DNA of 64,000 nt from an uncultured Bacteroidales bacterium. Lineage in GTDB: Bacteria; Bacteroidota; Bacteroidia; Bacteroidales; WCHB1-69. The notes beneath the pieces were generated by a model, which made no database searches, had not been told where the DNA came from, and was given only the letters and a program-made list of their open reading frames with translations. A program made the position numbers and the translations under genes. The stretch spans positions 8,452 to 72,451 of the forward strand of contig ONQE01000001.1 of the NCBI GenBank assembly GCA_900319925.1, written 5' to 3'. Positions 1-64,000 of this stretch are shown here, piece by piece; position 1 is the stretch's first letter; each line of letters begins with the position of its first letter.

Positions 1-605
1 AAACAGACGTACGGGCAGGGGTAGTTGAAGTTCTCCAAATAGCGGCCCGTGGCAGTGCCGTCGCTTGAGGGCGTGGAACTCCACCAGAAGGATTCTTCGC
101 CCACTTTCGTGTAGTTGCCGGGATAGCGGTAGCCACTGCGGGGCGGACGCACGAACCGTTTGATAATCCGCATATTCTTGTCTGAAAAGGGAATACGATA
201 CTGGTAGCCCTCCGCGACGCAGCCCTGTGTCATGGCCGTCCACTCCGCATCGTCCGGCAGGTGCCAACCATCGGGACAGACACCCTGCACACTCGCGGAC
301 GTTTTGCCCGTATCGCGCACCGCTGCCGTCCAGGTGTAGAGCAGCCCGTACTTCCGCACCGAATCTTGATTGTTGCTGTAGTCGAAATAGCAGGCAACGG
401 TCGTGTCCTTGTCCGTCACCTCGCCCCGCACAATCGGGCTTCCGTCGGCGTAATGGGTTGTCCGTAGGTTCTCCGCCATCCATCGCATCCCGTTGATTTT
501 CAGCGTGCGGTAGCGGTTCCCGTCGCAGTCGCGCACGGTGACGCACGCGGGGAGCAGGAGTACCAGTGCGCTGAAGAGGGCGAAAAGTTTTGCGGTGGGG
601 TTCAT
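1..605 (-). CDS. FISUMP (Fibrobacter succinogenes major paralogous, TIGR02145-like) domain lipoprotein; 3' end lies outside the window
   Basis: My own minus-strand translation from the ATG at 603-605 gives MNPTAKLFALFSALVLLLPAC (signal peptide plus Cys). It continues with NGMRWMAENL, YGLLYTW and CPDGWHLPDDAEW, which are hallmark FISUMP motifs. The frame stays open to base 1, so it is absent from the ORF track. Confidence 0.75.
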   Translation of the reverse strand, partial: MNPTAKLFALFSALVLLLPACVTVRDCDGNRYRTLKINGMRWMAENLRTTHYADGSPIVRGEVTDKDTTVACYFDYSNNQDSVRKYGLLYTWTAAVRDTGKTSASVQGVCPDGWHLPDDAEWTAMTQGCVAEGYQYRIPFSDKNMRIIKRFVRPPRSGYRYPGNYTKVGEESFWWSSTPSSDGTATGRYLENFNYPCPYVC

Positions 606-627
606 TTTGGAAGATGTTTTTCGTTGG

Positions 628-635
628 CAAAAATA
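628..635 (-). promoter_or_regulatory. Bacteroidota -7 promoter box (TAnnTTTG)
   Basis: Minus strand reads TATTTTTG, 22 nt upstream of the ATG at 605. Confidence 0.55.
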
Positions 636-675
636 CAATTATTTTGCAAAAGTGATGAAGTAATAAAAAAAATTG

Positions 676-683
676 TATCTTTG
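676..683 (+). promoter_or_regulatory. Bacteroidota -7 promoter box (TAnnTTTG)
   Basis: TATCTTTG, followed by two hairpins and a T-run (696-750) before the ATG at 759. Confidence 0.5.
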
Positions 684-720
684 CCGCCGAATCCCCCTTA
701 GGTGGAATATACTAAGGCTC

Positions 721-750
721 GCCCACTCCCAATAAGTGGGCTTATTTTTT
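721..750 (+). terminator. Intrinsic terminator-like hairpin plus T-run
   Basis: GCCCACT cccaata AGTGGGC followed by TTATTTTTT. A second hairpin precedes it (CCTTAG at 696-701 pairing with CTAAGG at 712-717). Confidence 0.5.
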
Positions 751-758
751 GAAAAACA

Positions 759-988
759 ATGAAAACAATGGATAAACAGAAAGTTATTGTCTATGTTGAT
801 GGGTTTAACAATTCCATCGTTCCAACAGCTTGAGTGGTATCAGCACATCAAGAGTGATCAACCTAGAACGTTATGAATCAAGATTCCGCCAGTGCATCTT
901 GCCAGATGTTGTGCATCTCAAGTCTGCTGATTTTGATTTGGCAATTCCTGACAAGTGGAAAGCCTACCAGAACAGGCAAAACATTTGA
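759..988 (+). pseudogene. Remnant of a NYN/LabA-like domain gene with an internal deletion
   Basis: The ATG at 759 gives MKTMDKQKVIVYVDGFN, an N-terminus typical of NYN-domain proteins, with a stop at 831-833. A second frame running to 988 encodes ...ILPDVVHLKSADFDLAIPDKW, which resembles the family C-terminus. The middle of the gene is absent. Confidence 0.35.
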
Positions 989-995
989 TTATCTT

Positions 996-1994
996 TTACC
1001 TCGCATTCTCCTCTATCCACTTCCCGATTTCCGATTCCGAAAGGCCGCCGCCCTCAAAGCGGTTGACCTCCACGTCGTCTTTCAGCAAAACGACGGTCGG
1101 CACTACTTTTACGCCAAAGCGGTTTGCGGTCACGGGGGACTCGTCAATGTCGATTTTGAAGAAGGCAACCGTCTTGCGGTGCTGGCGTGCGAGGTTCTCC
1201 AAACGCGGTTCTAAAAGTCGGCACGGACCGCACCATCTCGCCCCGAAATCCAACAGCACGTATCCCTTCTTCACCTTCTTGTCGAAAACCTCATCGGAGA
1301 TCTTTTCCACATACTTTCCCTCTTTCTGGGTGAGCATCTCGTTGATTTTCAAGCTGTCGCATTCACGATAGACAATTTTGCCCTCCTCGTCCAGAGTGAT
1401 GACAATGGCCTTCTCCTCGTCGGGAAGGGCGAACAGCGCCATATCCACATCTCCGTAGCGCAAGTCCTGTAACTCCTTGGAGGTGCGCATCCTTATCCCT
1501 TTCATCGTCAGCTCGGATTCCGATTTCACCACGAGCCCATATTGAAGGTCTGCGAAAACCCCATAATTGAAAGGTATCTTGAAAGAGGTGTCGATCCAAA
1601 CGGTGCTTTTCCCTTGCATCATTTCCGTTTCAATCTCGTATTCCACCCGGAGACAGGAGTATCCGTTGACGGGAACAAGGGTGTCAGAAAACAGCAGTGG
1701 CGTGTCGTCGGAGCTTTTTTCCATCGTCTTTCTGGTGACAATCGGAGTTCCCATCATGGATTGGATACTCACAAGCTCTTGTGAATCATCCCTATAGATG
1801 ATTTTTGATTTTATATCGGGCATGTCAGACACGACATTATCCCCTTTATAATATTCCACAAACTTCGATTCAGAGGCCATCCCTCCCGACGTTTTTTGCA
1901 CGTATGTCAGCCGGCCCTCGAACGACGGCTGAGCGAAGATGCTGCTGAAGGCGAGGGTGGTCAGCAGGAGGAAGAAAAGGGTAAAGCGTTTCAT
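996..1994 (-). CDS. Secreted protein with a C-terminal thioredoxin domain
   Basis: 332 aa. N-terminal signal MKRFTLFFLLLTTLAFSSIFAQ. The C-terminal roughly 100 aa contain the WCGPC active site. Confidence 0.8.
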   Translation of the reverse strand: MKRFTLFFLLLTTLAFSSIFAQPSFEGRLTYVQKTSGGMASESKFVEYYKGDNVVSDMPDIKSKIIYRDDSQELVSIQSMMGTPIVTRKTMEKSSDDTPLLFSDTLVPVNGYSCLRVEYEIETEMMQGKSTVWIDTSFKIPFNYGVFADLQYGLVVKSESELTMKGIRMRTSKELQDLRYGDVDMALFALPDEEKAIVITLDEEGKIVYRECDSLKINEMLTQKEGKYVEKISDEVFDKKVKKGYVLLDFGARWCGPCRLLEPRLENLARQHRKTVAFFKIDIDESPVTANRFGVKVVPTVVLLKDDVEVNRFEGGGLSESEIGKWIEENAR

Positions 1995-2020
1995 AAAATC
2001 TATTTATTGATAAGTGATTT

Positions 2021-2088
2021 TGACGCGGCAAAGATACGCATTTCCGCAACACGGGCCTCCGCCAAACTCGCGAGAGGCGAATTTTTGT
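2021..2088 (-). promoter_or_regulatory. Conserved upstream element, copy A (includes the -7 box TATCTTTG at 2029-2036)
   Basis: About 68 bp, near-identical to 8212-8278. Contains the inverted repeat GCCTC...GGAGGC and the string CCGCCAAACTCGCG. Lies 27 nt upstream of the thioredoxin-domain gene start. Confidence 0.5.
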
Positions 2089-2113
2089 GGAGGTGTGGTC
2101 TTTAATTGCGTTT

Positions 2114-2683
2114 TTATTCTTTGAGCAACTCGTCGATTTCTTCGTTGAGTTCGTCGAAGCGTTTCTTTACCCGCTTGGAGGTTTTGATTACGACAGGAAT
2201 GGACAAAAGACCGGAGACTAGTAGAGTAAAGAACATTGATCTGTCGTAGAAAAAGAGGTAAACATATATCAACAATGATATTATTATGCCAACAACCTGT
2301 ATGACAATGCGTTTACGCTTCGAATAGGTCGTGCTCTTTTGAATACTATCCCGCAACGAAAGGAGACCTTCGCGACTCTGCGCGTCGGCTTTTCGGAGAC
2401 CGTTGGTGGCGATAAGACTGTCCAACGTAATCCAGCCAAGAAAGAGGTCACTGGGGAGTAAAAGCCACCACGGCCAATATTCACAGAGGATAAAGTTACT
2501 GGCGGTTATGATGACTACCAAAAATATGACGGAAAGCAAGTTCTGCATATAGAGGTGCTTGCTGTGCCGTTTCACCGCACGCTGCCATACCTCCCTGTTG
2601 AAGCTGCTGTGCTGCTCCACATTCTGCTGCAGGTCGTGCAGTTCCTGCTGCAGTTCGCTTTTGATGTCTTCGTACTGTTCCAT
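2114..2683 (-). CDS. 4-TM membrane protein, putative partner or anti-sigma of the upstream ECF sigma (paralog 1)
   Basis: 189 aa. A cytoplasmic helix (MEQYEDIKSELQQELHDLQQNVEQHSSFN) precedes four hydrophobic segments. It starts 15 nt after the sigma gene stop. Its first 28 aa are identical to the ORF at 6079-6657. Confidence 0.6.
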   Translation of the reverse strand: MEQYEDIKSELQQELHDLQQNVEQHSSFNREVWQRAVKRHSKHLYMQNLLSVIFLVVIITASNFILCEYWPWWLLLPSDLFLGWITLDSLIATNGLRKADAQSREGLLSLRDSIQKSTTYSKRKRIVIQVVGIIISLLIYVYLFFYDRSMFFTLLVSGLLSIPVVIKTSKRVKKRFDELNEEIDELLKE

Positions 2684-3252
2684 ATCTGTTTTGAGGTTTA
2701 GTCGGTGAATGATTTGAGTTTCTCGCGTATGCGCACCAAGCGCACGCTGACGTTATCGACGGTGATGCCGAGGATGGCGGCAATCTCGTCGTAGGGCAGG
2801 TCTTCGAGCCAAAGCAGAATCAGTGCGCGGTCGAAGGGATGCAGCCGTGCGATGCGCTTGTGCAGTCGGCTTGCCGCCGGACAGGCCTCCTCGGCGGCGA
2901 AGAGGTCGATGTCCATTTCCAAAGGCATGCAGTCGGGACGGCGGCGGTTGCGCTTGTCGAAGGTCACGCAGGTGTTCAGGGCCACGCGATAGACCCACGT
3001 TTTGGCCGAGCTGCGCCCTTCGAAACTGTCGATGCCCTGCCAGAGGCGTATCAGCACCTCTTGGGCGAGGTCGTCCGCTTCCTGGCGGTCGTTGGCGAAG
3101 AGGTAGCACACAGAGTAGATGGTCTGCCGCTGCTCCTGCATTAACCGCTCGAAGTCGTGCTCTTTCTGTTCTTTGTCTTTTTTCTGCTTCATCTTTCAGA
3201 CGTTGTTTTCCTTTTGACTACGAAGGTGGCGATACACCTCAAACTCAAAAAA
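2597..3252. repeat. Direct repeat copy 1 (about 0.65 kb), paired with 6571-7232
   Basis: Hand alignment shows near-identical DNA. It covers the sigma gene, about 60 bp of its leader and the first roughly 85 nt of the downstream TM gene. Confidence 0.85.
2698..3192 (-). CDS. ECF-type RNA polymerase sigma-70 factor (paralog 1)
   Basis: 164 aa. Region 2-like DDLAQEVLIRLW and region 4 HTH DLPYDEIAAILGITVDNVSVRL. Confidence 0.85.
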   Translation of the reverse strand: MKQKKDKEQKEHDFERLMQEQRQTIYSVCYLFANDRQEADDLAQEVLIRLWQGIDSFEGRSSAKTWVYRVALNTCVTFDKRNRRRPDCMPLEMDIDLFAAEEACPAASRLHKRIARLHPFDRALILLWLEDLPYDEIAAILGITVDNVSVRLVRIREKLKSFTD

Positions 3253-3308
3253 TGGCAATACCAAACTTCTGGGATTTCTCATTCAGGCTGGATTTATAAA
3301 GCCAAAGC

Positions 3309-6025
3309 CTATTGCTGCATCGTCGTCGGCTGCATATCGACACGAGTGTAGATTTCGGGGTGGAAGTACTTTTTCATGAATTCGACCATCTCTTTCTTGG
3401 TAACCGAATTGACGATGTTGTCGTATTCGGAAGGCGCGATAATCGGCTCATCTTGGATAACCTTGCCGCTGATATAGCCTAACCAGAAGCTGTTGGATTG
3501 GATGTTCTTGGCATGGGTGCTGGTCATCTGCTTCTTGATGAGGGCCATGGTCTTATTGTCCGGACCCTTGGCCTTGAAGTCGTTCAAAATCTTGAGGCTG
3601 GCAGTAGCCAATTTGTCTGTCTTCACCGGGTCGCAACCTAAGAGAATCATCAGGGTTATTTCAGGACGAGGCAGTTTGCCGGCGCTCATACTTACCGTCG
3701 GGGAATAGACATCGCCCATCTTTTCACGCACAATCTTGACGAACAGGATGTCTAATGCCTCACCGATCATATCGGTGATGATGGCGTTGCGGTAGCTCCA
3801 GTCGATGGGGTTGGTGATGAACATGCCCATCCAGCCCTGTTCCTCGGTACCGGCATAAACGGTTTGCGTAGAGGCCTTGTCGGGACGCGGTTTCAGTACG
3901 TTGAGGTTGTAGTTCTCTTTCTTACCGGATTCGGTCTTCAGGGAACCGAGATAGAGTTCCACAAATTGTTTCATCTCCGTCTCATCGTAGTTGCCCACGA
4001 AAAAGAAGGTAAAGTCAGCGGGATTGGCGAAACGCTCCTTGTAGATCTGCACGGCGCGATCGAAGTCAGTCTGTTTCAGATATTCCTCATCGTAAGAGAA
4101 GAACTGTTTCATATAGGGGTCGTTATTGTTAGCGGCTTCAACCAACTGGCCCAAGAACTGGTACATCGGTTGTGCTTGGAGCATCTTGATGCCCTCGCGG
4201 CTCTCGTCCATCATCAATTCGAAAGCGTTGGTGTCGATGCGCGGATTGGAGAAGAAAGCGTTAAGATATTGGAAGAAGAGATCCAGGTCTTTCGGGGAAG
4301 AAGAACCGTTGAAACCTTCTGACAACAGTTTGATTTCAGGATAAAGGCTTACGTTTTTGCCCTTCATCTTCTTCGACAGGGAGTTGTAATCCAGACCGGC
4401 TATACCGCCATGGTTGATAATGTCGCAAGCGAAATCAGCGGAAGCCAGATCTTTCACGGGATAGAGCGTTTTGCCGCCCTTGCTGATGGCGGTAAACAGA
4501 ATCTCATCGTTCTTATAGTCGGTTTTCTTCAGATAGACAGTGATGCCGTTAGAGAGCGTCCATTTCTCGGCACCTACGGTCTCGATTGTCTCCACATTTG
4601 TGATTTTGCCGGGCTTCAGTGTCTCCTTTTCGAGGATTTCTTGATCCTTATAGGTATCCACATAAGGTTGTACATTAGTTAAAGACTTGTCTTTCAATAT
4701 AGAAAGGATCTCGTCCTTGCCGGGAACGGTGACGCCTTCTTTGTCTGGGGCGGTGACAACGGCCACCATATTATCTTCCGTCACCCAATTCTTGGCCAAT
4801 GCATTGATTTCCTCCAAGGTAATATCTCCCATCAGCTTTTTGGCGTAATTGTTCTCACGTTTTGCACCCGGGATGGGGTCTTGATGCAGGAAGTTGTTGA
4901 CGTATTCGGAGGCGAAACTGGCAGATTCGGTCTTGTCAGCCTCCTTGGCCGCCTTGTCGTAGAGCTCCAGGAGTTCCTCTTTGGCACGATCGAGTTCGGT
5001 CTGCAGGAAACCGTATTTCAGCACGCGGTAGTCCTCTTGCAGGAGCGCGCGCAGCGCATCGGGAATGCGGTTTTCCTTAGCTATGGCTTCCAAAGCGTAA
5101 GCATCGGTGTTACCGTAAAAGTTGCCATATCCGCCGTTGGCACCCATGAACGGGCACTTCGGGTCCTGGGTCATTTCCGTAAAGCGGGCATCCAGCATGG
5201 TGTTATAGAGGTCGATGCAGAGTTGGTCGCGGAAGTCGCCGATGGTCTTCATCGCGGTGTGTTTGTGCTTGCGGATGAGCTGCCGAACATAGCTTTGATT
5301 TTGCCTTCCACTTCCGCCACGTTGATATCACCTACCACAATCACCGCCTGTAGGTCTGGACGATACCAATCGTTGTAAAAGTCCTTGATGACTTGGTAGT
5401 CAAAGGTTTGCAGAATGTCAAGCTTACCGATGGGCATACGGTCGGCGTAGCGGGAACCTTGCATCAGGATCGGCCAATACTCCTTGCGCATACGGTCCAC
5501 GGCACCGAGACCGAGGCGGTGTTCCTCGATAATGACACCGCGCTCCTCGTCAATTTCTTTGTTGTCGAAGAGCAGACAGGCAGCCCAGCCTCTCATGATT
5601 TTGAGGCCGAGGTCAATGTTGGTAGGATCGTCCGTCGGCATGGGAATCATATAGACCGTCTCGTCGAAGTAGGTGTTGGCGTTGAGGTCGGCACCGAACA
5701 CCACGCCCTTGCTGCGCAAGTGATCCACCACGCTATTGCCAGGGAAACCCTCGATGCCGTTGAAGGCCATGTGCTCGGTGAAGTGCGCCAGACCCTGCTG
5801 GTTATCGTTCTCCTGGTTGGAGCCGACATTCACCGCGAGACGGAACTCCACACGATTCTTCGGGTAGGTGTTCTTGCGGATATAATAGGTCAGACCGTTG
5901 TCCAATTTGCCGATGACCACGTTGGGGTCGGCCTTGATGGGATCGTTCAGGTTCAGGTCACCCTTCTGCGCGAAAACGGCCAACGCACAGATCATCGCCA
6001 TCATAAACAAAAATACTTTCTTCAT
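3309..6025 (-). pseudogene. M16 family zinc peptidase (pitrilysin-like), split into two ORFs
   Basis: ORF 5249-6025 (258 aa) has a signal peptide and the HxxEH motif (HFTEH). ORF 3309-5252 (647 aa) continues the M16 fold in a different frame. The frames meet near 5250-5290. Confidence 0.7.
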
Positions 6026-6060
6026 AAACGTTTGTGTTAAAATAATTGCAACATTTCCTT

Positions 6061-6081
6061 AGACTTAAGACTTGGGACTTA
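6061..6081. repeat. Heptamer array, family F (AGACTTA AGACTTG GGACTTA)
   Basis: Three clear units plus two degenerate ones extending to 6095. Contains the stop codon and last codons of ORF 6079-6657. Lies 36 nt upstream of the M16 start. Confidence 0.5.
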
Positions 6082-6657
6082 AGAGGGTTGGGATTCGTCC
6101 AGTAGCTCGTCGATTTCCTCGCTAAGCTCGTCGTAGCGTTTCGTCACCTCCCGGGTTCTTTTGCGACCAAAGGGACCATTTAAGAATCCAATCCATATAA
6201 TCATGGAGAAGCAGGCTATGCGGTCGTAAAAAAAGAGGAAAACTTCAGACACCAGAAACAAAATGATACCGATTATTCGGATGATGGTGCGTTTGCGCTT
6301 CGAGTAGGTCTTTAAACTTTCTCGCAGCGAGAGGAGACCTTCGCGGCTCTGCACGTCGGCCTTCCGGAGACCAATTATGGCGAAAAGGCTGTCAACCGCT
6401 ATCCAAACAAAGTACAGGTCGCACAAGAGGATAAGCCACCAAGGCCACTTGATGAGAGTGAGAGCGACGGTTAAGGCAATCGTGATGACTACAGCCGCTC
6501 CTGCGAGAAAAGCGTTTAGCCAGTAGAGTTCATTGCTGGACTGTTTCACCGTCTCCCGCCATGCGTCATTGTTGAAGCTGCTGTGCTGCTCCACATTCTG
6601 CTGCAGGTCGTGCAGTTCCTGCTGCAGTTCGCTTTTGATGTCTTCGTACTGTTCCAT
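6079..6657 (-). CDS. 4-TM membrane protein, putative ECF sigma partner (paralog 2)
   Basis: 192 aa with the same architecture as 2114-2683. The N-terminal 28 aa are identical, the membrane part has diverged, and the motif LRKAD.QSREGLLSLR is shared. Confidence 0.6.
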   Translation of the reverse strand: MEQYEDIKSELQQELHDLQQNVEQHSSFNNDAWRETVKQSSNELYWLNAFLAGAAVVITIALTVALTLIKWPWWLILLCDLYFVWIAVDSLFAIIGLRKADVQSREGLLSLRESLKTYSKRKRTIIRIIGIILFLVSEVFLFFYDRIACFSMIIWIGFLNGPFGRKRTREVTKRYDELSEEIDELLDESQPS

Positions 6658-7232
6658 ATCTGTCTTGAGGTTTAATCGGTGAATGATTTGAGTTTTTCGC
6701 GTATGCGCACCAGACGTACGCTGACGTTATCGACGGTGATGCCGAGGATGGCGGCAATCTCGTCGTAGGGCAGGTCTTCGAGCCAAAGCAGGATCAGTGC
6801 CCGGTCAAAGGGATGTAATTTCGCGATGCGCTTGTGCAGGCGGCTGGCGGCAGGACAGGCTTCCTCGTCGGCGAAGAGGTCGATGTCCATTTCCAGCGGC
6901 ATGCAGTCGGGACGGCGGCGGTGGCGTTTGTCGAGGGTCACGCAGGTGTTCAGCGCCACCCGATAGACCCACGTCTTGGCCGAGCTTCGCCCCTCAAAAC
7001 TGTCGATACCCTGCCAGAGGCGTATCAGCACCTCTTGGGCGAGGTCGTCCGCTTCTTGGCGGTCGTTGGCGAAGAGGTAGCACACCGAGTAGATGGTCTG
7101 CCGCTGCTCCTGCACTAACCGTTCGAAGTCGCGCTCTTTCTGTTCTTTGTCTTTTTTCTGCTTCATCTGTCAGACATTGTTTTCCTTTTGACTACGAAGG
7201 TAGCGAAAAACTACACCCTAAACTCAAAAAAA
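6571..7232. repeat. Direct repeat copy 2, paired with 2597-3252
   Basis: See copy 1. Confidence 0.85.
6672..7166 (-). CDS. ECF-type RNA polymerase sigma-70 factor (paralog 2)
   Basis: 164 aa. Differs from paralog 1 at 6 residues by hand count. Confidence 0.85.
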   Translation of the reverse strand: MKQKKDKEQKERDFERLVQEQRQTIYSVCYLFANDRQEADDLAQEVLIRLWQGIDSFEGRSSAKTWVYRVALNTCVTLDKRHRRRPDCMPLEMDIDLFADEEACPAASRLHKRIAKLHPFDRALILLWLEDLPYDEIAAILGITVDNVSVRLVRIREKLKSFTD

Positions 7233-7243
7233 TTGAATCTCCG

Positions 7244-8200
7244 CTATTTACAGCATTCCATTTTTTTCAGCTCCGCCAAACGACGTTGGGCCGTGCGGAG
7301 GGAGAAATGCAGGTCGTCTGCCACCTGCTGCGCATTGGCACTGGGATTCTTTTCCAGATAGTCCCGTAGCCGTCTCAAATCTTCGGAAAGGCCTGCATTG
7401 TGGCTTTCCACATCCGTTTCGTTGAAATCTTCGTGAGAATAGAGTTCTGGATTCCAGGCTTTTAGATGCTTCATGACCTCTTCCGTTTTTGTGGAATAAT
7501 AGTGGATGATTTTGTCCTGCCCGTTCACGTTTATGCACAGCGCAGTGTCATTGTAGCGCACGATGCTGTCTCGCATGACAAGGGTCTGGCGGTTGACCCG
7601 GGTCCAAAGCTCAGAAGGAATCAGCTCCTCCAATTCTGAAAGGGTACCGTTTCGATGTGTTGTTTCTCCGTTTTTCAAGATGAGAACAACTCCGTCTGTA
7701 TCGCAAGTAAAACAGGCAATATCCTTAAAATCAATCAGCTGCTGCTTCCTCTCCGGCGAAATGACCACTAATTTGTCATCAGCGTAGTCAAATGCCCGCT
7801 CCACGTTGTCAATCACAAAGTAATGGTTCCGGTTGATGAGCGCAAACGCATAGATGAACGCCGGGAAGAGGAGGATGGTGGCGATGATGGCCCCAAAAGG
7901 GAGAAACAAGTTCACATGCAAGAACATTAATAGGATGAGAATGAGGTCATACAGCACGTACAGACACATCGGAAAGTTGTCGATGGTGTCGAACAGGATG
8001 GTGTCCCCATCTCTGACCGAACAATGACGGCTGCTTTTGAAAAAGTTGTCCTTGATTGTCAGATTGAACTCTTCCTTTCCCACATTGAGGGTTAGCGGGC
8101 GGAAACGGTAAACCTTTCCGACCAATTCTCCGTCGATGAACACCAGATACGGGGTGATTTTGAAATAGCCGAACGGTTTTTGCTTGATGGTGATTTGCAT
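7244..8200 (-). CDS. Membrane protein with a LytTR-like DNA-binding domain and a C-terminal HTH
   Basis: I moved the start to the ATG at 8198-8200 (MQITIKQ) because the longer ORF covers its own promoter box. Hydrophobic segments lie around residues 95-150. The LytTR-like core is IDFKDIACFTCDTDGVVLILKNGETTHRNGTLSELEELIP..WTRVNRQTLV. The C-terminus reads NAQQVADDLHFSLRTAQRRLAELKK. Confidence 0.6.
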   Translation of the reverse strand: MQITIKQKPFGYFKITPYLVFIDGELVGKVYRFRPLTLNVGKEEFNLTIKDNFFKSSRHCSVRDGDTILFDTIDNFPMCLYVLYDLILILLMFLHVNLFLPFGAIIATILLFPAFIYAFALINRNHYFVIDNVERAFDYADDKLVVISPERKQQLIDFKDIACFTCDTDGVVLILKNGETTHRNGTLSELEELIPSELWTRVNRQTLVMRDSIVRYNDTALCINVNGQDKIIHYYSTKTEEVMKHLKAWNPELYSHEDFNETDVESHNAGLSEDLRRLRDYLEKNPSANAQQVADDLHFSLRTAQRRLAELKKMECCK

Positions 8201-8211
8201 AGTGGTTGGTT

Positions 8212-8278
8212 TAACGCGGCAAAAGTACGTATTCTCGCAACACCGGCCTCCGCCAAACTCGCGGGAGGCGAATTTTGG
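8212..8278 (-). promoter_or_regulatory. Conserved upstream element, copy B (includes the -7 box TACTTTTG at 8220-8227)
   Basis: Near-identical to 2021-2088. Lies 12 nt upstream of the LytTR gene start. Confidence 0.5.
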
Positions 8279-8388
8279 CGGCATTTTCATTCCACATTTG
8301 TGGCTATATTGCCACTTTTGGGGAATGAAAACACACTAAATATTTTGAATCTTCGCCATTTGCCACGTCTCATTAGTTCTTCTAAGGA

Positions 8389-8988
8389 TTACTGTAACGT
8401 CATGTAAAACTTGTCCGTGTTAATCAGTACGATAGCCGCTTTTTTGACGGCCCCGTTTTCGCGCAAATTGGATTTGACCGTTTCAATGGCCGATTTTGAG
8501 ATTTTTGGAAGCATATTGGTCCAAAACACTACAATCAGGTACTCGGAATCGTCATGGATTCCGTAAATGTCTCTGATTTTCGATAGATTCTGCATTTGCG
8601 GAGTGATGGGGACAGCCGTCGCCGGCGGGAACGTTTCAAACCGTTGATCCGTATTCCAGTTCAGGTTGGCGAGTCCGCCCTTTGCCGTGCAATTGATGTG
8701 ATAGGAGAGAAGCGAATCCTTTTTGAGGTAGAGGATTTGAACCGGCTGGACAGCAGTCTGATGTTGCCACAAACTGTCCTGGATGCACGTCCGATAAGCG
8801 TCAAACTGCTCGTACTCACTGACTATAGGTTTGATTTTGAAATCCCGGTCCAGGACAGAAGTAATCATCTGGTCATATTCTTTCTGATCAAACTGCTTTA
8901 TGGGTTTGAAATCGTACAGCACCCTACAGCCTGCCAGCAGTATTGCGATGGCAAGAAACAAGGTGGCAAAACGACTTTCATTCTTCAT
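8389..8988 (-). CDS. Hypothetical lipoprotein
   Basis: 199 aa. Signal peptide with lipobox-like LLAGC. No family recognised. Confidence 0.55.
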   Translation of the reverse strand: MKNESRFATLFLAIAILLAGCRVLYDFKPIKQFDQKEYDQMITSVLDRDFKIKPIVSEYEQFDAYRTCIQDSLWQHQTAVQPVQILYLKKDSLLSYHINCTAKGGLANLNWNTDQRFETFPPATAVPITPQMQNLSKIRDIYGIHDDSEYLIVVFWTNMLPKISKSAIETVKSNLRENGAVKKAAIVLINTDKFYMTLQ

Positions 8989-9002
8989 GATTCTGTGATG
9001 TT

Positions 9003-10175
9003 TTATTTGATCCGTTCCACCACTTTCCAGTCGTCAATCAGCCGTTTCTCCGTATTGAAATTGATGCCGATCTTGGTAAACCCTTCCTCCACTTCGCGAT
9101 TGGGGAACCCCAAAGTGTAGGTGCCGAACTCAGGATCATAGCTCTCGATGGTGAGGTAGCCGCTTTGGAACAGCAGCGGCAGCGGGTTCTCGTCCATGAT
9201 TTCAATGCTGTTCAGTGTGTCAACAGTGAGTTCCTCGCGGGTCATGTCCTCAAGCAAGAAATTGGTCTTCAACAGCTGATGTACCAGAAACGTGGGTGTG
9301 CCCGTTTCGAACCAGTAGTCTTTGAACTGCCCGCTGGCTAATGTGCTCAATAGGCTGAACGGATTGTAAATCCCCACAGTGTCGGGCTGGAAATGGTAAC
9401 CGTCAAAATCGCGTTTCAGGCGGGCATAGCATTCGTCCTTCGTCATGTTGTTGGCGGTGGCAAGTTCGGCCACCCCTTCGTCAAAATTCGTCCGCAACTC
9501 CGCCTCGGAAATGCCGCAAATATCCACATAACGGCTATCCAACGAGATGTCAGTCAGATGGTTGAGGTCGCTAAAGACACTCACCTTGCCGAACTTGGTA
9601 ACTCCCGTGAGGAAGGCAAACTTGATATACTCATCGCAGCTCTTAAGATTACCGTAGAAGGCTTTCAGCGTGGATCGATAGTCCTCCTGCAACTCGGGAT
9701 TGCCAATGGCTTCGAGCATTGGTTTGTCGTATTCATCGACTAAAATGACCACCTTGCGACCGGTTATTTCGCAAGCCTTTTTGATGACGAAATAGAAACG
9801 CTCCTCAACGGCAAGATCGCGTTGGTCCAACCCGTATTTTTCCTCCCATTGTATCAGATATTTGTTCAGCTCTGCGTGCAAAGCGCTTACATCCGTGTAA
9901 TTCCTGGCATTCAAATCCAGATGCAGCACAGGGTATTCACCCCAATCTTTCTCCAATCCCGCGATAGCCAACCCCTCAAACAGTTCCTTTTTACCTTCGA
10001 AATAATCCTTCATGGTAGAGAGTAAGAGACTTTTACCGAATCTTCGCGGACGGCTGAGGCAGTAGTAACTTCCCGTTTCCGCCAACCAATAAATGGCGGC
10101 GGTCTTGTCCACGTATGCATATCCATTTCTTCTGATTTTCTCGAAATTTTGTATTCCTACAGGGTATTTTGTCAT
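9003..10175 (-). CDS. AAA-ATPase-like/PD-(D/E)XK (PF09820/PF08011-type) protein, probably internally deleted
   Basis: The N-terminus MTKYPVGIQNFEKIRRNGYAYVDKT...SRPRRFGKSLLLST is typical of the family. The protein is 390 aa, whereas I recall about 520 aa for this family. The sequence jumps from FPNREVEEGFTK directly to the family C-terminal IGINFNTEKRLIDDW. Confidence 0.6.
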   Translation of the reverse strand: MTKYPVGIQNFEKIRRNGYAYVDKTAAIYWLAETGSYYCLSRPRRFGKSLLLSTMKDYFEGKKELFEGLAIAGLEKDWGEYPVLHLDLNARNYTDVSALHAELNKYLIQWEEKYGLDQRDLAVEERFYFVIKKACEITGRKVVILVDEYDKPMLEAIGNPELQEDYRSTLKAFYGNLKSCDEYIKFAFLTGVTKFGKVSVFSDLNHLTDISLDSRYVDICGISEAELRTNFDEGVAELATANNMTKDECYARLKRDFDGYHFQPDTVGIYNPFSLLSTLASGQFKDYWFETGTPTFLVHQLLKTNFLLEDMTREELTVDTLNSIEIMDENPLPLLFQSGYLTIESYDPEFGTYTLGFPNREVEEGFTKIGINFNTEKRLIDDWKVVERIK

Positions 10176-10201
10176 AGCTGATAGTTCTTAGAATCGGATT
10201 G

Positions 10202-10209
10202 CAAAGATA
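10202..10209 (-). promoter_or_regulatory. -7 promoter box
   Basis: Minus strand reads TATCTTTG, 26 nt upstream of the start at 10175. Confidence 0.55.
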
Positions 10210-10285
10210 GTATTTTTCGATTATTTGCCGGTTTCCCGTTGAGAAATCGAAAGAGGAAGCTTCTCGAGCCAATCAGAAGAGCTTT

Positions 10286-11125
10286 TCAGTACACGAAACG
10301 GCCGCTCGCGACATCGAAGCGGGCAGTGTGGTCGTAGCCGCAACGTTCGAGCTCGACGAGGGCCTCCGGCACGAAGAGCACCAACTCGTCGGCCTTGTGC
10401 GCATCACTGCTGACAATCACCGGGATGTCGGCCTTCCGCGCCTTCATCAGCAGCTCGGTGGAGGGGTAGAAACTGTCACTGCGGCCCTTGTAAAGCCCGC
10501 GTGTGTTCACCTCCACGATGATGTCGTGCCGCTTGATCAGCTGTATCGCCTTGTCGGCCAGCACCTTGTACCATTGCTCGTCTTCCGTGAAGAAGCGGTT
10601 GCGGTTATGCATCTTGATCTTGTCGAAGTGAGCGATGATGTCCATCCGCTGCGTCTCGATCATCTCGAAGGTCTGCTCCCAAAACGCGGTCACGGCCATC
10701 TTGATGTTGTTGTCGAAGAGGTCGCGCAGACCGTTGTCGTAGATCTCCTGCTTGGGGCCGTCGATGAACCAAAGTCCGTCGCCGTGGGGCTGCCGCACCT
10801 GGTGTACGCCGCCGATGAGGTAGTCCAGGCCGTTCTTGTCCTGGCGCTCCGCGAAGTCCGTGGTAACCTCCGGGATGTAGTCGCATTCCAGGGATTTCAG
10901 CAGCGTGAGGTCAGTGGTGCGCTGCAATTCGTCGATTTCCCGGATATAGTCGGGAAGTTTTGCCTCTTCCATAGCGAAGGTGTTCTCGAACGGCACGGGC
11001 GCGTGCGAGGAGAATCCTAACTGGCGGAGACCGCACTTTTCGGCGGCACGCACCTGCTCTTCCAGGGTGCTTTTGCCGTCACAGTAGAGGCTGTGGGTAT
11101 GGTAATTGGCGGGGTAATAGGTCAT
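10286..11125 (-). CDS. PHP-family histidinol-phosphatase (HisJ-type)
   Basis: 279 aa. N-terminal YHTHSLYCDGK metal-binding motif and a length typical of HisJ/PHP phosphatases. Confidence 0.7.
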   Translation of the reverse strand: MTYYPANYHTHSLYCDGKSTLEEQVRAAEKCGLRQLGFSSHAPVPFENTFAMEEAKLPDYIREIDELQRTTDLTLLKSLECDYIPEVTTDFAERQDKNGLDYLIGGVHQVRQPHGDGLWFIDGPKQEIYDNGLRDLFDNNIKMAVTAFWEQTFEMIETQRMDIIAHFDKIKMHNRNRFFTEDEQWYKVLADKAIQLIKRHDIIVEVNTRGLYKGRSDSFYPSTELLMKARKADIPVIVSSDAHKADELVLFVPEALVELERCGYDHTARFDVASGRFVY

Positions 11126-11282
11126 CGTGACTTTTTTTTACTGCGACTGCTTTGCGGGGATTCCGCCCCACACTGCGGCTTACGCCTTGTGTGGGGTTAT
11201 TAGCGCTTCGCGCGTTTTGTCCCTTCGGGACTGTTTAAGGAATTATGTTTTAAGATAGACATCGGTTATCGTTATTGCTTTG

Positions 11283-12590
11283 TTATTCGGTGGCGGGTGA
11301 TTCGGGGTCGGGTGATTCGACATCGGGTGATTCGGGGTCGGGAGGCTCGGGGTTTTGGATGCCGTCGAGGATGTTGAGCATCTGGTCGCTGCGGCCGGCG
11401 TGGGCTTTGTTGTAGAGGTTGCTGAGGAAGACGATGACGACGTTGTCGGAGGGGCGGTAGAGGAACAGGTTCTGGAAGCCGTTCCAGAGGCCGCCGTGGT
11501 AGACCAGCTTGCCGTGCGTGGGACTCTCCTCGATGCGGTAGCCGTAGCCGTAGATGCTGGCCGGGAGTTTGCCGCCGTTCAGCTGGTTCTCGCGCTGCGA
11601 GGCGAGGTCCACCCACTCTTTCGGCAGGATTTTGTAGTCGATGAACATGGCGTTGGCCCAGCGGAGCATATCCTCCGCGTTAGAGTAGATGCCCTTGTCG
11701 CCGAGCACCCCGTTGAGCCGGTCGTATCTCGCGACAACGCCTCCCCTGCGGTGTCCGATGGCAATCGGTATATCCGACGGCAGTGCTTTCACACTCACAT
11801 CTTCCGCTTTCGGGTCCACATCGGCGTACTTCCTGCCGTGTTTGGCATCGATGCCCACGATTTCGGTGAAGAAGCAGGTGGCGTCCATCCCGGCAGGTTT
11901 GAAAATGTTCTCGTGCACATACTCTTCGAAGGGCATCCCGGAGACCTGCGCCACCAACGCCGCCAGAATCGCATAGTTGGTGTTCACATACTCGAACTTG
12001 GTACCCGTGGCGAAGGTCTTGGCATACTTCTGTTTCTCCAAAACCCGCAACAGATGCTCGTTATCCACGAACGCCGCCCCGCCATAGACCGTGTATTTGA
12101 ACTTGAAATATTCGGGGATGCCGGAGGTATGGGTCAGCAGATGCCGAATGGTGACACCGCGATAGGGAAGATTCGGGAAATAGTGCGTGATGGTGTCTTC
12201 CAAGTTGATTTTCCCCTGCGCGCAGAGCTGCAGCACCGCCACCGCGGTGAATTGCTTGGAGATGGAGGCCAAATCGAAGAGGGTGTTTTCCGTTATCTGG
12301 TTGTTCTCGGGAACATCGCGACGAGGCGGCTCACCGGTCAGGCGGAGTTCCCCGTAGGCATACTCGACCAGCACGGTGTCGCGCACTGCCACGAGCATCA
12401 CCCCATTGAGTTTTTCCGACATCTCGTTGGCCACAAATTCCAGCCCCTCAATGTCGTAACGGTCGCCGATGGTGTCCAACAGGTGTTGCCGGTAGCGCTC
12501 TTCCGTGAAAAAAGCCGTGTAGGTGTCCGCCTTGAGATTCACGACGAAGCACATAAACACGGCTATCGGGAACAAAAACTTCTTTAACAT
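11283..12590 (-). CDS. Serine hydrolase of the beta-lactamase (class C/PBP-like) family with a repeat-encoded acidic Pro-rich tail
   Basis: 435 aa. Signal peptide, SxxK motif (SISK) and YxN motif (YVN). The C-terminus PDPESPDVESPDPESPATE is encoded by a 15-bp tandem repeat. Confidence 0.8.
   Translation of the reverse strand: MLKKFLFPIAVFMCFVVNLKADTYTAFFTEERYRQHLLDTIGDRYDIEGLEFVANEMSEKLNGVMLVAVRDTVLVEYAYGELRLTGEPPRRDVPENNQITENTLFDLASISKQFTAVAVLQLCAQGKINLEDTITHYFPNLPYRGVTIRHLLTHTSGIPEYFKFKYTVYGGAAFVDNEHLLRVLEKQKYAKTFATGTKFEYVNTNYAILAALVAQVSGMPFEEYVHENIFKPAGMDATCFFTEIVGIDAKHGRKYADVDPKAEDVSVKALPSDIPIAIGHRRGGVVARYDRLNGVLGDKGIYSNAEDMLRWANAMFIDYKILPKEWVDLASQRENQLNGGKLPASIYGYGYRIEESPTHGKLVYHGGLWNGFQNLFLYRPSDNVVIVFLSNLYNKAHAGRSDQMLNILDGIQNPEPPDPESPDVESPDPESPATE
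11295..11354. repeat. 15-bp tandem repeat, 4 units (GGGTGATTCGGGGTC-like), inside a CDS
   Basis: Hand-parsed units at 11295, 11310, 11325 and 11340. Confidence 0.8.
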
Positions 12591-12603
12591 ATCGTAGTCA
12601 ATC

Positions 12604-12636
12604 TTCGACTTTGACGTTGACCTTTGACTTTGAACC
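12604..12636. repeat. Tandem array with 6-7 bp period (GACTTT GACGTT GACCTTT GACTTT GAACC), family F-like
   Basis: Read in the minus sense as AAGTCAA AGGTCAA CGTCAA AGTCGAA. It ends 14 nt upstream of the start at 12590. Confidence 0.6.
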
Positions 12637-12655
12637 TAATAAAGTACTACCCCAA

Positions 12656-12690
12656 TAACTGCTAACTACTAACTACTAACTGCTAACTAA
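12656..12690. repeat. Heptamer array, family A in reverse orientation (TAACTGC TAACTAC x2 TAACTGC TAACTAA)
   Basis: Five units ending 2 nt from the rho stop codon. Read in the rho sense it is AGTTAGC/AGTTAGT. Confidence 0.85.
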
Positions 12691-12692
12691 AA

Positions 12693-14606
<1,914 letters not shown>

Positions 14607-14710
14607 TTTTTGATGATAAAACTTGCATTGGATTTTTCGCCACGGCACGGAAGGCAATCGACTGCCGACCCTGTTTTGCCCGTCGCGGAGCATCTGTTTG
14701 AATTGCGCTG

Positions 14711-14718
14711 CAAAAATA
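14711..14718 (-). promoter_or_regulatory. -7 promoter box for rho
   Basis: Minus strand reads TATTTTTG, implying a leader of roughly 100 nt. Confidence 0.5.
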
Positions 14719-14806
14719 CAATATTTTTCGAAATACCAACACTTGTGGGAATTTTTTTATTTCACAACCCTATATCCCTGCCCATACATTTCAAGAAAAC
14801 AACCCC

Positions 14807-14883
14807 CTTAACTCTCAACCCTTAAACCTTAAACCTTAACCCATAACCCTTAACCCATAACCCTTAAACCTTAAACCTTAACC
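14807..14883. repeat. Heptamer array, family B (CTTAAAC/CTTAACC/CATAACC), 11 units
   Basis: Hand-parsed with perfect 7-nt phasing. Lies in the divergent rho/T9SS-gene promoter region. Confidence 0.9.
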
Positions 14884-14952
14884 CAAAATTATCAACATTT
14901 CACTATTAAGAATTTTTATGAAAAAAATTTGCCGAGGTTATGATAAAAACAG

Positions 14953-14960
14953 TATTTTTG
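14953..14960 (+). promoter_or_regulatory. -7 promoter box
   Basis: TATTTTTG, 48 nt upstream of the ATG at 15009. Confidence 0.55.
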
Positions 14961-15008
14961 CAGCCTTGTTTAGAATGAACTATAATCAATAATTAAAACA
15001 TCAAAAAA

Positions 15009-16223
15009 ATGAAAAAACTTTACATGCTCATCATGGTTGCCTTAATTGCTGCAACCGCAAACGCGCAGGTCGTCAAAATGGAGGTCGGTGCGAATCAGGA
15101 TCGTCAACTGCCCATCAAGGGCATTGTGAAAGCTGATAAGAGTGCCCCTGCAGAGGGTTGGCTTTTCTATCAGGACTATCTGGAGTCTTACTTTGGTGAG
15201 ACTTGTAACGATGGCAGCGCCTTCTATTTGAAGAGCGACTCCCTGGGTCTTTACGAGTACAGCGACGGCGATTTCGACCACGCTTTCGTCTATTCTGTCA
15301 GCCAGACTTACGATTTCGAATCCGACTTCTTCGAGTATGCATCTATGAGCGGCGATATCTCTTTCAAGTACAGCCCCTCTTTGAATGTTGACTCCGCCTG
15401 CGTTTACACGATGTATCTTCGTGACGAGCAGATGCCCGCCGATGTGATGGATACGCTCGTCATCGGTTTCGTCGCTGACGATGATGCCCCTGCTTATTAC
15501 TACACATCCTATCCGGAAAGCAGCTGCTTCATCAACTTTGACTGGGATCCCAACACCGGTGTTCAGCAGAATGCCCAGGTTGTCAAGATTCCCCTTGGCC
15601 CCAACGATGTCAGCGAGCCTGCTACTGAGCCCAATTCCTATTATCTGAAATTATTCGAGGTTCCGTTGAACATCACCAATGTGACCGACAAACGTTGGAA
15701 CATCGCCTATACCTTCATTTCCGGTGAGAATCCCGCTTTGAACGACACCCTTCATTCCTCTTTCTCCCTCTACACCTTCAACAGCAATGACAACGAAGGC
15801 TACTCTCCCGCTTCCAACAACCCGAACATTTGCAACAACAGAAGCCACGGCGGTATGGTGCGTTCTTTCAGCAACGGTGATGTTGACTACTACTATCCCA
15901 TGTTCTTCTTTGACAACTACAACTTCCCGAAGAATCTGGGTCTGAAGATTTCCTGCACCAACTGTGAAATCGTGAATGTCCCCGAGCTGGAGAAGAACAA
16001 CCCGACCGTCTATCCAAATCCTGCCACCAACAACTTCACTGTCAACCTCGGCAATGACGAGAAGGCTAACATCGAGCTCTTCAACATCGTTGGCCAAATG
16101 GTGTACAGCGAGACCATCACCGGCAGCGCCCAAGTGAACGTCGCCAACCTCCACAGCGGTGTTTATATGCTCAAGGTGAACCAAAACGGCAAGGCCTACA
16201 CCACCAAAGTGGTTGTGAAATAA
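15009..16223 (+). CDS. T9SS-sorted secreted protein of unknown function
   Basis: 404 aa. Signal peptide and a C-terminal Por secretion tail (VYPNPATNNFTV...GVYMLKVNQNGKAYTTKVVVK). Confidence 0.8.
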   Translation: MKKLYMLIMVALIAATANAQVVKMEVGANQDRQLPIKGIVKADKSAPAEGWLFYQDYLESYFGETCNDGSAFYLKSDSLGLYEYSDGDFDHAFVYSVSQTYDFESDFFEYASMSGDISFKYSPSLNVDSACVYTMYLRDEQMPADVMDTLVIGFVADDDAPAYYYTSYPESSCFINFDWDPNTGVQQNAQVVKIPLGPNDVSEPATEPNSYYLKLFEVPLNITNVTDKRWNIAYTFISGENPALNDTLHSSFSLYTFNSNDNEGYSPASNNPNICNNRSHGGMVRSFSNGDVDYYYPMFFFDNYNFPKNLGLKISCTNCEIVNVPELEKNNPTVYPNPATNNFTVNLGNDEKANIELFNIVGQMVYSETITGSAQVNVANLHSGVYMLKVNQNGKAYTTKVVVK

Positions 16224-16246
16224 TTTTGTCTGATACAATATTCTAT

Positions 16247-16280
16247 AAAAAAGGGATGGTCGAGAGACTGTCCCTTTTTT
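16247..16280 (+). terminator. Intrinsic terminator
   Basis: AAAAAAGGGA...TCCCTTTTTT stem ending in a T-run, 24 nt after the stop codon. Confidence 0.65.
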
Positions 16281-16329
16281 AGTTAGCAGTTAGTAGTTAG
16301 CAGTTAGCAGTTAGTAGTTAGTAGTTATA
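16281..16329. repeat. Heptamer array, family A (AGTTAGC/AGTTAGT), 7 units
   Basis: Hand-parsed. Starts immediately after the terminator T-run. Confidence 0.9.
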
Positions 16330-16344
16330 CACTAGCGAGAAACC

Positions 16345-16445
16345 CCATAACCCATAAGCCATAAGCCATAACCCATAACCCATAAGCCATAAACCATAAA
16401 CCTTAACCCATAAACCATAACCCTTAAACCTTAAACCTTAAACCA
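16345..16445. repeat. Heptamer array, family B (CCATAAC/CCATAAG/CCATAAA/CCTTAAC/CCTTAAA), 14 units plus a partial unit
   Basis: Hand-parsed. The last partial unit (CCA) directly abuts the folP ATG at 16446. Confidence 0.9.
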
Positions 16446-17258
16446 ATGTACAAACTATCAGCCAACGCGCCTTTAATTATGGGCATCCTGAATGTGACGG
16501 AAGACTCGTTCTATGACGGGGGCCGCTATACGTCGGAGGAGGCGGTGCGGAGGCGTGCGGCGCAGATTCTGGCGGAGGGCGGCGACATCATCGACATCGG
16601 GGCGATGTCCACACGCCCGGACGCCATGGAAATCCCCGAAGAGGAGGAGAAGACGAGGATTGTGCAGGCGGTGCGGTGCATTCGCGAAGATTTCCCCGAT
16701 GCCGTCCTTTCCGTGGACACCTACCGCGCCAACGTGGCCGAGGCGGCCGTGGAGGCAGGTGCCGACATCATCAACGACATCTCCGGCGGCACCTTCGACC
16801 CCGAGATGATTCCCACCATCGGCCGACTGCAGGTACCCTACGTGCTGATGCACACGCCCGCAAAACCGGCTGAGATGCAGCAACATACGGAATACAACGA
16901 CCTTCTCGGCGAGATGCTGCAGTTTTTCGGGAAACAGATCGCCCTTCTGCATCGGCACGCCGTCCACGACATCATCCTCGACCCCGGCTTCGGTTTCGGC
17001 AAGACCCTCGAACAGAACTACTTCCTGATGAAGAATCTGGAAGTGTTCTCGGAACTCGGATACCCGTTGCTGGTCGGTATCTCCCGCAAATCGATGATCT
17101 ACAAACTGTTGGGGACCACTCCGGAACACGCTCTCAACGGCACCACCGTCCTCAACACCGTCGCCCTGATGAAAGGGGCAAACATTCTGCGCGTCCACGA
17201 TGTGCGTGAGGCGGTCGAAGTGCGAAAAATATTATCTTTGCCGAAAAAATCAAAATGA
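16446..17258 (+). CDS. folP: Dihydropteroate synthase
   Basis: 270 aa. IMGILNVTEDSFYDGGRY plus DIGAMSTRP and GISRKS motifs. Confidence 0.9.
   Translation: MYKLSANAPLIMGILNVTEDSFYDGGRYTSEEAVRRRAAQILAEGGDIIDIGAMSTRPDAMEIPEEEEKTRIVQAVRCIREDFPDAVLSVDTYRANVAEAAVEAGADIINDISGGTFDPEMIPTIGRLQVPYVLMHTPAKPAEMQQHTEYNDLLGEMLQFFGKQIALLHRHAVHDIILDPGFGFGKTLEQNYFLMKNLEVFSELGYPLLVGISRKSMIYKLLGTTPEHALNGTTVLNTVALMKGANILRVHDVREAVEVRKILSLPKKSK
17233..17240 (+). promoter_or_regulatory. -7 promoter box inside the folP 3' end
   Basis: TATCTTTG, 14 nt upstream of the ATG at 17255. Confidence 0.35.
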
Positions 17259-18226
17259 ACCAGAAACCCTTAACCTTATACCTGTGTCTCGCCTTGGTTA
17301 TCCTTCTAACCAGTTGTTTTTCAAGAAGAAACAACCAAGAAGAGGGTGCTGGTGAAGCGGTCGTCTATCCTATGGAGGTGATCAGCGACACTTTGGTGGC
17401 GGATGTGCACAATCAAAACACCCTCTATCCATTGGAGGAGGAGGTTTTGGAATCGTTCTTAGAGAAAGCCCGCGATTTCCAGGGCAAGGGATGGACCGCG
17501 AAGGCCGAATTCCCCGAAAAGTGGGGCGTGGAGTGCGTGGAACGGTTGCCCGACGGCCGCGAGCTGTGGCTCCTGCGGTCGGAGAACCGCGAGTGGGCCT
17601 ACTTAGCCACGACCTCCGGCTTCGGCACCCAGCGCATCCTCGACGTGTTGCCTGCCGCCATCAGCGTGGCCAACCAGCGCGACGAGGAGCTCGAAACCGA
17701 GACCTGGCAGACGCTGCGCCTCCCCGACGGGCAGTTCCGCACCACCAAGGAGTACGAGTGGATCCACTCCGTGTCGAAGGCCACCAAACAACAATTCATC
17801 AGCGACCCTGAGAAATACCACCGCAAGACGCGCTTCGTGGAGCAGTTCCTCATCAACGCGCAGGGCCGCTTCGAGCAGTCGGAGATTGTCGATACCCTAC
17901 CCGACTACAATGCCGTGGTCTTCTATTTCAACCCCGCCGACAAGCCCGAAATGTGGGACGAGACCGTTATGCACCTGCAGGCTTTCTGCGAGGAGAACGG
18001 CGTGATTTACGAGGAGGTGAGCGGCAACTTCAACCGCGTGACCGTGCGCGACTACGAGCTGACCTTTGCTCTGGAGACCGACATCACGCCCTACATCGAC
18101 GCCACCGGCTCCGGCATGGTGATGATGCGCAAAGGCGAGTTACCCAAGTCGGTCAACTTCGGCTCCTACGAGTACATGCAGATGGAGCTGCGCCGCTATT
18201 TCAAAATCCGCGATTTCGAATCATAG
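17255..18226 (+). CDS. Hypothetical lipoprotein
   Basis: 323 aa. Signal peptide ending LTSC. ATGA overlap with the folP stop. No family recognised. Confidence 0.6.
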   Translation: MNQKPLTLYLCLALVILLTSCFSRRNNQEEGAGEAVVYPMEVISDTLVADVHNQNTLYPLEEEVLESFLEKARDFQGKGWTAKAEFPEKWGVECVERLPDGRELWLLRSENREWAYLATTSGFGTQRILDVLPAAISVANQRDEELETETWQTLRLPDGQFRTTKEYEWIHSVSKATKQQFISDPEKYHRKTRFVEQFLINAQGRFEQSEIVDTLPDYNAVVFYFNPADKPEMWDETVMHLQAFCEENGVIYEEVSGNFNRVTVRDYELTFALETDITPYIDATGSGMVMMRKGELPKSVNFGSYEYMQMELRRYFKIRDFES

Positions 18227-18229
18227 CCC

Positions 18230-19555
18230 ATGCTTGCGCGATTTCTCCAGGAACTTCAACGTCTGGCGGGAGCTGACGCCCTGCGGAAATGCTACCTCGT
18301 GGCGGTGAGCGGCGGTGCGGATTCGACCGTCGCGGCTACACTCTTCCATGAGGCTGGACTGCATTTCGCGATGGCGCACTGCAACTTCCACCTGCGCGGC
18401 GCCGACTCCGACCGTGACATGCGATTCGTGCAGGAGATGGCCGAACGCTGGAATGTACCGCTCCTCGTCCGCGAGTTCGACACCTTCTCCGTACAGCGGG
18501 ACTCTGGGAAATCCATCGAGATGGTGGCCCGCGAGCTGCGATACGACTGGTTCTCGGAGATCTTGTCCGGCTACGACCACCTCGTGACCGCCCACCACGC
18601 CACCGACGCCGCCGAAACCCAACTACTCAACCTCACCCGCGGCACCGGACTGAGAGGGCTTTGCGGCATCCCGTCCGTGAACGGGAAAACCATCCGCCCG
18701 ATGCTGTCCTTCACGGCACAGGAAATCCGCCAATACGCTGAGGATCATCATATTGCATACGTTGAAGATTACACCAACCGCGACGAGCATATCGCCCGCA
18801 ACCGCATTCGCCACTCCGTCATTCCGCAATTGGAGGCGATCAATCCGCAGTTCCTACAGACCAACACGCGCACACGTCAAGTTCTGCAACGGCAATACGA
18901 ATATTATCAGAAACATATAGCGGCCGAGATACGGAATATCACCAGCAAAGAGGGTCGGCAGCTTCGCATTGACCGCCAGAAGCTGGCCCACAATGAGGAT
19001 AAAACCTTGATACTCTACGAAATACTGAACGAATACGGTTTCACCGCCGATGCTGTGGAGAAAATTGCGGCCAACGACCAGATGCCCGTAGGCAGATATT
19101 TTTCTTCCGATTCTCACAGATTGCTGATTGACAGGGAATTCTTGATTCTTCAACCTCAATTGGAAGAAAAGGAGCATATCCCGATTGAAATAGGCTCATT
19201 GGAAGACCTGAAAGCTTATTTTCAAGTTGAAGAATTTGATTATCAAGAGGGTATGGTCTTCGATAAAAACCCGAAGATCCTTTATATTCCGAAAGACAAG
19301 TTGACCTTCCCGCTGGAAATCCGGTCCTGGCAGCACGGCGACTCCTTCCACCCTCTTGGCGGAAAAGGCCGCCAGAAAGTCAGCGACTTTTTCACCGACC
19401 ATAAGATAGACCGCTTCGCCAAAGAACGCATCCGTCTTCTTTGTTCAGGCGACAACATACTATGGATCATCGATTTACGTTCCGATGAACGATTCAAAGT
19501 GACACCCAAAACCGAAAGGTACTACCGGTTAAGTCCATTGGCTGTTGGCCATTAA
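18230..19555 (+). CDS. tilS: tRNA(Ile)-lysidine synthetase
   Basis: 441 aa with the PP-loop SGGADSTV. Confidence 0.85.
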   Translation: MLARFLQELQRLAGADALRKCYLVAVSGGADSTVAATLFHEAGLHFAMAHCNFHLRGADSDRDMRFVQEMAERWNVPLLVREFDTFSVQRDSGKSIEMVARELRYDWFSEILSGYDHLVTAHHATDAAETQLLNLTRGTGLRGLCGIPSVNGKTIRPMLSFTAQEIRQYAEDHHIAYVEDYTNRDEHIARNRIRHSVIPQLEAINPQFLQTNTRTRQVLQRQYEYYQKHIAAEIRNITSKEGRQLRIDRQKLAHNEDKTLILYEILNEYGFTADAVEKIAANDQMPVGRYFSSDSHRLLIDREFLILQPQLEEKEHIPIEIGSLEDLKAYFQVEEFDYQEGMVFDKNPKILYIPKDKLTFPLEIRSWQHGDSFHPLGGKGRQKVSDFFTDHKIDRFAKERIRLLCSGDNILWIIDLRSDERFKVTPKTERYYRLSPLAVGH

Positions 19556-19579
19556 ACCTTAAACCCTAAACCTTAAACT
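19552..19579. repeat. Heptamer array, family B (TTAAACC x2, CTAAACC, TTAAACT)
   Basis: Four units. The tilS stop (19553-19555) lies inside unit 1, and the array ends 2 nt before the sufS ATG. Confidence 0.85.
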
Positions 19580-19581
19580 GA

Positions 19582-20784
19582 ATGAATAGAAACGATTTTC
19601 CCATATTGAATGAAAAGGTGTACGGCAAAACCCTCGTCTATTTAGACAATGCCGCCACCACGCAGAAGCCGCAAGTGGTGATTGACGCGCTGAGCGACTA
19701 CTACCGGCGCATCAACAGCAACATCCATCGCGGCGTGCACTGTCTCAGCCAGTTGGCGACCAACGAGTTCGAGCAGGCGCGCGAGGCGGTGCGGCAGTAC
19801 ATCCACGCAGCCTCGACACAGGAGGTCATTTTCACGCGCGGCGCGACCGAGTCCATCAATTTGGTGGCAGCCTCCTTCGGGCGCACCTACCTGCACGCGG
19901 GCGACGAGGTCATCGTTTCCGAAATGGAGCACCACTCGAACATCGTGCCGTGGGAGTTGGCCTGCGAGGACCGCGGCGCGACGTTGAAAGTGCTGCCGTT
20001 CAACGATAAAGGGGAGCTGATGCTCCGGGAATTGGAGACCCTGATAACCGAGCGCACCAAGATTGTGGCCGTGGCGCACGTCTCCAACTCGTTGGGCACC
20101 GTCAACCCGATTGAGGAGGTCATCCGCATCGCGCACAGCCACAATGTACCCGTCCTTATCGACGGAGCGCAGGCCGTAGCGCACTGTCCTGTGGATGTGC
20201 AGGCCCTCGACTGCGACTTCTACTGTTTCTCCGGCCACAAGATGTACGCCCCGATGGGTATCGGCGTAATGTACGGCAAAGCGCAGTGGCTCAACGAGAT
20301 GCAACCGTATCAAGGGGGTGGTGAGATGATCAAGGACGTCACCTTCGAGAAGACGACCTACAACGAGCTGCCCTACAAATTCGAGGCGGGCACCCCGTCG
20401 GTGGGCGATGTCATCGGGCTGCGCAAGGCCATCGAATACATCGGGGGCATCGGGCTGGCAAACATTGCTGCCCACGAGCAGGAGCTGTTGGCATACACCA
20501 CGGAGAAGCTGGCGAGAATCGACGGGATGCGCTTTATCGGCGAGGCGTCGCACAAAACGGGGGTCATCTCGTTCCTCGTGGGCGACACCCATCCCTACGA
20601 TATGGGCGTACTCCTTGACCATCAAGGTATTGCAGTTCGCACGGGACATCATTGCACCCAACCGGTGATGACCCATTTCGGTATTCCCGGCACCATCCGC
20701 GCCTCCTTTGCCCTTTACAACACCTTTGAGGAGGCGGATGCGCTCGTGGATGCGGTCGTGAAAGCGAAAAATATGCTTTCTTGA
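19582..20784 (+). CDS. sufS: Cysteine desulfurase, SufS family
   Basis: 400 aa. PLP-lysine context FSGHKMYAP and active-site RTGHHCTQP. Confidence 0.85.
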   Translation: MNRNDFPILNEKVYGKTLVYLDNAATTQKPQVVIDALSDYYRRINSNIHRGVHCLSQLATNEFEQAREAVRQYIHAASTQEVIFTRGATESINLVAASFGRTYLHAGDEVIVSEMEHHSNIVPWELACEDRGATLKVLPFNDKGELMLRELETLITERTKIVAVAHVSNSLGTVNPIEEVIRIAHSHNVPVLIDGAQAVAHCPVDVQALDCDFYCFSGHKMYAPMGIGVMYGKAQWLNEMQPYQGGGEMIKDVTFEKTTYNELPYKFEAGTPSVGDVIGLRKAIEYIGGIGLANIAAHEQELLAYTTEKLARIDGMRFIGEASHKTGVISFLVGDTHPYDMGVLLDHQGIAVRTGHHCTQPVMTHFGIPGTIRASFALYNTFEEADALVDAVVKAKNMLS

Positions 20785-20837
20785 TTAGTGATTAGTGATT
20801 AGTGATTGGTGATTTGTGACTTGTGATTTGTGATGAA
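20782..20837. repeat. Heptamer array, family C (TGATTAG x3, TGATTGG, TGATTTG, TGACTTG, TGATTTG, TGATGAA)
   Basis: Eight units. The first TGA is the sufS stop codon, and the last units contain the GTG/ATG start of the next gene. Confidence 0.9.
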
Positions 20838-21621
20838 TGTTTCGATGAAAAACAGTTTTGCATTGGTTACCGGAGGGAGTTCCGGTATTGGTCTCGCGTA
20901 CGCGCAGGAGTGGGCGCGGATGGGCTATAACATCTTGATTGTCAGCAATCGTGAGGACTTGAACGCGGAGGCGCAGCGCCTTTTGCAGACGCAGTTCCCC
21001 GAGCATCAAATCCGGACACGTTATCAGGATTTGGCCTCGGACGGCGCAGCGCAGGAGCTGTTCGACTGGTGCGAAAGTGAGCACCTCATCGTGGAGGTGT
21101 TGGTCAACAATGCGGGGATGTTCTATTTCGGGGCGGCAGTGGAGAAGCCTGTTGCGCTGAGCCATACGATGACCATGCTGCACTGCACCACCCCGGTGGA
21201 TTTATGCGTGCTGTTCGGCAAAAAGATGAAAGAGCGGCGGTGCGGATACATTCTCAATGCTGCCTCCATCACGGCGTTCATGAGCTTCCCCACCATCGCC
21301 GCCTATCAGGCCACCAAATCCTACTTGCTGAAGTTTTCCAAGGGTATCCACTATGAACTAAGTCATTACGGAGTAAAGGTGTGTTGCGTGTGTCCCGGTG
21401 CGGTGGACACGGATCTCTACAATCTGCCGGTGAAGATGCGCAAGCGGCTTCGCGCCGTCGGGGTGATGATGTCGCCCGAGCAGATCGCGAAACGCGGTGT
21501 TCGCGCCACCTTGCATGGCCGGAAGGTCAAGATTCCCGGTCCTATCAACTACTTTTTCCTGCTGTTGTGTTTCCTGCTGCCCGGATTTGTCATCAATCTC
21601 GTGAAGAAGAAGTTCGTCTGA
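20833..21621 (+). CDS. Short-chain dehydrogenase/reductase (SDR)
   Basis: TGGSSGIG cofactor motif and YQATK catalytic motif. The start is either the ATG at 20833 or the GTG at 20830. Confidence 0.8.
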   Translation: MNVSMKNSFALVTGGSSGIGLAYAQEWARMGYNILIVSNREDLNAEAQRLLQTQFPEHQIRTRYQDLASDGAAQELFDWCESEHLIVEVLVNNAGMFYFGAAVEKPVALSHTMTMLHCTTPVDLCVLFGKKMKERRCGYILNAASITAFMSFPTIAAYQATKSYLLKFSKGIHYELSHYGVKVCCVCPGAVDTDLYNLPVKMRKRLRAVGVMMSPEQIAKRGVRATLHGRKVKIPGPINYFFLLLCFLLPGFVINLVKKKFV

Positions 21622-21641
21622 ACTTCACCGTATAAAACAGA

Positions 21642-21667
21642 TAGAGACGTGCCGGGGCACGTCTCTA
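21642..21667. terminator. Bidirectional hairpin terminator between convergent genes
   Basis: Perfect 11-bp stem TAGAGACGTGC cggg GCACGTCTCTA. Confidence 0.6.
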
Positions 21668-21691
21668 CGTTTGTTAATAGGGTTCAGGAGA

Positions 21692-22069
21692 TTATCCCAG
21701 CATGGCGGTGTAGGCGGCAGCGTCCATCAGTTCAGCGACTTGGGCAGCGTCCGTCATTTTGATCTTGATGATCCAGCCTTCGCCGTAGGGGTCGCTGTTC
21801 ACGAGGGCGGGCTCGCCTTCGAGGGCCTCGTTGAATTCAACGACTTCACCACCGACGGGCAGCAACAGGTCGGCGACGGTCTTGACGGCCTCGATAGAGC
21901 CGAAAACCTCATCCTTGTCCAGGGTCTCACCCACGGAGGGGATATCGAGGAAAACGATGTCGCCCAACTCGTTGGCGGCGTGAGCGGTAATGCCCACCAA
22001 TGCAAATTCACCATCCACTTTCAACCATTCGTGGTCTTGGGAATACTTCAAATTCTCAGGAATATTCAT
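21692..22069 (-). CDS. gcvH: Glycine cleavage system protein H
   Basis: 125 aa with the lipoyl-lysine context [11 protein letters not shown]. Confidence 0.9.
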
Positions 22070-22093
22070 ACTCTTAAGTTTATAAATGAAAAA

Positions 22094-22651
22094 TTAAACG
22101 GTCATAATCTCTTTTTCTTTGGCTTCCATGATCTTATCGACCTTGGAGATGGCCTCGTCGGTGGCCTTTTGGATATCGGCCTCCAGTTTCTTGACGGCAT
22201 CCTCTTCCACGCCGTCGTCTTTCAGCTTCTTGGCATCGTCATTGGCGGTGCGGCGGATGTTGCGGATGGCCACCTTGGCCTGTTCGGCATCCTGTTTGGC
22301 TTTCTTCACCAGTTCTTTACGGCGTTCCTCTGTCGGGGCGGGAATCACCAGGCGGATGAACTCGCCGTTGTTCTGCGGGGTCACGCCGATGTTAGCCGCC
22401 AGGATAGCCTTCTCGATCACGGGCAGCATATTGCGCTCCCACGGTTGAATCACGATCTGGTGTGCATCCGGGGTGTTCACGTTGGCCACTTGTTCGATAG
22501 GCGTGGGGTTGCCGTAGTAATCGACCTTGATGCCGTCCAGCATTTGCGGGGAGGCCTTGCCGGCACGGACCTTCTGCAAGTCTTTGTCAAAATGCGCCAC
22601 AGTGGCGTTCATGCTCTCTTTCGCTTGTTTCAAGCAGGTTTGTGTATCCAT
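22094..22651 (-). CDS. frr: Ribosome recycling factor
   Basis: 185 aa with the typical Frr sequence (VRAGKASPQMLDGIKVDYYG). Confidence 0.9.
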   Translation of the reverse strand: MDTQTCLKQAKESMNATVAHFDKDLQKVRAGKASPQMLDGIKVDYYGNPTPIEQVANVNTPDAHQIVIQPWERNMLPVIEKAILAANIGVTPQNNGEFIRLVIPAPTEERRKELVKKAKQDAEQAKVAIRNIRRTANDDAKKLKDDGVEEDAVKKLEADIQKATDEAISKVDKIMEAKEKEIMTV

Positions 22652-22663
22652 TCTTGTAATATT

Positions 22664-23098
22664 TTAATCGATGTAATTTGGACTTCTATGTTCGGGTTCT
22701 TCTTCAACCGTCTCTTCTTCGGAAAGATCCTCTTGAACGGCATCTGCCTTCGGGGCCATTTCCGCCTTCAGGCTCTCAATCTCCTGGAGTTGCCTTAGAC
22801 GCATTTTCTTCAGAGAAGTTAATTCTTTCTCTTTATAGGATTTCGTCCACTTATAGACAATCATATAGTGCAGGGCAATACCGAGGAACCAAACGAGGAA
22901 AACGAAGAGGATGGCCATCAGGAAAGTGCTTTCCGCACTGTCTCTGAACAGGAAATACCACACCACCCACAGGAAGGCGTTGACCAAGAAGAAAATGGCG
23001 AAGTGCTTCTTGAAGCCTGTTCTGCGGGAAGCCATTCTCTCCAGTTTGGCCTCTTCCTCGGGGGAGATTTGCGGTATATTGGGATTGCTCTCTTCCAT
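22664..23098 (-). CDS. 2TM domain membrane protein
   Basis: 144 aa. FKKHFAIFFLVNAFLWVVWY plus a second TM segment, followed by a charged tail. Confidence 0.55.
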   Translation of the reverse strand: MEESNPNIPQISPEEEAKLERMASRRTGFKKHFAIFFLVNAFLWVVWYFLFRDSAESTFLMAILFVFLVWFLGIALHYMIVYKWTKSYKEKELTSLKKMRLRQLQEIESLKAEMAPKADAVQEDLSEEETVEEEPEHRSPNYID

Positions 23099-23102
23099 AG
23101 TA

Positions 23103-23807
23103 TCAGTAAATTAGGGTTCCGATGGGTTCGCCGTTGAGAACCTTGATCAGGTTGCCTTTGGTGTTGGCGTCATAGACGTAGATGGGCATCTTGTTGTCCT
23201 GGCAGAGGGCGAAAGCGGTCATGTCCATGATGCGCAAGTTCTTTTGGTAGGCTTCGGCGAGGGTCAGTTCCGTGAATTTCACGGCGTTGGGGTCTTTTTC
23301 GGGGTCGGCGGTATAGACGCCATCGACGCGGGTACCCTTGATGAGCAGGTCGGCTTTGACTTCGAGGGCGCGGAGGGCCGCTCCGGTGTCGGTGGTGAAG
23401 AACGGGTTGCCGGTGCCGCCGGCGAGGAAGGTAACGTAGCCCTCTTCCAACGACTCGATGGCGGTGCGCCAGGAGGTTTTCGCACAGACGCCTTCGATGT
23501 TCACGGCGGAGAGCACGCGAGCTTTGACGCCCATCTCCTCGAGCACGCCCTGGACGGCGAGTGCGTTGATAACCGTGGCGAGCATTCCCATCTGGTCGCC
23601 CTGACGGCGTTCGAAACCGGCAGACGCGCCTTGCACGCCCCGGAAGATGTTGCCGCCGCCGATGACCACCGCCACCTGCACGCCGGCATCCACTGCCGAT
23701 TTGATTTCGTTGGCGTAATGCACAATATGATTGTAACTTACACCATATCCATCGTCGCCCGTCAGCGACTCACCACTCAATTTCAACAATATGCGTTTGT
23801 ACTTCAT
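23103..23807 (-). CDS. pyrH: UMP kinase
   Basis: MKYKRILLKLSGESL. I set the start at the ATG at 23805-23807 because the longer ORF covers the promoter box. Confidence 0.9.
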   Translation of the reverse strand: MKYKRILLKLSGESLTGDDGYGVSYNHIVHYANEIKSAVDAGVQVAVVIGGGNIFRGVQGASAGFERRQGDQMGMLATVINALAVQGVLEEMGVKARVLSAVNIEGVCAKTSWRTAIESLEEGYVTFLAGGTGNPFFTTDTGAALRALEVKADLLIKGTRVDGVYTADPEKDPNAVKFTELTLAEAYQKNLRIMDMTAFALCQDNKMPIYVYDANTKGNLIKVLNGEPIGTLIY

Positions 23808-23826
23808 ATTCCTAAAAATCAGGTCG

Positions 23827-23834
23827 CAAAGATA
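23827..23834 (-). promoter_or_regulatory. -7 promoter box for the pyrH operon
   Basis: Minus strand reads TATCTTTG, 19 nt upstream of the ATG. Confidence 0.6.
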
Positions 23835-23973
23835 CATTTTTTTCGGTTAGATAGTTTTAGTTTAAGTATCAGAATTCAAAAAGCTAAAAACCGAAGAAAT
23901 AATTCATTTTGGTTGCAATAATTCTGTCCCTTTTTCGTTATACTTATAACAAAACGAAATAGATATTTTAACT

Positions 23974-24663
23974 ATGAGACTTATTAACAACATCTTATCT
24001 CTGTTTTACCCGAGGCTGTGCGCGGCTTGTGGTGATGCGTTGCAGCAGAATGAATCCTGTATCTGTCTGGATTGCATGCTGCATCTTCCTGAGACGCAAT
24101 TTCACAAAGAGCACTTCAATCCATTGCGGAGCGTGTTCGACGGGCGCGTGCCCGTGGAGGAGGTCTCTGCGCTGATGAGCTACAAGAAGGCGAACCGCAC
24201 GCAGAAAATCCTCCACAACCTGAAGTACAAGGGGCAGAAGGAGATCGGGGCGGTATTGGGCGAATACTTTGGCGGTCAGCTGATTACAGAGGAGCGATGG
24301 CGTGGCGTCCAGTACATACTCCCGATTCCGTTACATCCGAAGAAGCAGCGTAAAAGGGGGTACAACCAGAGCGAGTGGATTGCGATGGGGCTCTCCAAGG
24401 GGATGGGCATCCCCTACCTCACGGATGTGCTGGTGCGCACGGAGTTCACGGAGACGCAGACCCGGAAGAACCGGTTCGCGCGGTGGCAGAATGTGAAGGA
24501 GGTTTTTGCCGTGCAACATCCTGAGAAGGTGGAACATACGCATGTGTTGGTCTGCGACGATGTGCTCACGACCGGCGCCACCACGGAGGCGGCCATCCGC
24601 AAATTGCTGGAGGTTCCGGGGGTGCGGGTCAGCGTGGCGACCTTGGCGGCCACGACGCTATAG
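23974..24663 (+). CDS. comF: ComF family phosphoribosyltransferase-like protein
   Basis: 229 aa. N-terminal Cys pairs (CAACGD, CLDC) and a PRTase motif VLVCDDVLTTGAT. Confidence 0.75.
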   Translation: MRLINNILSLFYPRLCAACGDALQQNESCICLDCMLHLPETQFHKEHFNPLRSVFDGRVPVEEVSALMSYKKANRTQKILHNLKYKGQKEIGAVLGEYFGGQLITEERWRGVQYILPIPLHPKKQRKRGYNQSEWIAMGLSKGMGIPYLTDVLVRTEFTETQTRKNRFARWQNVKEVFAVQHPEKVEHTHVLVCDDVLTTGATTEAAIRKLLEVPGVRVSVATLAATTL

Positions 24664-24700
24664 AGACATTGTGTACTGTCTGTAACGGTTCAAAAAAAAG

Positions 24701-24860
24701 CTCTAACTCTTGTTCAACTCTTGTTCAACTCTGGTCTAACTCCGATGTAACTCCGATGTAACTCCGATACAACTCCGATCAAACTCCGATATAACTCCGA
24801 TACAACTCCGATCAAACTCCGATCAACTCCGATCAAACTCCGATCAACTCCGATACAGCT
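24701..24860. repeat. 11-bp tandem array (CCGATNNAACT type), about 15 units
   Basis: Hand-parsed. Three leading CTTGTTCAACT/CTGGTCTAACT units are followed by CCGAT(GT/AC/CA/AT)AACT units. Two units are 10 bp. Confidence 0.9.
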
Positions 24861-24930
24861 TCAGACATGAATCCCCTAACGGGGATGTTCTGCTCATATT
24901 ACATTCTAACCTATTAACCCCAAAAAATTG

Positions 24931-24938
24931 TACTTTTG
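24931..24938 (+). promoter_or_regulatory. -7 promoter box
   Basis: TACTTTTG, 4 nt before the ATG at 24943 and about 200 nt before the ATG at 25146. Confidence 0.5.
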
Positions 24939-24942
24939 CCGT

Positions 24943-25146
24943 ATGAAAAAGAGACTGAAACTTGGACTTATTGTTTGCGTATTATTGTGTATATCAACAT
25001 CTTGCGCAAGAAAGATCAGCGGTGCCACCCCGCACCGTCGCGACCGCAACTGCGGCTGCGAGAACCTTTACCCAATGTACAATTTACAATGTACAATGTA
25101 CAATTTACAATGTACCAATCACTATTCACTAATCACCAATCACTAA
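24943..25146 (+). CDS. Possible small lipoprotein-like upstream ORF (67 aa)
   Basis: MKKRLKLGLIVCVLLCISTSC looks like a signal peptide with a lipobox-like end. The C-terminal third is encoded by heptamer arrays. Its stop overlaps the next ATG (TAATG). Nearly leaderless relative to the promoter box, so coding status is uncertain. Confidence 0.25.
   Translation: MKKRLKLGLIVCVLLCISTSCARKISGATPHRRDRNCGCENLYPMYNLQCTMYNLQCTNHYSLITNH
25074..25115. repeat. Heptamer array, family D (AATGTAC/AATTTAC), 6 units
   Basis: Hand-parsed. Confidence 0.9.
25117..25144. repeat. Heptamer array, family C in reverse orientation (AATCACT ATTCACT AATCACC AATCACT)
   Basis: Four units running into the ATG at 25146. 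Confidence 0.85.
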
Positions 25147-25898
25147 TGAAGAAACTACTGTTACTGATAACCGCCGCCCTCATGCTCGCGGCGTGCGGCG
25201 ACCGGAAGACCTCCGTGGTCATCTCGGGCGATATCCAAGACGGTGGCAACAGCAAGATGGTGTTGGCGCTCATCACGACCGACGGATTGAACTTTCTGGA
25301 TTCCACCAACTTGAAGAACGGGCATTTTGAGTTCAAGGTCTCCTCCGACAACGAGCTGGTCAAGGAGCGCGATAACGCCCCGATGCTGTTCCAATTGTTC
25401 CTTTCTGACGACAACTGCCTGTCCACGATGGCCAAAAAGGGCGAGCGTCTGACCATCACCGCCGACGCGAAGGACTTGACCCGCACTTACCACATCTCCG
25501 GCGGCGAGGAGGCGGTGCTGATGCAGCAGTTAGACAGCGCGCTGACCGCCTTTGTGGTTCCTGTGGAGAAACTGCTCGAACCCTACAACGAGAACATTCA
25601 GAATGACTCGGTCCGGGCGGCCATCGAAGCCCAATATGTGCCGATGGTGCAACGGCATCGGCAATATTTAGAGGATTTCATTAAAGAGCACCCGAACAAT
25701 ATGGCCAGCTATATCGCTTTCTACCAGAGCTATAACCGGCGGACTTTCTTCGATCCGCTGCAGGATTTGGAGCTGCTGAAACAGATCAACGCCAACATGT
25801 CGAAGATATACCCCGAGAGCGAATATGTGAAAACGATGATTCATGTGGCGGAGATGATGGAGTCTCGGCAACCCGCCGAACCATCCACACCAAAATAA
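25146..25898 (+). CDS. Lipoprotein, DUF4369-like N-terminal domain
   Basis: MKKLLLLITAALMLAACGD (lipobox). The ORF-track extension back to 24936 is read-through of repeat DNA. Confidence 0.6.
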   Translation: MKKLLLLITAALMLAACGDRKTSVVISGDIQDGGNSKMVLALITTDGLNFLDSTNLKNGHFEFKVSSDNELVKERDNAPMLFQLFLSDDNCLSTMAKKGERLTITADAKDLTRTYHISGGEEAVLMQQLDSALTAFVVPVEKLLEPYNENIQNDSVRAAIEAQYVPMVQRHRQYLEDFIKEHPNNMASYIAFYQSYNRRTFFDPLQDLELLKQINANMSKIYPESEYVKTMIHVAEMMESRQPAEPSTPK

Positions 25899-25901
25899 TT
25901 G

Positions 25902-25909
25902 TATCTTTG
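25902..25909 (+). promoter_or_regulatory. -7 promoter box for guaA
   Basis: TATCTTTG, 26 nt upstream of the ATG at 25936. Confidence 0.6.
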
Positions 25910-25935
25910 CACCTTAATTTTTGGAAAATATAACG

Positions 25936-27456
25936 ATGGAGAAAATCATTATTTTAGACTTCGGTTCCCAGTACACGCAGCTCATCGCGCGCCGCATCCG
26001 CGAGCTAAACACCTATTGCGAAATCCTGCCTTACAACAAGTTCCCGTTCGGAGACCCTGACATCAAGGGGGTTATCCTTTCCGGAAGCCCGTTTTCGGTG
26101 AACGATGCCAACGCCTTCAAACCCGATTTGTCGGAAATCAGAGGCCACTATCCGCTGCTCGGCATCTGCTACGGTGCCCAGTATCTGGCGCAAGTTGGTG
26201 GCGGCACGGTCGGGGCAAGCTCCACCCGCGAGTACGGCCGCGCCCACCTCGCCTTCGTGGAAGAAGACGATGTGCTGCTGAAAGGCGTTCCGCAAGAGAG
26301 CCAGGTGTGGATGTCGCATGGCGATACTATCCTGCAACTTCCTGACAACTACCATATTATCGCCAGCAGCAAAGAGGTGAAAGTGGCGGCTTACCACATT
26401 CTGGAGGAACCCACTTGGGCGGTGCAATTCCATCCTGAAGTCTATCACTCCACCGACGGCACGACCATCCTGCGCAACTTTGTGCAGACCATCTGCGGTT
26501 GCAAGCAGGACTGGACCCCCGAATCGTTCATCGAAAGCACCGTGCGCGAACTGCGCGAGGAGGTCGGCAGCGACAATGTGGTGCTCGGCCTTTCCGGCGG
26601 TGTCGATTCCACCGTGGCGGCCGTGTTGCTCAACAAAGCCATCGGCAAGCAGCTCAACTGTATCTTCGTGGATAACGGCTTGTTGCGCAAAGACGAGTTC
26701 ACCTCCGTGCTGGAACAGTACAAAACCCTGGGACTCAACATCAAAGGCGTAAACGCTTCCCAGCGTTTCTACGACGCTTTGCGCGGCGTGACCGATCCCG
26801 AGAAGAAGCGCAAGGTCATCGGGGCCGGCTTCATCGAAGTGTTCGAGGAAGAGGCTCGTAAGTTGGACAATATCAAGTGGTTGGCACAAGGAACTATCTA
26901 TCCCGACCGCATCGAATCGCTCTCCATCACCGGCATGGTCATCAAGTCGCACCACAACGTGGGCGGTCTGCCGGAGAAGATGAACATGAAGATCATCGAG
27001 CCGTTGAAGCTGCTCTTCAAGGACGAGGTTCGCCGTATTGGCACAGCCTTGGGCATTCCCGAGCGGCTCATCAAGCGCCATCCGTTCCCGGGTCCCGGTT
27101 TGGGTGTGCGCATCTTGGGCGACATCACCCCCGAGAAGGTCCGGATCCTGCAAGAGGCCGATGCCATCTTTATCAACGGATTGTGGGACAACGACTTATA
27201 CGACAAAGTGTGGCAGGCGGGCACCATCCTGCTGCCGATTCAATCGGTGGGCGTGATGGGTGACGAGCGCACCTACGAGAACGCCGTGGCCCTGCGTGCC
27301 GTGCTCTCCACCGACGGCATGACCGCCGACTGGGCGCACCTGCCCTACGAATTCCTCGCCAAGGTCTCCAACGACATCATCAACAAGGTTCGCGGCGTCA
27401 ACCGCGTGGTCTATGACATCAGCTCGAAACCGCCCGCAACGATCGAGTGGGAGTAA
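25936..27456 (+). CDS. guaA: GMP synthase (glutamine-hydrolysing)
   Basis: GATase domain (GICYGAQ), PP-loop SGGVDSTV and C-terminal PPATIEWE. Confidence 0.95.
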
Positions 27457-28060
27457 GAACGGGGAAAGTTGATACTTTGCCACAGAGACCCCTTCGGAGA
27501 AATCCGTCGGGGTCTTTTATCACCTCTGCGGGATCTTCCGGGATTCTCTGTTTGCGGGCAACAGCCAGTACACTCTCCTTATCATTGCTCATAAGCAGAC
27601 GTTCATAAAGCATGGAATTGATTTGCCGCTCCGTTTCACGTGCCGTCCATGCATTGTTGACCGATTCCAACTCATAATACTCCCGCTTGTCGGCATCCTC
27701 AATCTGAATCAGCCTACTATATTGACTCCAATTCAATTGCGAACGCACTGTGTTCGCAATTGGGTAGGTTCTGTAAAACTGACGGCTTTGTTCTAATTGG
27801 CGCACACTGAAACCACCCCCATATTCAGATGTCAAACGCTTCGAAAGGTTCTTGATGATGTACTTGCCATAGTCTGCTCGCTCTTTCCCTTGCTGCTCTT
27901 CTTCAAAGATACGCTTCCCTATGTTCCAATACATCTGCACGCGACAGAAAACAACGCTACGCACGGCATTACTGCGAGCGTTTTCGATTATCCGACAGGC
28001 ATCTTGATAAAGCGTGTCAATAGATTCAATTTTCACAAGTTCAGCCTCGTTCTTTTTCAT
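27419..28060 (-). pseudogene. YhcG/DUF1016-type PD-(D/E)XK nuclease gene, 3'-truncated
   Basis: The N-terminal roughly 185 aa match what I recall of DUF1016 (YWNIGKRIFEEEQQGKERADYG...GGFSVRQLEQSRQFY). The nuclease half is missing. The ORF tail runs through the guaA terminator and 38 nt into guaA. Confidence 0.55.
27486..27519 (+). terminator. Intrinsic terminator of guaA
   Basis: AGACCCC...GGGGTCT stem with an inner CGGA/TCCG helix, followed by TTTTAT. Confidence 0.6.
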
Positions 28061-28085
28061 CTCTAAATTTTTAAGTTGTTGCCTG

Positions 28086-28093
28086 CAAAGTTA
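28086..28093 (-). promoter_or_regulatory. -7 promoter box
   Basis: Minus strand reads TAACTTTG, 25 nt upstream of the start at 28060. Confidence 0.5.
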
Positions 28094-28372
28094 CAAAATA
28101 AAAGCAAAAAATCAAGAGCCAATTATATTTAACTCGCTAAATATCAAAATGATAAAAGTGACATTTTTCGTTTGAAAAGTTGCTGTGTCTGGAAAGAAAG
28201 TTGCAAAGTGCAAGAAATGCACAAAACAGTAATTGGCGATGCCTTGGATTGACTGCCTGGAATTTTGGAAGATTTTATTCGTTAGGGAGCAATTTTCGTT
28301 TACAACACCTCAACCTCGCCCCCGAGCAGCTCACCATCAAGAGCGAGCAGCTCCCTATAGTTGAAAAAATTG

Positions 28373-28380
28373 TATTTTTG
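28373..28380 (+). promoter_or_regulatory. -7 promoter box
   Basis: TATTTTTG, 19 nt upstream of the ATG at 28400. Confidence 0.5.
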
Positions 28381-28399
28381 CGGAACAAAAACGAAGACA

Positions 28400-28831
28400 A
28401 TGGAAAGGTTTGTCAATCTTATCAATGTGAACTGCGTTGTTTTTTGGCAAATGAGGTGGTTACCCATTAACCGCAAGTTAAAAAAGGGGGACTATCTACG
28501 ACAAGCGGAAGCCGATTTTAACGGCGCACCTCGGCACCAATGGTATCTTGTTATGGGACTTCTATGGTTCTTACCAATGGCAGCCCTTGTTGTCAAACTT
28601 ATAGGAGAAAGTTTCTGGACCATAATAACCACATTCGCCCTGTCTATGGCTTTGTCATACCTCTTCCACTGGTATTTCCTGACGTATAAGAGCAAATGGC
28701 GCAAATATTGGAATGAATATGAACATCAAACAAGACGGCAACATGTTGTATGGGCGATAATTACCATTGTGACATATATCCTTTTTTTCGGCTTCTGTAC
28801 AATTGGGGCTTTTTTGATACATAAAGCATAA
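28400..28831 (+). CDS. Hypothetical membrane protein
   Basis: 143 aa from MERFVNL with three or four hydrophobic segments. No family recognised. Confidence 0.45.
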   Translation: MERFVNLINVNCVVFWQMRWLPINRKLKKGDYLRQAEADFNGAPRHQWYLVMGLLWFLPMAALVVKLIGESFWTIITTFALSMALSYLFHWYFLTYKSKWRKYWNEYEHQTRRQHVVWAIITIVTYILFFGFCTIGAFLIHKA

Positions 28832-28897
28832 CTTGACTGGGAAAGCTCTTAATCTATTAAAAAATACATCTCAGACTTTCATAACCTTGTCATATAA

Positions 28898-29047
28898 AAG
28901 GATTTACTCAATCCACGAGAAACGAGAATCCACCACAACCCTTTCCCTGTTCTGCATCTCCAAAACTGCCTCGCCTCCGGCACATACCTCGTGAAGATCA
29001 ACTTCGAGCGAGGGGTGAGCGTGGTGAGGAAGGCGGTGCGGAGTTAG
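28898..29047 (+). pseudogene. Orphan 3' fragment of a T9SS C-terminal sorting domain
   Basis: The frame ends ...LHLQNCLASGTYLVKINFERGVSVVRKAVRS*, which is the terminal strand pattern of a Por secretion tail. There is no upstream gene body. Confidence 0.45.
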
Positions 29048-29076
29048 CAGTTAGCAGTTAGTAGTTAGCAGTTGGT
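29042..29076. repeat. Heptamer array, family A (AGTTAGC x2, AGTTAGT, AGTTAGC, AGTTGGT)
   Basis: Five units. The stop codon of the CTD fragment lies in unit 1. Confidence 0.85.
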
Positions 29077-29142
29077 TCGCAGGGCGATTATTCGCGGAGG
29101 CAAACTTGTCTCGTAATTGGAAGCTTTACTTGTTTTTGGACA

Positions 29143-30283
29143 TTAGAAAGCGAACAGGTCGTCCAATGTGATCACTTTCTGGAATCTTCCACTGTAGATA
29201 CCGTTTTTCAAACCGTAGGTGGTCACCAACGTCATCTGGGGATTTTTCCGACGTTTTGTCTGTTCTGTGATGGCGATGATTTTGTTCCGGAGTTTTTCAT
29301 CATAATCTTTGTCTATGGAAAACTCCCCTTGCACATATTTCATCTCACATACATTGACAACCCTGTCGGCTCTGTCAATGAGCATATCTATCTCTGCCCC
29401 AGGAGTGTTTTCTTCCGAAACGCATCTCCATGGATATATTTCTGTGTGAACCCCTTGGATACCCAAAGCCCGCTTGATTTGCTCCTGATGAGAGAAACAG
29501 ACATCCTCGAACGCTTGTCCGCGCCAGGAATTGAGCTTCGGCAAGTTCTGGTTGTCCTGCCAGAATGTTTTGTTATTGGTGGGGTGTTTTACGGCAAATT
29601 TCAGATAAAACAGGCAGAAAGGGTCGGTTAGTTTGTAATATTTATTCCTTTTGGACTCTCCAAAATTGAAGAACGAGGTGATGATGTCGCACTCTTCCAA
29701 AGAAAGAAGGATGTCTGAAATGTTTCCGCCGTCACTGATACTGAGCTCTTTGCAGATTTGGGGACGCAAAACACCGTAACGGTATTTGCTGATGCATTCA
29801 ACAATCCGCTTGAATTTGTCGTTATCTGCAAACATGGACTGAAACAGCCGATCATACTCTTTTTGCAACTTGTTGCCGCGCTCAAAGAAAACGGTATCCA
29901 CATTCTGAGCCAACGATTTTCCTTTTTCGAACAAAGACAGATAGTAGGGAATACCTCCAACAATCATATAGGACTGAACGATGTCATACCGGTCCATCAG
30001 AATGCCTCTTTTCTGAAAATAGGCTTCTGTCTCGGAAAGCGTAAAAGGATGAATATGAATATCACGCGATGTCCTGTCATAAAGTCCCCCGTTGTTGTTT
30101 ATCAATTTATCCAACATCCACGTAGTGGAACTGCCTGCTACGATAAACAACAGTTTGTGACGACCAGAGGCATATCGATTCCAAAAATGTTCCAAGGCAC
30201 TCATAAAACCTGCGCGGGGGGTGTCTAACCAAGGCAACTCATCAATGTATTTCCGTCTCTCTTGCAACGATGGACGTTCTCAT
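29143..30283 (-). pseudogene. AAA+ (archaeal-ATPase/DUF234-type) ATP-binding protein gene lacking its P-loop region
   Basis: The 374-aa ORF begins at the Walker B-like YIDELPWL. A 13-codon fragment (MRTSIVARETEIH*, 30242-30283) in another frame resembles the family N-terminus (F.GRE.E). About 90 codons, including Walker A, appear to be missing. Confidence 0.5.
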
Positions 30284-30303
30284 AACACGAAATTATTCGG
30301 CGG

Positions 30304-30311
30304 CAAAGATA
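30304..30311 (-). promoter_or_regulatory. -7 promoter box
   Basis: Minus strand reads TATCTTTG, 20 nt upstream of the fragment ATG at 30283. Confidence 0.5.
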
Positions 30312-30418
30312 TAAAAAATACGTTTCGTCGCCAAATAATTTTTCGTTTTCAAAGTATACGGTTTGGTGAGGAAGAGCGTTAATGGATTGAAAAAGCGTCA
30401 CTATGACGGAAAAAGTTG

Positions 30419-30426
30419 TATCTTTG
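30419..30426 (+). promoter_or_regulatory. -7 promoter box for cinA
   Basis: TATCTTTG, 29 nt upstream of the ATG at 30456. Confidence 0.6.
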
Positions 30427-30455
30427 CAGAAAATAATAATCAGAAAAAAAAACCA

Positions 30456-31709
30456 ATGATCCTCATCAACATCGGAGACGAACTCCTCTTAGGACAAGTC
30501 ATCAACACCAACGCCGCCTTCATCGGGCAACAGATGGCCCTGGCGGGCATCGAAATGACAGAATGCGTCACCATCGGCGACGACGAGAATGCTATTCACA
30601 GTGCCATCGAAAATGGATTTGCGAAAACCAACCTGATTGTGGTCACCGGCGGACTCGGACCCACCCGCGACGACATCACCAAAAAGGTCATCTGCGAGTA
30701 CTTCCACCGCGAACTGGTGGTGGACGAGCCGACCTTAGCGTGGGTGCGCGAGATTTTCGCCGCCCGTGGGATGGAACTCACGGAGACCAACAGCCACCAG
30801 GCCGACGTGCCCACAGGCTGCACCGTCCTGAAGAACACCTTGGGTACTGCCCCCGGACTCTGGATAGAGCAGGACGGCAAGATTTTGGTCGCCCTTCCCG
30901 GCGTGCCGTTCGAGATGGAAAAGCTTATCTGTGAAGAGGTTCTGCCGAGATTGCAGGAGATTTTCCACCACGAGCACGCGGTGCTCTACAAGGTACTGCA
31001 ATGTACGGGCATCAGCGAGAGCAACCTCTCTGACCAGCTCACCGACTTCGAGGCGCAGCTGCCGGAAAACATCAAGTTGGCCTACCTGCCGAAACCGGGC
31101 ATCATCCGTCTGCGGCTGACCGCTTCGGGTGCCAACAACGAAGAACTGCAAACTTCTCTGAACCAGCAGTTTGAGAAGCTCAAAGCCGAGGTGGGTTCGT
31201 TAGCCTTCGCCGACGAGGACATCCCGATGGAAGCGGTCATCGGCAAGCTACTGCGCGGGAGCGGTCGGCGTGTGGCCACCGCCGAAAGCTGCACCGGCGG
31301 CTTCATCGCGCACCTGATTACCTCAGTGCCAGGCAGTTCCGAATACTTCCAAGGGAGCGTGGTCTCCTACAGCAACCAGGTGAAGCGCGACATCCTCAAC
31401 GTGCGGGAGGACAACCTCAAGAAACGCGGCGCAGTAAGCGAGCCGGTTGTCAGCGACATGGCCCTCAACGTGATGGACCTCTTGGATGTCGATTACGCCG
31501 TGGCCACCTCCGGCATCGCGGGTCCCGACGGCGGCACGGCCGAGAAGCCCGTGGGTACCGTCTGGATGGCTGTGGCCACCCCTACCCGACTGACGACCAA
31601 AGAGTTCCATTTCGGCAAGCACACCGGTCGTAAGCAGATTATCGAGCGTGCCGCCCATGCCGCCCTCAACATGCTGCGCATTGAAATCGAAAAGGACCTC
31701 CGCCGATGA
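30456..31709 (+). CDS. cinA: Competence/damage-inducible protein CinA (MoCF-like plus nicotinamide-nucleotide amidase domains)
   Basis: MILINIGDELLLGQVINTNA and TAESCTGGFIA. Confidence 0.85.
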   Translation: MILINIGDELLLGQVINTNAAFIGQQMALAGIEMTECVTIGDDENAIHSAIENGFAKTNLIVVTGGLGPTRDDITKKVICEYFHRELVVDEPTLAWVREIFAARGMELTETNSHQADVPTGCTVLKNTLGTAPGLWIEQDGKILVALPGVPFEMEKLICEEVLPRLQEIFHHEHAVLYKVLQCTGISESNLSDQLTDFEAQLPENIKLAYLPKPGIIRLRLTASGANNEELQTSLNQQFEKLKAEVGSLAFADEDIPMEAVIGKLLRGSGRRVATAESCTGGFIAHLITSVPGSSEYFQGSVVSYSNQVKRDILNVREDNLKKRGAVSEPVVSDMALNVMDLLDVDYAVATSGIAGPDGGTAEKPVGTVWMAVATPTRLTTKEFHFGKHTGRKQIIERAAHAALNMLRIEIEKDLRR

Positions 31710-32587
31710 ACGCGCAAATCGCCCGCTTCCGGCAATATTTGGTCTATGAAAAAGGCCTCTCGCCCAAGAGCGTGGAGGCCTATTTGCACGATGTGCAACT
31801 GTTGGCGGACTTTCTGGGCGAGGACAAGATAGCTGACGCCACTTTCGAGGAGTTGCAGAAGTTTCTGAAACACCTATACGAATCGGACTTCAACGCACGG
31901 TCGCAGGCACGGATTGTCTCCGGGATGCGGGCCTTCTACCGCTACCTCATCTACGCCAGCGTGCGGGAGGATGACCCCACGGAGCTGTTGGACGCGCCCA
32001 AAATCGGGATGCATCTCCCTGATGTGCTGACTGTTGAGGAAATCAAAGACATCATAGCGGTTATTGACCTCAGCACCCCGGAAGGTCACCGCAACCGCGC
32101 TATGGTGGAGGTGATGTACGGTTGTGGGCTGCGTGTCAGCGAGTTAGTGACCTTGCGACTCTCCAACCTTTTCTTCGACGACGGCTTCATCAAGGTGGTG
32201 GGCAAGGGCAACAAAGAGCGGCTGATTCCTATCGGGACGACGGCCATGAAGATGGTTAACCTTTACGTTGACGGCAATCGTAAGCTGTTGAAAATCAAAA
32301 AAGGCGAGGAGGATTACGTCTTCTTGAACCGCAGAGGGGCGCACCTCACCCGCGAGATGGTCTTCATGCTCGTGAAGAAGTGGGTGGCAGCGGCCGGCAT
32401 CGACAAAACGGTGAGTCCGCACACGTTCCGGCACTCCTTCGCCACGCACCTCATCGAAGGCGGCGCCGACCTCCGCGCCGTGCAGCAGATGCTCGGCCAC
32501 GAAAGTATCACCACCACCGAGATTTACACGCATCTAGACCAGGACTACCTACGCACGAATATTGCGCTGTTCCATCCGAGATATTAA
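31706..32587 (+). CDS. xerD: Tyrosine site-specific recombinase XerD
   Basis: 293 aa. Catalytic-region motifs HTFRHSFATHL and LGHESITTTEIYTHL. 4-nt overlap with cinA. Confidence 0.8.
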   Translation: MNAQIARFRQYLVYEKGLSPKSVEAYLHDVQLLADFLGEDKIADATFEELQKFLKHLYESDFNARSQARIVSGMRAFYRYLIYASVREDDPTELLDAPKIGMHLPDVLTVEEIKDIIAVIDLSTPEGHRNRAMVEVMYGCGLRVSELVTLRLSNLFFDDGFIKVVGKGNKERLIPIGTTAMKMVNLYVDGNRKLLKIKKGEEDYVFLNRRGAHLTREMVFMLVKKWVAAAGIDKTVSPHTFRHSFATHLIEGGADLRAVQQMLGHESITTTEIYTHLDQDYLRTNIALFHPRY

Positions 32588-32660
32588 AGGGTTACCCGGT
32601 TATAACAGAACATAATGGAGGTGAAAGTGAAGGTAAAATTCGGTTGGTTATAAAAATGTG

Positions 32661-32668
32661 TATCTTTG
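32661..32668 (+). promoter_or_regulatory. -7 promoter box
   Basis: TATCTTTG, 19 nt upstream of the ATG at 32688. Confidence 0.55.
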
Positions 32669-32687
32669 CGGTTGAAAAACGATTGTG

Positions 32688-33368
32688 ATGGAGAACAAAG
32701 CCGAACAGTTTTTGGAAAGATACCGCGAAATTGAGGAGTGGGTGCTCAACAATCTGAACGTCATGGAGATGAAGGATTTGGAGCAGAAACCTCAGTACAA
32801 GGGCATTCGTAGCAACTTGGCGTTCTGCCGATTGCTGCGCAACCTGCTGTCCCACTACGACTGGTCCAAGGGGGGCAGCGATATGGTCATCGTCACGGAT
32901 CAGGCGGTACGGCAGGTCAACAACCTCTACTACGCCCTCAACCCAGTAACGCTCATGCGTGTGGCCATTCGCGCCGGGCAGATTTTCGCCCCTGCCCCGT
33001 CGGATTCCGTGATGGCCGCCGTAAAAGTGATGCAACGTAACGACTACTCCTACATCCCCATCGTGGATAATCATCGGATTGTCGGCGTCTTCAGCACCAA
33101 GACCCTGATGCGCATGGTGGCGGAAAACAACACTATCGCCTTCTCAGAATCATTGAAATTCAGTGAGATAACAGACTATACCCGGTTACGGGAAGATTTT
33201 AACGCCCATTACGGTTTCATCAATCCGAACACCTCTTTGGAGGATGTCAGCCTCAAATTCCAGCGGTCGAAGTCACGGAGAGTACGTTTGGATATGCTGT
33301 TCATCACGGACAACGGTCGTCCGGACGGGATTCTTCAGGGTATGGTCACCCCCGTCGATATTCTCTGA
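32688..33368 (+). CDS. CBS domain-containing protein
   Basis: CBS pair signatures (VMQRNDYSYIPIVDNHRIVGVFS and LFITDNGRPDGILQGMVT). Confidence 0.65.
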   Translation: MENKAEQFLERYREIEEWVLNNLNVMEMKDLEQKPQYKGIRSNLAFCRLLRNLLSHYDWSKGGSDMVIVTDQAVRQVNNLYYALNPVTLMRVAIRAGQIFAPAPSDSVMAAVKVMQRNDYSYIPIVDNHRIVGVFSTKTLMRMVAENNTIAFSESLKFSEITDYTRLREDFNAHYGFINPNTSLEDVSLKFQRSKSRRVRLDMLFITDNGRPDGILQGMVTPVDIL

Positions 33369-33415
33369 CGCAAAGACGTGCTGTGGCGCACGCAACATCC
33401 TTCAACATAGGAGAT

Positions 33416-33853
33416 TTACGGAATCCACTCTGCGTAGGAGGTGTCAGTTTCCCGCAAACGCACGCAGGCAAGAGCCACCGTTTCCGGCAACCGTTTCTGC
33501 AATTTGCCGGCAATATACCCTAACAAGTTCTCGGTAGTGGGTTGGAACTCCACCGTGACAATCTTCTCATAGTGCTGTTTCAGAGCATCCACAAGTTGCG
33601 GATCGGTCTTGGCATTCAACACTAAGGCATGATCCAACAGCGAGATAATCTCCTCATTGACAAGTCGTTTCAAGTCGCCGAAATCCATCACCATACCGTT
33701 CTTGGGCGAGTTTTCATCGCGCAAGGGCTGTCCGGCGAGGGTGATGTCCATTTTATAGGAATGACCGTGTATATTGCGGCACAACCCGTCGTAGTTGCGC
33801 AGCGCATGTGCCATCTCAAACGAGAATTGCTTAGTTATCTTAATGATACTCAT
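33416..33853 (-). CDS. queD: 6-carboxy-5,6,7,8-tetrahydropterin synthase
   Basis: 145 aa. FSFEMAHAL...CRNIHGHSY. Confidence 0.85.
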   Translation of the reverse strand: MSIIKITKQFSFEMAHALRNYDGLCRNIHGHSYKMDITLAGQPLRDENSPKNGMVMDFGDLKRLVNEEIISLLDHALVLNAKTDPQLVDALKQHYEKIVTVEFQPTTENLLGYIAGKLQKRLPETVALACVRLRETDTSYAEWIP

Positions 33854-34944
33854 TGCTTTACGATTTTGAATGTGTGAATGTTCTGTGCCGAAGACACCCT
33901 CATCAAATATAAGCCCGGCGACAATGCGGAAATGTTCAACTCCGCATTGTCCGAAGCGAATTGTTGGGGGGCGAGCACTGTTTTCCCCATGATGTCAACA
34001 ATGTCGATATTTAGAATATCGGATTGGAAATCAACAGCTTGTATGCTTATTGTGGAAGTGGCGGGGTTAGGGTAAACCTGCCAATAGACACGTTCGGCAA
34101 AATTGGACAGACCCGTATGGAACGGAGTTGCGTCATCACCGAAAATCTTCTCGGCCAGCTCGGGATGGTCAATGAAGGGGTTACGGTTTTGCTGGAGCTG
34201 CCAGACGGCATTGTTGCGGTCAATCTCCTTCTGGCTCACCGGATCGAGGGCAGCCCATTGCAACAACAGCTGCTGTGCCCAGGGTTTGAGGTTTCCGCCG
34301 GAGAAGTTGGACTGTGTCTCCACGCCGAGGTTCTTATCTTTGTAGCAGACGGCCATATAGAAGTAGATACGGGCAAAATCGCCCTTGAAGCTGTCGATGG
34401 GCTCGAACACCTGTCCCGCATAACCGGGAATGTTGGAGGTGCCCACTTTGGAACCGTTGCTGCTGGTCCAAGTGGCGTTTATCACCTTGCCAATGGGCAG
34501 ATTGCCACGTTTGGAATTGACAAAGCCGTCTGTAGGGATGAGATGGAAGAGGTCGGTGTACATCGGAGGGGTGCTGCCGCCGAACCAGCTTTTGGGCACG
34601 GAATGCTCGCGATTGTAACAGTCGCCCTCACCCGAATAATTCCCGCACTGGTCGCTGCCGAAAGTGAAATAGTAGGCTGGTGTACCGCCAGGTCTGTCGG
34701 AGTACATATCCCACACCTTGCCGTTGTCCGGACGCGCGTCTGTCGTGTAGAACGATTGCCACAATTGGCTGTACGACAGGGTAGTATGCGTCTTTATGAT
34801 GTTGTACAGCGCTGTTCGCAACGCCTCGCCGGACTGACCCTCTGCTGCAGTGTAGTAGCCTGCGGGCGCCTGAGCGAAGGAAATTGTCGCAACGAACAGA
34901 AAAAGAGTTACAAAAGGGAAAGATATGTTCTTCATCTTACACAT
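33850..34944 (-). CDS. Endonuclease I family extracellular nuclease with a T9SS sorting domain
   Basis: YNREHSVPKSWFGG and LFHLIPTDGFVNSKRGNLPIG motifs. CTD VYPNPATSTISIQ...GLYLMRVSS..FKIVKQ. The start is more likely MKNISF at 34935. Confidence 0.7.
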   Translation of the reverse strand: MCKMKNISFPFVTLFLFVATISFAQAPAGYYTAAEGQSGEALRTALYNIIKTHTTLSYSQLWQSFYTTDARPDNGKVWDMYSDRPGGTPAYYFTFGSDQCGNYSGEGDCYNREHSVPKSWFGGSTPPMYTDLFHLIPTDGFVNSKRGNLPIGKVINATWTSSNGSKVGTSNIPGYAGQVFEPIDSFKGDFARIYFYMAVCYKDKNLGVETQSNFSGGNLKPWAQQLLLQWAALDPVSQKEIDRNNAVWQLQQNRNPFIDHPELAEKIFGDDATPFHTGLSNFAERVYWQVYPNPATSTISIQAVDFQSDILNIDIVDIMGKTVLAPQQFASDNAELNISALSPGLYLMRVSSAQNIHTFKIVKQ

Positions 34945-35965
34945 GGGTAATCTTATAGATCATTTCCTTCAGCAGTTCGGCATCATCATTACTGGAATCC
35001 ACCCCTTTGCTTTTCAAATCGTATTCCCGCAATATGGAGATGATTTTTGTCAGCTGGGGCAGCGAATGGTTGTTTGCGTAGCCCACGTTCCGGGCCATAA
35101 TGTTCGGGGGCAGATTGCCGAATACGATTCTCAAGGAGTCGTTACTCTTGTCGGGCGAGAGGTGGTAGCGAATCATTTTATGATAGAAGGAGTAGAGCAT
35201 CGTGATGGTGCGGATATTGGGGTTCTCTTTGAGATGGAGTGTGAAGTTGAGCATGATATTGTAGGCTTTCGTCAGATTCCGGCTGCCGAGGGCCTCTTGA
35301 AGCTCGAAAATGTTGTACTCCTTGCTGATACCGATATACTTTTCGACAACGTCCGGAGTAATTTCGCTGTTCGGAGGAAGTACGACCTGCAGTTTTTGGA
35401 ATTCGGTGTAGATGCGCGACAGGTCATTGCCGATATGCTCGCCCAGCACGGCGGCGGTCTGTGGATTGAGCCTGAAGTGGAACGTCTTCTCAGCCAAGTT
35501 TTGAATCCATTCGTTAAGTTTCCAGTCCTTCACGCCTTCCGATTCAAAGACCACGCCGTGTTTGCTGTAGGGCTTGACTTGGGCGGCTTTCATCTTGCCG
35601 TATTTATAACATACGATGAAGATGGTCTGTGGACTCGGATTCTCCGCGTATGTACTCAACAACTCAATGTTTTTCAATTCCTTAGCCTCTTTAAGAATCA
35701 CCACACGGTAGGGGCTGCCGAACGGGAACTGTTTGGCGTTGGCAAGCACCATATCAGCGGTAGTGTCCTTACCGTAGAGCACCACCTGGTTGAAGTCGCG
35801 CTCCTCGGGTTCGAGAATGCCCTCCTCGAACATCTTGCAGAGTCTGTCGATGAAAAACGGCTCTTCCCCATGCAGCAGATAGACCGGCGCGAACCGTTTC
35901 TCGCGGATTTGCTGGTCTATCGCGTCAAATGTCACCGATTTGCTGGAACTTTCCTTTTTCGCCAT
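34937..35965 (-). CDS. holA: DNA polymerase III subunit delta
   Basis: 342 aa. N-terminal FAPVYLLHGEEPFFIDRL and a length typical of HolA. Confidence 0.65.
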   Translation of the reverse strand: MAKKESSSKSVTFDAIDQQIREKRFAPVYLLHGEEPFFIDRLCKMFEEGILEPEERDFNQVVLYGKDTTADMVLANAKQFPFGSPYRVVILKEAKELKNIELLSTYAENPSPQTIFIVCYKYGKMKAAQVKPYSKHGVVFESEGVKDWKLNEWIQNLAEKTFHFRLNPQTAAVLGEHIGNDLSRIYTEFQKLQVVLPPNSEITPDVVEKYIGISKEYNIFELQEALGSRNLTKAYNIMLNFTLHLKENPNIRTITMLYSFYHKMIRYHLSPDKSNDSLRIVFGNLPPNIMARNVGYANNHSLPQLTKIISILREYDLKSKGVDSSNDDAELLKEMIYKITHV

Positions 35966-36062
35966 ATTCTGATTCTAAGATTCCCAAGGCTCCGCTTCGC
36001 CCCACCCTGGGCTAACATACGTCGGGCCTACAGCCATATAAATATAGTGTAGTTAAAAGTTG

Positions 36063-36332
36063 TTAAAAATAGTGCTCCGCGACTTGGAAGATGGTTTTCT
36101 CGTCCGGTTCATACAGGTTCTTGACACCAATAGTGATGAAATCGGCGATGCGGTGCTGACGGTACCCTTCGGGAATCTTTCCGGGACTGTCAAGGATGAT
36201 GTCGAAAGTTTCAGGATGGATGCCCACCTCCACATCAGTGGGGTATTTCGTAAAATGGTGCAGGAATTCGTCAATCTTGTCAACCAAAGCGTTGCCAAGG
36301 GCGGCTGCGGTCTCTATTTTCTGTCCGTTCAT
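36063..36332 (-). CDS. Hypothetical small protein (89 aa)
   Basis: Has its own -7 box 21 nt upstream. No family recognised. Confidence 0.45.
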   Translation of the reverse strand: MNGQKIETAAALGNALVDKIDEFLHHFTKYPTDVEVGIHPETFDIILDSPGKIPEGYRQHRIADFITIGVKNLYEPDEKTIFQVAEHYF

Positions 36333-36353
36333 ACTGTCTCAGTTTTTGAGCCG

Positions 36354-36361
36354 CAAAGATA
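36354..36361 (-). promoter_or_regulatory. -7 promoter box
   Basis: Minus strand reads TATCTTTG. Confidence 0.55.
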
Positions 36362-36406
36362 CATTTTTTATGTTGACGGCTTACATGGACCGTCAAGATG
36401 AAGATT

Positions 36407-36868
36407 CTATCCCAATGCCTCTCTCACGTAGTCGATGAACTTCTTCAGATTTGTCCGTCCGTACAACCAAATAACCCGTTCTTTTTCACCCAAACCGCTG
36501 ACAACCACAAAATTGGAGCAACCTCTTTCGTCTTTTTCAGAGGCACAGATTTTCAAGAGGTAGTCTGCGTCGTTGAGTTCAAACACCACCTTGAAATTCT
36601 CCGTGGCTTTGTTTATATCTTGATTGAACTTCTTGTATTTGTGACTTTTATGCTTGGCATCGCAGGAGAGGATTTTCACGAAGGAGGCGTTGTGCGCAAT
36701 CAAATTCAGCCAGACGGGCTTCTGGTCCCCATATTCGAATTTCTCGAAATGGCGTTTGTTATCGTACTTTTTGAACAGTTTGTCCATGTCAGCCGACTGT
36801 GCGAAAGCGCCGCAGGAAAGGGTGATGCAGAGCAACATCAATCCGATTTTGTGCAATACGATTTTCAT
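36407..36868 (-). CDS. Secreted protein, possibly DUF4252
   Basis: 153 aa with a signal peptide. The family assignment is from memory only. Confidence 0.45.
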   Translation of the reverse strand: MKIVLHKIGLMLLCITLSCGAFAQSADMDKLFKKYDNKRHFEKFEYGDQKPVWLNLIAHNASFVKILSCDAKHKSHKYKKFNQDINKATENFKVVFELNDADYLLKICASEKDERGCSNFVVVSGLGEKERVIWLYGRTNLKKFIDYVREALG

Positions 36869-36925
36869 TTTTTTCGATTTATTTGATGAATCCGATTTGC
36901 ATAAACGGTGTTAACGGTCAAAAGT

Positions 36926-38947
36926 TTAATATTCCCGAATTCTGTTCTCGATGGCCACAATGGCGTCGCGGAACTGGGCGGCCTTTTCGAAGTCCAGCTC
37001 CTTCACGGCTTTTTCCATCTCCTTTCGAAGCTGTTTTTTCTTCTTCTCCAACTGTTCCACATTGTATAATGTCAAGTCTTCCGCCGCCATCGGCAGTTTT
37101 TTCTCTTTCCGCTCGTATGTCACGCCCATGCGCTGCTTGTTGCCCTCGCTGGCCATGCCCGTGAGCAGCATCTCGTCCGACTTCACCACACCTTTCGGCA
37201 CAATGTGATGTAACTCGTTGTAGGCTATCTGCTTAGAACGGCGACGGTTTGTCTCGTCAATGGTAGCCTGCATCGATTTGGTAATCTGGTTGGCGTAAAA
37301 GATGACCCTGCCGTTCACGTGGCGTGCGGCGCGGCCGGCCGTCTGTGTGAGCGACCGCACATTGCGCAGGAAACCCTCCTTGTCGGCATCCATGATGGCT
37401 ACCAAGGAGACCTCCGGCAAGTCCAGACCTTCACGCAAGAGGTTCACCCCCACGAGCACGTCGATGGCACCGGCACGCAGGTTCTGCAAAATCTCCACTC
37501 GGTCAAGCGTTTCCACGTCGGAGTGGATGTAACAGGAGCTGACCCCGATATTGATCAGATACGTGTTGAGCTCTTCGGCCATGCGCTTGGTCAAGGTCGT
37601 CACCAACACGCGTTCGCCTTTATCCACAGTGTCTTCGATTTCGTTGAGCAGGTCGTCCACTTGATTAGTGGCGGGGCGCACCTCTATCGGGGGATCCAAC
37701 AGACCGGTCGGCCGGACCACCTGTTCGACCACTACCCCACCCGACTGTTCCAGCTCGTAGTCTGCCGGCGTGGCACTCATATAGATGGTCTGCCCCACCA
37801 GCGCTTCGAACTCGTCGAACTTCAACGGACGGTTGTCCAACGCGGCGGGCAAGCGGAATCCGTACTCCACCAAGTTGATTTTACGGGAACGGTCGCCGCC
37901 GTACATGGCCCCGATCTGCGGCACGGTGACGTGGCTTTCGTCAATCACCAACACGAAATCCTCGGGGAAGAAGTCGAGGATGCAGAACGGGCGCATTCCC
38001 GGCTCGCGCTTGTCGAAGTAGCGGGAATAATTCTCAATGCCAGAACAGTAACCCAACTCCTTCATCATCTCCACATCATACGTCACGCGATCTTCCAACC
38101 GTTTGGCTTCCAAATGTTTGCCAATGGATTTGAAGTAGTCGCGCTGTTCGCCCAAATCCAATACAATCTGGTTGATAGCCTCGTTCATGGTCTGTTGTGT
38201 CGTCACGAAAAGGCTGGCCGGATAGATGACCAGCTTTTCCTCTTTAGAGATGACCCCGCCGGTTGCGGCCTCTATAATCGACAGTGACTCAATCTCATCG
38301 TCCCAGAAGATGATGCGGTAGGCTTGTTCGCTGTAGGGCGGAAAAATATCGACTGTGTCGCCTTTCACACGGAACTGTCCCGGCTGGAGATCCAGTTCCG
38401 TGCGCGAATAGAGACTGGCTACAAATTTGAGCAACAGTGAGTTGCGGTCGATAACCATCCCTGTTTTCAGGTGAATGACATTCCGGGCGAAATCGTCGGG
38501 GTTTCCAATACCGTAAATACAAGAGACTGAAGCCACTACAATCACATCCCGTCTTCCCGACATCAGCGCGGCCGTGGTGTGAAGACGCAGCTTTTCGATT
38601 TCGTCATTGATCGACAAATCCTTCTCAATATAGGTGTTTGTGGTGGGGATGTAAGCCTCCGGTTGATAGTAATCGTAGTAGGAAACGTAATATTCCACAG
38701 CGTTTTCCGGGAAAAACTGCTTGAACTCGCTATATAATTGGGCGGCGAGCGTCTTATTGTGGCTCAATACGAGGGCGGGGCGATTCACTTGACTCAACAC
38801 ATTGGCAATGGTGAATGTCTTTCCAGAGCCTGTCACGCCGAGCAGTGTCTGTGCCTTGTCGCCGCGGTTCAACCCCGCCACCAACTGTTTGATGGCCTCG
38901 GGCTGGTCTCCGGACGGTTGATATGACGATACTAATTTGAAATCCAT
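36926..38947 (-). CDS. uvrB: Excinuclease ABC subunit B
   Basis: 673 aa. Walker A GVTGSGKTFT, helicase motifs and a C-terminal UVR domain (LDFEKAAQFRDAI). Confidence 0.95.
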   Translation of the reverse strand: MDFKLVSSYQPSGDQPEAIKQLVAGLNRGDKAQTLLGVTGSGKTFTIANVLSQVNRPALVLSHNKTLAAQLYSEFKQFFPENAVEYYVSYYDYYQPEAYIPTTNTYIEKDLSINDEIEKLRLHTTAALMSGRRDVIVVASVSCIYGIGNPDDFARNVIHLKTGMVIDRNSLLLKFVASLYSRTELDLQPGQFRVKGDTVDIFPPYSEQAYRIIFWDDEIESLSIIEAATGGVISKEEKLVIYPASLFVTTQQTMNEAINQIVLDLGEQRDYFKSIGKHLEAKRLEDRVTYDVEMMKELGYCSGIENYSRYFDKREPGMRPFCILDFFPEDFVLVIDESHVTVPQIGAMYGGDRSRKINLVEYGFRLPAALDNRPLKFDEFEALVGQTIYMSATPADYELEQSGGVVVEQVVRPTGLLDPPIEVRPATNQVDDLLNEIEDTVDKGERVLVTTLTKRMAEELNTYLINIGVSSCYIHSDVETLDRVEILQNLRAGAIDVLVGVNLLREGLDLPEVSLVAIMDADKEGFLRNVRSLTQTAGRAARHVNGRVIFYANQITKSMQATIDETNRRRSKQIAYNELHHIVPKGVVKSDEMLLTGMASEGNKQRMGVTYERKEKKLPMAAEDLTLYNVEQLEKKKKQLRKEMEKAVKELDFEKAAQFRDAIVAIENRIREY

Positions 38948-38963
38948 TGTTGCGGCAAAAATA

Positions 38964-38995
38964 CAAAAAAACGCCGAGGGTTAGTCGGCGTTTTC
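38964..38995 (-). terminator. Intrinsic terminator of the OMP gene
   Basis: Minus strand reads ACGCCGA ctaaccc TCGGCGT followed by TTTTTTTG. Confidence 0.65.
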
Positions 38996-39015
38996 GTTAG
39001 GTCTATAACTATTGA

Positions 39016-39573
39016 TTAGTGGAATCTGTAACGGAGGCCGACACCGAAGTTGTAGAGACCACCGAGAACAGCGTCGCGTCTTGTGTAATAGGGATTCACC
39101 ATGCCCATTACGTTAATCATCGGGCGCCAGTCAACCGTGAGGTTCAACGGAATACTGAACTGCCATTCAAAACCAATCTGACCACCGACATTCAGGCGGA
39201 AAGGCATGTAAGGTGCATCATAGTAGTCATCGGTATAAATCAGACCATCATAAATAGAACCTTTTCTGCTGAAATGACCATATCCAGAACCATAACCAAA
39301 ACCGACACCAGCAGAGGGACCCACGAACCAGTTCCAAATTCCCTTGATGTTAAATACCCAGTCTAAAGAGACATTGGCATTTGCAGAAGCGAAAGTTGTC
39401 CAGAGATCACCAAAACCGGCAGTCAAATCCAAATACATCCCATCATTCAAAGAATGTTGGTAGGAGAATTCCTCATAATTCCAACCCAGACGACCGCCAA
39501 TGGCACGGGGTTGCGCGAAAGCGACGCTTGCAACGGCAAGCATGACAATCATTGTTGTAAAAATCTTCTTCAT
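39016..39573 (-). CDS. Small outer-membrane beta-barrel protein
   Basis: 185 aa. Signal peptide, alternating aromatic/Gly-rich strands, and a C-terminus GVGLRYRFH. Confidence 0.65.
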   Translation of the reverse strand: MKKIFTTMIVMLAVASVAFAQPRAIGGRLGWNYEEFSYQHSLNDGMYLDLTAGFGDLWTTFASANANVSLDWVFNIKGIWNWFVGPSAGVGFGYGSGYGHFSRKGSIYDGLIYTDDYYDAPYMPFRLNVGGQIGFEWQFSIPLNLTVDWRPMINVMGMVNPYYTRRDAVLGGLYNFGVGLRYRFH

Positions 39574-39725
39574 AATGTTTGAAATTTTGAATTTGAAACC
39601 GCAAAATTAGTCTTTTTTAACACTATTCTCTTTTCTAAACAAAAATAGTTATAAACAGATTCATATTCATAACCTTTTGACCATATATCCTTTTAATGAC
39701 GTGAGCGTGCAACCCAAAAATTTCC

Positions 39726-39733
39726 TATCTTTG
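39726..39733 (+). promoter_or_regulatory. -7 promoter box for metG
   Basis: TATCTTTG, 45 nt upstream of the ATG. Confidence 0.6.
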
Positions 39734-39778
39734 CGCTTTTCATCTGAAAATAGAAATACCAACTAAAATACTGATAAT

Positions 39779-41827
<2,049 letters not shown>

Positions 41828-41876
41828 TTAATAATTTGGTATTATACATTAAGAATTTATATACAATACTACTCAA

Positions 41877-41915
41877 ACGTAGGGACGCAGATTTTAGCGT
41901 CCCTACGTGTTTTCA
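41877..41915 (+). terminator. Intrinsic terminator of metG
   Basis: 12-bp perfect stem ACGTAGGGACGC agatttta GCGTCCCTACGT followed by GTTTTC. Confidence 0.7.
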
Positions 41916-42082
41916 CACAACCTTTTTATATACAGTCCGTTGCATTAAAAGTGCCCTAAAATAGGGAGTTTTCAAAGATATAAACAAAAAAATGAGTATG
42001 AGAAAATTACAGCGTTACCAACATTAAAATGTTCATAAAATGGCGAGTTTTCCAAATAACGCAAGTTACGGTTTCAAATCTT

Positions 42083-42322
42083 GGTGGATAAAAATTGGAA
42101 AAGTTTTGATTCCACAATTTCGTCCATTTTTGAACACATTTTGTCAACTTTTCAACCCGTGGAAAAAACCACTTTTTATCCACTCAAAAAAATTTGAAGA
42201 AAGTTGTCGGGGATGTTTCCCCTCTCAAAATCCGTGAGTTACTATTAACATTATCCACATTCAGCTGTTAATTAAAATTGATAACTCACTTTTCAAAATT
42301 TTCGGGCAAAATAATATCCACA
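42083..42322. other. DnaA-box cluster; candidate oriC core or DnaA-regulated region
   Basis: TTATCCACA at 42251-42259 is a perfect match. One-mismatch boxes: TTATCCACT at 42176-42184, ATATCCACA at 42314-42322, and GGTGGATAA at 42083-42091 (reverse complement TTATCCACC). Weaker boxes at 42158-42166 and 42108-42116. All lie in a 630-bp AT-rich non-coding gap. Confidence 0.4.
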
Positions 42323-42429
42323 TTTCAACAGCCATAATAATCATAGAGAATAAAATTTTATCTCTATTAAAATAACAGATTTTGCTGAATTGGTTTTTGT
42401 TTGACGGCCGCTTACATTCATCTTTTTTG

Positions 42430-42437
42430 TATTTTTG
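42430..42437 (+). promoter_or_regulatory. -7 promoter box for rpiB
   Basis: TATTTTTG, 23 nt upstream of the ATG at 42461. Confidence 0.55.
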
Positions 42438-42460
42438 CGGCCATTATAGAATTATAGGAA

Positions 42461-42886
42461 ATGAAGATTTACATTGGATCAGACCATGCTGGAGTTGACC
42501 TCAAAACGTGCGTGAAAGAACGTTTCGGAGGCCGTTTTGAGTTTAATGATTTGGGGACTTTCACGTCTGAAAGCGTGGATTATCCCGATTTCGCCCATCC
42601 GGTGGCGGAAAACGTGTTGAAGGATAACGGGTCATTCGGCATCCTGATTTGCGGCACAGGCAACGGGATGGCGATCACGGCTAACAAGCATGCCGGCATC
42701 CGTGCCGCGCTGTGCTGGTCGCCCGACATCGCCGCGCTCGCCCGTCAGCACAACAACGCCAACATCATCGTGTTGCCCGCCCGCTTCATCTCTCCTGAAA
42801 CCGCCATTGAAACGTTCGAGGCTTTCTTCAGTGCGCAGTTCGAAGGCGGAAGGCATCAAAGAAGAATAGACAAAATCAACCTCTGA
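42461..42886 (+). CDS. rpiB: Ribose-5-phosphate isomerase B
   Basis: 141 aa. MKIYIGSDHAGVDLK and ICGTGNGM. Confidence 0.9.
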   Translation: MKIYIGSDHAGVDLKTCVKERFGGRFEFNDLGTFTSESVDYPDFAHPVAENVLKDNGSFGILICGTGNGMAITANKHAGIRAALCWSPDIAALARQHNNANIIVLPARFISPETAIETFEAFFSAQFEGGRHQRRIDKINL

Positions 42887-42888
42887 TT

Positions 42889-44001
42889 ATGAAACCGCCC
42901 TTTTCAGACCAGGATTTCGAGAGCATCCGCAGGAAAGCCTACGCCCTTCGTCATAACTACTTTGACGATATGGAGAAGTATTTGCTCAACCTTGAGGCCG
43001 CCCTGCAGCGGAAAGGTCTGGATGTGTTGTGGATCAAGGACAGGGATTCCCTGACCGATTCCATCAACTCACTGGTTGGCAAACTGAATGTCAGACGGAT
43101 GTCTTTCGATACGGAGATTCCGTTCGAGCCGGTTTTCCAGAATCGTGCCGAGATTGTTCCTTTGGAGACAGAGGAAACTTCCTCGGATGATTTGGACTTG
43201 TTGGTCATCAACGCCGATTTGGCGGTTTGTGATTCCGGTTCGCTGGTTTTTTTGGACAGAAAATCGCAATGCTGTTTCAATAAAGTCAAAAATTTGGCGG
43301 TCATTGTCAATATAGACCAATGCGTCGCCTTTCAACAGGATCTCTCCTTCTTCATCGCTTTGAAGTATGCGTTCAAAGAAAACAAGATGCCGTTGGATAT
43401 CAAAGTGGTGCAGGAAAAGGCCAATTACGTGTTGCCTTCCGATTTCTCCTATCTCTCCGACCAGATGTTCACCCAAGAGGCTATGAACATCACGGTAATT
43501 CTCTATCTTAATGATATAGAGGATATTATAACGTCAGAAATCTTGAAGGAGTCATTGTATTGTGTCCAATGCGGACGTTGTCTTGAAGTTTGTCCTGTGG
43601 CCTCTTCGCATGACAATATCTCCCCGATTGATTTGATCAAGTTGAACAGTTTGGACAGGTATAACAAGTCGCAGCATCTTTTCTCCCACACGACGCTTTG
43701 CGGTGCTTGCGAGTCGGTGTGCCCGGTGAAGATTCCGTTGATTCGTTTGATGCTTTCGGAGATGCAGGTGTCGAATATGGTGGTTAAACCATCTCGCGCT
43801 AAAATGCTCTATTCGTTGTTCTCCAAACGTAGTAAACTGAACAAATTCAATAATTCGTTCTTGAAATTTTTCTTCATAAAGCGATTCTTTGGCAGAAATA
43901 AGAACTTGAACCGCTACTTTTCAGGTCAAAACAGTGATTTTTTCAATATAACCTACGAACCTCCATACGAAGACAATCCGAATGAACTCATCAAAGATTG
44001 A
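42889..44001 (+). CDS. LUD-domain/4Fe-4S dicluster protein (LutB-like)
   Basis: 370 aa. Two ferredoxin-type motifs, CVQCGRCLEVCP and CGACESVCP, follow an N-terminal LUD-like region (INADLAVCDSGSLVFLD). Confidence 0.6.
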   Translation: MKPPFSDQDFESIRRKAYALRHNYFDDMEKYLLNLEAALQRKGLDVLWIKDRDSLTDSINSLVGKLNVRRMSFDTEIPFEPVFQNRAEIVPLETEETSSDDLDLLVINADLAVCDSGSLVFLDRKSQCCFNKVKNLAVIVNIDQCVAFQQDLSFFIALKYAFKENKMPLDIKVVQEKANYVLPSDFSYLSDQMFTQEAMNITVILYLNDIEDIITSEILKESLYCVQCGRCLEVCPVASSHDNISPIDLIKLNSLDRYNKSQHLFSHTTLCGACESVCPVKIPLIRLMLSEMQVSNMVVKPSRAKMLYSLFSKRSKLNKFNNSFLKFFFIKRFFGRNKNLNRYFSGQNSDFFNITYEPPYEDNPNELIKD

Positions 44002-47000
44002 ACTCTTGAATGACAAAATCAGGCAGTTTTTGAAGAAATTCTACCTGGACAAACTGTACAAAGGGATTATTCTCTTTGTCATCATTTTATTGGCTACTTT
44101 CATAGCCTTTTCCCTGTTTGAGTACTTCTCCTACTCGAACACGGTAGTCCGTTCTATCCTTTTCTATTCGTTCATTGCCCTTGCCGCTGGGATCGGTATA
44201 GCTTACATTCTCATACCTGCGTTGAAAATCGGCGGACTTGGAAAACAGTTGACCAATGAAGAGATAGCGGATATCATTGGTAGGCATTTCGACCAAATAG
44301 ATGATAAATTACTGAATCTATTTGAGTTACAGAAACAGATGGAGCGTGGTGACTATCAAAGTTACGATTTGCTCACCGCTGCTATTGACAGTAAGATAGA
44401 TTCGTTCAAGGCTTATTCGTTTGTGCAGGCCATACCTGTGGAGAAAACCAAGCGTTTCGCCCTTTGGATGTTGCTTCCGATTGCGATTTTTCTGCTGTTG
44501 TTCTCGATAAAGAAAGAGTTGTTTACGGAACCGACCAAGCGTATCGTACATCATACGGAAGTTTACGAGAAGCCTGCCCCTTATTCGTTCATTATCACCA
44601 ATGACACCTTGAACGCTTTCCAATATGAGGATTTTACAGTCAATGTGAAAGTGGAAGGCAGCGAAGTGCCTGACGAGGTTTATATCAAGTATAAGAACCG
44701 TAACTACAAATGTCAGAAAAACGCCAATTCGGAGTTTTCGTACACGTTTACGAATTTACAGCAAAATGTAGATTTTCAGATTAATACGGATGAAGTGACG
44801 TCCACTGTTTACGAAATCAAGGTCCTGCCAAAACCGGTGATGCTCGGTTTCAATATGTCGTTGCATTATCCGTCGTATCTCAACAAACCGGATGAAGTGT
44901 TGGAGAACGTCAGTAATGTTACGGTTCCTGAAGGTACGCAGATTACTTGGAACTTCATCACCCGTAATTCAGAAAATCTTATACTCATAGTTGATGATAA
45001 TCAAAAGGTTATATCATCTGATAAAGATAATTATCTCGTAAATGTAACCGCCCGCAACTCCTTTACGTATTCTATTCTGAATAAAAATAAATTTATGACA
45101 GGTAAGGATACGCTGACAGATGAGGTGACCGTTATCAAGGACATGTACCCTGAGATTTTCGTGCAGTCCCAGCAGGATTCCGCGTACCATGACCGTGTCT
45201 ATTTCAAAGGTAACATCAAGGATGACTATGGTTTTACTAAATTAGTCTTTGTCTATAACAAACTTGACAAAGATGGTAAATTATTGTCTTCCAATACAGT
45301 AGTGCCTATTAAAATACAAAATGGCGTTACTATTCAGGACTTTTATTACTACTTTGACCAAAGTATGTTCAATCTCAATCCTGGCGAGCAGATTGAATAT
45401 TACTTCCAAGTATTTGATAATGATGGTGTTAACGGTGCAAAATCAACTAAATCATCCGTTCAAAGCTATAGAGTGCGCACGATGGATGAGATAGAGGAAG
45501 ATATGCACAACGCTGAAGAACAGACTAAGTCTGATTATGCTGATTTGTTGAAAGAATCCAAAGATTTAGCCAAGGAAATCGAAAAGATGCAGCAGAAGAT
45601 GCAGCAGGAAAAAGAACTTTCTTGGCAAGACAAGAAGAATTTGGAGAAGTTGATGAAGGATTATCAGAAGCTTCAAGATCAAATCAACGAGCTCAAGCAA
45701 AAGCAGGAAAACCATCAGCAGGTTGAAAACCAGTATAAACAGATTGATGAAGATATCTTGAGAAAGCAGCAGGAGCTTCAAAAACGGATGGATGAAATCC
45801 TTTCGGATGAGATGAAGCAGATGATGAAGGAGCTGGAGCAGATGATGCAGAATATGGATAAGGACAAAATCCAGCAGCAGATGGAGAAGATGAAGCTTTC
45901 TTCGGAAGACATCAATAAATCCTTGGATCAGCAACTTCAGTTGTATAAGCAGTTGGAAGTGGAGAAAAAACTGAATGAAACGGTTAACAAGATGCGTGAC
46001 TTGGCCGATGAACTGCGTAAAAACGCTGCCAAGACTGAAGACAAACAGAACTCCAAAGAATCGCTTCAAAAACAACAGCAGGAGCTTCAAAAGAAGTACG
46101 ATGATTTGAAGAAGGATATTCAGGATTTAAAGCAGATGAACAATGAACTTGAAGATCCGACTGATTTTAAGGATAACCAGGAGCTTCAGAAGGATGCCGA
46201 CCAAAATATGCAGCAGAGTCAGCAGAATTTGGAAAAAGGTAATCGTTCAAAGTCTGCTGACAACAAAAAGAAGGCAGCTGATGATATTGATCAGATGGCC
46301 GAGCAGATGGAACAAGACTTCAACGAAAGCCAGTTGGAAAGCATAACCGAGGATATAGCGACGATACGTCAGATATTGGACAACTTGGTCAAGATTTCCT
46401 TCGATCAGGAGGATGTAATGAAACGTGCTCAAAAGATGTCTTCCTATTCTGCTTCTGCTTCCGATGTTATGCGCAAACAATTCGAGGTGAAGCAGACTAT
46501 GAAGCACATTGAAGATTCTTTGAGTGCGTTAGCGCGTCGTCAGGCTGCTGTGAAGCCTTTCATCCAAAAAGAGGTTACCAAAATCCAGAGTAATATAGAG
46601 ACTTCACAAACGGAGTTACAGAACCGTCGTATGTCCATGGCTGCCAAAAATCAGCAATTTGCTTTGACTTCGATGAATAATCTTGCTTTGATGTTGATGG
46701 AGTCCATGAACGATATGCAGGATCAGCAGAAGCAGAGTCAGTCGAAATGCAACAAGGCAGGTAATGGATCCTGCAATAAGCCTGGTGGAAAAGGTAAGTC
46801 AAAGAAGGCTTCTGCGCGGGAATTGCAACAACAATTAAACCGTCAGATGGAAGCGATGAAGAAGTCTATGGAGCAACAGGCGAAACAGGGTCAGACCGGG
46901 CAGCCAAAGAGTATGAGTGAGCAGTTCGCCAAAATGGCGGCGCAGCAAGAGGCTATCCGGAAGATGTTACAGGACTATCAATCCGAGCAGAAACAATTGA

Positions 47001-47335
47001 ATGGGGTAGGGGATAAGGCATTGGACAAGATCATTGAGGATATGCAAAAGACAGAGAAGGATCTTGTGAATCGTCAGATTACCCAACAGACCATTAATCG
47101 TCAGAAAGACATTACCACACGTTTGTTGCAAAGCGAGCGTGCGGATATGGAACGTGAAAAAGACAATGAGCGTAAATCGAATGAGGCAAGACAGGTACCG
47201 AATATCAATCCTCCCAAGGATTGGAATTTTGACCGTCAGCAGATTCAGCAGAATGAGATGTTGCGTTCTGTGCCCGCGAACTTGAACTATTACTATAAGT
47301 CCAAGGCGAACAACTATTTTTATAACATTGATTAG
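43982..47335 (+). CDS. Large membrane-anchored coiled-coil protein (DUF4175-like)
   Basis: 1117 aa. Two N-terminal TM segments, a beta-rich middle, then roughly 550 aa extremely rich in Q/K/E/M/D. 20-nt overlap with the upstream gene. The family name is from memory only. Confidence 0.6.
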   Translation: MNSSKIELLNDKIRQFLKKFYLDKLYKGIILFVIILLATFIAFSLFEYFSYSNTVVRSILFYSFIALAAGIGIAYILIPALKIGGLGKQLTNEEIADIIGRHFDQIDDKLLNLFELQKQMERGDYQSYDLLTAAIDSKIDSFKAYSFVQAIPVEKTKRFALWMLLPIAIFLLLFSIKKELFTEPTKRIVHHTEVYEKPAPYSFIITNDTLNAFQYEDFTVNVKVEGSEVPDEVYIKYKNRNYKCQKNANSEFSYTFTNLQQNVDFQINTDEVTSTVYEIKVLPKPVMLGFNMSLHYPSYLNKPDEVLENVSNVTVPEGTQITWNFITRNSENLILIVDDNQKVISSDKDNYLVNVTARNSFTYSILNKNKFMTGKDTLTDEVTVIKDMYPEIFVQSQQDSAYHDRVYFKGNIKDDYGFTKLVFVYNKLDKDGKLLSSNTVVPIKIQNGVTIQDFYYYFDQSMFNLNPGEQIEYYFQVFDNDGVNGAKSTKSSVQSYRVRTMDEIEEDMHNAEEQTKSDYADLLKESKDLAKEIEKMQQKMQQEKELSWQDKKNLEKLMKDYQKLQDQINELKQKQENHQQVENQYKQIDEDILRKQQELQKRMDEILSDEMKQMMKELEQMMQNMDKDKIQQQMEKMKLSSEDINKSLDQQLQLYKQLEVEKKLNETVNKMRDLADELRKNAAKTEDKQNSKESLQKQQQELQKKYDDLKKDIQDLKQMNNELEDPTDFKDNQELQKDADQNMQQSQQNLEKGNRSKSADNKKKAADDIDQMAEQMEQDFNESQLESITEDIATIRQILDNLVKISFDQEDVMKRAQKMSSYSASASDVMRKQFEVKQTMKHIEDSLSALARRQAAVKPFIQKEVTKIQSNIETSQTELQNRRMSMAAKNQQFALTSMNNLALMLMESMNDMQDQQKQSQSKCNKAGNGSCNKPGGKGKSKKASARELQQQLNRQMEAMKKSMEQQAKQGQTGQPKSMSEQFAKMAAQQEAIRKMLQDYQSEQKQLNGVGDKALDKIIEDMQKTEKDLVNRQITQQTINRQKDITTRLLQSERADMEREKDNERKSNEARQVPNINPPKDWNFDRQQIQQNEMLRSVPANLNYYYKSKANNYFYNID

Positions 47336-47346
47336 TATAACTGTTT

Positions 47347-47766
47347 ATGATAGAGATTTTACTTACTGATTTGAACAATGAGAATTTTTACAGGGAGACG
47401 CTGAAAACTATCGAATCCATTTGCGATGAGTATTCGATAGGGGAGCATTTCGGTACGTTGTCCATGGCCAACCAGATGATATGTGACTATCTAGAGTCGA
47501 AGTCATCTGTTGTAGCGAATGTGGCGTTTCGTATCGACAGTGATGAAGTGTCATTTGACTATTCTTTGACGAATGGCGACTTCAGTTCCTTCTCCCAGGG
47601 TGATGAAGCGGATAACACAAGTATGTTCGTCTTGAGACGTCTGGCGGATGAGGTTTCCTTTTCAACTGATTATGATACCCTTACAACCACTTTCCACGTG
47701 AAAACAAAAATGACGGTCCATAGAAATCCGCAACGAGTGGCTGTAAAATCTAAAATCTTCAGTTGA
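47347..47766 (+). CDS. Hypothetical protein (139 aa)
   Basis: ORF in operon context. No family recognised. Confidence 0.45.
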   Translation: MIEILLTDLNNENFYRETLKTIESICDEYSIGEHFGTLSMANQMICDYLESKSSVVANVAFRIDSDEVSFDYSLTNGDFSSFSQGDEADNTSMFVLRRLADEVSFSTDYDTLTTTFHVKTKMTVHRNPQRVAVKSKIFS

Positions 47767-47769
47767 TAG

Positions 47770-48816
47770 ATGAAGAACATAGTATCGCTAATATTATGTT
47801 TGTTTTGCTCCATTTGGGTATATGCCCAATCGAGTAGGGTGTTGTTCATTGGTAACAGTTATACTTCAGTCAATAACCTTCCAGAGTTAATCTCTCAAAT
47901 TTATTCATCCACCGGAGAGAGTATGGAATATGTCATGAGTGCTCCCGGTGGCTGTACCTTTCAGCAACATTGCTCGGTATCGCTTCCCTACATTCAGCAA
48001 GGAAATTGGGATTATGTCGTTTTGCAGGAACAGAGTCAGTTGCCCTCCTTTCCAGAGAGCCAGTTTATGCAGGAGTCCTATCCATACGCACAAGAGTTGT
48101 GCTCTTTGATAAGGCAATACAATCCGGATGCAAAGATTATGTTTTATATGACGTGGGGTCGCAAGAATGGTGATCCGCAAAACGGACAGTATTATCCACC
48201 TCTGAATACATACGAAGGTATGGACAGTTTGTTGCATGCTCGCTATTTGATCATGGCAGAGGACAATGATGCTTGCGTTTCCCCTGTCGGAGCCGTATGG
48301 CATTCGATACGTGACCAATATCCTGACATGGAACTATATCAGTCAGACGGCAGTCACCCTTCCTATTTTGGATCATACGTGGCTGCTTGTTCTTTCTATA
48401 CATCCTTTACCGGCCGAAATCCGCTCGATATTCAATGGAATGGTACTCTTGATGGTCCGTCCGCTGATATCGCCAAGAATGCGGCAAAAAGGGTTGTCTA
48501 TGACTTTCTCTCGAGTTGGTGTTTTGAAACAGACACCACGCAAATTGATTCGACGCCCGTGGTTGATAAGATAGTCGATACGGTTTATGTCTATCCTAAC
48601 CCTGCCAATACCACGCTTCATATTCATATTCCTGAATCTTTTGGTTCTGGCGGTTCTCTCATGATTTTGGGTGAGAATGTCATAGCTTACCAGCAAGTGG
48701 GTTTGGATAGCGACATTATCTTGAATGTTTCTCAATTCCCAAGTGGGTTATACTTTTTGGTCGTGAACTTAGGAGGTTTCAAACGTGCGTTTAAGAAGTT
48801 CACCATTGTACATTAG
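47770..48816 (+). CDS. SGNH/GDSL-like hydrolase with a T9SS sorting domain
   Basis: Signal peptide, block I-like FIGNSYT, DGSHP near the end of the catalytic domain, and CTD VYVYPNPANTTLHIHI...GLYFLVV. Confidence 0.6.
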   Translation: MKNIVSLILCLFCSIWVYAQSSRVLFIGNSYTSVNNLPELISQIYSSTGESMEYVMSAPGGCTFQQHCSVSLPYIQQGNWDYVVLQEQSQLPSFPESQFMQESYPYAQELCSLIRQYNPDAKIMFYMTWGRKNGDPQNGQYYPPLNTYEGMDSLLHARYLIMAEDNDACVSPVGAVWHSIRDQYPDMELYQSDGSHPSYFGSYVAACSFYTSFTGRNPLDIQWNGTLDGPSADIAKNAAKRVVYDFLSSWCFETDTTQIDSTPVVDKIVDTVYVYPNPANTTLHIHIPESFGSGGSLMILGENVIAYQQVGLDSDIILNVSQFPSGLYFLVVNLGGFKRAFKKFTIVH

Positions 48817-48818
48817 TT

Positions 48819-49241
48819 ATGATAAGTTTCGATTTTGTTTGTGAAAGCAACTTCAAGCCATCGGTAAAACACAAGATATGGCTTCAGCAAGTAATCCGCA
48901 CAGAAGGGAAAACTCCTGGTGATATTTCCTATATTTTCTGTGGTGACGAATATATGCTGGAGCGAAACATCGCCTTTTTGAATCACGACACTTATACCGA
49001 TATCATCACTTTTGACGAGTGTGTTGGAGATGTTGTATCCGGTAGTATTCTGATCAGTGTTGACAGGGTGGGGGAGAATGCAGTGATGTTTAACAAGACT
49101 TACGAAAATGAGTTTTTACGAGTCCTTGTACACGGAACATTCCATCTTTGCGGTTATAAGGATAAAACGGAATCGGAAGCTAAACTCATGCGCCAAAAAG
49201 AGGATGAGGCCTTGGCATTATTAGCTGATTCAAATTTATAA
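48819..49241 (+). CDS. ybeY: rRNA maturation RNase YbeY
   Basis: 140 aa with the metal motif [11 protein letters not shown]. Confidence 0.85.
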
Positions 49242-49285
49242 CCAATTTACTATCAGAAAATTTCGAATATTTTTCACGTGAAAAG

Positions 49286-51163
49286 ATGAGGGACTGTTAC
49301 GATATCATAGTGGTGGGTGCAGGTCATGCGGGATGCGAGGCCGCCGTTGTTTCGGCCAAGCTTGGGAACAGTGTTCTTCTCATTACGATGAACCTTGCCC
49401 TCGTGGCGCAGATGTCGTGCAACCCGGCTATTGGAGGTATCGCCAAAGGACAAATTGTTCGCGAAATAGATGCGTTGGGTGGTATGACGGGTATTGTGAC
49501 CGACCATACCATGATCCAGTACCGAATGCTCAACCGTTCGAAGGGACCCGCTATGTGGAGTCCGAGGGCACAGTGCGACAAAACAGCCTTTTCCTTGTAT
49601 TGGAAACATATTCTTGAAAATACTCCTAATCTCCATCTTCGTCAAGATACCGTGACCGAATTGTTATTTGATGCGGATAGGGTCATTGGCGTCAAGACGC
49701 AATTGGGTAAGACTGTTCTCTCAAAGAAAGTCATTCTCACTAACGGTACTTTTTTGAACGGACGTATTCATGTCGGGGAGGTTAATTTTTCCGGCGGTAG
49801 GATAGGGGAGAGTGCTTCTTTCATTTTGTCCGACCAATTGAAAGAGCGTGGCATCGTTACGAAAAAACTCAAAACCGGAACCCCTGTCCGAATTGATGGA
49901 CGGACTGTCGATTTCTCCAAAATGGAAGAACAACCCGGTGAAAACCCTCCGGGACGTTTTTCGTTCACCAATACCCCTCCTCTTCACCGGCAGCTCAGTT
50001 GCTGGATTACCTATACCAACGAGCAAGTACACCAAGTACTCCAAAAGGGTTTCGAAAAGTCCCCTATGTTCCAGGGACGCATCCAAGGTGTGGGTCCCCG
50101 TTATTGTCCGTCCATAGAAGATAAAATCGTTCGTTTCGCTGACCGTACACGTCACCAACTCTTTCTTGAACCGGAGGGACGCAATACAAATGAATATTAC
50201 CTCAACGGTTTTTCCTCCTCTCTTCCTGAAGATATTCAGGTGGAGGCCCTCCATCTGATTCCTGGATTGGAACAAGCCGAGATATACCGTCCGGGTTATG
50301 CCATCGAGTATGACTATTTCGACCCGATGCAGTTGCGTTATACGCTTGAATCGAAAATTATCGGAAACCTTTATCTTGCCGGACAGGTGAACGGAACCAC
50401 CGGTTATGAGGAGGCGGCGTGTCAAGGACTCATGGCAGGCATCAACGCACATCTCTCCCTTGCCGAAAAAGATCCTTTGATTTTGACCCGTTCACAGGCT
50501 TACATCGGTGTGCTCATTGACGATCTGATTACGAAAGGTGTCCAGGATCCCTATCGCATGTTCACTTCGCGAGCTGAATACCGCATTTTGTTGCGACAGG
50601 ACAATGCCGACCAAAGGCTTACTCCGATAGGCAATCAGTTGGGTCTGATTGATGCGGAACGCTATGAGGAATTTCTCCACAAATACGATCTGCAGACGCA
50701 AATCACCGACTACCTTCGAAGCCATACTACCCACTTTCAAACGCTCAATGAGCTGCTCGTTAAACGGGAAACTTCTCCCTTGAATCAAAATGTCAAATTG
50801 GAAAATGTATTGCTCCGTCCCCAAATCTCCATTCAGGATCTGATGGATTATGATCGTGAGTTTGCCTATTTCCTGCAACAGATTGGTGCCGATTCAGAAC
50901 AGATTACCAACGCCGAAACGAGTATAAAATACAGCAGCTATATTCAGAAGGAGGAAGAAATGGTGCAACATCTCACCAATCTCGATGCTATTAAGCTGCC
51001 TCTCGATTTGGATTATCCAAACATCAATTCTTTGTCGAAAGAGGCGCGTGAAAAGCTGTCCAAACTCCAACCCGCAAATCTGGGGCAAGCCTCTCGCGTC
51101 AGTGGTGTGAGTCCAGCCGATATTACCGCACTGATGATTTATCTTAGGACTTGTGATTTGTGA
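49286..51163 (+). CDS. mnmG: tRNA uridine 5-carboxymethylaminomethyl modification enzyme MnmG (GidA)
   Basis: 625 aa. FAD motif [12 protein letters not shown]. The last codons and the stop lie inside a heptamer array. Confidence 0.95.
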
Positions 51164-51313
51164 TTTGTGATTAGTGAGGTGTGATTTGTGATTTGTGAAT
51201 TGTGATTTGTGATTTGTGAATTGTGATTTGTGATTAGTGAGGTGTGATTAGTGAGGTGTGATTAGTGAGGTGTGATTAGTGAGGTGTGATTAGTGAGGTG
51301 TGATTAGTGGTAG
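51153..51313. repeat. Heptamer array, family C (GTGATTT/GTGATTA/GTGAGGT/GTGAATT), 23 units
   Basis: Hand-parsed and contains no C at all. It ends in six copies of the 14-mer GTGATTAGTGAGGT. The mnmG stop (51161-51163) is inside unit 2. Confidence 0.9.
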
Positions 51314-51568
51314 ATTATTCTAATGAAAGAAAATCCACTCTAAGTTAGTTATAATACATTGATAATCAATAATATATTATAAAATCATCGATTTTGTTAG
51401 CGATAATCGAAAAAAGGTGTTCTGTGTTTAAGAATCATAAAAAAGCCTGAATTCAGCGATTTTCGGTAAACTATATTGATTATCAATTATTTATACTTTA
51501 CATCCTTTTGGAATGATCTCCGATAAAAAATATTTTGGGTATTTCGGTCGCGTGAATTGAAAAATGCG

Positions 51569-51576
51569 TAATTTTG
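51569..51576 (+). promoter_or_regulatory. -7 promoter box for rubrerythrin
   Basis: TAATTTTG, 54 nt upstream of the ATG at 51631. Confidence 0.5.
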
Positions 51577-51630
51577 CAATCCGTTTCTTGGATAAGATTA
51601 TTTTACCAACAACAGTCAAAAGAATACATT

Positions 51631-52170
51631 ATGGAATTAAAAGGATCCCAAACCGAAAAGAATCTGCAAGCCGCTTTCGCCGGCGAGTCACAGGCCAGAA
51701 ACAAATACTCTTATTACGCCTCCAAGGCGAAGAAGGATGGCTACAACCAAATTGCCGCCATTTTTGAGGAGACGGCAGCCAATGAGAAGGAGCACGCCAA
51801 AATCTGGTTCAAACTTTTGCACGACGGCAAAGTGCCCGACACGGTGACCAACCTGAAAGACGCTGCGGCGGGTGAAAACTACGAGTGGACCGATATGTAT
51901 GCCGGTTTCGCTAAAACTGCCAAGGAAGAAGGTTTCGACCACATTGCCGCACTGTTCAAGATGGTTGGTGAGATCGAGAGACATCACGAGGAGCGTTACA
52001 AAAAACTGCTCGCCAACATTGAGGGCGGTCTTGTCTTCTCCCGCGACAACGATATGGTTTGGCAATGCGCCAACTGTGGCCACATCGTCATCGGCAAAAA
52101 AGCCCCTGAAATCTGCCCGGTTTGCGACCATCCGCAATCCTATTTCCAAATCAAAGCCGAAAATTTCTAA
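51631..52170 (+). CDS. rbr: Rubrerythrin
   Basis: [26 protein letters not shown] diiron domain plus a C-terminal rubredoxin-like CANCG...CPVC. Confidence 0.9.
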
Positions 52171-52203
52171 CCCATTTTTTAATCAACAACAAATCAAACC
52201 ATT

Positions 52204-52755
52204 ATGAAGAAAAAATTCGTATGTACCGTGTGTGGTTATGTACACGAAGGTGATACCCCTCCGGAGAGATGTCCGCAGTGCAAGCAGCCCGCTTCCAAGT
52301 TCAAAGAGCTGGTTGAGGACGGTGCTCTGTCATTTGTCACCGAGCACGTTTTGGGCGTGGCCAAGGACAGCGACGAGGAGATGATCAAAGACCTCAACGC
52401 GCATTTCATGGGCGAAGCCACGGAAGTGGGCATGTACTTGGCCATGAGCCGTCAGGCCGACCGCGAGGGTTATCCCGAAGTGGCCGAGGCGTTCAAACGC
52501 TATGCCTTCGAGGAAGCCGAGCATTGTGCCAAATTCGCCGAGTTATTGGGCGAGGTGGTCTGGGATACCAAGACCAACCTTGAAAAGCGTATGATGGCCG
52601 AAAGCGGCGCTTGTGCGGACAAAATGCGCATCGCCAAACGTGCCAAAGAGATGAACTGGGATGCCATCCACGACACGGTTCACGAGATGGCCAAGGACGA
52701 GGCCCGTCACGGACAGGGTTTCGAGGGTCTTTTCAACCGCTATTTCAAGAAATAA
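52204..52755 (+). CDS. Reverse rubrerythrin (N-terminal rubredoxin-like domain plus ferritin-like diiron domain)
   Basis: N-terminal CTVCG...CPQC followed by ExxH-containing helices ([16 protein letters not shown]). Confidence 0.8.
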
Positions 52756-52775
52756 GCGCGTTATTTCCGAAAAAA

Positions 52776-52809
52776 GAAACGGAGTCATCGTTTGGTGACT
52801 CCGTTTTTT
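52776..52809. terminator. Hairpin terminator between convergent genes
   Basis: GAAACGGAGTCA tcgtttgg TGACTCCGTTTTTT. Confidence 0.7.
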
Positions 52810-52839
52810 GTATCCTTTGACATAACGGGAAACAGCATT

Positions 52840-53949
52840 CTACTGTCTGTCTGTACCCGTTTCTGTCTCGGTGTTCGCTGCGGATGGGGGTGTCGCTCGA
52901 TAACCGCCACTGCGCTTGTTGCCGACGTGTTGGATGAGCTGCTGTTTGCGAAGCTCGGCGATGCAGCGTTCGACAGTGCTCAATGAAAAGGCTGTTTTGG
53001 CGGTGATGTCCGTTGCGTTGCAGTCGGGATTCGCCTGGATGCAGGAAAGGACAGCGTCGATTTTCTCCTGCGGGGGGACGGCGGGTTTGCGCTTTGGTTT
53101 GGACCTTTTATGCGATTTCGGGTTGTTCTTGACCTGTTTTTCGGCTTTGCTTTCACGAAGGTATCCTATAATCCATTCTGCGACTGGTTCGTCTTTTATG
53201 GGATCCAGAATGAAAGAAATCGGTTCCTTCGTCCATGGCATCTTTTTAAGGAACACCTCGCTGCCGTTGCACGACCAGATGTACTGATACGGAATCAAAA
53301 CGCTGGGCGAAACACGGACAAAATCTTCTTCCCCAAACAGTTGCACAAGATGTTTCATGGAGCCGAGCCGGGTAAACCAACGGTCATCCACCGTATAGAT
53401 GCGGGTGAAGTTCCCCTCCTGAACACAATAGTAGATGTCGTCTTTGGGAATCATTAAGAGGTTGCTCTTTTGGTCAACGACATCCACCATCTGAGTGTCG
53501 CGATAGACCACTTGCACTTCCGCCTCCAGAGCCTTTCGCTGTTCCTGCCGCTCCCGGAACATAAACGGGAAGAAGGTGAAGGCCAAGTCACGTGCAGTAA
53601 CGATTATTAAGTGATGTAAAAACAACCTAAAAGAGCCGAATAACTCCACAGCAGCAGCATTACAACGTTTAAAAAACGGCCAGGCGATAGCCATCTCAAT
53701 CAGTCCAGCCATAAAGCAAACGAAAACCACCACCACCCAATAGACAACGGGATGCTTTTTATGAATCAGAGGGTAAAGCAGAAAATAGTTGGCATAAAGG
53801 GTAGCCAGCATCAGCAGCCCTGCGAGCACCTCTTTGACAGCACTTCCCGCGTATGGACGAAGTTGGGAGTAATTGGCAAAGAAGTAGAGCACTATGGCAC
53901 AGAACAAGACGTTCAGCAAAACGGCGAGAAAGATGTTCAGATGTTTCAT
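52840..53949 (-). CDS. Membrane protein with a LytTR-like domain and a C-terminal winged-HTH
   Basis: I set the start at the ATG at 53947-53949 (MKHLNIF). About four TM segments. LytTR-like core IPKDDIYYCVQEGNFTRIYTVDDRWFTRLGSMKHLVQLF..FVRVSPSVLI. A basic linker precedes ATDITAKTAFSLSTVERCIAELRKQQLI. Confidence 0.6.
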   Translation of the reverse strand: MKHLNIFLAVLLNVLFCAIVLYFFANYSQLRPYAGSAVKEVLAGLLMLATLYANYFLLYPLIHKKHPVVYWVVVVFVCFMAGLIEMAIAWPFFKRCNAAAVELFGSFRLFLHHLIIVTARDLAFTFFPFMFRERQEQRKALEAEVQVVYRDTQMVDVVDQKSNLLMIPKDDIYYCVQEGNFTRIYTVDDRWFTRLGSMKHLVQLFGEEDFVRVSPSVLIPYQYIWSCNGSEVFLKKMPWTKEPISFILDPIKDEPVAEWIIGYLRESKAEKQVKNNPKSHKRSKPKRKPAVPPQEKIDAVLSCIQANPDCNATDITAKTAFSLSTVERCIAELRKQQLIQHVGNKRSGGYRATPPSAANTETETGTDRQ

Positions 53950-53973
53950 ATATGTTTCGATATTTTGATTCGG

Positions 53974-53981
53974 CAAAGATA
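53974..53981 (-). promoter_or_regulatory. -7 promoter box
   Basis: Minus strand reads TATCTTTG, 24 nt upstream of the ATG at 53949. Confidence 0.55.
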
Positions 53982-54203
53982 ATGAAATAATTCACAAGGG
54001 TCTTGAAAATCGTCCAATTCCCTCACATATAATCCGTCTAATTCCCTCACAAAGGATTCAAAACAATCCATATTTTCAATATATTGATAATCAATATTTT
54101 ATTATATGATTTAAATCCTTTTGAAGTGTATGGTCTGTCATATTTCAGGCGTGAATGAAAATATTTTCGGGTGTGAGGGATATAAAAGTGTCGCAGAAGA
54201 TAG

Positions 54204-54211
54204 TATCTTTG
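54204..54211 (+). promoter_or_regulatory. -7 promoter box
   Basis: TATCTTTG, 34 nt upstream of the ATG at 54246. Confidence 0.55.
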
Positions 54212-54245
54212 CCGCCAAAAACTGATATAATTGATTGATTCCGTT

Positions 54246-56957
54246 ATGAAAAAGTTGTGTATTATCCAATGGTTGATGTTGATTTCAATTCTAACTGTTG
54301 TGGCACAGGAGCCTGCTCTTCCCTACACGGCCACTTTTTCCACGTCGGAAGGGTGGGTGCTGAACAATGGTGATGCTCAGAATTATTGGATATTAGGTAC
54401 CTCTGGCAGTAACAATGCACTCCTTGTGACCAACAACGGCGCCACCCCCACCTATTCCTACACCCGGAGTAATGTCGCTGCCGAAAAGACATTTGTGGTC
54501 GGGGATGCTGACAAGATTATTGTCTCTTTCGATCTGAAATGCGGCGGCAAGTACAACAAAGACTTTCTGAAGATGTTTTTGGCGCCTCCTTCCCAGATCT
54601 ACGAGGGTGGAATCGCCTACTCGTGGGGTGTCAGCACGGATTCCGTCTATGCGGCCAACTTCAGCGACCACTTCGATATGACCAACACGCCAAACTATCC
54701 TTATATTATCAATTTGACAGATGGCCAAACTATCCATTTGGATGTTCGGATGAACAATCCGATTGCCAATCCCGATACCAACTCAATTGCAAAACTGGTT
54801 TTTGGATGGGTTAATGACTACGGCAGCACTTACGATCACGGAATCCAGCCCGCACCTACCATCACCAATTTGCGTTTGAAAAGAGAGACCTGTACCCCTC
54901 TTACCGGATTGTCCGTCTCCAACATCCAGAGCCATTCAGTAGAGTTGTCGTGGAATATGCCTGAGGGTGGTGCCTCTGACTATATTGTCCAATATGCTAA
55001 AGATGGCCAGAATTGGAACGATGCCTATATCACCACCGTGAACGTGCAGGACACGTCTGTGACGTTGACTGGTTTGCAGTCTATAACGAAATATTGGGTA
55101 AGGGTGGCACGCAATTGCGGTAGCGATACCAGTGTCTGGATCAAACAATCGTTCACTACACTTTGTGAATATATTGACACCCTTCCGTACATCTGCGACT
55201 TATCTCATGTCTCAAGCACTATGCATCCGATTCCTGTTTGTTGGGAAAGAGGCCCAGGAAGCTGCTGCGACCCTGTTATTAGCTATGGTGCTATCAATCT
55301 TTGGATTCCCAACACCATCTCGATGCCGCATTTGAACAGACAGCTCATTGATATAAATACCGTGGAGGTTTCCTTTTCCGCCAGAAGTGAAACGAACAAT
55401 GGCACCTTGATCATTGGTGTGATGACCGATGCCAGTGCAGACTCTACGTTTGTGGCTGTTGACACGCTAAGCCTGACTACATCATACGAGTCTTATGTGG
55501 TTCCGATAAACGGCTACACCGGAGTTGGTGACAGAGTCTCTTTCAAATGTATCGACCACAGCGACATATACGTGAAAGATGTGATCCTTGACTATACGCT
55601 TTCGTGTCCAAGGCCATACGATTTGGAATCGTCCAGTCCTACGCATAACAGTATTGATTTGAGTTGGACGGGAACGAGTTCTTCCTGCAATGTTTACTAT
55701 AAAGCGGATGGTGATGCATCCTATTCGGTGGCATCCAATATTACGGCGGGTGTCGGTCAGCCGTTCACCTTGTCGGGATTGGCTTCCAGTACAATTTATC
55801 AGTGGTATGTGGCGGCTCAGTGCTATGACAGCACCGAAGCAGCAAGCCACGAGCTCAGCTTTTTCGAGACCCTTTGCGACCCCATCAACCAACTGCCTGT
55901 GACGTGGGACTTTGAATACTATAATAATGAAACAAAGATGCCTTTGTGTTGGAAAAACATAGGTGATGCAGATATTAGAGAGGGGAATGCCCATAGCGGG
56001 ACGCATTCAATGCGTTTATACAGCAATAATTCTCCGTGTTTTGTTGTGTTGCCAAAAGTGGAAAATAATCTATATCCTATTGATAATATGCAAATTAGAT
56101 TCTTTGCAATGAATACGGGTACGGTTAGCGATTTTCATGTTCGAGTCATTGGCGGGGTGATTACGAATCCGGAAAACAGTGCTACCTTTATTCCTAACGA
56201 TACAATAGATGTGATTGGTGCGGCAGGTGGAAGTTTCCAGGAATATACGTTACGATTATCTGACTATTACTATTACCCCAATGATGCCTATCCTGCGATA
56301 AAGTTTGTGGGAATTAACGGTACATGGCTTTTGATAGATGACCTTACTTTGGAAGTCGTTGATTCGACCCTTCTTCCAGACTGTCCTTCGTTGACAACTC
56401 TGGAGACAACCAATATTAGTCAGACGACTGCCACGCTGAATGCTGCCTTTGAAAATCCTGACAACATGTCTGTCTCTGCCGTGGGATTCAAATGGAAGGA
56501 TATTTCGAGCAGTGCCTATACGCAGGTTGATTGTTCCGTCTCGAATAACGTTTTTGCGACCGAACTGGACGGTTTGACTGCCAATACAACTTACGCATAC
56601 AAAGCATTTGTCACTTACTACGGAATAACAGTTCTCAGTGAGGAAACAATCTTCACCACCCTGCCCGAAAATGACACCATCGAAGACCATGTTGAAGAGT
56701 ATTTGCTAAGCAGCATCAAGCTATATCCCAATCCGGCAAATGAGTATATCGATGTACAATGTACAATGAACAATGTACAATTGGAGGGCATTGAGGTGAT
56801 AGATGTTTACGGCAAGGTAGTCCATGCCATTGTAGGGGCGAATAATCATTCGCTCCTACAGACCCGCATCAACATTTCAGGATTGGCCGGTGGCATCTAT
56901 TTTGTGCGCGTGACCACCGACAAAGGTGTGGTAATAAAGAAATTTGTGAAGAAATAA
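54246..56957 (+). CDS. Large T9SS cargo protein with alternating FN3-like and LPY..F (choice-of-anchor-J-like) modules
   Basis: 903 aa. Signal peptide, three FN3-like segments (for example LSVSNIQSHSVELSWN...YWVRVARNCG) and CTD LYPNPANEYIDV...GIYFVRVTTDKGVVIKKFVKK. Confidence 0.75.
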   Translation: MKKLCIIQWLMLISILTVVAQEPALPYTATFSTSEGWVLNNGDAQNYWILGTSGSNNALLVTNNGATPTYSYTRSNVAAEKTFVVGDADKIIVSFDLKCGGKYNKDFLKMFLAPPSQIYEGGIAYSWGVSTDSVYAANFSDHFDMTNTPNYPYIINLTDGQTIHLDVRMNNPIANPDTNSIAKLVFGWVNDYGSTYDHGIQPAPTITNLRLKRETCTPLTGLSVSNIQSHSVELSWNMPEGGASDYIVQYAKDGQNWNDAYITTVNVQDTSVTLTGLQSITKYWVRVARNCGSDTSVWIKQSFTTLCEYIDTLPYICDLSHVSSTMHPIPVCWERGPGSCCDPVISYGAINLWIPNTISMPHLNRQLIDINTVEVSFSARSETNNGTLIIGVMTDASADSTFVAVDTLSLTTSYESYVVPINGYTGVGDRVSFKCIDHSDIYVKDVILDYTLSCPRPYDLESSSPTHNSIDLSWTGTSSSCNVYYKADGDASYSVASNITAGVGQPFTLSGLASSTIYQWYVAAQCYDSTEAASHELSFFETLCDPINQLPVTWDFEYYNNETKMPLCWKNIGDADIREGNAHSGTHSMRLYSNNSPCFVVLPKVENNLYPIDNMQIRFFAMNTGTVSDFHVRVIGGVITNPENSATFIPNDTIDVIGAAGGSFQEYTLRLSDYYYYPNDAYPAIKFVGINGTWLLIDDLTLEVVDSTLLPDCPSLTTLETTNISQTTATLNAAFENPDNMSVSAVGFKWKDISSSAYTQVDCSVSNNVFATELDGLTANTTYAYKAFVTYYGITVLSEETIFTTLPENDTIEDHVEEYLLSSIKLYPNPANEYIDVQCTMNNVQLEGIEVIDVYGKVVHAIVGANNHSLLQTRINISGLAGGIYFVRVTTDKGVVIKKFVKK
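56752..56779. repeat. Heptamer array, family D (ATGTACA x2, ATGAACA, ATGTACA), inside a CDS
   Basis: Encodes VQCTMNNVQ within the T9SS sorting domain of the 54246-56957 gene. Confidence 0.8.
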
Positions 56958-56986
56958 CGCTGTTTATAAGTAAATAAAGATTCGCT

Positions 56987-59900
56987 ATGAAAAAGTCTCG
57001 TATAATATGGTGCTTGTTTTTAATGGTCTTATTGTCTATGCCGACAAAGAAGTTGGATGCGCAATCCCCTTGTCCTCCGGTAAGTGGCATCACATTGTCG
57101 TCAGTGACGGAGCACACGGCCGAAATCACGTGGACAGCCGGTGGGAGTGAAAATTACTGGTTTTATTGCTTTACCACAGATTTCACAACACCCGCCCCGG
57201 CACCAGCTAACGAGGGTTGGATGCATACGGACAATCCTCTTCTGTTGGACTCTCTTGCTGATGGTCGTTGTTACAGACTTTGGATCAGGGCCGGATGCGG
57301 TGCGGGAAATGTCAGTTCTGCCCAACCCTTTGAGTTTTGGACGGAGTGCCAAGAGATAACCTTGCCTTACACAGAGGATTTTGACCATCCAGACAGCATA
57401 TTCTACCTCGGTTTCCAAAATTCAGGGCCGCTGCCACACTGCTGGCAGAAACTGAGCCCTTACCTCAATTCGGGTCCCTATTGTACCGGCGACAGCTGTC
57501 TCACGTTTTACAGCACCAACAACGAGTACAAGGTGGCCATTCTGCCGCGCCTTTCCAACGACCTGCTGATTTCCCACCTCAAGATGAGCTTCGACTGCAA
57601 GAAACTGCAATATTACTATCCATCCTCTTTGATTGTAGGTGTTATGGACGACCCCACCGATCTTTCTTCGTTCACATCCGTGGATACCGTTTACACTGCG
57701 GATGTCAATTATTGGGATTGGCAACATCGAGAGGTTTTTTTCGAAAACTACACGGGTACGGGACATTATATCGCTTTGAAGTGTCAGTATTCTTCGCATA
57801 ATTATTTCAAGGTGGACAACTTGACGATAGATACCGCGTTCACTTGCCATACGCCTACAAATCTGATGGCTACAGGTATTTCACCCTCATCCATTTACGT
57901 GACTTGGGAGGATGAGGTCGGTGAGAATGAGTGGCAAGTAGCGTTTGTACCCAGCTATCTCACAGATCCCGACAGTAATCATATTGTTACCGTGCATGAG
58001 AAACATTATCTAGCTACAAATTTGACAGATAGCAATTATGTGTTCTTTGTCCGGACACACTGTTCCAACGGCTGGGGTTACAGCGATTGGGTCTCCATAC
58101 CCGTGACCTCTTTTGCTTATCCGCCCGCCACGGTTCCCTACTCCCATAATTTCGAAGCTGGGAGCGAGAATGCCGCGTGGCGGATAGAGACCGGAAACCC
58201 CGTGAGTCGGTGGCAAATCGGCATTCCTAACGGTTACAGCGACACATTGCTCTTTATTACCAACAACGGCGCGGATGCCACCTACGGCAGCACGATAGCC
58301 GAGACATGGGCGTACCGGGACTTCCAGCTAAGCGGAGCCACCGAGTATGAGGTCAGGTTCAAATGGCTGTGCAACGGGCATCCCTCCTACGCTTATATGC
58401 AGGCAATGGTCGGGAAGCCCGCTCCGATATTGGTTTCCACAAACTATTTCGATGAAGTTTATCCCGAGGGTTCTGTTCTGATAGGTAAATATGCACGACA
58501 GAATGATTGGAAGACAACCCGTTACGTGTTAGGAAGCGAGAATGACAATACGGTGCAACGCCTTTACTTCCGATGGCGTAACGTGTATAATTCCGTGTAT
58601 CCGCCGGGAGCGGTTATCGATAATGTTCAGATTGTCCCGTATCACTGCTCGCGCCCCGTGGATGTCACGTTTGAGGGCGCAACGGCCCATGAGGCTTTCA
58701 TATCCTTCTCTTCGGCGGGACCAGAGCAAGATTCCTGGCAGTATGTACTTTGCCTTGGCGATTATGACCCTGATACGGTTACGAATGTGGTCACGACACA
58801 AGCCACCTCTATTCAAGTTTCTGATTTGCAAGCGAATACGTTCTATACCCTGTATGTGCGGTCGATTTGTAGCAATGGTTACCACTCCGCTTGGTCGGAG
58901 GCAGTGACCTTCTGGACAATGTGTGATCCGATTACCATTCCATACTATGAGAATTTTACCCCCGGAGACAATCAGTCGGGAAATTTTCCCGACTGTTGGT
59001 CGTTCCCTGCTCCCGAGTCAGGCATACAACATCCATCCATCTATACACCAACTCAGGTTTGGGAGGCGGACACCAGTCCTGTTCTCCGTTTTGCGGGTAT
59101 CTACTCCACAGAAGCATTGGCCATACTTCCCGAAGTGCCTTCCGATTATTCGCTCAACAGCCTGCGACTATCATTTTTAATGCGCTCGAATACTGACAGC
59201 ATCCACTTGATTGTGGGAGTGATGTCTGACCCAGATGATTTCTCGACTTTTATCCCAGTGGACTCTGTTCAAATAGTCGAGCATTTTTATGTGGACCGTA
59301 AGGAGGTTTTCTTTGACCATTACCAGGGCTCGGGAACGTACATTGCCATTCTCTCCGATTATGTAGGAGACAACACTTGCCACCTCGATGTGGACGATCT
59401 GGTATTGGAAATCGCGCCCTCATGTCTTGCTCCGTCCGGATTAAAGGCAATCAATATGGGCCAAAACTCGGTAACGCTGTCGTGGACGCCTGCCAATGGC
59501 GAACAAGCTTGGGAAATCGCATACGGCACGGACGATTTCGATCCAGATTCAACGGAGAACATCTGTGTGGTCAATACGAACCCATTCACGCTGACAGGGC
59601 TTTCTGACGGGACTTTCTACGGCATCTACGTGCGTGCCGTGTGCTCGCCAGGGGAATACAGCGAATGGAGCCCGCTCGGCTACGCTTTCACTCGTTGTGC
59701 CCCGGTTTCAGTGCTTGGTCAGCCGTACCAGGAATCTTTCGACAGCTATACAACAGGGATTTCCACATCGCTTTACACGCCTATAGAATACCCCTATATC
59801 TCGTACCCGGACTGCTGGTCGTTCTTGAATCTCCATGCCCTTGTCGGATATCCTGACTGGACTCTTCCAGCTGCGTTTTTGTCCAACTGTAGCACTTTTT

Positions 59901-60802
59901 TTGTTTGGGGCAAAAGTCTGCACCTCGTAAACAGCATGGTCACACCCTTGTATGCGGTTCTTCCGGAATTTGTGGAACATATCCGCTTCCTAAAGCTGAC
60001 CTTCTCTTACAAATATGCACTCCTTCGTTCAACTCTTTCGGTGGGTTATATGACCGACCCTTCTGACGGGAACACCTATCATGAGGTGCAATTCTGTCAG
60101 AATTCGAACTCAAACAATTTTACGACCCTGACCATTGATTACAGTACGCTCAGCCTTGTTGCTGACAGCAACTACTATATTGCGTTTCGGTCGTATGAGC
60201 CCGGTTTCGGGTGGGCGAATGTTGCCCTTGAGAATGTGAAGGTAGAGCTTATCCCGAATGCTTTTCCGGCTCCTACCCAGCTGAATGTCAGCGATATCAC
60301 CACGAATTCGGCTGTGCTGGATTGGACCAACGGAAATGACGAGAACCACTGGATGGTGCAGTATGGAGTTGCCTCCAGGTTTGAATGGACCGACAGTATG
60401 GAGGTTTTCTCGCATCCCGTTTTGCTTGACAGTCTGGCAGCCAACACGGAATACAATGTCCGGGTGAAAGCCGTTTATGGGAATGACCGTACGATGTGCA
60501 GTGATTATACCGCCACGGCGTTCACCACGCTCGATGATACTTCGGTGCCCGATTACGATGGCTTCGGCCAGCGCGTCGCCATCCGGCCCAATCCTGCCAA
60601 ACAATATATTGACGTGGTTTTAGACGAGGTTACAGGGCCTTGCCAGATCGAGTTGTACGACAGCCAAAGACGGAAGGTCGGAGAGATGCCTATGGTCGGA
60701 GAGAGTGTGAGAATCCCTCTTGAGTATCTTGCCTCAGGCGTTTATTTCATCCAAATCAAGGGCGATGATCTAAAGGTCTCCAAGAAATTCATCAAAGAAT
60801 AG
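56987..60802 (+). CDS. Giant T9SS cargo protein, paralogous architecture (5 FN3-like modules)
   Basis: 1271 aa. Signal peptide, and repeated FN3-like segments each ending in a Cys-containing W/F-T-x-C junction followed by an LPY/IPY..F module. CTD IRPNPAKQYIDV...GVYFIQIKGDDLKVSKKFIKE. Confidence 0.75.
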   Translation: MKKSRIIWCLFLMVLLSMPTKKLDAQSPCPPVSGITLSSVTEHTAEITWTAGGSENYWFYCFTTDFTTPAPAPANEGWMHTDNPLLLDSLADGRCYRLWIRAGCGAGNVSSAQPFEFWTECQEITLPYTEDFDHPDSIFYLGFQNSGPLPHCWQKLSPYLNSGPYCTGDSCLTFYSTNNEYKVAILPRLSNDLLISHLKMSFDCKKLQYYYPSSLIVGVMDDPTDLSSFTSVDTVYTADVNYWDWQHREVFFENYTGTGHYIALKCQYSSHNYFKVDNLTIDTAFTCHTPTNLMATGISPSSIYVTWEDEVGENEWQVAFVPSYLTDPDSNHIVTVHEKHYLATNLTDSNYVFFVRTHCSNGWGYSDWVSIPVTSFAYPPATVPYSHNFEAGSENAAWRIETGNPVSRWQIGIPNGYSDTLLFITNNGADATYGSTIAETWAYRDFQLSGATEYEVRFKWLCNGHPSYAYMQAMVGKPAPILVSTNYFDEVYPEGSVLIGKYARQNDWKTTRYVLGSENDNTVQRLYFRWRNVYNSVYPPGAVIDNVQIVPYHCSRPVDVTFEGATAHEAFISFSSAGPEQDSWQYVLCLGDYDPDTVTNVVTTQATSIQVSDLQANTFYTLYVRSICSNGYHSAWSEAVTFWTMCDPITIPYYENFTPGDNQSGNFPDCWSFPAPESGIQHPSIYTPTQVWEADTSPVLRFAGIYSTEALAILPEVPSDYSLNSLRLSFLMRSNTDSIHLIVGVMSDPDDFSTFIPVDSVQIVEHFYVDRKEVFFDHYQGSGTYIAILSDYVGDNTCHLDVDDLVLEIAPSCLAPSGLKAINMGQNSVTLSWTPANGEQAWEIAYGTDDFDPDSTENICVVNTNPFTLTGLSDGTFYGIYVRAVCSPGEYSEWSPLGYAFTRCAPVSVLGQPYQESFDSYTTGISTSLYTPIEYPYISYPDCWSFLNLHALVGYPDWTLPAAFLSNCSTFFVWGKSLHLVNSMVTPLYAVLPEFVEHIRFLKLTFSYKYALLRSTLSVGYMTDPSDGNTYHEVQFCQNSNSNNFTTLTIDYSTLSLVADSNYYIAFRSYEPGFGWANVALENVKVELIPNAFPAPTQLNVSDITTNSAVLDWTNGNDENHWMVQYGVASRFEWTDSMEVFSHPVLLDSLAANTEYNVRVKAVYGNDRTMCSDYTATAFTTLDDTSVPDYDGFGQRVAIRPNPAKQYIDVVLDEVTGPCQIELYDSQRRKVGEMPMVGESVRIPLEYLASGVYFIQIKGDDLKVSKKFIKE

Positions 60803-60852
60803 CCCTTAGGCCGTCTTCATTTGACATTTTAATACGTCATACAACACATAAA

Positions 60853-60886
60853 AAAGGAGCCACTGCAAAGTGACTCCTTTATTTTT
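60853..60886 (+). terminator. Intrinsic terminator
   Basis: AAAGGAGcCACT gcaa AGTGaCTCCTTT followed by ATTTTT. Confidence 0.7.
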
Positions 60887-60888
60887 CG

Positions 60889-60961
60889 TGTTCCAGCTGG
60901 GGCTCGAACCCAGGACCCCATCCTTAAAAGGGATGTGCTCTACCTGCTGAGCTACTGAAAC
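60889..60961 (-). tRNA. tRNA-Lys (anticodon UUU)
   Basis: Hand-folded cloverleaf on the minus strand. Acceptor GTTTCAG/CTGGAAC, D arm GCTC-AGCAGGTA-GAGC, anticodon stem CATCC/GGATG with loop CTTTTAA, T arm CTGGG-TTCGAGC-CCCAG. CCA is not encoded. Confidence 0.85.
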
Positions 60962-61011
60962 TCCTTCAGGGCTTTCTGCGGCAAGAATACCGCGGCTCCT
61001 TTTTGAGGCTG

Positions 61012-61019
61012 CAAAAATA
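61012..61019 (-). promoter_or_regulatory. -7 promoter box upstream of tRNA-Lys
   Basis: Minus strand reads TATTTTTG, about 50 nt upstream of the tRNA 5' end. Confidence 0.4.
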
Positions 61020-61300
61020 CACTTTTTTTGATTATGTCGCCATAGTTTTCTTAATTTTTTCCTGAAACAATAAATAGCTGAAAGTCACCATATTATATAA
61101 TATTCAAAAAAAATCATATTCATTGGGTTCAGAATCATATTTTGTCTATATTTGCAATGTATCTTATTGATAATAAATATGTTAAAAATATAAAACGGCA
61201 AAAACAAAATGATTGCCCATTTTGCAGAAAAGTGGTGGAAAGCTGCCATTTTGCATTGAAATGGGTGACTGGAAACGATTATAACCCAAATGATGATAAG

Positions 61301-61555
61301 ATGAAAAAAATGTTCATTACGCCCCAAAAAGACACGGTGACCCTTTGCCTGCCGTCGGAGTGGGTGGGCAAGCCGCTGGTGTGCACACTGAGCCATCCCG
61401 ACGAGAAAAGCACCTATCCCGACGATTCGGAATTTGTAACCGAAATGCGCGAAGACAGTTTCATTTACAATGCCGAATTGTACAAGCGTAAGCACCACCG
61501 TCCGCGAAAGAAACGCTTGCGTCGCAAACGCGGGGGGAAAAACAAGTACCTATAA
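61301..61555 (+). CDS. Hypothetical small protein with a strongly basic tail
   Basis: 84 aa from MKKMFITPQKD, ending KRKHHRPRKKRLRRKRGGKNKYL. The -7 box TATATTTG at 61147-61154 argues against the longer ORF start. Confidence 0.35.
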   Translation: MKKMFITPQKDTVTLCLPSEWVGKPLVCTLSHPDEKSTYPDDSEFVTEMREDSFIYNAELYKRKHHRPRKKRLRRKRGGKNKYL

Positions 61556-61593
61556 GGCGATGCGGGTATTTTCCGTATCGCTTGCACGGAAAA

Positions 61594-62181
61594 TCAGTGC
61601 AGATCAGCTCCTATGAGGTGCATGAACTCCTGGCGCGTGTTTTCGTTCTTGAGGAATGCGCCGGTGAACTCCGATGTGGTGGTCACGGAGTTCTGCTTCT
61701 GGATGCCGCGCATCGACATGCAGAGGTGCTGGGCCTCGATGACCACGCCCACTCCGAGGGGATTCAGCACTTCTTGGAGGCAGTTCTTGATCTGGGTGGT
61801 GAGTCTCTCCTGAAGTTGCAGCCGGCGGGCGAAGCACTCCACCACACGCGGTATCTTGCTCAGTCCCACGATGGTGCCGTTCGGGATGTAGCCGATATGC
61901 GCTTTGCCGAAAAACGGCAGCAGGTGGTGCTCGCACATCGAATAGATCTCGATGTCCTTCACCACGACGATCTGTTTGTAATCTTCATGGAAAAGGGCGC
62001 TTTCGAGAATCGCTTTCGGATCTTGGCGGTAGCCGTGCGTCAGGAAATCCATCGCCTTGGCCACACGCATCGGGGTTTTCAACAGTCCCTCGCGCTCAGG
62101 ATCCTCGCCCAAATTGCCCAAGATGGCCTTGTAATGTATGGCTAATTGTTCTAAATTCTCCTCTGGAAATTTCGGAATCAT
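61594..62181 (-). CDS. folE: GTP cyclohydrolase I
   Basis: 195 aa with the active-site region [19 protein letters not shown]. Confidence 0.9.
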
Positions 62182-62293
62182 ATTTATAACGTTAAAAATT
62201 GCTAATTTTGATATGTCTTTCTACCGAGCTCTTACCCCTTTCGGGGTTGCTCAAGGAAAAAGTTATTATGAAACAAAGCTTTATGTACACATT

Positions 62294-62941
62294 TTATACC
62301 CATTGCCCATTGATAAACGGGTTGTTTCTCCGTTCGTTCCCCACGCTGGTCGGGTCGCCGTGGCCGGAAAGGATGGTTACCTCGTCGGGCAGGGTCAGGA
62401 TTTTCTCGCGGATGCTCTGCAGAAGCTTCTCGCCGTTGCCGGTGGGCAGGTCGCTGCGGCCTACACTCAACTCGAAAATCAAATCGCCGGTGAAAATCAC
62501 CTGGTTGTCGGCGCTGTACAGACAGACGCTGCCTTCGCAGTGGCCGGGCGTGTACAACACGTCCAGATGCTGGTTGCCGAATGTCAGGGTTTCGCCCTCC
62601 TGAATGTAGCGGTCCGGGGCGGGCATATCCTCCAATTCGAAACCGAAGACCGTCGCGTAGGCGTATGCGCGGTTGTATTCCTTCATTCCCGCCTCGTGCA
62701 GCAGGATGTCAACACCGTATTCTTTCTTGCACCACGGATTTCCCGCTATGTGGTCGAGATGCGGATGTGTATTGATGATGTACTTGATATCCAGATGGTT
62801 GTCGGCCACATATTCACGGATTTGTCCGTCTTCGTAAAACCGGCAGTTGCCAGGATCGACAATCACCGCCTCTCTTGTCTCGTCCGACAAGATATAAGTG
62901 TTCACCATCAACGGGTTGAAGTGAAACGTCTTGATTTCCAT
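62294..62941 (-). CDS. MBL-fold metallo-hydrolase
   Basis: Start at the ATG at 62939-62941 (MEIKTFHFNPL). HxHxDH motif (HPHLDH). Confidence 0.8.
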   Translation of the reverse strand: MEIKTFHFNPLMVNTYILSDETREAVIVDPGNCRFYEDGQIREYVADNHLDIKYIINTHPHLDHIAGNPWCKKEYGVDILLHEAGMKEYNRAYAYATVFGFELEDMPAPDRYIQEGETLTFGNQHLDVLYTPGHCEGSVCLYSADNQVIFTGDLIFELSVGRSDLPTGNGEKLLQSIREKILTLPDEVTILSGHGDPTSVGNERRNNPFINGQWV

Positions 62942-63005
62942 ATTCACAAATTTTAACTTGGAACTAGTTACTGCCTCTCGTAACGCTTTATGCTTTTTTA
63001 ACAGG

Positions 63006-64000
63006 TTAAAAGGCAGGTCTGTTCGGATCTGCGGCATATACTTCTTTCACTTTGTGGCCATTCTCGAAGATGGCGCTGTAATACAATTTTCCTTGCGGTG
63101 TCCAGCTCGACCATTTGCCGTGTTTCACACGGTTTTTGAATGCTCCCTGCGTGTGCTTCACGCCGTTGTCGTAGTATTCGGTGAAGGGGCCTTCCGGCAC
63201 GTTGTGAACGAAATTCTGTTGCCGGACCATCTTTTCATGCATGTTGAAGAACACCCATTTGCCCTCCTTCATGTCGTTGGTGTATTTGCCCTTGGACAGG
63301 ATGTGCCCGTTTTGGGCGTATTCGTTCCAGACACCGTTTTTCACGTTGTTGACATATTTCCCCTGACGGTGCATCTTGCCCGACTCTTCCCAGTAAATCG
63401 TGGAGAGCCCGTGCAATTCGCCGTCTTTGTAGTTGTTCTCGTACTTTTTGTAGCCGTTCTCGAACCAGCCTTCCCAATAGCCGTCCATCACAGCATCTTT
63501 GAACGTGCCGCGGTCTTTAACCTTGCCGTTCGGGAAGTAGGCGGTCCATAGTCCGTTTTCCTTGTCGTTCACGAACGTGCCCTCGCGTTGCAGTTTGCCG
63601 TCTTCGAACCATGCTTTCCATAGGCCTTCGCGTTTTCCGTTCACGTAATTGCCTTTGCGCCATACGCTTCCGTTTTCATAGAAGTAGGTCCACACGCCGT
63701 TCTGCAGTCCGTTGTCAAAGTTGCCTTCGCTGCCCAGGCGGCCTTCGGAATCGTAGAATTTCCATAGCCCTTGCTGGAGTCCGTGCACCAGCTTGCCTTC
63801 CATCTCCTTCTTGCCGCCGCGTTGCCACCAGCAAGCGTCGCCTTCGAGCAACCCCATATCGTAGGTGCCTTCGAAGTACTTCTCCCCGTTGTCGAAATAC
63901 TCAACGACGTGACCGTGAACGCTGTCCGCGATGTACATCACTTTCTTGTATAGCTGACCGTTAGGATGGTAGAAAGTCCATTCGCCGTCGCGCTGACCGT
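63006..64000 (-). CDS. MORN-repeat-variant (YwqK-like) protein; 5' end lies outside the window
   Basis: Repeated G.W..Y..NG motifs throughout. My own translation shows the frame stays open beyond the ORF-track start to base 64000 (..GQRDGEWTFYHPNGQLYKKVMY..). Confidence 0.7.
   Translation of the reverse strand, partial: GQRDGEWTFYHPNGQLYKKVMYIADSVHGHVVEYFDNGEKYFEGTYDMGLLEGDACWWQRGGKKEMEGKLVHGLQQGLWKFYDSEGRLGSEGNFDNGLQNGVWTYFYENGSVWRKGNYVNGKREGLWKAWFEDGKLQREGTFVNDKENGLWTAYFPNGKVKDRGTFKDAVMDGYWEGWFENGYKKYENNYKDGELHGLSTIYWEESGKMHRQGKYVNNVKNGVWNEYAQNGHILSKGKYTNDMKEGKWVFFNMHEKMVRQQNFVHNVPEGPFTEYYDNGVKHTQGAFKNRVKHGKWSSWTPQGKLYYSAIFENGHKVKEVYAADPNRPAF

What the first reader, a model, noticed from the sequence alone, without database searches (positions are those of the whole stretch)
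19552..20837. sufS is bracketed by two spacers made entirely of repeat units
The tilS-sufS spacer (26 nt) is 4 family B units, and the tilS TAA lies inside unit 1. The sufS-SDR spacer is 8 family C units. Its first TGA is the sufS stop and its last units contain the GTG/ATG start of the SDR gene. No non-repeat nucleotides remain for a conventional ribosome-binding site or promoter. Initiation of sufS and of the SDR gene must therefore occur on repeat RNA.
Basis: seen in the sequence. Interest (0 to 1): 0.6.

Follow-up and report, generated by a model that had tools for sequence, protein, structure and literature searches.

The report
Seven-base repeat spacers flanking sufS
The two short gaps either side of the sufS gene really do consist of tandem 7-base repeats, but this is one local case of a repeat type already known in bacteria, in a rumen Bacteroidales genome whose ribosomes do not need a classical ribosome-binding site.

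Summary
The 26-nt tilS-sufS spacer is 3.9 units of TTAAACC, with the tilS TAA in unit 1. The sufS-SDR spacer is 7.6 units of TGATTAG; the first TGA is the sufS stop and the last unit holds the SDR start, most likely ATG 20833. Period 7 is uniquely enriched in the window: 10 arrays against 0 for periods 5, 6, 8 and 9 and 0 in simulations. The repeats appear in at least 8 independent assemblies.

The claimed paradox dissolves:
- Only 3 of 55 genes here have a Shine-Dalgarno-like motif, as expected for Bacteroidia.
- The genes lie in one co-oriented block. A Bacteroidetes -7 box (TATCTTTG, 17233) lies upstream and a hairpin terminator (21642-21667) follows, so the spacers need no promoter.

The arrays behave like slippage-driven heptanucleotide simple-sequence repeats. 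The unit sequences differ in the 89%-identical relative L001. The downstream array has two alleles among strains (48 or 57 nt). Longer arrays elsewhere vary in copy number. The G-free upstream array is completely unstructured and puts AAA at -5..-7 and -12..-14.

This is a new member of a known kind: STRR/LSSR heptamers and the TAACTGA repeats of MacGregor 2015. Interest is low to moderate.

The parts
17233..17240 (+). TATCTTTG, a Bacteroidetes-type -7 promoter box. It is the nearest upstream candidate promoter for the gene at 17255, tilS, sufS and the SDR gene.
   Evidence: TAnnTTTG occurs 51 times against 32.6 expected. The TATCTTTG variant recurs just upstream of many starts. None lies on the + strand between 17241 and 21621. 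Its function is inferred.
18230..19555 (+). tilS (tRNA lysidine synthetase). Its last codons and its TAA stop lie in the repeat array.
   Evidence: TIGR02432 at 1.7e-48 and TIGR02433 at 4.9e-13; the L001 TilS also runs into its own array (tail PLTIDFDFDR*).
19535..19581 (+). Upstream heptamer array. Clear units TTAAACC x3.9 span 19552-19578. Two degenerate units (CCATTGG CTGTTGG) precede them inside tilS, and ...CTGA follows. The clear units and the spacer (19552-19578) contain no G; the degenerate units inside tilS and the final TGA do.
   Evidence: lag-7 score 12; 0 such arrays in simulations. MFE of -30..+21 around the sufS ATG is 0.0 kcal/mol, rank 53 of 55 genes from most to least structured; stops in all three frames and no ATG/GTG/TTG between the tilS stop and the sufS ATG.
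19582..20784 (+). sufS (SufS-family cysteine desulfurase). Its TGA stop is the first triplet of the downstream array.
   Evidence: TIGR01979 at 4.9e-177, above its cut-off; conserved N-terminus.
20782..20837 (+). Downstream heptamer array: TGATTAG x3, then TGATTGG, TGATTTG, TGACTTG, TGATTTG and a partial unit. It has two alleles among strains.
   Evidence: 7.6 copies; the second allele is TGA GTTGTGA CTTGTGTGA TTTGTGA CTTGTGA TTTGTGA GTTGTGA GTTGTGA GTTGTG ATG (57 nt against 48 nt) and occurs in 6 assemblies.
20833..21621 (+). Short-chain dehydrogenase/reductase gene. The most likely start is ATG 20833; alternatives are GTG 20830 and ATG 20845.
   Evidence: SDR families. (N-terminal comparison with relatives); public gene calls use the 262-aa form.
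21642..21667 (+). Bidirectional hairpin terminator between the SDR gene and the convergent gcvH gene.
   Evidence: 11-12 bp stem with 6 GC pairs, followed by a T-run on both strands.
16281..16445 (+). Context: AGTTAGC x6.7 (16281-16327), then CCATAAC/CCTTAAA x14.4 (16344-16445). The second array abuts the ATG of the folP-like gene at 16446.
   Evidence: MFE 0.0 at this start; copy number differs in strains L182-184, but the start-proximal units are conserved.
51144..51309 (+). Context: a long array of the same GTGATTA family. It begins inside the last codons of mnmG (...TCDL*).
25073..25145 (+). Context: CAATGTA x6 and AATCACT x4.4 (the reverse complement of family C). These arrays abut ATG 25146 of a lipoprotein gene.
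   Evidence: identical in four haplotypes.
12656..12689 (-). Context: AGTTAGC/AGTTAGT array in the sense orientation, starting 4 nt after the rho stop codon.
14805..14884 (+). Context: CCTTAAA/CCCTTAA/CCCATAA array in the divergent spacer between rho and a T9SS-tailed protein gene.
   Evidence: MFE 0.0.

Best explanation
The two spacers are heptanucleotide simple-sequence-repeat arrays of the STRR/LSSR kind. They grow, shrink and turn over by replication slippage or unequal exchange.

**Why they sit where they do.** The genome is a rumen-type Bacteroidales whose intergenic DNA is peppered with such arrays. A 7-nt unit cannot expand inside a gene without frameshifting it, so arrays persist only between genes. 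Most units contain TAA, TAG or TGA, and 7 mod 3 = 1, so each array closes all three reading frames within 21 nt. This explains why the flanking ORFs (tilS, sufS, mnmG and others) end in the first units.

**Why they are tolerated against start codons.** The arrays lie inside a probable tilS-sufS-SDR transcription unit, so they need no promoter. Bacteroidia initiate without Shine-Dalgarno pairing, so they need no ribosome-binding site.

**sufS.** The 30S subunit loads on an unstructured TTAAACC leader that has no G before the last two bases and no AUG. The leader places adenines at -5..-7 and -12..-14, so it should be a good initiation region.

**SDR gene.** The G/U-rich TGATTAG array gives an ordinary-to-poor leader.

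**What is shown.**
- The anatomy of the arrays.
- The statistical excess of period 7.
- Presence in independent assemblies.
- Turnover between strains and species.
- Absence of Shine-Dalgarno motifs.
- Absence of predicted structure at the sufS start.

**What is inferred.**
- Co-transcription of the genes.
- The slippage mechanism.
- The quality of the two initiation regions.
For: **Period 7 is uniquely enriched.**
- One search finds 9 strict arrays covering 487 nt. Periods 5, 6, 8, 9 and 10 give none.
- One search finds 10 arrays against 0 in Markov simulations.
- A few unit families recur at several loci: AGTTAGC x3, CCTTAAA-type x4, GTGATTA x3 and CAATGTA x2.

**Turnover.**
- L001 (sufS 89% identical) has the same gene order. 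Its arrays at both junctions use different units: ACCGTTG/ACCATTG/ACCAATA/ACCTATA upstream and GGCAATW downstream.
- L003 has TTCTCAA units downstream. L083 has an 8-mer array (AACCCATT/AACCCACT) against the sufS ATG. L002 has none.
- Two alleles of the downstream array differ by blocks of adjacent identical units: TTAGTGA x3 against GTTGTGA x3.
- The folP-upstream arrays and an 11-mer array vary in copy number among strains that are 95.5-99.4% identical.

**No Shine-Dalgarno use.** Only 3 of 55 genes carry the motif. The literature agrees.

**Operon context.**

**RNA structure.** The sufS initiation region has MFE 0.0, rank 53 of 55 from most to least structured. The SDR region has MFE -6.3, rank 13 of 55.

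**Frames.** Stops occur in all three frames of both arrays.

**Known parallels.**
- TAACTGA repeats lie against start codons without Shine-Dalgarno motifs and occur in some Bacteroidetes (PMC4679880).
- Heptamers are over-represented intergenically and vary between close relatives at the same intergenic sites (PMC4692102).
Against: - The same few unit families recur at unlinked loci, and AGTTAGT also occurs in a distant Bacteroidetes (L053). Purely local, neutral slippage does not predict this. It hints at sequence selection or some way of spreading.
- The upstream array is invariant in all assemblies. The start-proximal units of the folP and lipoprotein arrays are also conserved while distal units vary. 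This could reflect constraint, although the expected number of changes is too small to tell.
- An array has persisted at the tilS-sufS junction across two species.
- No transcript, translation or read-level data could be obtained.
Confidence: 0.65

Rival explanations
1. The arrays are selected cis-elements acting on RNA. [quoted passage not shown] The G-free CCTTAAA-type units would be the active form.
For: - Arrays end 0-3 nt from four start codons in the window: 16446, 19582, 20833 and 25146.
- The sufS and folP leaders have MFE 0.0, and in both the unit phase puts A at -6, -12 and -13. These positions are positive determinants in F. johnsoniae. L001 sufS shows the same phase.
- Start-proximal units are conserved between haplotypes while distal units vary.
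- Unit families recur across loci and in L053.
- An array is retained at the junction in both the window species and L001.
Against: - Unit sequences at orthologous junctions differ completely between species, and L002 and L084 lack arrays.
- Family C occurs in both orientations relative to transcription (20782 against 25117).
- The SDR and lipoprotein leaders lack A at the key positions.
- The phase match has a chance probability of about (2/7)^2 for two arrays.
- The lack of substitutions in the arrays is not significant. For L176, about 1.5 changes are expected and 0 are seen.
- Several arrays lie far from any start (14805, 29042, 51144).
Confidence: 0.2
2. The arrays are phase-variation (contingency) switches. 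Changes in unit number would turn sufS or SDR expression up or down within a population.
For: The downstream array has two length alleles, 48 and 57 nt. Longer arrays elsewhere vary in copy number between strains.
Against: - The upstream array is identical in all assemblies.
- The arrays are imperfect, with a run of at most 3 identical units.
- They lie between a stop and a start, so length changes alter neither the reading frame nor the spacing of a recognisable promoter.
- The flanking genes are housekeeping (tilS, sufS, mnmG, rho, folP), not surface or restriction genes.
- The two alleles are fixed differences between haplotypes and include unit substitutions. They are not simple plus-or-minus-one-unit variants.
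Confidence: 0.07
3. The arrays modulate operon polarity or mRNA fate. Examples would be Rho loading on C-rich, G-free stretches, or RNase cleavage in unstructured A/U-rich RNA, so that expression of neighbouring genes is uncoupled.
For: Family B arrays are C-rich, G-free and unstructured. The long ones (80-101 nt) reach the size of a rut site. Arrays often start right at stop codons, where the RNA becomes free of ribosomes.
Against: The tilS-sufS array (27-47 nt) is short for a rut site. Family C is G/U-rich. There are no expression data. The idea rests on general knowledge of Rho, not on a test made here.
Confidence: 0.05
4. The repeats are artefacts of metagenome assembly.
For: Logan contigs start or end inside arrays, at 16415, 16418, 20785 and 20811. 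A jump from about 98.5% to 100% identity occurs exactly at the downstream array, so assemblers may switch strains there.
Against: Both arrays are shorter than a read. The same sequences are recovered from at least 8 samples in several separate assembly collections. Related species carry arrays at the same junctions.
Confidence: 0.02

Closest known systems
TAACTGA intergenic heptamer direct repeats of marine Beggiatoaceae, cyanobacteria and a few Bacteroidetes (MacGregor 2015, PMC4679880)
   Same: - Tandem 7-nt units end within a few nucleotides of start codons and overlap the place where a ribosome-binding site would be.
- There is no Shine-Dalgarno motif and no predicted RNA structure.
- Stop codons in the units limit overlap with ORF ends.
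- The repeats occur in Bacteroidetes such as Flexibacter, Paludibacter, Gramella, Aequorivita and Elizabethkingia.
- 7-nt indels occur between strains.
   Different: - The units here are TTAAACC and TGATTAG, not TAACTGA. The nearest family in the window (TAACTGC/TAACTAC) has 2 mismatches per 14 nt. It lies antisense to that orientation, just downstream of stops.
- Several unit families coexist in this genome.
- The host is a Shine-Dalgarno-blind Bacteroidales, so lack of the motif needs no special explanation.
Cyanobacterial STRR (short tandemly repeated repetitive) heptamers and heptanucleotide LSSRs (Mrazek 2007, as summarised in PMC4679880 and PMC4692102)
   Same: - Period 7 is specifically over-represented.
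- The location is intergenic.
- A few unit families are used per genome.
- Length and sequence vary at the same intergenic site between close relatives.
- Polymerase slippage is the proposed origin.
   Different: The phylum and the unit sequences differ. The arrays here are short (4-24 units), imperfect, and often fill a whole operon-internal spacer from stop to start.
Shine-Dalgarno-independent initiation regions of Bacteroidia (Baez 2019, PMC6847099; Jha 2021, PMC7797042)
   Same: The sufS leader is unstructured, G-poor and free of upstream AUG. It carries A at -6, -12 and -13.
   Different: Known initiation regions are not tandem repeats. A at -3 is absent (it is U). The SDR leader is G/U-rich and lacks the favourable adenines.
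Phase-variable simple-sequence contingency loci (for example Moraxella uspA2 AGAT repeats in a 5' UTR)
   Same: A tandem repeat lies between the upstream signals and a start codon. One of the two arrays is length-polymorphic.
   Different: The units are imperfect and the genes are housekeeping. The upstream array is invariant, and no frame or promoter-spacing logic applies.

Membership tests
Heptanucleotide simple-sequence repeat arrays (LSSR / STRR-like) | Head-to-tail direct repeats of a 7-nt unit, at least 3 copies | tested here: met
   19552-19578 has 3.9 copies at 90% matches, and 20782-20834 has 7.6 copies at 91% matches.
Heptanucleotide simple-sequence repeat arrays (LSSR / STRR-like) | Period 7 over-represented relative to other periods and to chance | tested here: met
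   10 arrays at score 12 or more, against 0 for periods 5, 6, 8 and 9 and a mean of 0.0 for period 7 in the Markov simulations.
Heptanucleotide simple-sequence repeat arrays (LSSR / STRR-like) | Predominantly intergenic, with a few unit families reused at many loci | tested here: met
   all but one array (56752, in frame within a T9SS tail) lie in spacers or at ORF ends. The families AGTTAGC, CCTTAAA-type, GTGATTA and CAATGTA recur.
Heptanucleotide simple-sequence repeat arrays (LSSR / STRR-like) | Length or sequence turnover at the same site between close strains or species | tested here: met
   the downstream array is 48 or 57 nt. L001 has different units at both junctions; the folP arrays vary. 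The upstream array itself is invariant within the species.
TAACTGA start-proximal repeats (MacGregor 2015) | Unit sequence TAACTGA in tandem | tested here: not met
   no match with fewer than 2 mismatches per two units. The nearest units are TAACTGC and TAACTAC, at other loci.
TAACTGA start-proximal repeats (MacGregor 2015) | Array ends within a few nucleotides of a start codon, with no Shine-Dalgarno motif and no RNA structure | tested here: met
   This holds for sufS. The SDR leader is moderately structured, at -6.3 kcal/mol.
TAACTGA start-proximal repeats (MacGregor 2015) | A dedicated repeat-binding regulator or co-regulated gene set | not testable with these tools
   No expression or binding data are available. 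This also remains only a proposal in the original paper.
Phase-variable contingency locus | Repeat-number changes alter the reading frame or promoter spacing of a surface, virulence or restriction gene | tested here: not met
   The arrays lie between a stop and a start. No TAnnTTTG box lies in or next to them. The genes are tilS, sufS and an SDR gene.
Phase-variable contingency locus | Length heterogeneity within populations | tested here: inconclusive
   The upstream array is identical in all assemblies. The downstream array has two alleles that are fixed between haplotypes. Reads from a single population were not available.
Shine-Dalgarno-led ribosome-binding site | A core of at least 4 nt of AGGAGG located 4-22 nt upstream of the start | tested here: not met
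   the motif is absent at sufS and the SDR gene, and present at only 3 of 55 genes.
REP/BIME/MITE-type or CRISPR-type intergenic repeats | Inverted-repeat hairpins, or repeats separated by unique spacers | tested here: not met
   no inverted repeats in the spacers; no significant folding. The units are contiguous; no Rfam family matches.

The most novel reading that the evidence does not exclude
In this Shine-Dalgarno-blind Bacteroidales lineage, the G-free CCTTAAA/TTAAACC-type arrays could be selected, modular translation-initiation leaders.
- Their 7-nt period places AAA at -5..-7 and -12..-14, covering the A-6, A-12 and A-13 determinants.
- They cannot fold.
- They contain no start codons.
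- They stop ribosomes in every frame just before the next gene.

Unit number would be free to drift distally while the start-proximal units and their phase are kept. On this reading, slippage-prone heptamers would be a cheap evolutionary source of ribosome landing pads.
Probability: 0.15. Interest if true: 0.55.

Novelty: new member of a known kind. Interest (0 to 1): 0.3.

Why it matters
The finding shows that a gene can start directly on simple-repeat RNA with no dedicated ribosome-binding sequence. It also offers natural test material, in the form of alleles with different units and lengths, for asking what a Shine-Dalgarno-independent ribosome needs from a leader. It extends dense intergenic heptamer arrays to an uncultured rumen Bacteroidales group. 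These arrays were described mainly in cyanobacteria, Beggiatoaceae, Xanthomonas and a few Bacteroidetes. There is a practical point too. The arrays break short-read contigs, may mark strain-switch or recombination points, and extend ORF ends with repeat-encoded tails, so they affect MAG assembly and annotation. None of this overturns current understanding.

Tried and rejected
- **Raw reads and RNA-seq.** Read-level and transcript evidence could not be obtained.
- **Rfam.** Only a tRNA at 60889-60961 was found, and nothing in the spacers.
- **Sigma-70 promoter and terminator scan.** Counts matched the shuffled expectation. The only convincing site is the hairpin at 21642-21667. I used the Bacteroidetes TAnnTTTG box instead.
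- **Inverted repeats and hairpins in the spacers.** None were found, so REP, MITE and attenuator ideas were dropped.
- **Exact TAACTGA tandems.** None were found, so the arrays were not filed under that family.
- **Purifying selection on arrays.** The absence of substitutions among haplotypes is not significant, because fewer than about 1.5 changes are expected. The test was not used as evidence.
- **Phase of AAA relative to the start codon.** It fits at sufS, the folP-like gene and L001 sufS. It does not fit at the SDR gene, the lipoprotein gene or L083. The sample is too small.
- **Enrichment of stop codons in units.** About 11 of 14 unit types contain a stop. The test is partly circular, because an array that abuts an ORF end must contain one.
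- **Pfam on the ORF fragment ending at 29047 and on the 67-aa ORF.** There were no hits.
- **Metagenome and genome scans.** Only 5 to 6 close relatives were found, so phylogenetic depth is limited.
Full report
**What is there**

The region carries three co-oriented genes, confirmed by NCBIfam.
- tilS is 18230-19555 (TIGR02432 at 1.7e-48; TIGR02433 at 4.9e-13).
- sufS is 19582-20784 (TIGR01979 at 4.9e-177, above its cut-off).
- An SDR oxidoreductase ORF opens at 20830 and ends at 21621.

The 26-nt tilS-sufS spacer reads ACCTTAAACCCTAAACCTTAAACTGA. Tandem Repeats Finder reports 19552-19578 as period 7, 3.9 copies. The tilS TAA (19553-19555) is inside the first unit.

The sufS-SDR spacer is 20782-20834, period 7, 7.6 copies. 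It consists of TGATTAG x3 followed by TGATTGG, TGATTTG, TGACTTG, TGATTTG and a partial unit. Its first TGA is the sufS stop. GTG 20830 and ATG 20833 lie in its last units.

**Is it more than chance, and is it real DNA?**

I scored self-matches at a fixed lag. At a score of 12 or more the window holds 10 period-7 arrays. It holds none for periods 5, 6, 8 or 9, and 40 Markov simulations gave a mean of 0.0 for period 7. A stricter threshold gives 9 arrays covering 487 nt.

- A Logan contig from ERR2027911 is 100% identical to window 16415-22279.
- A 99.07%-identical strain (ERR3201393) has the same upstream spacer.
- Look-up by the SDR protein returned eight places from at least seven samples. 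All that span the upstream spacer carry it unchanged. The downstream array appears in exactly two forms.
- Contigs often begin or end inside arrays (16415, 16418, 20785, 20811), as expected for real repeats in de Bruijn assemblies.

**What organism and what context**

The closest sufS loci are rumen and gut Bacteroidales MAGs: L001 at 89%, L002 at 89%, L083 at 89%, L084 at 86% and L003 at 76%.

The window is full of heptamer arrays from a few families.
- AGTTAGC/AGTTAGT occurs at 12656, 16281 and 29042.
- CCTTAAA/CCATAAC occurs at 14805, 16344 and 19552.
- GTGATTA occurs at 20782 and 51144, and as its reverse complement at 25117.
- CAATGTA occurs at 25073 and 56752.
- An 11-mer array lies at 24702-24857.

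The arrays flank housekeeping genes: rho, a folP-like gene, tilS, sufS, mnmG and guaA.

Several ORFs end in the first units of an array.
- tilS, whose tail is PLAVGH*.
- sufS.
- mnmG, which ends ...TCDL*.
- A 67-aa lipoprotein-like ORF at 24943-25146.
- An ORF fragment ending at 29047.

Four genes start within 0-3 nt of an array: 16446, 19582, 20833 and 25146. The lipoprotein gene's true start, ATG 25146 (MKKLLLLITAALMLAACG), lies directly after two arrays.

**Comparison with relatives**

L001 keeps the order tilS-sufS-SDR and has arrays at both junctions, but with different units.
- Upstream it has CCGTTGA/CCATTGA/CTTTGA units, then CCAATAA/CCTATAA units up to a GTG start.
- Downstream it has GGCAATW x4.

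Its TilS also reads into the array (tail PLTIDFDFDR*). The first L001 units resemble the degenerate CCATTGG CTGTTGG at 19535-19548 of the window. I therefore infer that the two arrays are homologous and that the window's array begins inside tilS.

Other relatives differ again.
- L003 has TTCTCAA units before the SDR start.
- L083 has an 8-mer array (AACCCATT/AACCCACT) against the sufS ATG, behind a different upstream gene.
- L002 has no array, and L084 has only two GTTCAAA units before the SDR start.

Across 80 mostly distant sufS loci, period 7 is still the commonest tandem period, with 13 arrays in 524 kb. That density is about five times lower than in the window. One distant Bacteroidetes locus (L053) carries AGTTAGT x11.

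**Variation within the species**

The downstream array has two alleles.
- The window type is TGA + TTAGTGA x3, TTGGTGA, TTTGTGA, CTTGTGA, TTTGTG-ATG, giving 48 nt from stop to ATG.
- The second type is TGA + GTTGTGA, CTTGTGTGA, TTTGTGA, CTTGTGA, TTTGTGA, GTTGTGA x3 (the last fused to ATG), giving 57 nt. It occurs in six assemblies.

The two alleles share a core and differ by blocks of adjacent identical units at opposite ends. This is the signature of local duplication by slippage.

Upstream of the folP-like gene, strains about 97.7% identical have 4.7 rather than 6.7 AGTTAGC units and a longer CCATAAx array. The start-proximal CCTTAAA x3 + CCA-ATG is unchanged. The 11-mer array also varies, giving stop-to-start intervals of 482, 461 and 444 nt. 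The heptamers next to ATG 25146 are identical in four haplotypes. The expected number of substitutions in these short tracts is below about 1.5, so their invariance is not evidence of constraint.

**The supposed paradox**

Only 3 of 55 genes in the window have AGGA, GGAG or GAGG at -22..-4. Leaders are A-rich (up to 64% A at -11) and G-poor. This matches the known biology of Bacteroidia.
- Their ribosomes sequester the anti-Shine-Dalgarno sequence.
- Initiation is tuned by low mRNA structure and by adenines at -3, -6, -12 and -13.
- AUG is avoided near starts (PMC6847099, PMC7797042, PMC13000457).

The sufS leader fits this well.
- The MFE of -30..+21 is 0.0 kcal/mol, rank 53 of 55 from most to least structured.
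- There is no G until the last two bases.
- No ATG, GTG or TTG lies between the tilS stop and the sufS ATG.
- A occupies -5..-7, -12..-14 and -19..-21. U, not A, is at -3.

The SDR leader is G/U-rich, has an MFE of -6.3 (rank 13 of 55), lacks the favourable adenines and carries many GTG and TTG triplets. I predict modest initiation there.

No promoter is needed in the spacers.
- TAnnTTTG, the Bacteroidetes -7 box, is enriched in the window (51 against 32.6 expected).
- Its TATCTTTG form sits just upstream of many starts, including 17233-17240, which is 15 nt before ATG 17255.
- None occurs on the + strand from there to 21621.
- A 12-bp hairpin terminator follows the SDR gene.
- sufS-SDR adjacency is conserved in all close relatives.

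Co-transcription is an inference, not a demonstration.

**Mechanism**

The best-supported view is that these are slippage-generated heptanucleotide simple-sequence repeats.
- They survive only outside coding frames because 7 is not a multiple of 3.
- They bound the neighbouring ORFs because their units carry stop codons that rotate through all three frames.
- They are tolerated right up to start codons because this organism's ribosomes need only an open, A-containing leader.

Initiation of sufS, and probably of the SDR gene, does therefore occur on repeat RNA. This is unremarkable for this organism.

I cannot exclude that the G-free family is favoured as a leader, or that a protein recognises the repeats. 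Evidence pointing that way:
- The same unit families recur at unlinked loci and in a distant genome.
- An array has persisted at this junction across species.
- The AAA phase matches the favoured adenine positions at three starts.

Evidence against:
- Unit identity turns over completely between species.
- Family C occurs in both orientations.
- The SDR and lipoprotein leaders do not fit the adenine pattern.

**Comparison with what is known**

Three precedents are close.
- MacGregor (2015, PMC4679880) described TAACTGA repeats lying a few nucleotides upstream of start codons, without Shine-Dalgarno motifs, unstructured, and limited by their stop codons. They occur in Beggiatoaceae, cyanobacteria and five Bacteroidetes.
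- Cyanobacterial STRR heptamers, and the general excess of heptanucleotide repeats reported by Mrazek 2007 and cited.
- The Xanthomonas and Nostoc heptamers, which also vary in length and sequence at the same intergenic sites between close relatives (PMC4692102).

Heptamer repeats overlapping start codons have also been noted in Nostoc, where a regulatory role is suspected (bioRxiv 10.1101/2022.06.06.494920).

The present arrays fail the sequence criterion for the TAACTGA family. They meet every criterion tested for the broader heptanucleotide repeat class. They do not meet the criteria of contingency loci, Shine-Dalgarno sites, REP/MITE elements or CRISPR arrays.

**Verdict**

This is a new member of a known kind, of modest interest.

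Noticed in passing
window 20742-24121, compared with L163 (ERZ28612977 scaffold_131): Identity to the other haplotype is 97-99.5% across tilS and sufS. It drops to 86.5% with a 9-nt indel in the array, then is 100.0% for 3.3 kb downstream. The array marks either a recombination breakpoint between strains or a point where assemblers switch strains.
   Followed up: partly
window 24702-24857: The 11-nt tandem array (AACTCCGATNN, about 11 copies) is copy-number polymorphic among strains. The interval from the upstream stop to ATG 25146 is 482, 461 or 444 nt.
   Followed up: partly
window 16281-16445, compared with L182-L184: Both arrays upstream of the folP-like gene differ in unit number between strains that are about 97.7% identical. 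The three CCTTAAA units next to the ATG are conserved.
   Followed up: partly
window 56752-56781: A heptamer array (ATGTACA x4.3, 30 nt, in frame) lies inside the Por_Secre_tail (T9SS C-terminal) domain of the 908-aa protein at 54231-56957. It encodes ...DVQCTMNNVQL....
   Followed up: no
window 24943-25146: A 67-aa ORF has a lipoprotein-like signal peptide (MKKRLKLGLIVCVLLCISTSC). It reads through the CAATGTA and AATCACT arrays and ends in a TAATG stop/start overlap with the next lipoprotein gene. It has no Pfam hit. It is unclear whether it is a real gene.
   Followed up: partly
window 51144-51309: This is the longest array, about 24 units with 14, 21 and 42-nt higher-order periodicity. It starts inside the last four codons of mnmG and is followed by 265 nt of AT-rich spacer before a rubrerythrin gene.
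   Followed up: partly
window 28895-29073: An ORF fragment ends ...GTYLVKINFERGVSVVRKAVRS* with its TAG in the first AGTTAGC unit. By eye it resembles the end of a T9SS sorting domain, but Pfam gives no hit. It may be a gene remnant.
   Followed up: partly
window 2114-3192 and 6079-7166: Two paralogous gene pairs are present. The ECF-type sigma factors are 96% identical. Each sits next to a 189/192-aa partner across a near-identical 14-nt spacer. This looks like a recent duplication.
   Followed up: partly
window 12693-14693 (-), 14805-14884 and 16344-16445: The 666-aa rho gene is flanked by arrays. The long G-free, C-rich, unstructured arrays have the composition expected of Rho loading (rut) sites. 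This was not tested.
   Followed up: no
L053 630-707, and the window family C unit: AGTTAGT x11, the same unit as in the window, occurs in a distant Bacteroidetes MAG. The family C unit GTGATTA is the same heptanucleotide reported as a repeat in Helicobacter pylori, as cited in PMC4692102. This could be coincidence or a sign that some heptamers are favoured.
   Followed up: no
window 42000-52000: G+C drops to 0.40-0.45, against 0.50-0.57 elsewhere. This stretch includes a tight co-oriented gene block with low coding scores under the window's codon model. It may be a horizontally acquired segment.
   Followed up: no

What the first reader, a model, noticed from the sequence alone, without database searches (positions are those of the whole stretch)
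24701..24860. An 11-bp tandem array (about 15 units) lies downstream of comF
The units are CCGATNNAACT, with only the two central positions varying (GT, AC, CA, AT). Three diverged units (CTTGTTCAACT) precede them, and two units are 10 bp. A period of 10-11 bp matches the DNA helical repeat, so the phased A-tracts (AAACT/CAACT) could produce intrinsic curvature. On the plus-strand RNA it is C-rich, has one G per unit, and is unstructured, which is rut-like. It shares the TAACT core with the reverse complement of family A.
Basis: partly seen in the sequence, partly recalled or inferred. Interest (0 to 1): 0.55.

Follow-up and report, generated by a model that had tools for sequence, protein, structure and literature searches.

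The report
Copy-variable 11-bp repeat, dispersed family
The 11-bp tandem array after comF is real and changes copy number between strains, but it is one copy of a dispersed, dispensable intergenic repeat family (array plus a small hairpin) in uncultured rumen Bacteroidales, not a demonstrably curved-DNA or Rho-loading signal.

Summary
The array exists as described: window 24703-24860 holds a partial unit, 3 diverged 11-mers and 11 CCGATNNAACT units, two of them 10 bp. The core AACTCCGAT occurs 11 times there against 0.63 expected in the window. Contigs that encode an identical ComF carry 9 different alleles (7-15 units), so it is a VNTR. Sister species have other arrays, mostly 7-mers, in the same spacer, and one has no array at all, so it is dispensable.

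The window comes from an uncultured rumen Bacteroidales lineage. Short-period arrays fill about 10% of its intergenic DNA.

New here: a metagenome scan found the same 11-mer array at 11 or more unrelated loci. All show the same 5'->3' order of unit variants. Many end in the same 36-nt hairpin module (window 24852-24887). It is therefore a dispersed modular repeat, comparable to BOX, BIME or MIRU elements.

The family's orientation relative to neighbouring genes is mixed (3 sense, 5 antisense). That argues against a rut role that depends on the RNA strand. Predicted curvature is unremarkable.

Best reading: selfish or near-neutral interspersed repeat DNA, resized by replication slippage. How it disperses is unknown.

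The parts
23974..24663 (+). ComF-family (phosphoribosyltransferase-like) gene. The array lies in its 3' flank.
   Evidence: TIGR00201 E=2.3e-25, full length, below the curated cut-off; Pribosyltran, DZR_2.
24683..24708 (+). 5' 'leader' TAACGGTTCAAAAAAAAGCTCTAACT, which includes the first partial unit.
   Evidence: The same 26-mer with one mismatch precedes a second 11-mer array in L094/L119. It is the only copy in the window. Its status as part of the element is inferred from only two loci.
24709..24741 (+). Three diverged 11-bp units (CTTGTTCAACT x2, CTGGTCTAACT).
   Evidence: There are 3 to 6 of these units among strains. Equivalent cYkgtYY units open the array at the other loci.
24742..24849 (+). 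Ten CCGATNNAACT units (two are 10 bp). This is the copy-variable core of the VNTR.
   Evidence: Strains with identical ComF carry 3 to 11 of these units.
24850..24887 (+). Terminal unit CCGATAC fused to the conserved 3' module ACAGCTTCAGACATGAATCCCCTAACGGGGATG. The hairpin has stem ATCCCC/GGGGAT (24871-24876 and 24881-24886) and loop TAAC.
   Evidence: The module is conserved next to arrays at several unrelated loci. Homology ends immediately after GGGGATG, where four different downstream contexts begin (alignment A1). It is the only copy in the window.
24931..24938 (+). TACTTTTG, a match to the Bacteroidetes -7 promoter consensus TAnnTTTG, 4 nt before the ATG of the small ORF.
   Evidence: The sequence is seen. 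TAnnTTTGCCGTATG is conserved in the sister species. The promoter assignment rests on the published consensus recalled from memory; it is an inference.
24943..25146 (+). Small conserved lipoprotein-like ORF (MKKRLKLGLIVCVLLCISTSC...RDRNCGCE). It is the first gene downstream of the array.
   Evidence: conserved in L003-L016. No family hit.
25073..25147 (+). Heptamer arrays (CAATGTA x6, AATCACT x4) running up to the ATG (25146) of the DUF4369 lipoprotein gene. They are another instance of the lineage's intergenic arrays, not part of the 11-mer element.
   Evidence: Absent from most strains with identical ComF. DUF4369 assignment.

Best explanation
Window 24683-24887 is one copy of a dispersed, modular intergenic repeat of uncultured rumen Bacteroidales. 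It consists of a polar array of 11-bp units (consensus AACTCnnnTnn; older diverged units at the 5' end, homogeneous CCGATNNAACT units at the 3' end) closed by a 36-nt hairpin module.

The array behaves as a VNTR. Copy number changes by gain and loss of whole units or blocks of units, most simply by replication slippage or unequal exchange. This happens faster than point substitutions accumulate in the flanks.

The element is dispensable, and its orientation relative to neighbouring genes is not fixed. It is one of many short-period arrays that fill about a tenth of the intergenic DNA in this lineage. I therefore read it as selfish or near-neutral interspersed repeat DNA, not a dedicated signal for comF.

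At this locus it forms the comF 3' flank and lengthens the DNA upstream of the small-lipoprotein promoter by 75-165 bp depending on the strain. Any termination or promoter effect would be incidental.

Shown: the anatomy, the polymorphism, the dispersal, the shared unit order, the 3' module boundary, the mixed orientation and the dispensability. Inferred: slippage as the mechanism, absence of a sequence-specific function, and the way copies spread.
For: Array anatomy.

VNTR behaviour: 13 contigs with a 100% identical ComF protein carry 9 alleles, with 3-6 diverged units and 4-12 CCGAT units. L085 and L086 share their flanking haplotype but have 4+10 and 6+6 units. The window and L082 differ only by two units.

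Dispensability and turnover: in 17 sister species (ComF 82-93% identical) the same spacer holds unrelated 7- and 8-mer arrays or other hairpin modules. In L014 the spacer is only about 20 nt.

Lineage-wide habit: arrays make up 9.5% of intergenic DNA in the window and 11.4% in L001-L017, against 1-2% in more distant relatives. Period 7 dominates and period 11 is a minority.

Dispersal: the metagenome scan found arrays of the same unit at 11 or more loci with unrelated flanks and neighbouring genes.

Common descent: every locus shows the same succession cYkgtYY -> ccgatgt/gc -> ccgatac -> ccgatc(a).

Shared 3' hairpin module with a sharp boundary and four different downstream contexts.

Orientation relative to flanking genes: 3 sense, 5 antisense, the rest divergent.

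No Rfam family matches. Published parallels are long SSRs with 5-11-nt units and heptamer repeat assemblages in Bacteroidetes whose relatives have shorter, repeat-free spacers (PMC4679880).
Against: Across about 150 units at 11 loci, nine of eleven positions of the CCGAT-type unit hardly vary, and AACTC plus the T at position 5 hold in all unit classes. Variation is concentrated at positions 6-7. This could reflect selection for a binding site and not only homogenisation by turnover.

No target-site duplication, empty site or 5' terminal module was found, so mobility is not demonstrated. The copies could in principle have spread by recombination.

I could not show several copies within one genome. 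The 64-kb window has one copy, and the other loci come from metagenome contigs that were not assigned to a species.

In the array-rich genus no array lies in any of 20 convergent spacers. This hints at an association with promoter-containing spacers, though those convergent spacers are short and the sample is not independent.

Copy numbers come from short-read assemblies of repeats close to read length, so some alleles may be collapsed.
Confidence: 0.6

Rival explanations
1. Rho-dependent terminator or insulator. In the comF transcript the tract is a long C-rich, G-poor, unstructured RNA with a CUCC every 11 nt and TAA stops. It would load Rho and end comF transcription before the lipoprotein promoter.
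For: Composition is 34% C and 11% G, in the top 0.4% of 100-nt windows. The + strand RNA folds weakly, at -13.2 kcal/mol per 158 nt. No canonical hairpin-plus-T-run terminator follows comF, while one does follow the gene ending at 16223. Among all co-directional intergenic arrays, 39 are C-rich and 18 G-rich on the sense strand. The idea that regularly spaced YC dimers suit the Rho hexamer comes from general knowledge, not from a test here.
Against: The same array family is antisense to flanking co-directional genes at 5 loci and sense at 3. L014 has no spacer element, so comF read-through into the next gene is tolerated. Copy number ranges from 7 to 15 units with no visible constraint. The low structure is only a composition effect, z = +0.99. 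The 39:18 bias comes from non-independent orthologous arrays.
Confidence: 0.15
2. Array of binding sites for a DNA-binding protein, with one site per helical turn as in iterons or centromere-like sites. It might derive from the origin or regulatory region of a small rolling-circle replicon, where iterons sit next to a stem-loop.
For: The period of 10-11 bp is about one helical turn. AACTC plus T are invariant while the two central positions vary freely. A hairpin always adjoins the 3' end. A roughly 6.2-kb circular contig (L154; L142 is 93-94% identical) encodes a rolling-circle Rep (phrog_20614, E=1.1e-12). It carries 3x AACTCCGATGC just upstream of the promoter of a DUF6266-like gene. A gene with a homologous N-terminus lies 390 nt downstream of the array in L177.
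Against: No Rep, Par or other candidate partner gene lies near the array in the window. Arrays of up to 17 units with free copy-number variation are unusual for regulatory sites. The hairpin module is absent from IMG/VR. The L154 link rests on three units and a 41-residue similarity. The element is dispensable in sister species.
Confidence: 0.13
3. Intrinsically curved DNA upstream of the small-lipoprotein promoter, acting as an upstream activating element whose strength varies with copy number.
For: The period is near the helical repeat. The array lies 71-235 bp upstream of a -7-like box. The AA-wedge model ranks it in the top 1% of genomic segments. Arrays are absent from 20 convergent spacers in the genus.
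Against: There are no A-tracts of 4 or more. The Trifonov and De Santis models place it at the 13th and 26th percentile. End-to-end/contour is 0.80-0.95, against 0.22-0.43 for phased A6 controls. An 11-bp period drifts out of phase with 10.5 bp. Positions relative to promoters differ between loci.
Confidence: 0.05
4. A purely local microsatellite that arose at this spot by slippage and has no relatives elsewhere.
For: It is a VNTR in a lineage where arrays arise in many spacers. There is only one copy in the window.
Against: The same unit, the same order of variants and the same 3' hairpin module occur at 11 or more unrelated loci.
Confidence: 0.03

Closest known systems
Long simple sequence repeats (LSSRs) with 5-11-nt units in prokaryotic genomes (Mrazek et al. 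2007, as summarised in PMC4679880)
   Same: It is a head-to-tail array of a unit of 11 nt or less. It is non-coding and much longer than chance allows. It sits in a genome where heptamer arrays dominate, and slippage is the presumed mechanism.
   Different: The same array, with the same internal order of variants and a terminal hairpin, recurs at many loci. A locally born SSR would not be expected to do this.
TAACTGA heptamer direct repeats of Beggiatoaceae, cyanobacteria and some Bacteroidetes (MacGregor 2015, PMC4679880)
   Same: One specific short unit recurs as intergenic direct-repeat sets at many loci. Relatives have shorter, repeat-free spacers. The units share a TAACT core. Function is unknown in both cases.
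   Different: The unit here is 11 nt, not 7. This array is not next to a start codon, unlike most TAACTGA sets, and its orientation to genes is mixed. It also has a hairpin module and a polar order of variants.
GGGNATC quadruplex-forming heptamer repeats of Xanthomonas and Nostoc (Rehm et al. 2015, PMC4692102)
   Same: Both are a genome-wide dispersed family of one short unit with variable copy number, found mostly between co-directional ORFs.
   Different: That family is G-rich, forms G4 structures and prefers four units. The array here has neither G-tracts nor C-tracts, and its copy number ranges from 7 to 17.
Pneumococcal BOX elements (boxA-[boxB]n-boxC), E. coli BIMEs and mycobacterial MIRU-VNTRs (from general knowledge)
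   Same: These are interspersed intergenic elements built of modules, with an internal module present in variable number and hairpin-forming ends. They are dispensable and polymorphic between strains.
   Different: The internal unit here is far shorter (11 bp against 45 bp for boxB and 40-100 bp for MIRU). Only the 3' terminal module is consistently conserved. The number of copies per genome is unknown.
Plasmid R1 parC centromere and other iteron arrays (from general knowledge: two sets of five 11-bp direct repeats bound by ParR)
   Same: Both are tandem direct repeats of 11 bp, about ten copies, one per helical turn.
   Different: There is no parMR or rep gene nearby. The array is chromosomal, present at many loci, and its copy number varies freely.

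Membership tests
VNTR / long simple sequence repeat (unit 5-11 nt) | Head-to-tail copies of a short unit, far more than chance allows | tested here: met
   TRF gives period 11, 11.1 copies, score 149. There are 11 exact AACTCCGAT copies in the array; the whole window has 13 against 0.63 expected.
VNTR / long simple sequence repeat (unit 5-11 nt) | Copy number differs between closely related strains | tested here: met
   Nine alleles (7-15 units) occur among 13 contigs encoding an identical ComF. Identical flanks occur with different arrays. Caveat: these are short-read assemblies.
VNTR / long simple sequence repeat (unit 5-11 nt) | Non-coding location, with unit length not a multiple of 3 | tested here: met
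   The array lies between the comF stop (24663) and the next ORF (24943). No + strand ORF of 40 aa or more overlaps the array; the only overlapping ORF in the list is a 40-aa one on the - strand.
Interspersed mosaic repeat (BOX / BIME / MIRU-like) | Homologous copies at many unrelated intergenic loci | tested here: met
   Eleven or more loci with different flanks and neighbouring genes show the same succession of unit variants.
Interspersed mosaic repeat (BOX / BIME / MIRU-like) | Several copies within one genome | tested here: inconclusive
   The 64-kb window has one copy. L166 has two adjacent copies. The other loci are metagenome contigs not assigned to a genome.
Interspersed mosaic repeat (BOX / BIME / MIRU-like) | Conserved terminal modules flanking a variable-number internal module | tested here: inconclusive
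   The 3' hairpin module is conserved with a sharp boundary at several loci but missing at others (L138, L140, L160, L112). A 5' leader is shared by only two loci.
Mobile element (MITE, or an element moved by an IS200/IS605- or IS91-type transposase) | Defined ends with target-site features, empty and filled sites, or a cognate transposase | tested here: not met
   The 5' junctions fall at different phases of the unit. No target duplication, terminal inverted repeat or transposase was seen. No clean empty site was found, because sister species have unrelated spacers.
Rho utilisation (rut) site | C-rich, G-poor, poorly structured RNA of about 70-100 nt | tested here: met
   34% C and 11% G, top 0.4% of windows. 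Minimum free energy -13.2 kcal/mol for 158 nt.
Rho utilisation (rut) site | The C-rich strand is the transcribed sense strand wherever the element occurs | tested here: not met
   Among co-directional contexts, 3 loci are sense and 5 antisense.
Rho utilisation (rut) site | A Rho-dependent transcript 3' end in or just after the tract | not testable with these tools
   This needs Term-seq or RNA-seq with and without bicyclomycin in an uncultured organism.
Intrinsically curved DNA (phased A-tracts) | A-tracts of 4 or more bases phased at about 10.5 bp, giving strong predicted curvature | tested here: not met
   Only A2-A3 runs are present. The fragment sits at the 13th-26th percentile in two wedge models, and every model is far from the phased A6 controls (parameters from memory).
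TAACTGA-type heptamer direct repeats (MacGregor 2015) | Unit TAACTGA, with sets lying within a few nt upstream of start codons in forward orientation | tested here: not met
   The unit is 11 nt and shares only TAACT. The array ends 82 nt before the nearest ATG. Orientation is mixed across loci.
Iteron or centromere array (parC type) | Tandem 10-11-bp direct repeats next to the gene of the protein that binds them | tested here: not met
   The repeats are present, but the neighbours are comF, a small lipoprotein ORF, a DUF4369 lipoprotein and guaA.

The most novel reading that the evidence does not exclude
The 11-mer array plus its 3' hairpin could be the cis-acting site (iterons next to a stem-loop) of an undescribed single-strand or rolling-circle type mobile element, or of its DNA-binding protein, in rumen Bacteroidales. 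Chromosomal copies with a fixed 3' end and ragged 5' ends would then be footprints of one-ended transposition or integration. The invariant AACTC(N3)T core would be the protein contact, repeated once per helical turn. The lead is a roughly 6.2-kb circular Rep-encoding contig with three identical units in front of a DUF6266-like gene, and a related gene beside a chromosomal array.
Probability: 0.12. Interest if true: 0.65.

Novelty: new member of a known kind. Interest (0 to 1): 0.35.

Why it matters
The result takes this tract off the list of candidate regulatory signals for comF. It also shows that an abundant but uncultured rumen Bacteroidales lineage carries an unusually large load of short-period intergenic arrays, about 10% of its intergenic DNA. 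At least one of those arrays is a dispersed, modular family with a recognisable internal 'barcode' of unit variants.

Such arrays are practical strain markers (VNTR typing in metagenomes). They are likely causes of contig breaks and chimeric joins in rumen MAGs. They are also candidate hotspots for rearrangement; two loci show an array fused to a truncated gene.

If the invariant core turns out to be a protein-binding site or the cis site of a mobile element, the family would offer a way into the still unexplained question of why some bacterial genomes accumulate 7-11-nt repeat arrays.

Tried and rejected
- **Rfam:** no match around the array (E up to 1) or in five other array loci.
- **Sigma-70 promoter and terminator scan:** nothing in or next to the array.
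- **RNA structure:** neither strand differs from shuffles, z = +0.99 and -0.35. The pairing of the two flanks in the 291-nt fold was not compensated in strain variants, so I dropped it.
- **Curvature:** modelled with three wedge tables and unremarkable.
- **Coding:** the 40-aa ORF on the - strand (24714-24836) is rejected, because unit gains and losses shift its frame.
- **Phage origin:** IMG/VR has only two-unit matches to the 11-mer pattern, in unrelated contexts, and no hairpin module.
- **CRISPR-like reading** of the repeats downstream of the arrays in L150 and L177: rejected on inspection. They are irregular hairpins upstream of a promoter.
- **Other dispersed modules** seen in relatives (GTAGAGACGCA hairpin, CACACTGCGCT module, GATTCGCTG module): absent from the window.
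- **Literature:** searches found no description of these arrays in rumen Bacteroidales.

Full report
**1. The observation**

Reading the sequence confirms the finding almost to the base. After the stop codon of a ComF-family ORF (23974-24663; TIGR00201 E=2.3e-25 over the full model) come 39 unique bases that end in an A8 run. Then follow:
- CTAACT (24703-24708);
- two CTTGTTCAACT units and one CTGGTCTAACT (24709-24741);
- ten CCGATNNAACT units (24742-24849), whose only differences are the two central positions (GT, GT, AC, CA, AT, AC, CA, C-, CA, C-; the two C- units are 10 bp);
- a terminal CCGATACAGCT (24850-24860).

TRF scores the tract at period 11, 11.1 copies, score 149. The nine-base core AACTCCGAT occurs 11 times in the array and twice elsewhere in the 64 kb. 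Dinucleotide shuffles give 0.63 occurrences for the whole window. This is not chance.

**2. Where the window comes from, and what the neighbourhood shows**

ComF relatives were found only in metagenome-assembled genomes of uncultured rumen and gut Bacteroidales. Contigs encoding exactly the same ComF protein are common in rumen assemblies.

Thirteen such contigs carry nine different alleles of the array, with 3-6 of the diverged 5' units and 4-12 CCGAT-type units. Some pairs share their flanking haplotype yet differ in the array: L085 and L086 have 4+10 and 6+6 units, and the window and L082 differ by two units. The array therefore changes faster than its flanks. It is a VNTR. One caveat applies: these are short-read assemblies of a repeat close to read length.

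In 17 sister species (ComF 82-93% identical) the same spacer, between comF and a conserved small lipoprotein ORF, contains quite different material. It holds arrays of 7- or 8-mers (TTGACCx, CATAACC, CCTCAGT, yyCTAACC, CCTAAAC) or other hairpin modules. In L014 the comF stop is followed after about 20 nt by the next gene's promoter-like box. The 11-mer array is therefore dispensable, and the spacer turns over completely between species.

**3. A habit of the whole lineage**

With a simple codon-model gene call, short-period arrays (3 or more copies) occupy 9.5% of intergenic DNA in the window and 11.4% in the 17 sister-species loci. In more distant relatives the figure is 1-2%. Period 7 dominates; periods 8, 10 and 11 are minorities.

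Several heptamer arrays run right up to start codons (16345-16445, 19552-19578, 20782-20834, 25117-25147). The literature already describes this class. It includes long SSRs with 5-11-nt units, among which heptamers are commonest, and assemblages of TAACTGA and other heptamer repeats in a few Bacteroidetes whose relatives have shorter, repeat-free spacers (PMC4679880). Another dispersed heptamer family, GGGNATC, is described in PMC4692102. I found no paper on these arrays in rumen Bacteroidales.

**4. The new point: the array is not unique to this locus**

A scan of the metagenome collection for two adjacent units returned 88 stretches. Most are two-unit matches in unrelated organisms. About 25 contigs, mostly from rumen assemblies, carry true arrays of the same unit at 11 or more loci whose flanks and neighbouring genes are unrelated to comF.

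The arrays are collinear. Each begins with cYkgtYY-AACT units (cttgttc, ctggtct, ccggtcc, ccggtct), continues with ccgatgt or ccgatgc, then ccgatac, then ccgatca / ccgatc-, and ends in CCGATAC. Across all unit classes the bases AACTC and the T at unit position 5 are invariant. The variation sits at positions 2-4 (between classes) and 6-7 (within the CCGAT class). A shared 'barcode' of this kind is best explained by common descent of whole arrays, not by independent growth at each site.

At several unrelated loci the array is closed by the same module, ACWGCTWCAGASATGnATCCCCTrACGGGGATG (window 24852-24887). Alignment A1 shows that homology stops immediately after GGGGATG, where four different downstream sequences begin. 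L166 has two array-hairpin units in tandem. In L094/L119 a truncated hairpin is followed by TTGAAAAAAAAGCTCTAACT and a second 11-mer array. With the preceding TAACGG, this matches the window's own 5' flank, 24683-24708.

The 5' junctions otherwise differ and fall at different phases of the unit. I saw no target duplication, inverted terminal repeat or transposase. The element is thus a dispersed, modular intergenic repeat with a variable-number internal module. In kind it is comparable to pneumococcal BOX elements, BIMEs or MIRUs (general knowledge). How it spreads is unknown.

**5.

*Curvature.* The units have only A2-A3 runs. With the Bolshoy-Trifonov and De Santis wedge tables (recalled from memory) the 158-bp fragment has end-to-end/contour ratios of 0.91 and 0.95, at the 13th and 26th percentile of genomic segments. 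Phased A6 controls give 0.22-0.43. Only the crude AA-wedge model ranks it in the top 1% (0.80), still far from the controls.

*Rut-like.* The description is correct. The tract is 34% C and 11% G, in the top 0.4% of windows. Its RNA folds to only -13.2 kcal/mol, against -36.7 for the complementary strand. That is a composition effect, z = +0.99. The family lies sense to co-directional neighbours at three loci (comF, L112, L124) and antisense at five (L138, L140, L111, L168, L102), with divergent contexts elsewhere. L014 shows that comF can do without any spacer element. A terminator role that depends on the RNA strand cannot be what defines the family. It may still occur at this locus, where no canonical terminator follows comF.

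*TAACT core.* The core is indeed shared with AGTTAGC (reverse complement GCTAACT). TAAC, AACT and TAACC are modestly over-represented among array units, although orthologous arrays inflate that statistic.

**6. Other readings considered**

The one-turn period, the invariant core and the adjacent hairpin resemble iterons next to a stem-loop. L154 (L142 is 93-94% identical) is a roughly 6.2-kb circular contig. It encodes a rolling-circle replication initiator (phrog_20614, E=1.1e-12) and has three AACTCCGATGC units immediately upstream of the promoter of a DUF6266-like gene. A gene with a homologous N-terminus (44% identity over 41 residues) lies 390 nt downstream of the array in L177, and in L106 an array abuts a 3' remnant of that gene.

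This lead is thin. The window has no partner gene, the hairpin module is absent from IMG/VR, and free copy-number variation up to 17 units is unlike regulatory sites. I keep it as the most novel reading that the evidence does not exclude.

In the array-rich genus arrays occur in 23% of co-directional spacers, 30% of divergent spacers and 0 of 20 convergent spacers. The convergent spacers are short, and more distant relatives do have arrays in convergent spacers, so this is inconclusive.

**7. Verdict**

The functional interpretations are at best incidental. The tract is a copy-variable member of a dispersed array-plus-hairpin repeat family, in a lineage whose intergenic DNA is unusually rich in short-period arrays. 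It is a new member of known kinds (long SSR / VNTR, and interspersed mosaic repeat). Its interest lies mainly in genome architecture, strain typing and assembly, unless the invariant core proves to be a protein or mobile-element site.

Noticed in passing
window 25073-25147; L081-L090 about 4100-4230; L008 4870-4902: The CAATGTA and AATCACT heptamer arrays upstream of the DUF4369 gene occur only in the window, L081 and L082 haplotype. In the other strains with identical ComF, the same place holds the 3' end of the small lipoprotein ORF plus a hairpin. A different species (L008) has the same heptamer arrays and the same DUF4369 N-terminus, which suggests a recombinant segment.
   Followed up: partly
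window 24931-25146: A small ORF (67 aa, lipoprotein-like signal LLCISTSC, conserved HRRDRNCGCE motif) is conserved across the sister species. Its ATG lies 4 nt after a conserved TAnnTTTG box, so the mRNA may be leaderless. Its stop overlaps the next gene's start (TAATG). It has no Pfam or NCBIfam hit.
   Followed up: partly
window 16224-16445, 19552-19578, 20782-20834: Whole spacers between co-directional genes consist of heptamer arrays that run up to the start codon (AGTTAGC x6.7 then CCATAAA x14.4; TTAAACC x3.9; TGATTAG x7.6). The first follows a canonical hairpin-plus-T-run terminator. No TAnnTTTG box is visible between the arrays and the start codon.
   Followed up: partly
window 51144-51309: The longest array in the window has units GTGAGTT/GTGATTA (period 14/21/42), with 60 G against 1 C on the + strand. 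It begins 20 nt inside the 3' end of the upstream + strand ORF call.
   Followed up: no
L003 4937-5062; L007 4923-4961; L010 5051-5117; L011 5043-5120; L013 5035-5116: Tandem 8-10-nt units (CGATGAAAAA, ACGATGAA) contain an ATG and end in the true start codon of the DUF4369 gene. The translation start region itself is therefore tandemly reiterated.
   Followed up: no
L123 11366-11659; L166 5735-6059; L152; L119; L159; L094: One 11-mer array locus lies about 75 nt upstream of a divergent tRNA-Ser(CGA). On its other side the cargo differs between contigs, judged from N-terminal sequences only: Cas3/HD-like, restriction-enzyme-like, AAA-ATPase-like and HTH proteins. This looks like an integration or defence-island hotspot, or like chimeric assembly at the repeat.
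   Followed up: partly
L154 (whole, 6418 nt with terminal overlap); L142: This is a circular contig of about 6.2 kb with a rolling-circle Rep, a DUF6266-like gene and a 1.5-kb non-coding region full of C-rich 11-12-nt repeats. Three AACTCCGATGC units lie just upstream of a TAnnTTTG box.
   Followed up: partly
L112/L134 compared with L171; L106 compared with L177: Arrays coincide with rearrangement breakpoints. In L171 and L106 the array is joined directly to the 3' part of a gene that is intact in the sister contig. This reflects either deletions at arrays or assembly chimeras.
   Followed up: no
L001 3324-3350; L002 about 4700-4735 and 4960-4990; L005 about 4725-4755; L004, L012, L152, L159, L166, L176: Other dispersed intergenic modules occur in the same genus. 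One is a 10-bp-stem palindrome GTAGAGACGCA(N4-6)TGCGTCTCTAC directly after the comF stop. Another is a CACACTGCGCTWCGCTTGTRTGG...TTGCACTRCGTGCG module. Neither is present in the window.
   Followed up: partly
L002 4816-4950: Two 11-mer arrays lie in inverted orientation back to back ((TGCCATACTGT)n followed by (TATGGCATCAC)n), forming a long imperfect palindrome in the comF spacer of a sister species.
   Followed up: no
L013 4779-4807: An intergenic array of CCCTAAA, identical to the plant-type telomere repeat unit. This is probably coincidental.
   Followed up: no
L179, L183, L184, L186 (IMG/VR): Related viral contigs carry a cluster of TCCGAT-containing direct repeats (AGTCCGAT.., ACTCCGAT.., AACTCCGATAAAACTCCGAT). 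It may be an arm-type recombinase binding region. It is unrelated to the rumen family.
   Followed up: no

What the first reader, a model, noticed from the sequence alone, without database searches (positions are those of the whole stretch)
41828..42460. Candidate chromosomal replication origin: DnaA-box cluster in an AT-rich 630-bp gap at a gene-strand switch
This is the longest non-coding gap in the window and is markedly AT-rich. It holds one perfect TTATCCACA (42251), three one-mismatch boxes (42083 in reverse, 42176, 42314) and two weaker ones. They are followed by a very AT-rich stretch (about 42336-42385) that could serve as an unwinding element. To the left, seven consecutive genes (33416-39573) are on the minus strand. 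To the right, eleven consecutive genes (42461-52755) are on the plus strand. That is the divergence expected around an origin. metG (plus strand) is the single exception. mnmG (gidA), a classic origin-proximal gene, lies 7 kb away. dnaA is not in the window.
Basis: partly seen in the sequence, partly recalled or inferred. Interest (0 to 1): 0.7.

Follow-up and report, generated by a model that had tools for sequence, protein, structure and literature searches.

The report
Probable chromosome replication origin, rumen Bacteroidales
The 633-bp gap between metG and rpiB has the sequence features of a bacterial chromosome replication origin, which makes it a well-supported but ordinary origin in an uncultured rumen bacterium.

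Summary
The metG–rpiB gap (41828-42460) is the longest non-coding stretch in the window and is 31% GC. It carries four DnaA boxes with at most one mismatch within 240 bp, against 0.25 expected (P about 1.5e-4).

The interpretation as oriC is well supported but not proven. The last box is followed by a second 8-mer box, a GCC spacer, four DnaA-trios and one of the five least stable 40-mers in the window. That is the published origin unwinding module (BUS). A 450-bp non-coding core is 70-84% identical to related species, while 4-fold sites of flanking genes are only 33-57% identical. The same module sits upstream of rpiB in more distant Bacteroidales. In many Bacteroidota, a long box-rich gap upstream of rpiB coincides with a minus-to-plus GC-skew flip (17/24 loci vs 3/31 controls, p=4e-6). 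Two parS-like palindromes lie 5-7 kb away beside mnmG.

Caveats:
- The skew signal inside this window alone is not significant.
- The rest of the genome, including the dnaA region, could not be examined.
- Nothing here is experimental.

Verdict: probable oriC (about 0.85), a new member of a known kind, of modest interest.

The parts
39779..41827 (+). metG (methionine--tRNA ligase), the left flanking gene. It would be transcribed head-on to a fork leaving the gap.
   Evidence: NCBIfam NF001100, E 8e-262
41877..41908 (+). Perfect 12-bp stem hairpin, likely the metG terminator and not part of the origin core.
   Evidence: Inverted repeat I4. Relatives keep the hairpin with compensating changes, GGGACGC/GCGTCCC versus GAGACGC/GCGTCTC.
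41943..42055 (+). Two copies of a 34-nt direct repeat (41943-41976 and 42022-42055). Each ends in a weak box-like GAGTTTTC(C/A)AA. Their role is unknown; they may be low-affinity DnaA or accessory-protein sites.
   Evidence: Repeat family D1. The block ATGCCCTAAAATAGGGAGTTTTCAAA is invariant in 5 sequences.
42083..42091 (-). DnaA box TTATCCACC (1 mismatch), in the opposite orientation to the others.
   Evidence: Conserved in L008 and L009; a 1-mismatch TTATGCACA is at the same place in L010.
42108..42166 (.). Weak box-like sites: GATTCCACA 42108-42116 (+), TTTTGAACA 42128-42136 (+), TTGTCAACT 42141-42149 (+), TTTTCCACG 42158-42166 (-).
   Evidence: TCCACA and ATTTTTGAACA are invariant in alignment A1.
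42176..42184 (+). DnaA box TTATCCACT (1 mismatch).
   Evidence: Invariant in window, L005, L008, L009 and L010.
42251..42259 (+). Perfect DnaA box TTATCCACA.
   Evidence: It reads TTATTCACA in L009 and L010.
42314..42322 (+). DnaA box ATATCCACA (1 mismatch), the upstream box of the tandem pair in the unwinding module.
42323..42330 (+). Second, degenerate 8-mer box TTTCAACA, directly abutting the first.
   Evidence: The 9-mer plus 8-mer layout matches the DoriC BUS rows of Salinibacter ruber and Chitinophaga pinensis. L012 and L017 have equivalent tandem pairs.
42331..42333 (+). GC-rich spacer GCC.
   Evidence: Invariant in A1. The spacer is identical (CGG on the complementary strand) in the C. 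pinensis BUS row.
42334..42345 (-). Four DnaA-trios. The top strand reads ATA ATA ATC ATA; the bottom strand reads 3'-TAT TAT TAG TAT-5' with a central A in each.
   Evidence: This meets the published rule of at least 3 NAN trios within 16 bp of a box with at most 2 mismatches (PMC8287927). The block GAACAGCCATAATAATCATAGAGAA is nearly invariant across species.
42335..42385 (.). AT-rich candidate DNA unwinding element.
   Evidence: 20% GC. The 40-mer 42335-42374 is among the top five least stable in 64 kb.
42430..42437 (+). TATTTTTG, a match to the Bacteroidetes -7 promoter element TAnnTTTG. This is the rpiB promoter, downstream of and separate from the box cluster.
   Evidence: Invariant block TTATCTTTTTTGTATTTTTGC in A1. 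The consensus is from established knowledge of Bacteroides promoters.
42461..42886 (+). rpiB (ribose-5-phosphate isomerase B), the right flanking gene.
   Evidence: NCBIfam NF004051, E 1e-53
47691..47704 (.). parS-like palindrome TTTCCACGTGAAAA.
   Evidence: Conserved in L008, L010 and L012.
49271..49284 (.). parS-like palindrome TTTTCACGTGAAAA, directly upstream of the mnmG start codon. A perfect parS (TGTTCCACGTGGAACA) occupies the same position in L017.
49286..51163 (+). mnmG (gidA), a classic origin-proximal gene.
   Evidence: TIGR00136, E 3.5e-257

Best explanation
The metG–rpiB gap is the DnaA-dependent chromosomal replication origin (oriC) of this uncultured rumen Bacteroidales genome. 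The following mechanism is inferred, not shown. DnaA occupies the stronger boxes: 42083 on the minus strand, and 42176, 42251 and 42314 on the plus strand. With the weaker intervening sites it forms an oligomer directed rightward. From the tandem box pair at 42314-42330 it extends across the GCC spacer onto the DnaA-trios of the bottom strand (42334-42345). This stretches and melts the adjacent AT-rich element (about 42335-42385). The replicative helicase is loaded there, and forks leave in both directions. The rpiB promoter (-7 element at 42430-42437) lies just beyond the unwinding element and is a separate feature. The parS-like sites beside mnmG, 5-7 kb to the right, would be the segregation sites of the origin region.
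For: Shown here:
- Box cluster: four DnaA boxes with at most one mismatch within 240 bp against 0.25 expected, P about 1.5e-4, the densest cluster in the window.
- Unwinding module: the layout is [9-mer box][8-mer box][GCC][4 trios][AT-rich]. It satisfies the published BUS search rules and has the same format as the DoriC-based BUS rows for Salinibacter ruber and Chitinophaga pinensis.
- Low stability: the 40-mer 42335-42374 is among the five least stable in 64 kb.
- Purifying selection: the non-coding core 41940-42390 is 84%, 70% and 57% identical to L008, L010 and L012. The 4-fold degenerate sites of flanking genes are only 41-57%, 33-48% and 35-41% identical.
- Conservation of the module: it is retained upstream of rpiB in L012 and L017 although the left flank differs.
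- Skew in relatives: raw GC skew changes from negative to positive exactly at the homologous gap in L010, L012 and L017. L017 has mostly plus-strand genes on both sides.
- Skew across Bacteroidota: 17 of 24 loci with a gap of at least 350 bp upstream of rpiB show the flip, against 3 of 31 short-gap loci. Mean delta is +0.102 against -0.008, Mann-Whitney p = 4e-6.
- Box enrichment in those gaps: 45 exact TTATYMACA boxes against 2.6 expected.
- parS: canonical sites lie within 10 kb of rpiB in six loci. Positional homologues in variant form lie at 47691 and 49271 in the window.

From the literature: in Bacteroidetes oriC is commonly far from dnaA (PMC4755523).
Against: - Within this window alone the replication-associated skew is weak. 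Regression of GC3 skew on gene strand and side gives +0.024 ± 0.023 (t = 1.0). The left arm shows essentially no expected lagging-strand signal.
- Only about 61% of coding DNA left of the gap is on the minus strand.
- No canonical parS is present in the window. The variant sites differ from the consensus at the outer positions, and their binding by ParB is unproven.
- The rest of the genome, including the dnaA region, could not be examined, so a stronger candidate elsewhere is not excluded.
- In many long-gap loci gene orientation and side are confounded, so the cross-phylum skew evidence rests partly on control loci showing little intrinsic coding-strand skew.
- There are no experimental data.
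Confidence: 0.85

Rival explanations
1. The gap is a DnaA-binding regulatory locus rather than the origin. It could be a DnaA-controlled promoter region for rpiB, or a DnaA-titrating or DnaA-recycling site analogous to E. coli datA or DARS.
For: A DnaA-box cluster conserved upstream of the same gene in many lineages is what a conserved operator would also look like. The within-window skew is not significant.
Against: - The boxes lie about 110-350 bp upstream of the conserved -7 promoter element rather than overlapping it.
- The tandem-box, spacer, trio and AT-rich module is an unwinding device with no role in repression.
- About 450 bp is under selection, far more than an operator needs.
- GC skew flips at the homologous gap in relatives.
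- In L033 and L043 the box cluster and skew flip lie about 9.7 kb from rpiB. In lineages with short rpiB upstream gaps, including Chitinophagaceae and Pedobacter loci, rpiB has no boxes at all. rpiB therefore does not need them.
Confidence: 0.07
2. The gap is a relic or secondary origin. The sequence descends from the ancestral Bacteroidota oriC next to rpiB, but initiation in this genome now occurs mainly at another locus.
For: The replication skew in the left arm of this window is weak or absent. Origins do move relative to rpiB within the phylum.
Against: Strong purifying selection on the boxes, the trios and the spacer between species whose synonymous sites are saturated argues for current function. 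Bacterial chromosomes with two active DnaA origins are very rare (established knowledge).
Confidence: 0.05
3. The gap is a chance accumulation of box-like words in an ordinary AT-rich intergenic region that holds a terminator and a promoter.
For: AT-rich spacers contain many TTAT-like words. One-mismatch boxes occur 24 times in the window.
Against: Simulations with the gap's own composition give P about 1.5e-4. The boxes and the trio block are conserved across species. Rfam finds no RNA family in the gap.
Confidence: 0.02

Closest known systems
Basal unwinding system (BUS) of bacterial origins (B. subtilis incC, H. pylori oriC2; Richardson 2016, Pelliciari 2021 PMC8287927)
   Same: The window has a tandem pair of same-orientation DnaA boxes with the better box upstream. 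A short GC-rich spacer follows, then at least three trinucleotides with a central A on the strand bound by DnaA, then an AT-rich region. The window's module meets the published search rule.
   Different: The trios here are TAT/TAG rather than the preferred GAT. The second box is an 8-mer abutting the first. No binding or unwinding data exist.
DoriC-predicted origins of other Bacteroidetes-group genomes (Chitinophaga pinensis DSM 2588, Salinibacter ruber M8)
   Same: The module format is nearly identical. C. pinensis reads GTTTTCACA-TATTCACA-GCC-CTAATAGTAGTG. S. ruber reads TTATCCACA-TTTCCACA-CGA-CTAATAATA. The window reads ATATCCACA-TTTCAACA-GCC-ATAATAATCATA.
   Different: There is no detectable sequence homology outside the module. 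The flanking genes in those genomes are unknown to me. In the Chitinophagaceae loci fetched here, rpiB has a short upstream gap without boxes.
Cytophaga hutchinsonii oriC, reported as experimentally confirmed in the DoriC 5.0 paper (Xu et al. 2012, cited in PMC3531139)
   Same: Same phylum. It is a DnaA-box-based oriC located away from dnaA, consistent with the DoriC prediction.
   Different: That origin supports autonomous plasmid replication. This one is untested, and its sequence is unrelated at the level I could test.
E. coli oriC (gidA–mioC intergenic region)
   Same: It has a DnaA-box cluster with a flanking AT-rich unwinding element, mnmG/gidA nearby, and dnaA not adjacent.
   Different: The window has no GATC/SeqA sites and no 13-mer repeats. 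The boxes are spaced 63-93 bp apart rather than in tight arrays. gidA is 7 kb away rather than adjacent.
E. coli datA / DARS DnaA-regulatory loci
   Same: Clusters of DnaA boxes outside coding sequence.
   Different: Those loci lack an unwinding module and are not at the skew switch. No such loci are known in Bacteroidota.

Membership tests
DnaA-dependent bacterial chromosomal origin (oriC) | Statistically enriched cluster of DnaA boxes in an intergenic region | tested here: met
   Four boxes with at most one mismatch in 240 bp against 0.25 expected, P about 1.5e-4. This is the densest cluster in 64 kb.
DnaA-dependent bacterial chromosomal origin (oriC) | AT-rich, thermodynamically unstable unwinding element next to the boxes | tested here: met
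   42325-42399 is 20% GC. 42335-42374 is among the five least stable 40-mers of the window.
DnaA-dependent bacterial chromosomal origin (oriC) | Box–spacer–DnaA-trio module oriented toward the unwinding element (BUS) | tested here: met
   The module ATATCCACA|TTTCAACA|GCC|ATA ATA ATC ATA satisfies the rule in PMC8287927. Its format matches published rows, and the block is nearly invariant in relatives.
DnaA-dependent bacterial chromosomal origin (oriC) | Location at the genome-wide GC-skew minimum, where leading-strand polarity switches | tested here: inconclusive
   Within the window the side effect is +0.024 ± 0.023, not significant. A local flip is visible. A clear flip occurs at the homologous gap in L010, L012 and L017 and in 17 of 24 long-gap loci against 3 of 31 controls. 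The whole genome is not available.
DnaA-dependent bacterial chromosomal origin (oriC) | Non-coding sequence conserved among related species beyond neutral expectation | tested here: met
   The core is 84% and 70% identical to L008 and L010, against 41-57% and 33-48% at 4-fold sites of flanking genes.
DnaA-dependent bacterial chromosomal origin (oriC) | Proximity to origin-region markers (dnaA, dnaN, gidA/mnmG, parS) | tested here: inconclusive
   mnmG is 7 kb away. Two parS-like variant palindromes lie at 47691 and 49271. No canonical parS is present, and no dnaA. In Bacteroidetes dnaA is usually not near oriC.
DnaA-dependent bacterial chromosomal origin (oriC) | Best DnaA-box, trio and AT-rich candidate in the genome | not testable with these tools
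DnaA-dependent bacterial chromosomal origin (oriC) | Function: DnaA binding, unwinding, autonomous replication, marker-frequency peak | not testable with these tools
   These are experimental tests.
DnaA-repressed or DnaA-activated promoter | DnaA boxes overlapping or immediately adjoining the core promoter elements | tested here: not met
   The nearest strong box ends at 42322, 108 bp upstream of the conserved -7 element at 42430-42437. In L033 and L043 the cluster lies about 9.7 kb from rpiB.
datA / DARS-type DnaA-regulatory locus | Box cluster without an unwinding module, located away from the skew switch | tested here: not met
   An unwinding module is present. The skew flips at the homologous loci.
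parS (ParB-binding centromere-like site), for the 47691 and 49271 palindromes | 16-bp palindrome close to TGTTNCACGTGNAACA | tested here: inconclusive
   The inner 12-14 bp palindrome TTTYCACGTGAAAA is retained, but the outer G/C positions are T/A. There are three mismatches to the B. subtilis-type consensus. L017 has a perfect parS at the homologous position.

The most novel reading that the evidence does not exclude
The origin next to rpiB may be an ancient, conserved arrangement shared by Bacteroidales and Flavobacteriales. rpiB would then be a useful origin indicator gene for Bacteroidota, and no tool I could check uses it (the Ori-Finder 2022 list). Separately, the 'species-specific DnaA box' TGTTCCACG used for several Bacteroidetes genomes in DoriC-derived tables is half of the parS palindrome. 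Some database origins and unwinding modules for this phylum would therefore be centred on parS sites near mnmG, several kb from the true DnaA-box cluster.
Probability: 0.4. Interest if true: 0.45.

Novelty: new member of a known kind. Interest (0 to 1): 0.35.

Why it matters
Locating oriC in an uncultured rumen Bacteroidales gives an anchor for several uses. It helps order contigs and supports growth-rate estimates from metagenomic read depth (peak-to-trough ratio). It could also serve as the basis for oriC-type shuttle vectors in a group with no genetic tools. The wider pattern, a box-rich gap with a skew flip upstream of rpiB in many Bacteroidota, could improve origin prediction in a phylum where dnaA is a poor guide. 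The apparent use of a parS half-site as a 'DnaA box' in published tables bears on the same problem. The mechanism itself is textbook.

Tried and rejected
- Rfam at the gathering threshold on the whole window, and at E up to 1 on 41700-42600, found no RNA family in the gap.
- The small ORFs in the gap (up to 65 aa, one of them called as a gene in L005) were not taken as genes. The region aligns as non-coding with conserved box blocks.
- The sigma-70 promoter and terminator scan gave no more hits than shuffles, and it is not suited to Bacteroidetes promoters.
- A canonical parS search (TGTTCCACGTGGAACA, up to 3 mismatches) found nothing in the window. A symmetric variant was found only after reading the position homologous to L017's parS.
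- Fuzzy matching and blastn-short of published Bacteroidetes BUS sequences against all loci gave no homologous origin hits. The only real matches were parS sites.
- Regression of GC3 skew on strand and side within the window was not significant. The per-locus regression is confounded where the left genes are all minus and the right genes all plus, so I relied on raw skew against control loci.
- Literature searches for a link between rpiB and oriC found nothing relevant.
- I could not tie the rpiB gap to DoriC coordinates in a closed genome. The homologue search returned mostly unnamed metagenomic proteins.
- The 205-bp divergent gap at 39574-39778, where the strand switch actually occurs, has no DnaA box with at most one mismatch and was rejected as the origin.

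Full report
**What the window is.** The rpiB protein encoded at 42461-42886 occurs with identical sequence on 22 metagenomic contigs, several from rumen assemblies, with the same gene order as the window. The nearest species-level genomes are uncultured rumen or goat Bacteroidales, with RpiB 79-88% identical. T9SS sorting domains agree with Bacteroidota. The gap 41828-42460 lies between metG (39779-41827, +) and rpiB (+). To the left are uvrB, holA and others on the minus strand. To the right are an Fe-S protein, a 1117-aa protein, ybeY, mnmG and two rubrerythrins on the plus strand.

**Checking the observation.**
- Simulations that keep the gap's own AT-rich dinucleotide make-up expect 0.25 boxes with at most one mismatch, and four are seen (P about 1.5e-4). 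Ten boxes with at most two mismatches are seen against 3.0 expected.
- No other 300-bp stretch of the window holds more than this.
- The gap is the longest non-coding stretch (633 bp, 31% GC).
- The AT-rich stretch is real: it is 20% GC, and 42335-42374 is one of the five least stable 40-mers in 64 kb.
- Two minor corrections apply. Nine rather than eleven plus-strand genes follow the gap. The strand switch itself is one gene to the left, at 39574-39778, a 205-bp gap without any box.

**Anatomy.** Reading left to right:
- A 12-bp-stem hairpin at 41877-41908 is kept in relatives through compensating changes. It is most simply the metG terminator.
- Two copies of a 34-nt repeat follow, at 41943-41976 and 42022-42055.
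- A reverse box lies at 42083.
- Several weak box-like sites lie at 42108-42166.
- Three forward boxes lie at 42176, 42251 and 42314, spaced 75 and 63 bp apart.
- The last box, ATATCCACA, abuts an 8-mer TTTCAACA (42323-42330), then GCC, then ATA ATA ATC ATA (42334-45), then the AT-rich element.
- On the complementary strand the trios read 3'-TAT TAT TAG TAT-5'.
- This meets the published rule for the basal unwinding system: a box with at most 2 mismatches, a spacer of at most 16 bp, and at least 3 NAN trios (PMC8287927).
- In that paper's own notation the module would read TATAGGTGT|AAAGTTGT|CGG|TATTATTAGTAT. The format is the same as the rows for Chitinophaga pinensis (CAAAAGTGT|ATAAGTGT|CGG|GATTATCATCAC) and Salinibacter ruber (AATAGGTGT|AAAGGTGT|GCT|GATTATTAT).
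- Further right, TATTTTTG at 42430-42437 matches the Bacteroidetes -7 promoter element (established knowledge) and is invariant in relatives. The rpiB promoter is therefore a separate feature downstream of the boxes.

**Selection.**
- Between the window and L008, L010 and L012, the 4-fold degenerate sites of metG, rpiB, the 1117-aa gene and mnmG are 41-57%, 33-48% and 35-41% identical. That is close to saturation.
- The non-coding core 41940-42390 is 84%, 70% and 57% identical to the same three loci.
- The block GAACAGCCATAATAATCATAGAGAA, which covers the second box, the spacer and the trios, is almost invariant.
- L012 (RpiB 67%) and L017 (62%) have different left flanks. Both keep a tandem box pair followed by a short spacer and A/T-rich trinucleotides at the same distance from rpiB.
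- About 450 bp of non-coding DNA under this much constraint is more than a promoter or operator needs.

**Is it at the replication switch?** Inside the window the answer is not clear.
- GC3 skew is dominated by a coding-strand effect (-0.125).
- The side term for a breakpoint at the gap is +0.024 ± 0.023, which has the right sign but is not significant. The left arm shows almost no signal.

The relatives are more informative.
- Raw skew in 2-kb bins flips from negative to positive exactly at the homologous gap in L010 (-0.06 to -0.14, then +0.05 to +0.13), L012 and L017.
- In L017 most genes on both sides are on the plus strand, so gene orientation cannot explain the flip.
- Across the 55 rpiB loci with enough flank, those with a gap of at least 350 bp upstream of rpiB show left<0<right in 17 of 24 cases, against 3 of 31 for gaps under 200 bp.
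- Mean right-minus-left difference is +0.102 against -0.008 (Mann-Whitney p = 4e-6).
- Short-gap loci have the same skew sign on both sides and almost no intrinsic coding-strand term.
- The long gaps hold 45 exact TTATYMACA boxes against 2.6 expected, 45 times the density of the flanks.
- In L033 and L043 a cluster of 4-5 boxes and the skew flip lie about 9.7 kb upstream of rpiB. The cluster is therefore not tied to the rpiB promoter.

**parS.**
- A blastn of published Bacteroidetes 'BUS' sequences against the loci hit a 16-bp palindrome, TGTTCCACGTGGAACA. This is the parS sequence of the ParABS literature (e.g. PMC4368675).
- It flanks ybeY and mnmG within 10 kb of rpiB in L016, L017, L021, L025, L039 and L085.
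- The window has no canonical copy.
- At the position where L017 has a perfect parS, directly upstream of the mnmG start, the window has TTTTCACGTGAAAA (49271-49284). A second copy, TTTCCACGTGAAAA, is at 47691-47704.
- Two such sites are found where 0.34 are expected, and both are conserved in L008 and L010, one also in L012.
- I read these as a lineage variant of parS, which would place the segregation sites 5-7 kb from the box cluster. Binding by ParB is an inference.

**dnaA.** No dnaA is present in the window (Pfam on the DnaA-sized ORFs). This matches the statement in PMC4755523 that in Bacteroidetes oriC is commonly far from dnaA. I could not inspect the dnaA region of this genome.

**Rivals.**
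- A DnaA-regulated rpiB promoter or a datA/DARS-like site (0.07) would explain conserved boxes. It would not explain the unwinding module, the 450-bp constraint, the skew flips, or the separation of cluster and rpiB in L033 and L043.
- A relic or secondary origin (0.05) is hard to square with the constraint on the trios and spacer.
- Chance (0.02) is excluded by the statistics and by the conservation.

**Comparison with what is known.** This is a standard DnaA-box origin with a BUS-type unwinding module. It resembles in format the DoriC-predicted origins of other Bacteroidetes-group genomes. It resembles in principle the origin of Cytophaga hutchinsonii, which the DoriC 5.0 paper reports as experimentally confirmed. 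It differs from E. coli oriC in lacking GATC sites and 13-mers and in the wide spacing of its boxes. I found no paper linking rpiB to oriC, and rpiB is not among the Ori-Finder 2022 indicator genes.

**Verdict.** It is a probable oriC (0.85), a new member of a known kind. Interest is modest (0.35), because a specialist would expect an origin to look like this. The side observations are worth a follow-up on closed genomes: the origin–rpiB linkage across Bacteroidales and Flavobacteriales, and a parS half-site serving as the 'DnaA box' in published Bacteroidetes tables.

Noticed in passing
Pelliciari 2021 supplement rows; L016, L017, L025, L039: The supplement lists the 'species-specific DnaA box' ACAAGGTGC (5'-TGTTCCACG) for Flavobacterium johnsoniae, F. 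psychrophilum, Paludibacter propionicigenes and Flavobacteriaceae bacterium 3519-10. This motif is half of the parS palindrome TGTTCCACGTGGAACA. The listed 'BUS' sequences begin with a full or near-full parS palindrome. Those origin and BUS calls are probably centred on ParB sites rather than DnaA boxes.
   Followed up: partly
L016 16068-18041; L017 2045-3965; L021 20014; L025 12247-14138; L039 16047-17989; window 47691-47704 and 49271-49284: parS sites consistently flank ybeY and mnmG in diverse Bacteroidota. One often lies directly upstream of the mnmG start codon. The window's lineage carries a symmetric variant TTTYCACGTGAAAA at the same positions.
   Followed up: partly
L008-L087 (rpiB ±10 kb in 80 Bacteroidota species): In many Flavobacteriales and several Bacteroidales, rpiB sits immediately right of a long AT-rich gap full of TTATYMACA boxes where GC skew flips. 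In L033 and L043 the same kind of cluster is about 9.7 kb upstream. rpiB looks like an origin-proximal marker for much of the phylum, but not in the Chitinophagaceae or Pedobacter loci fetched here.
   Followed up: partly
window 51346-51385, 51467-51506, 54078-54117: Very AT-rich stretches carry TTGATAATCAA-type palindromes upstream of and around the two rubrerythrin genes (51574-52170 and 52204-52755) and the next operon. They look like Fur/PerR-type operator boxes.
   Followed up: no
window 1-64000: Third-codon-position GC skew is dominated by a coding-strand bias toward C (strand coefficient -0.125, t = -5.9). Replication-associated skew is weak. Region 42-57 kb is also lower in GC (38-47%) than the left part (50-60%).
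   Followed up: partly
window 43982-47335: A 1117-aa protein has no NCBIfam match but is strongly conserved (87-93% identity in L008 and L010, 66% in L012). It keeps its place between the Fe-S protein and ybeY/mnmG next to the origin. Its function is unknown.
   Followed up: no
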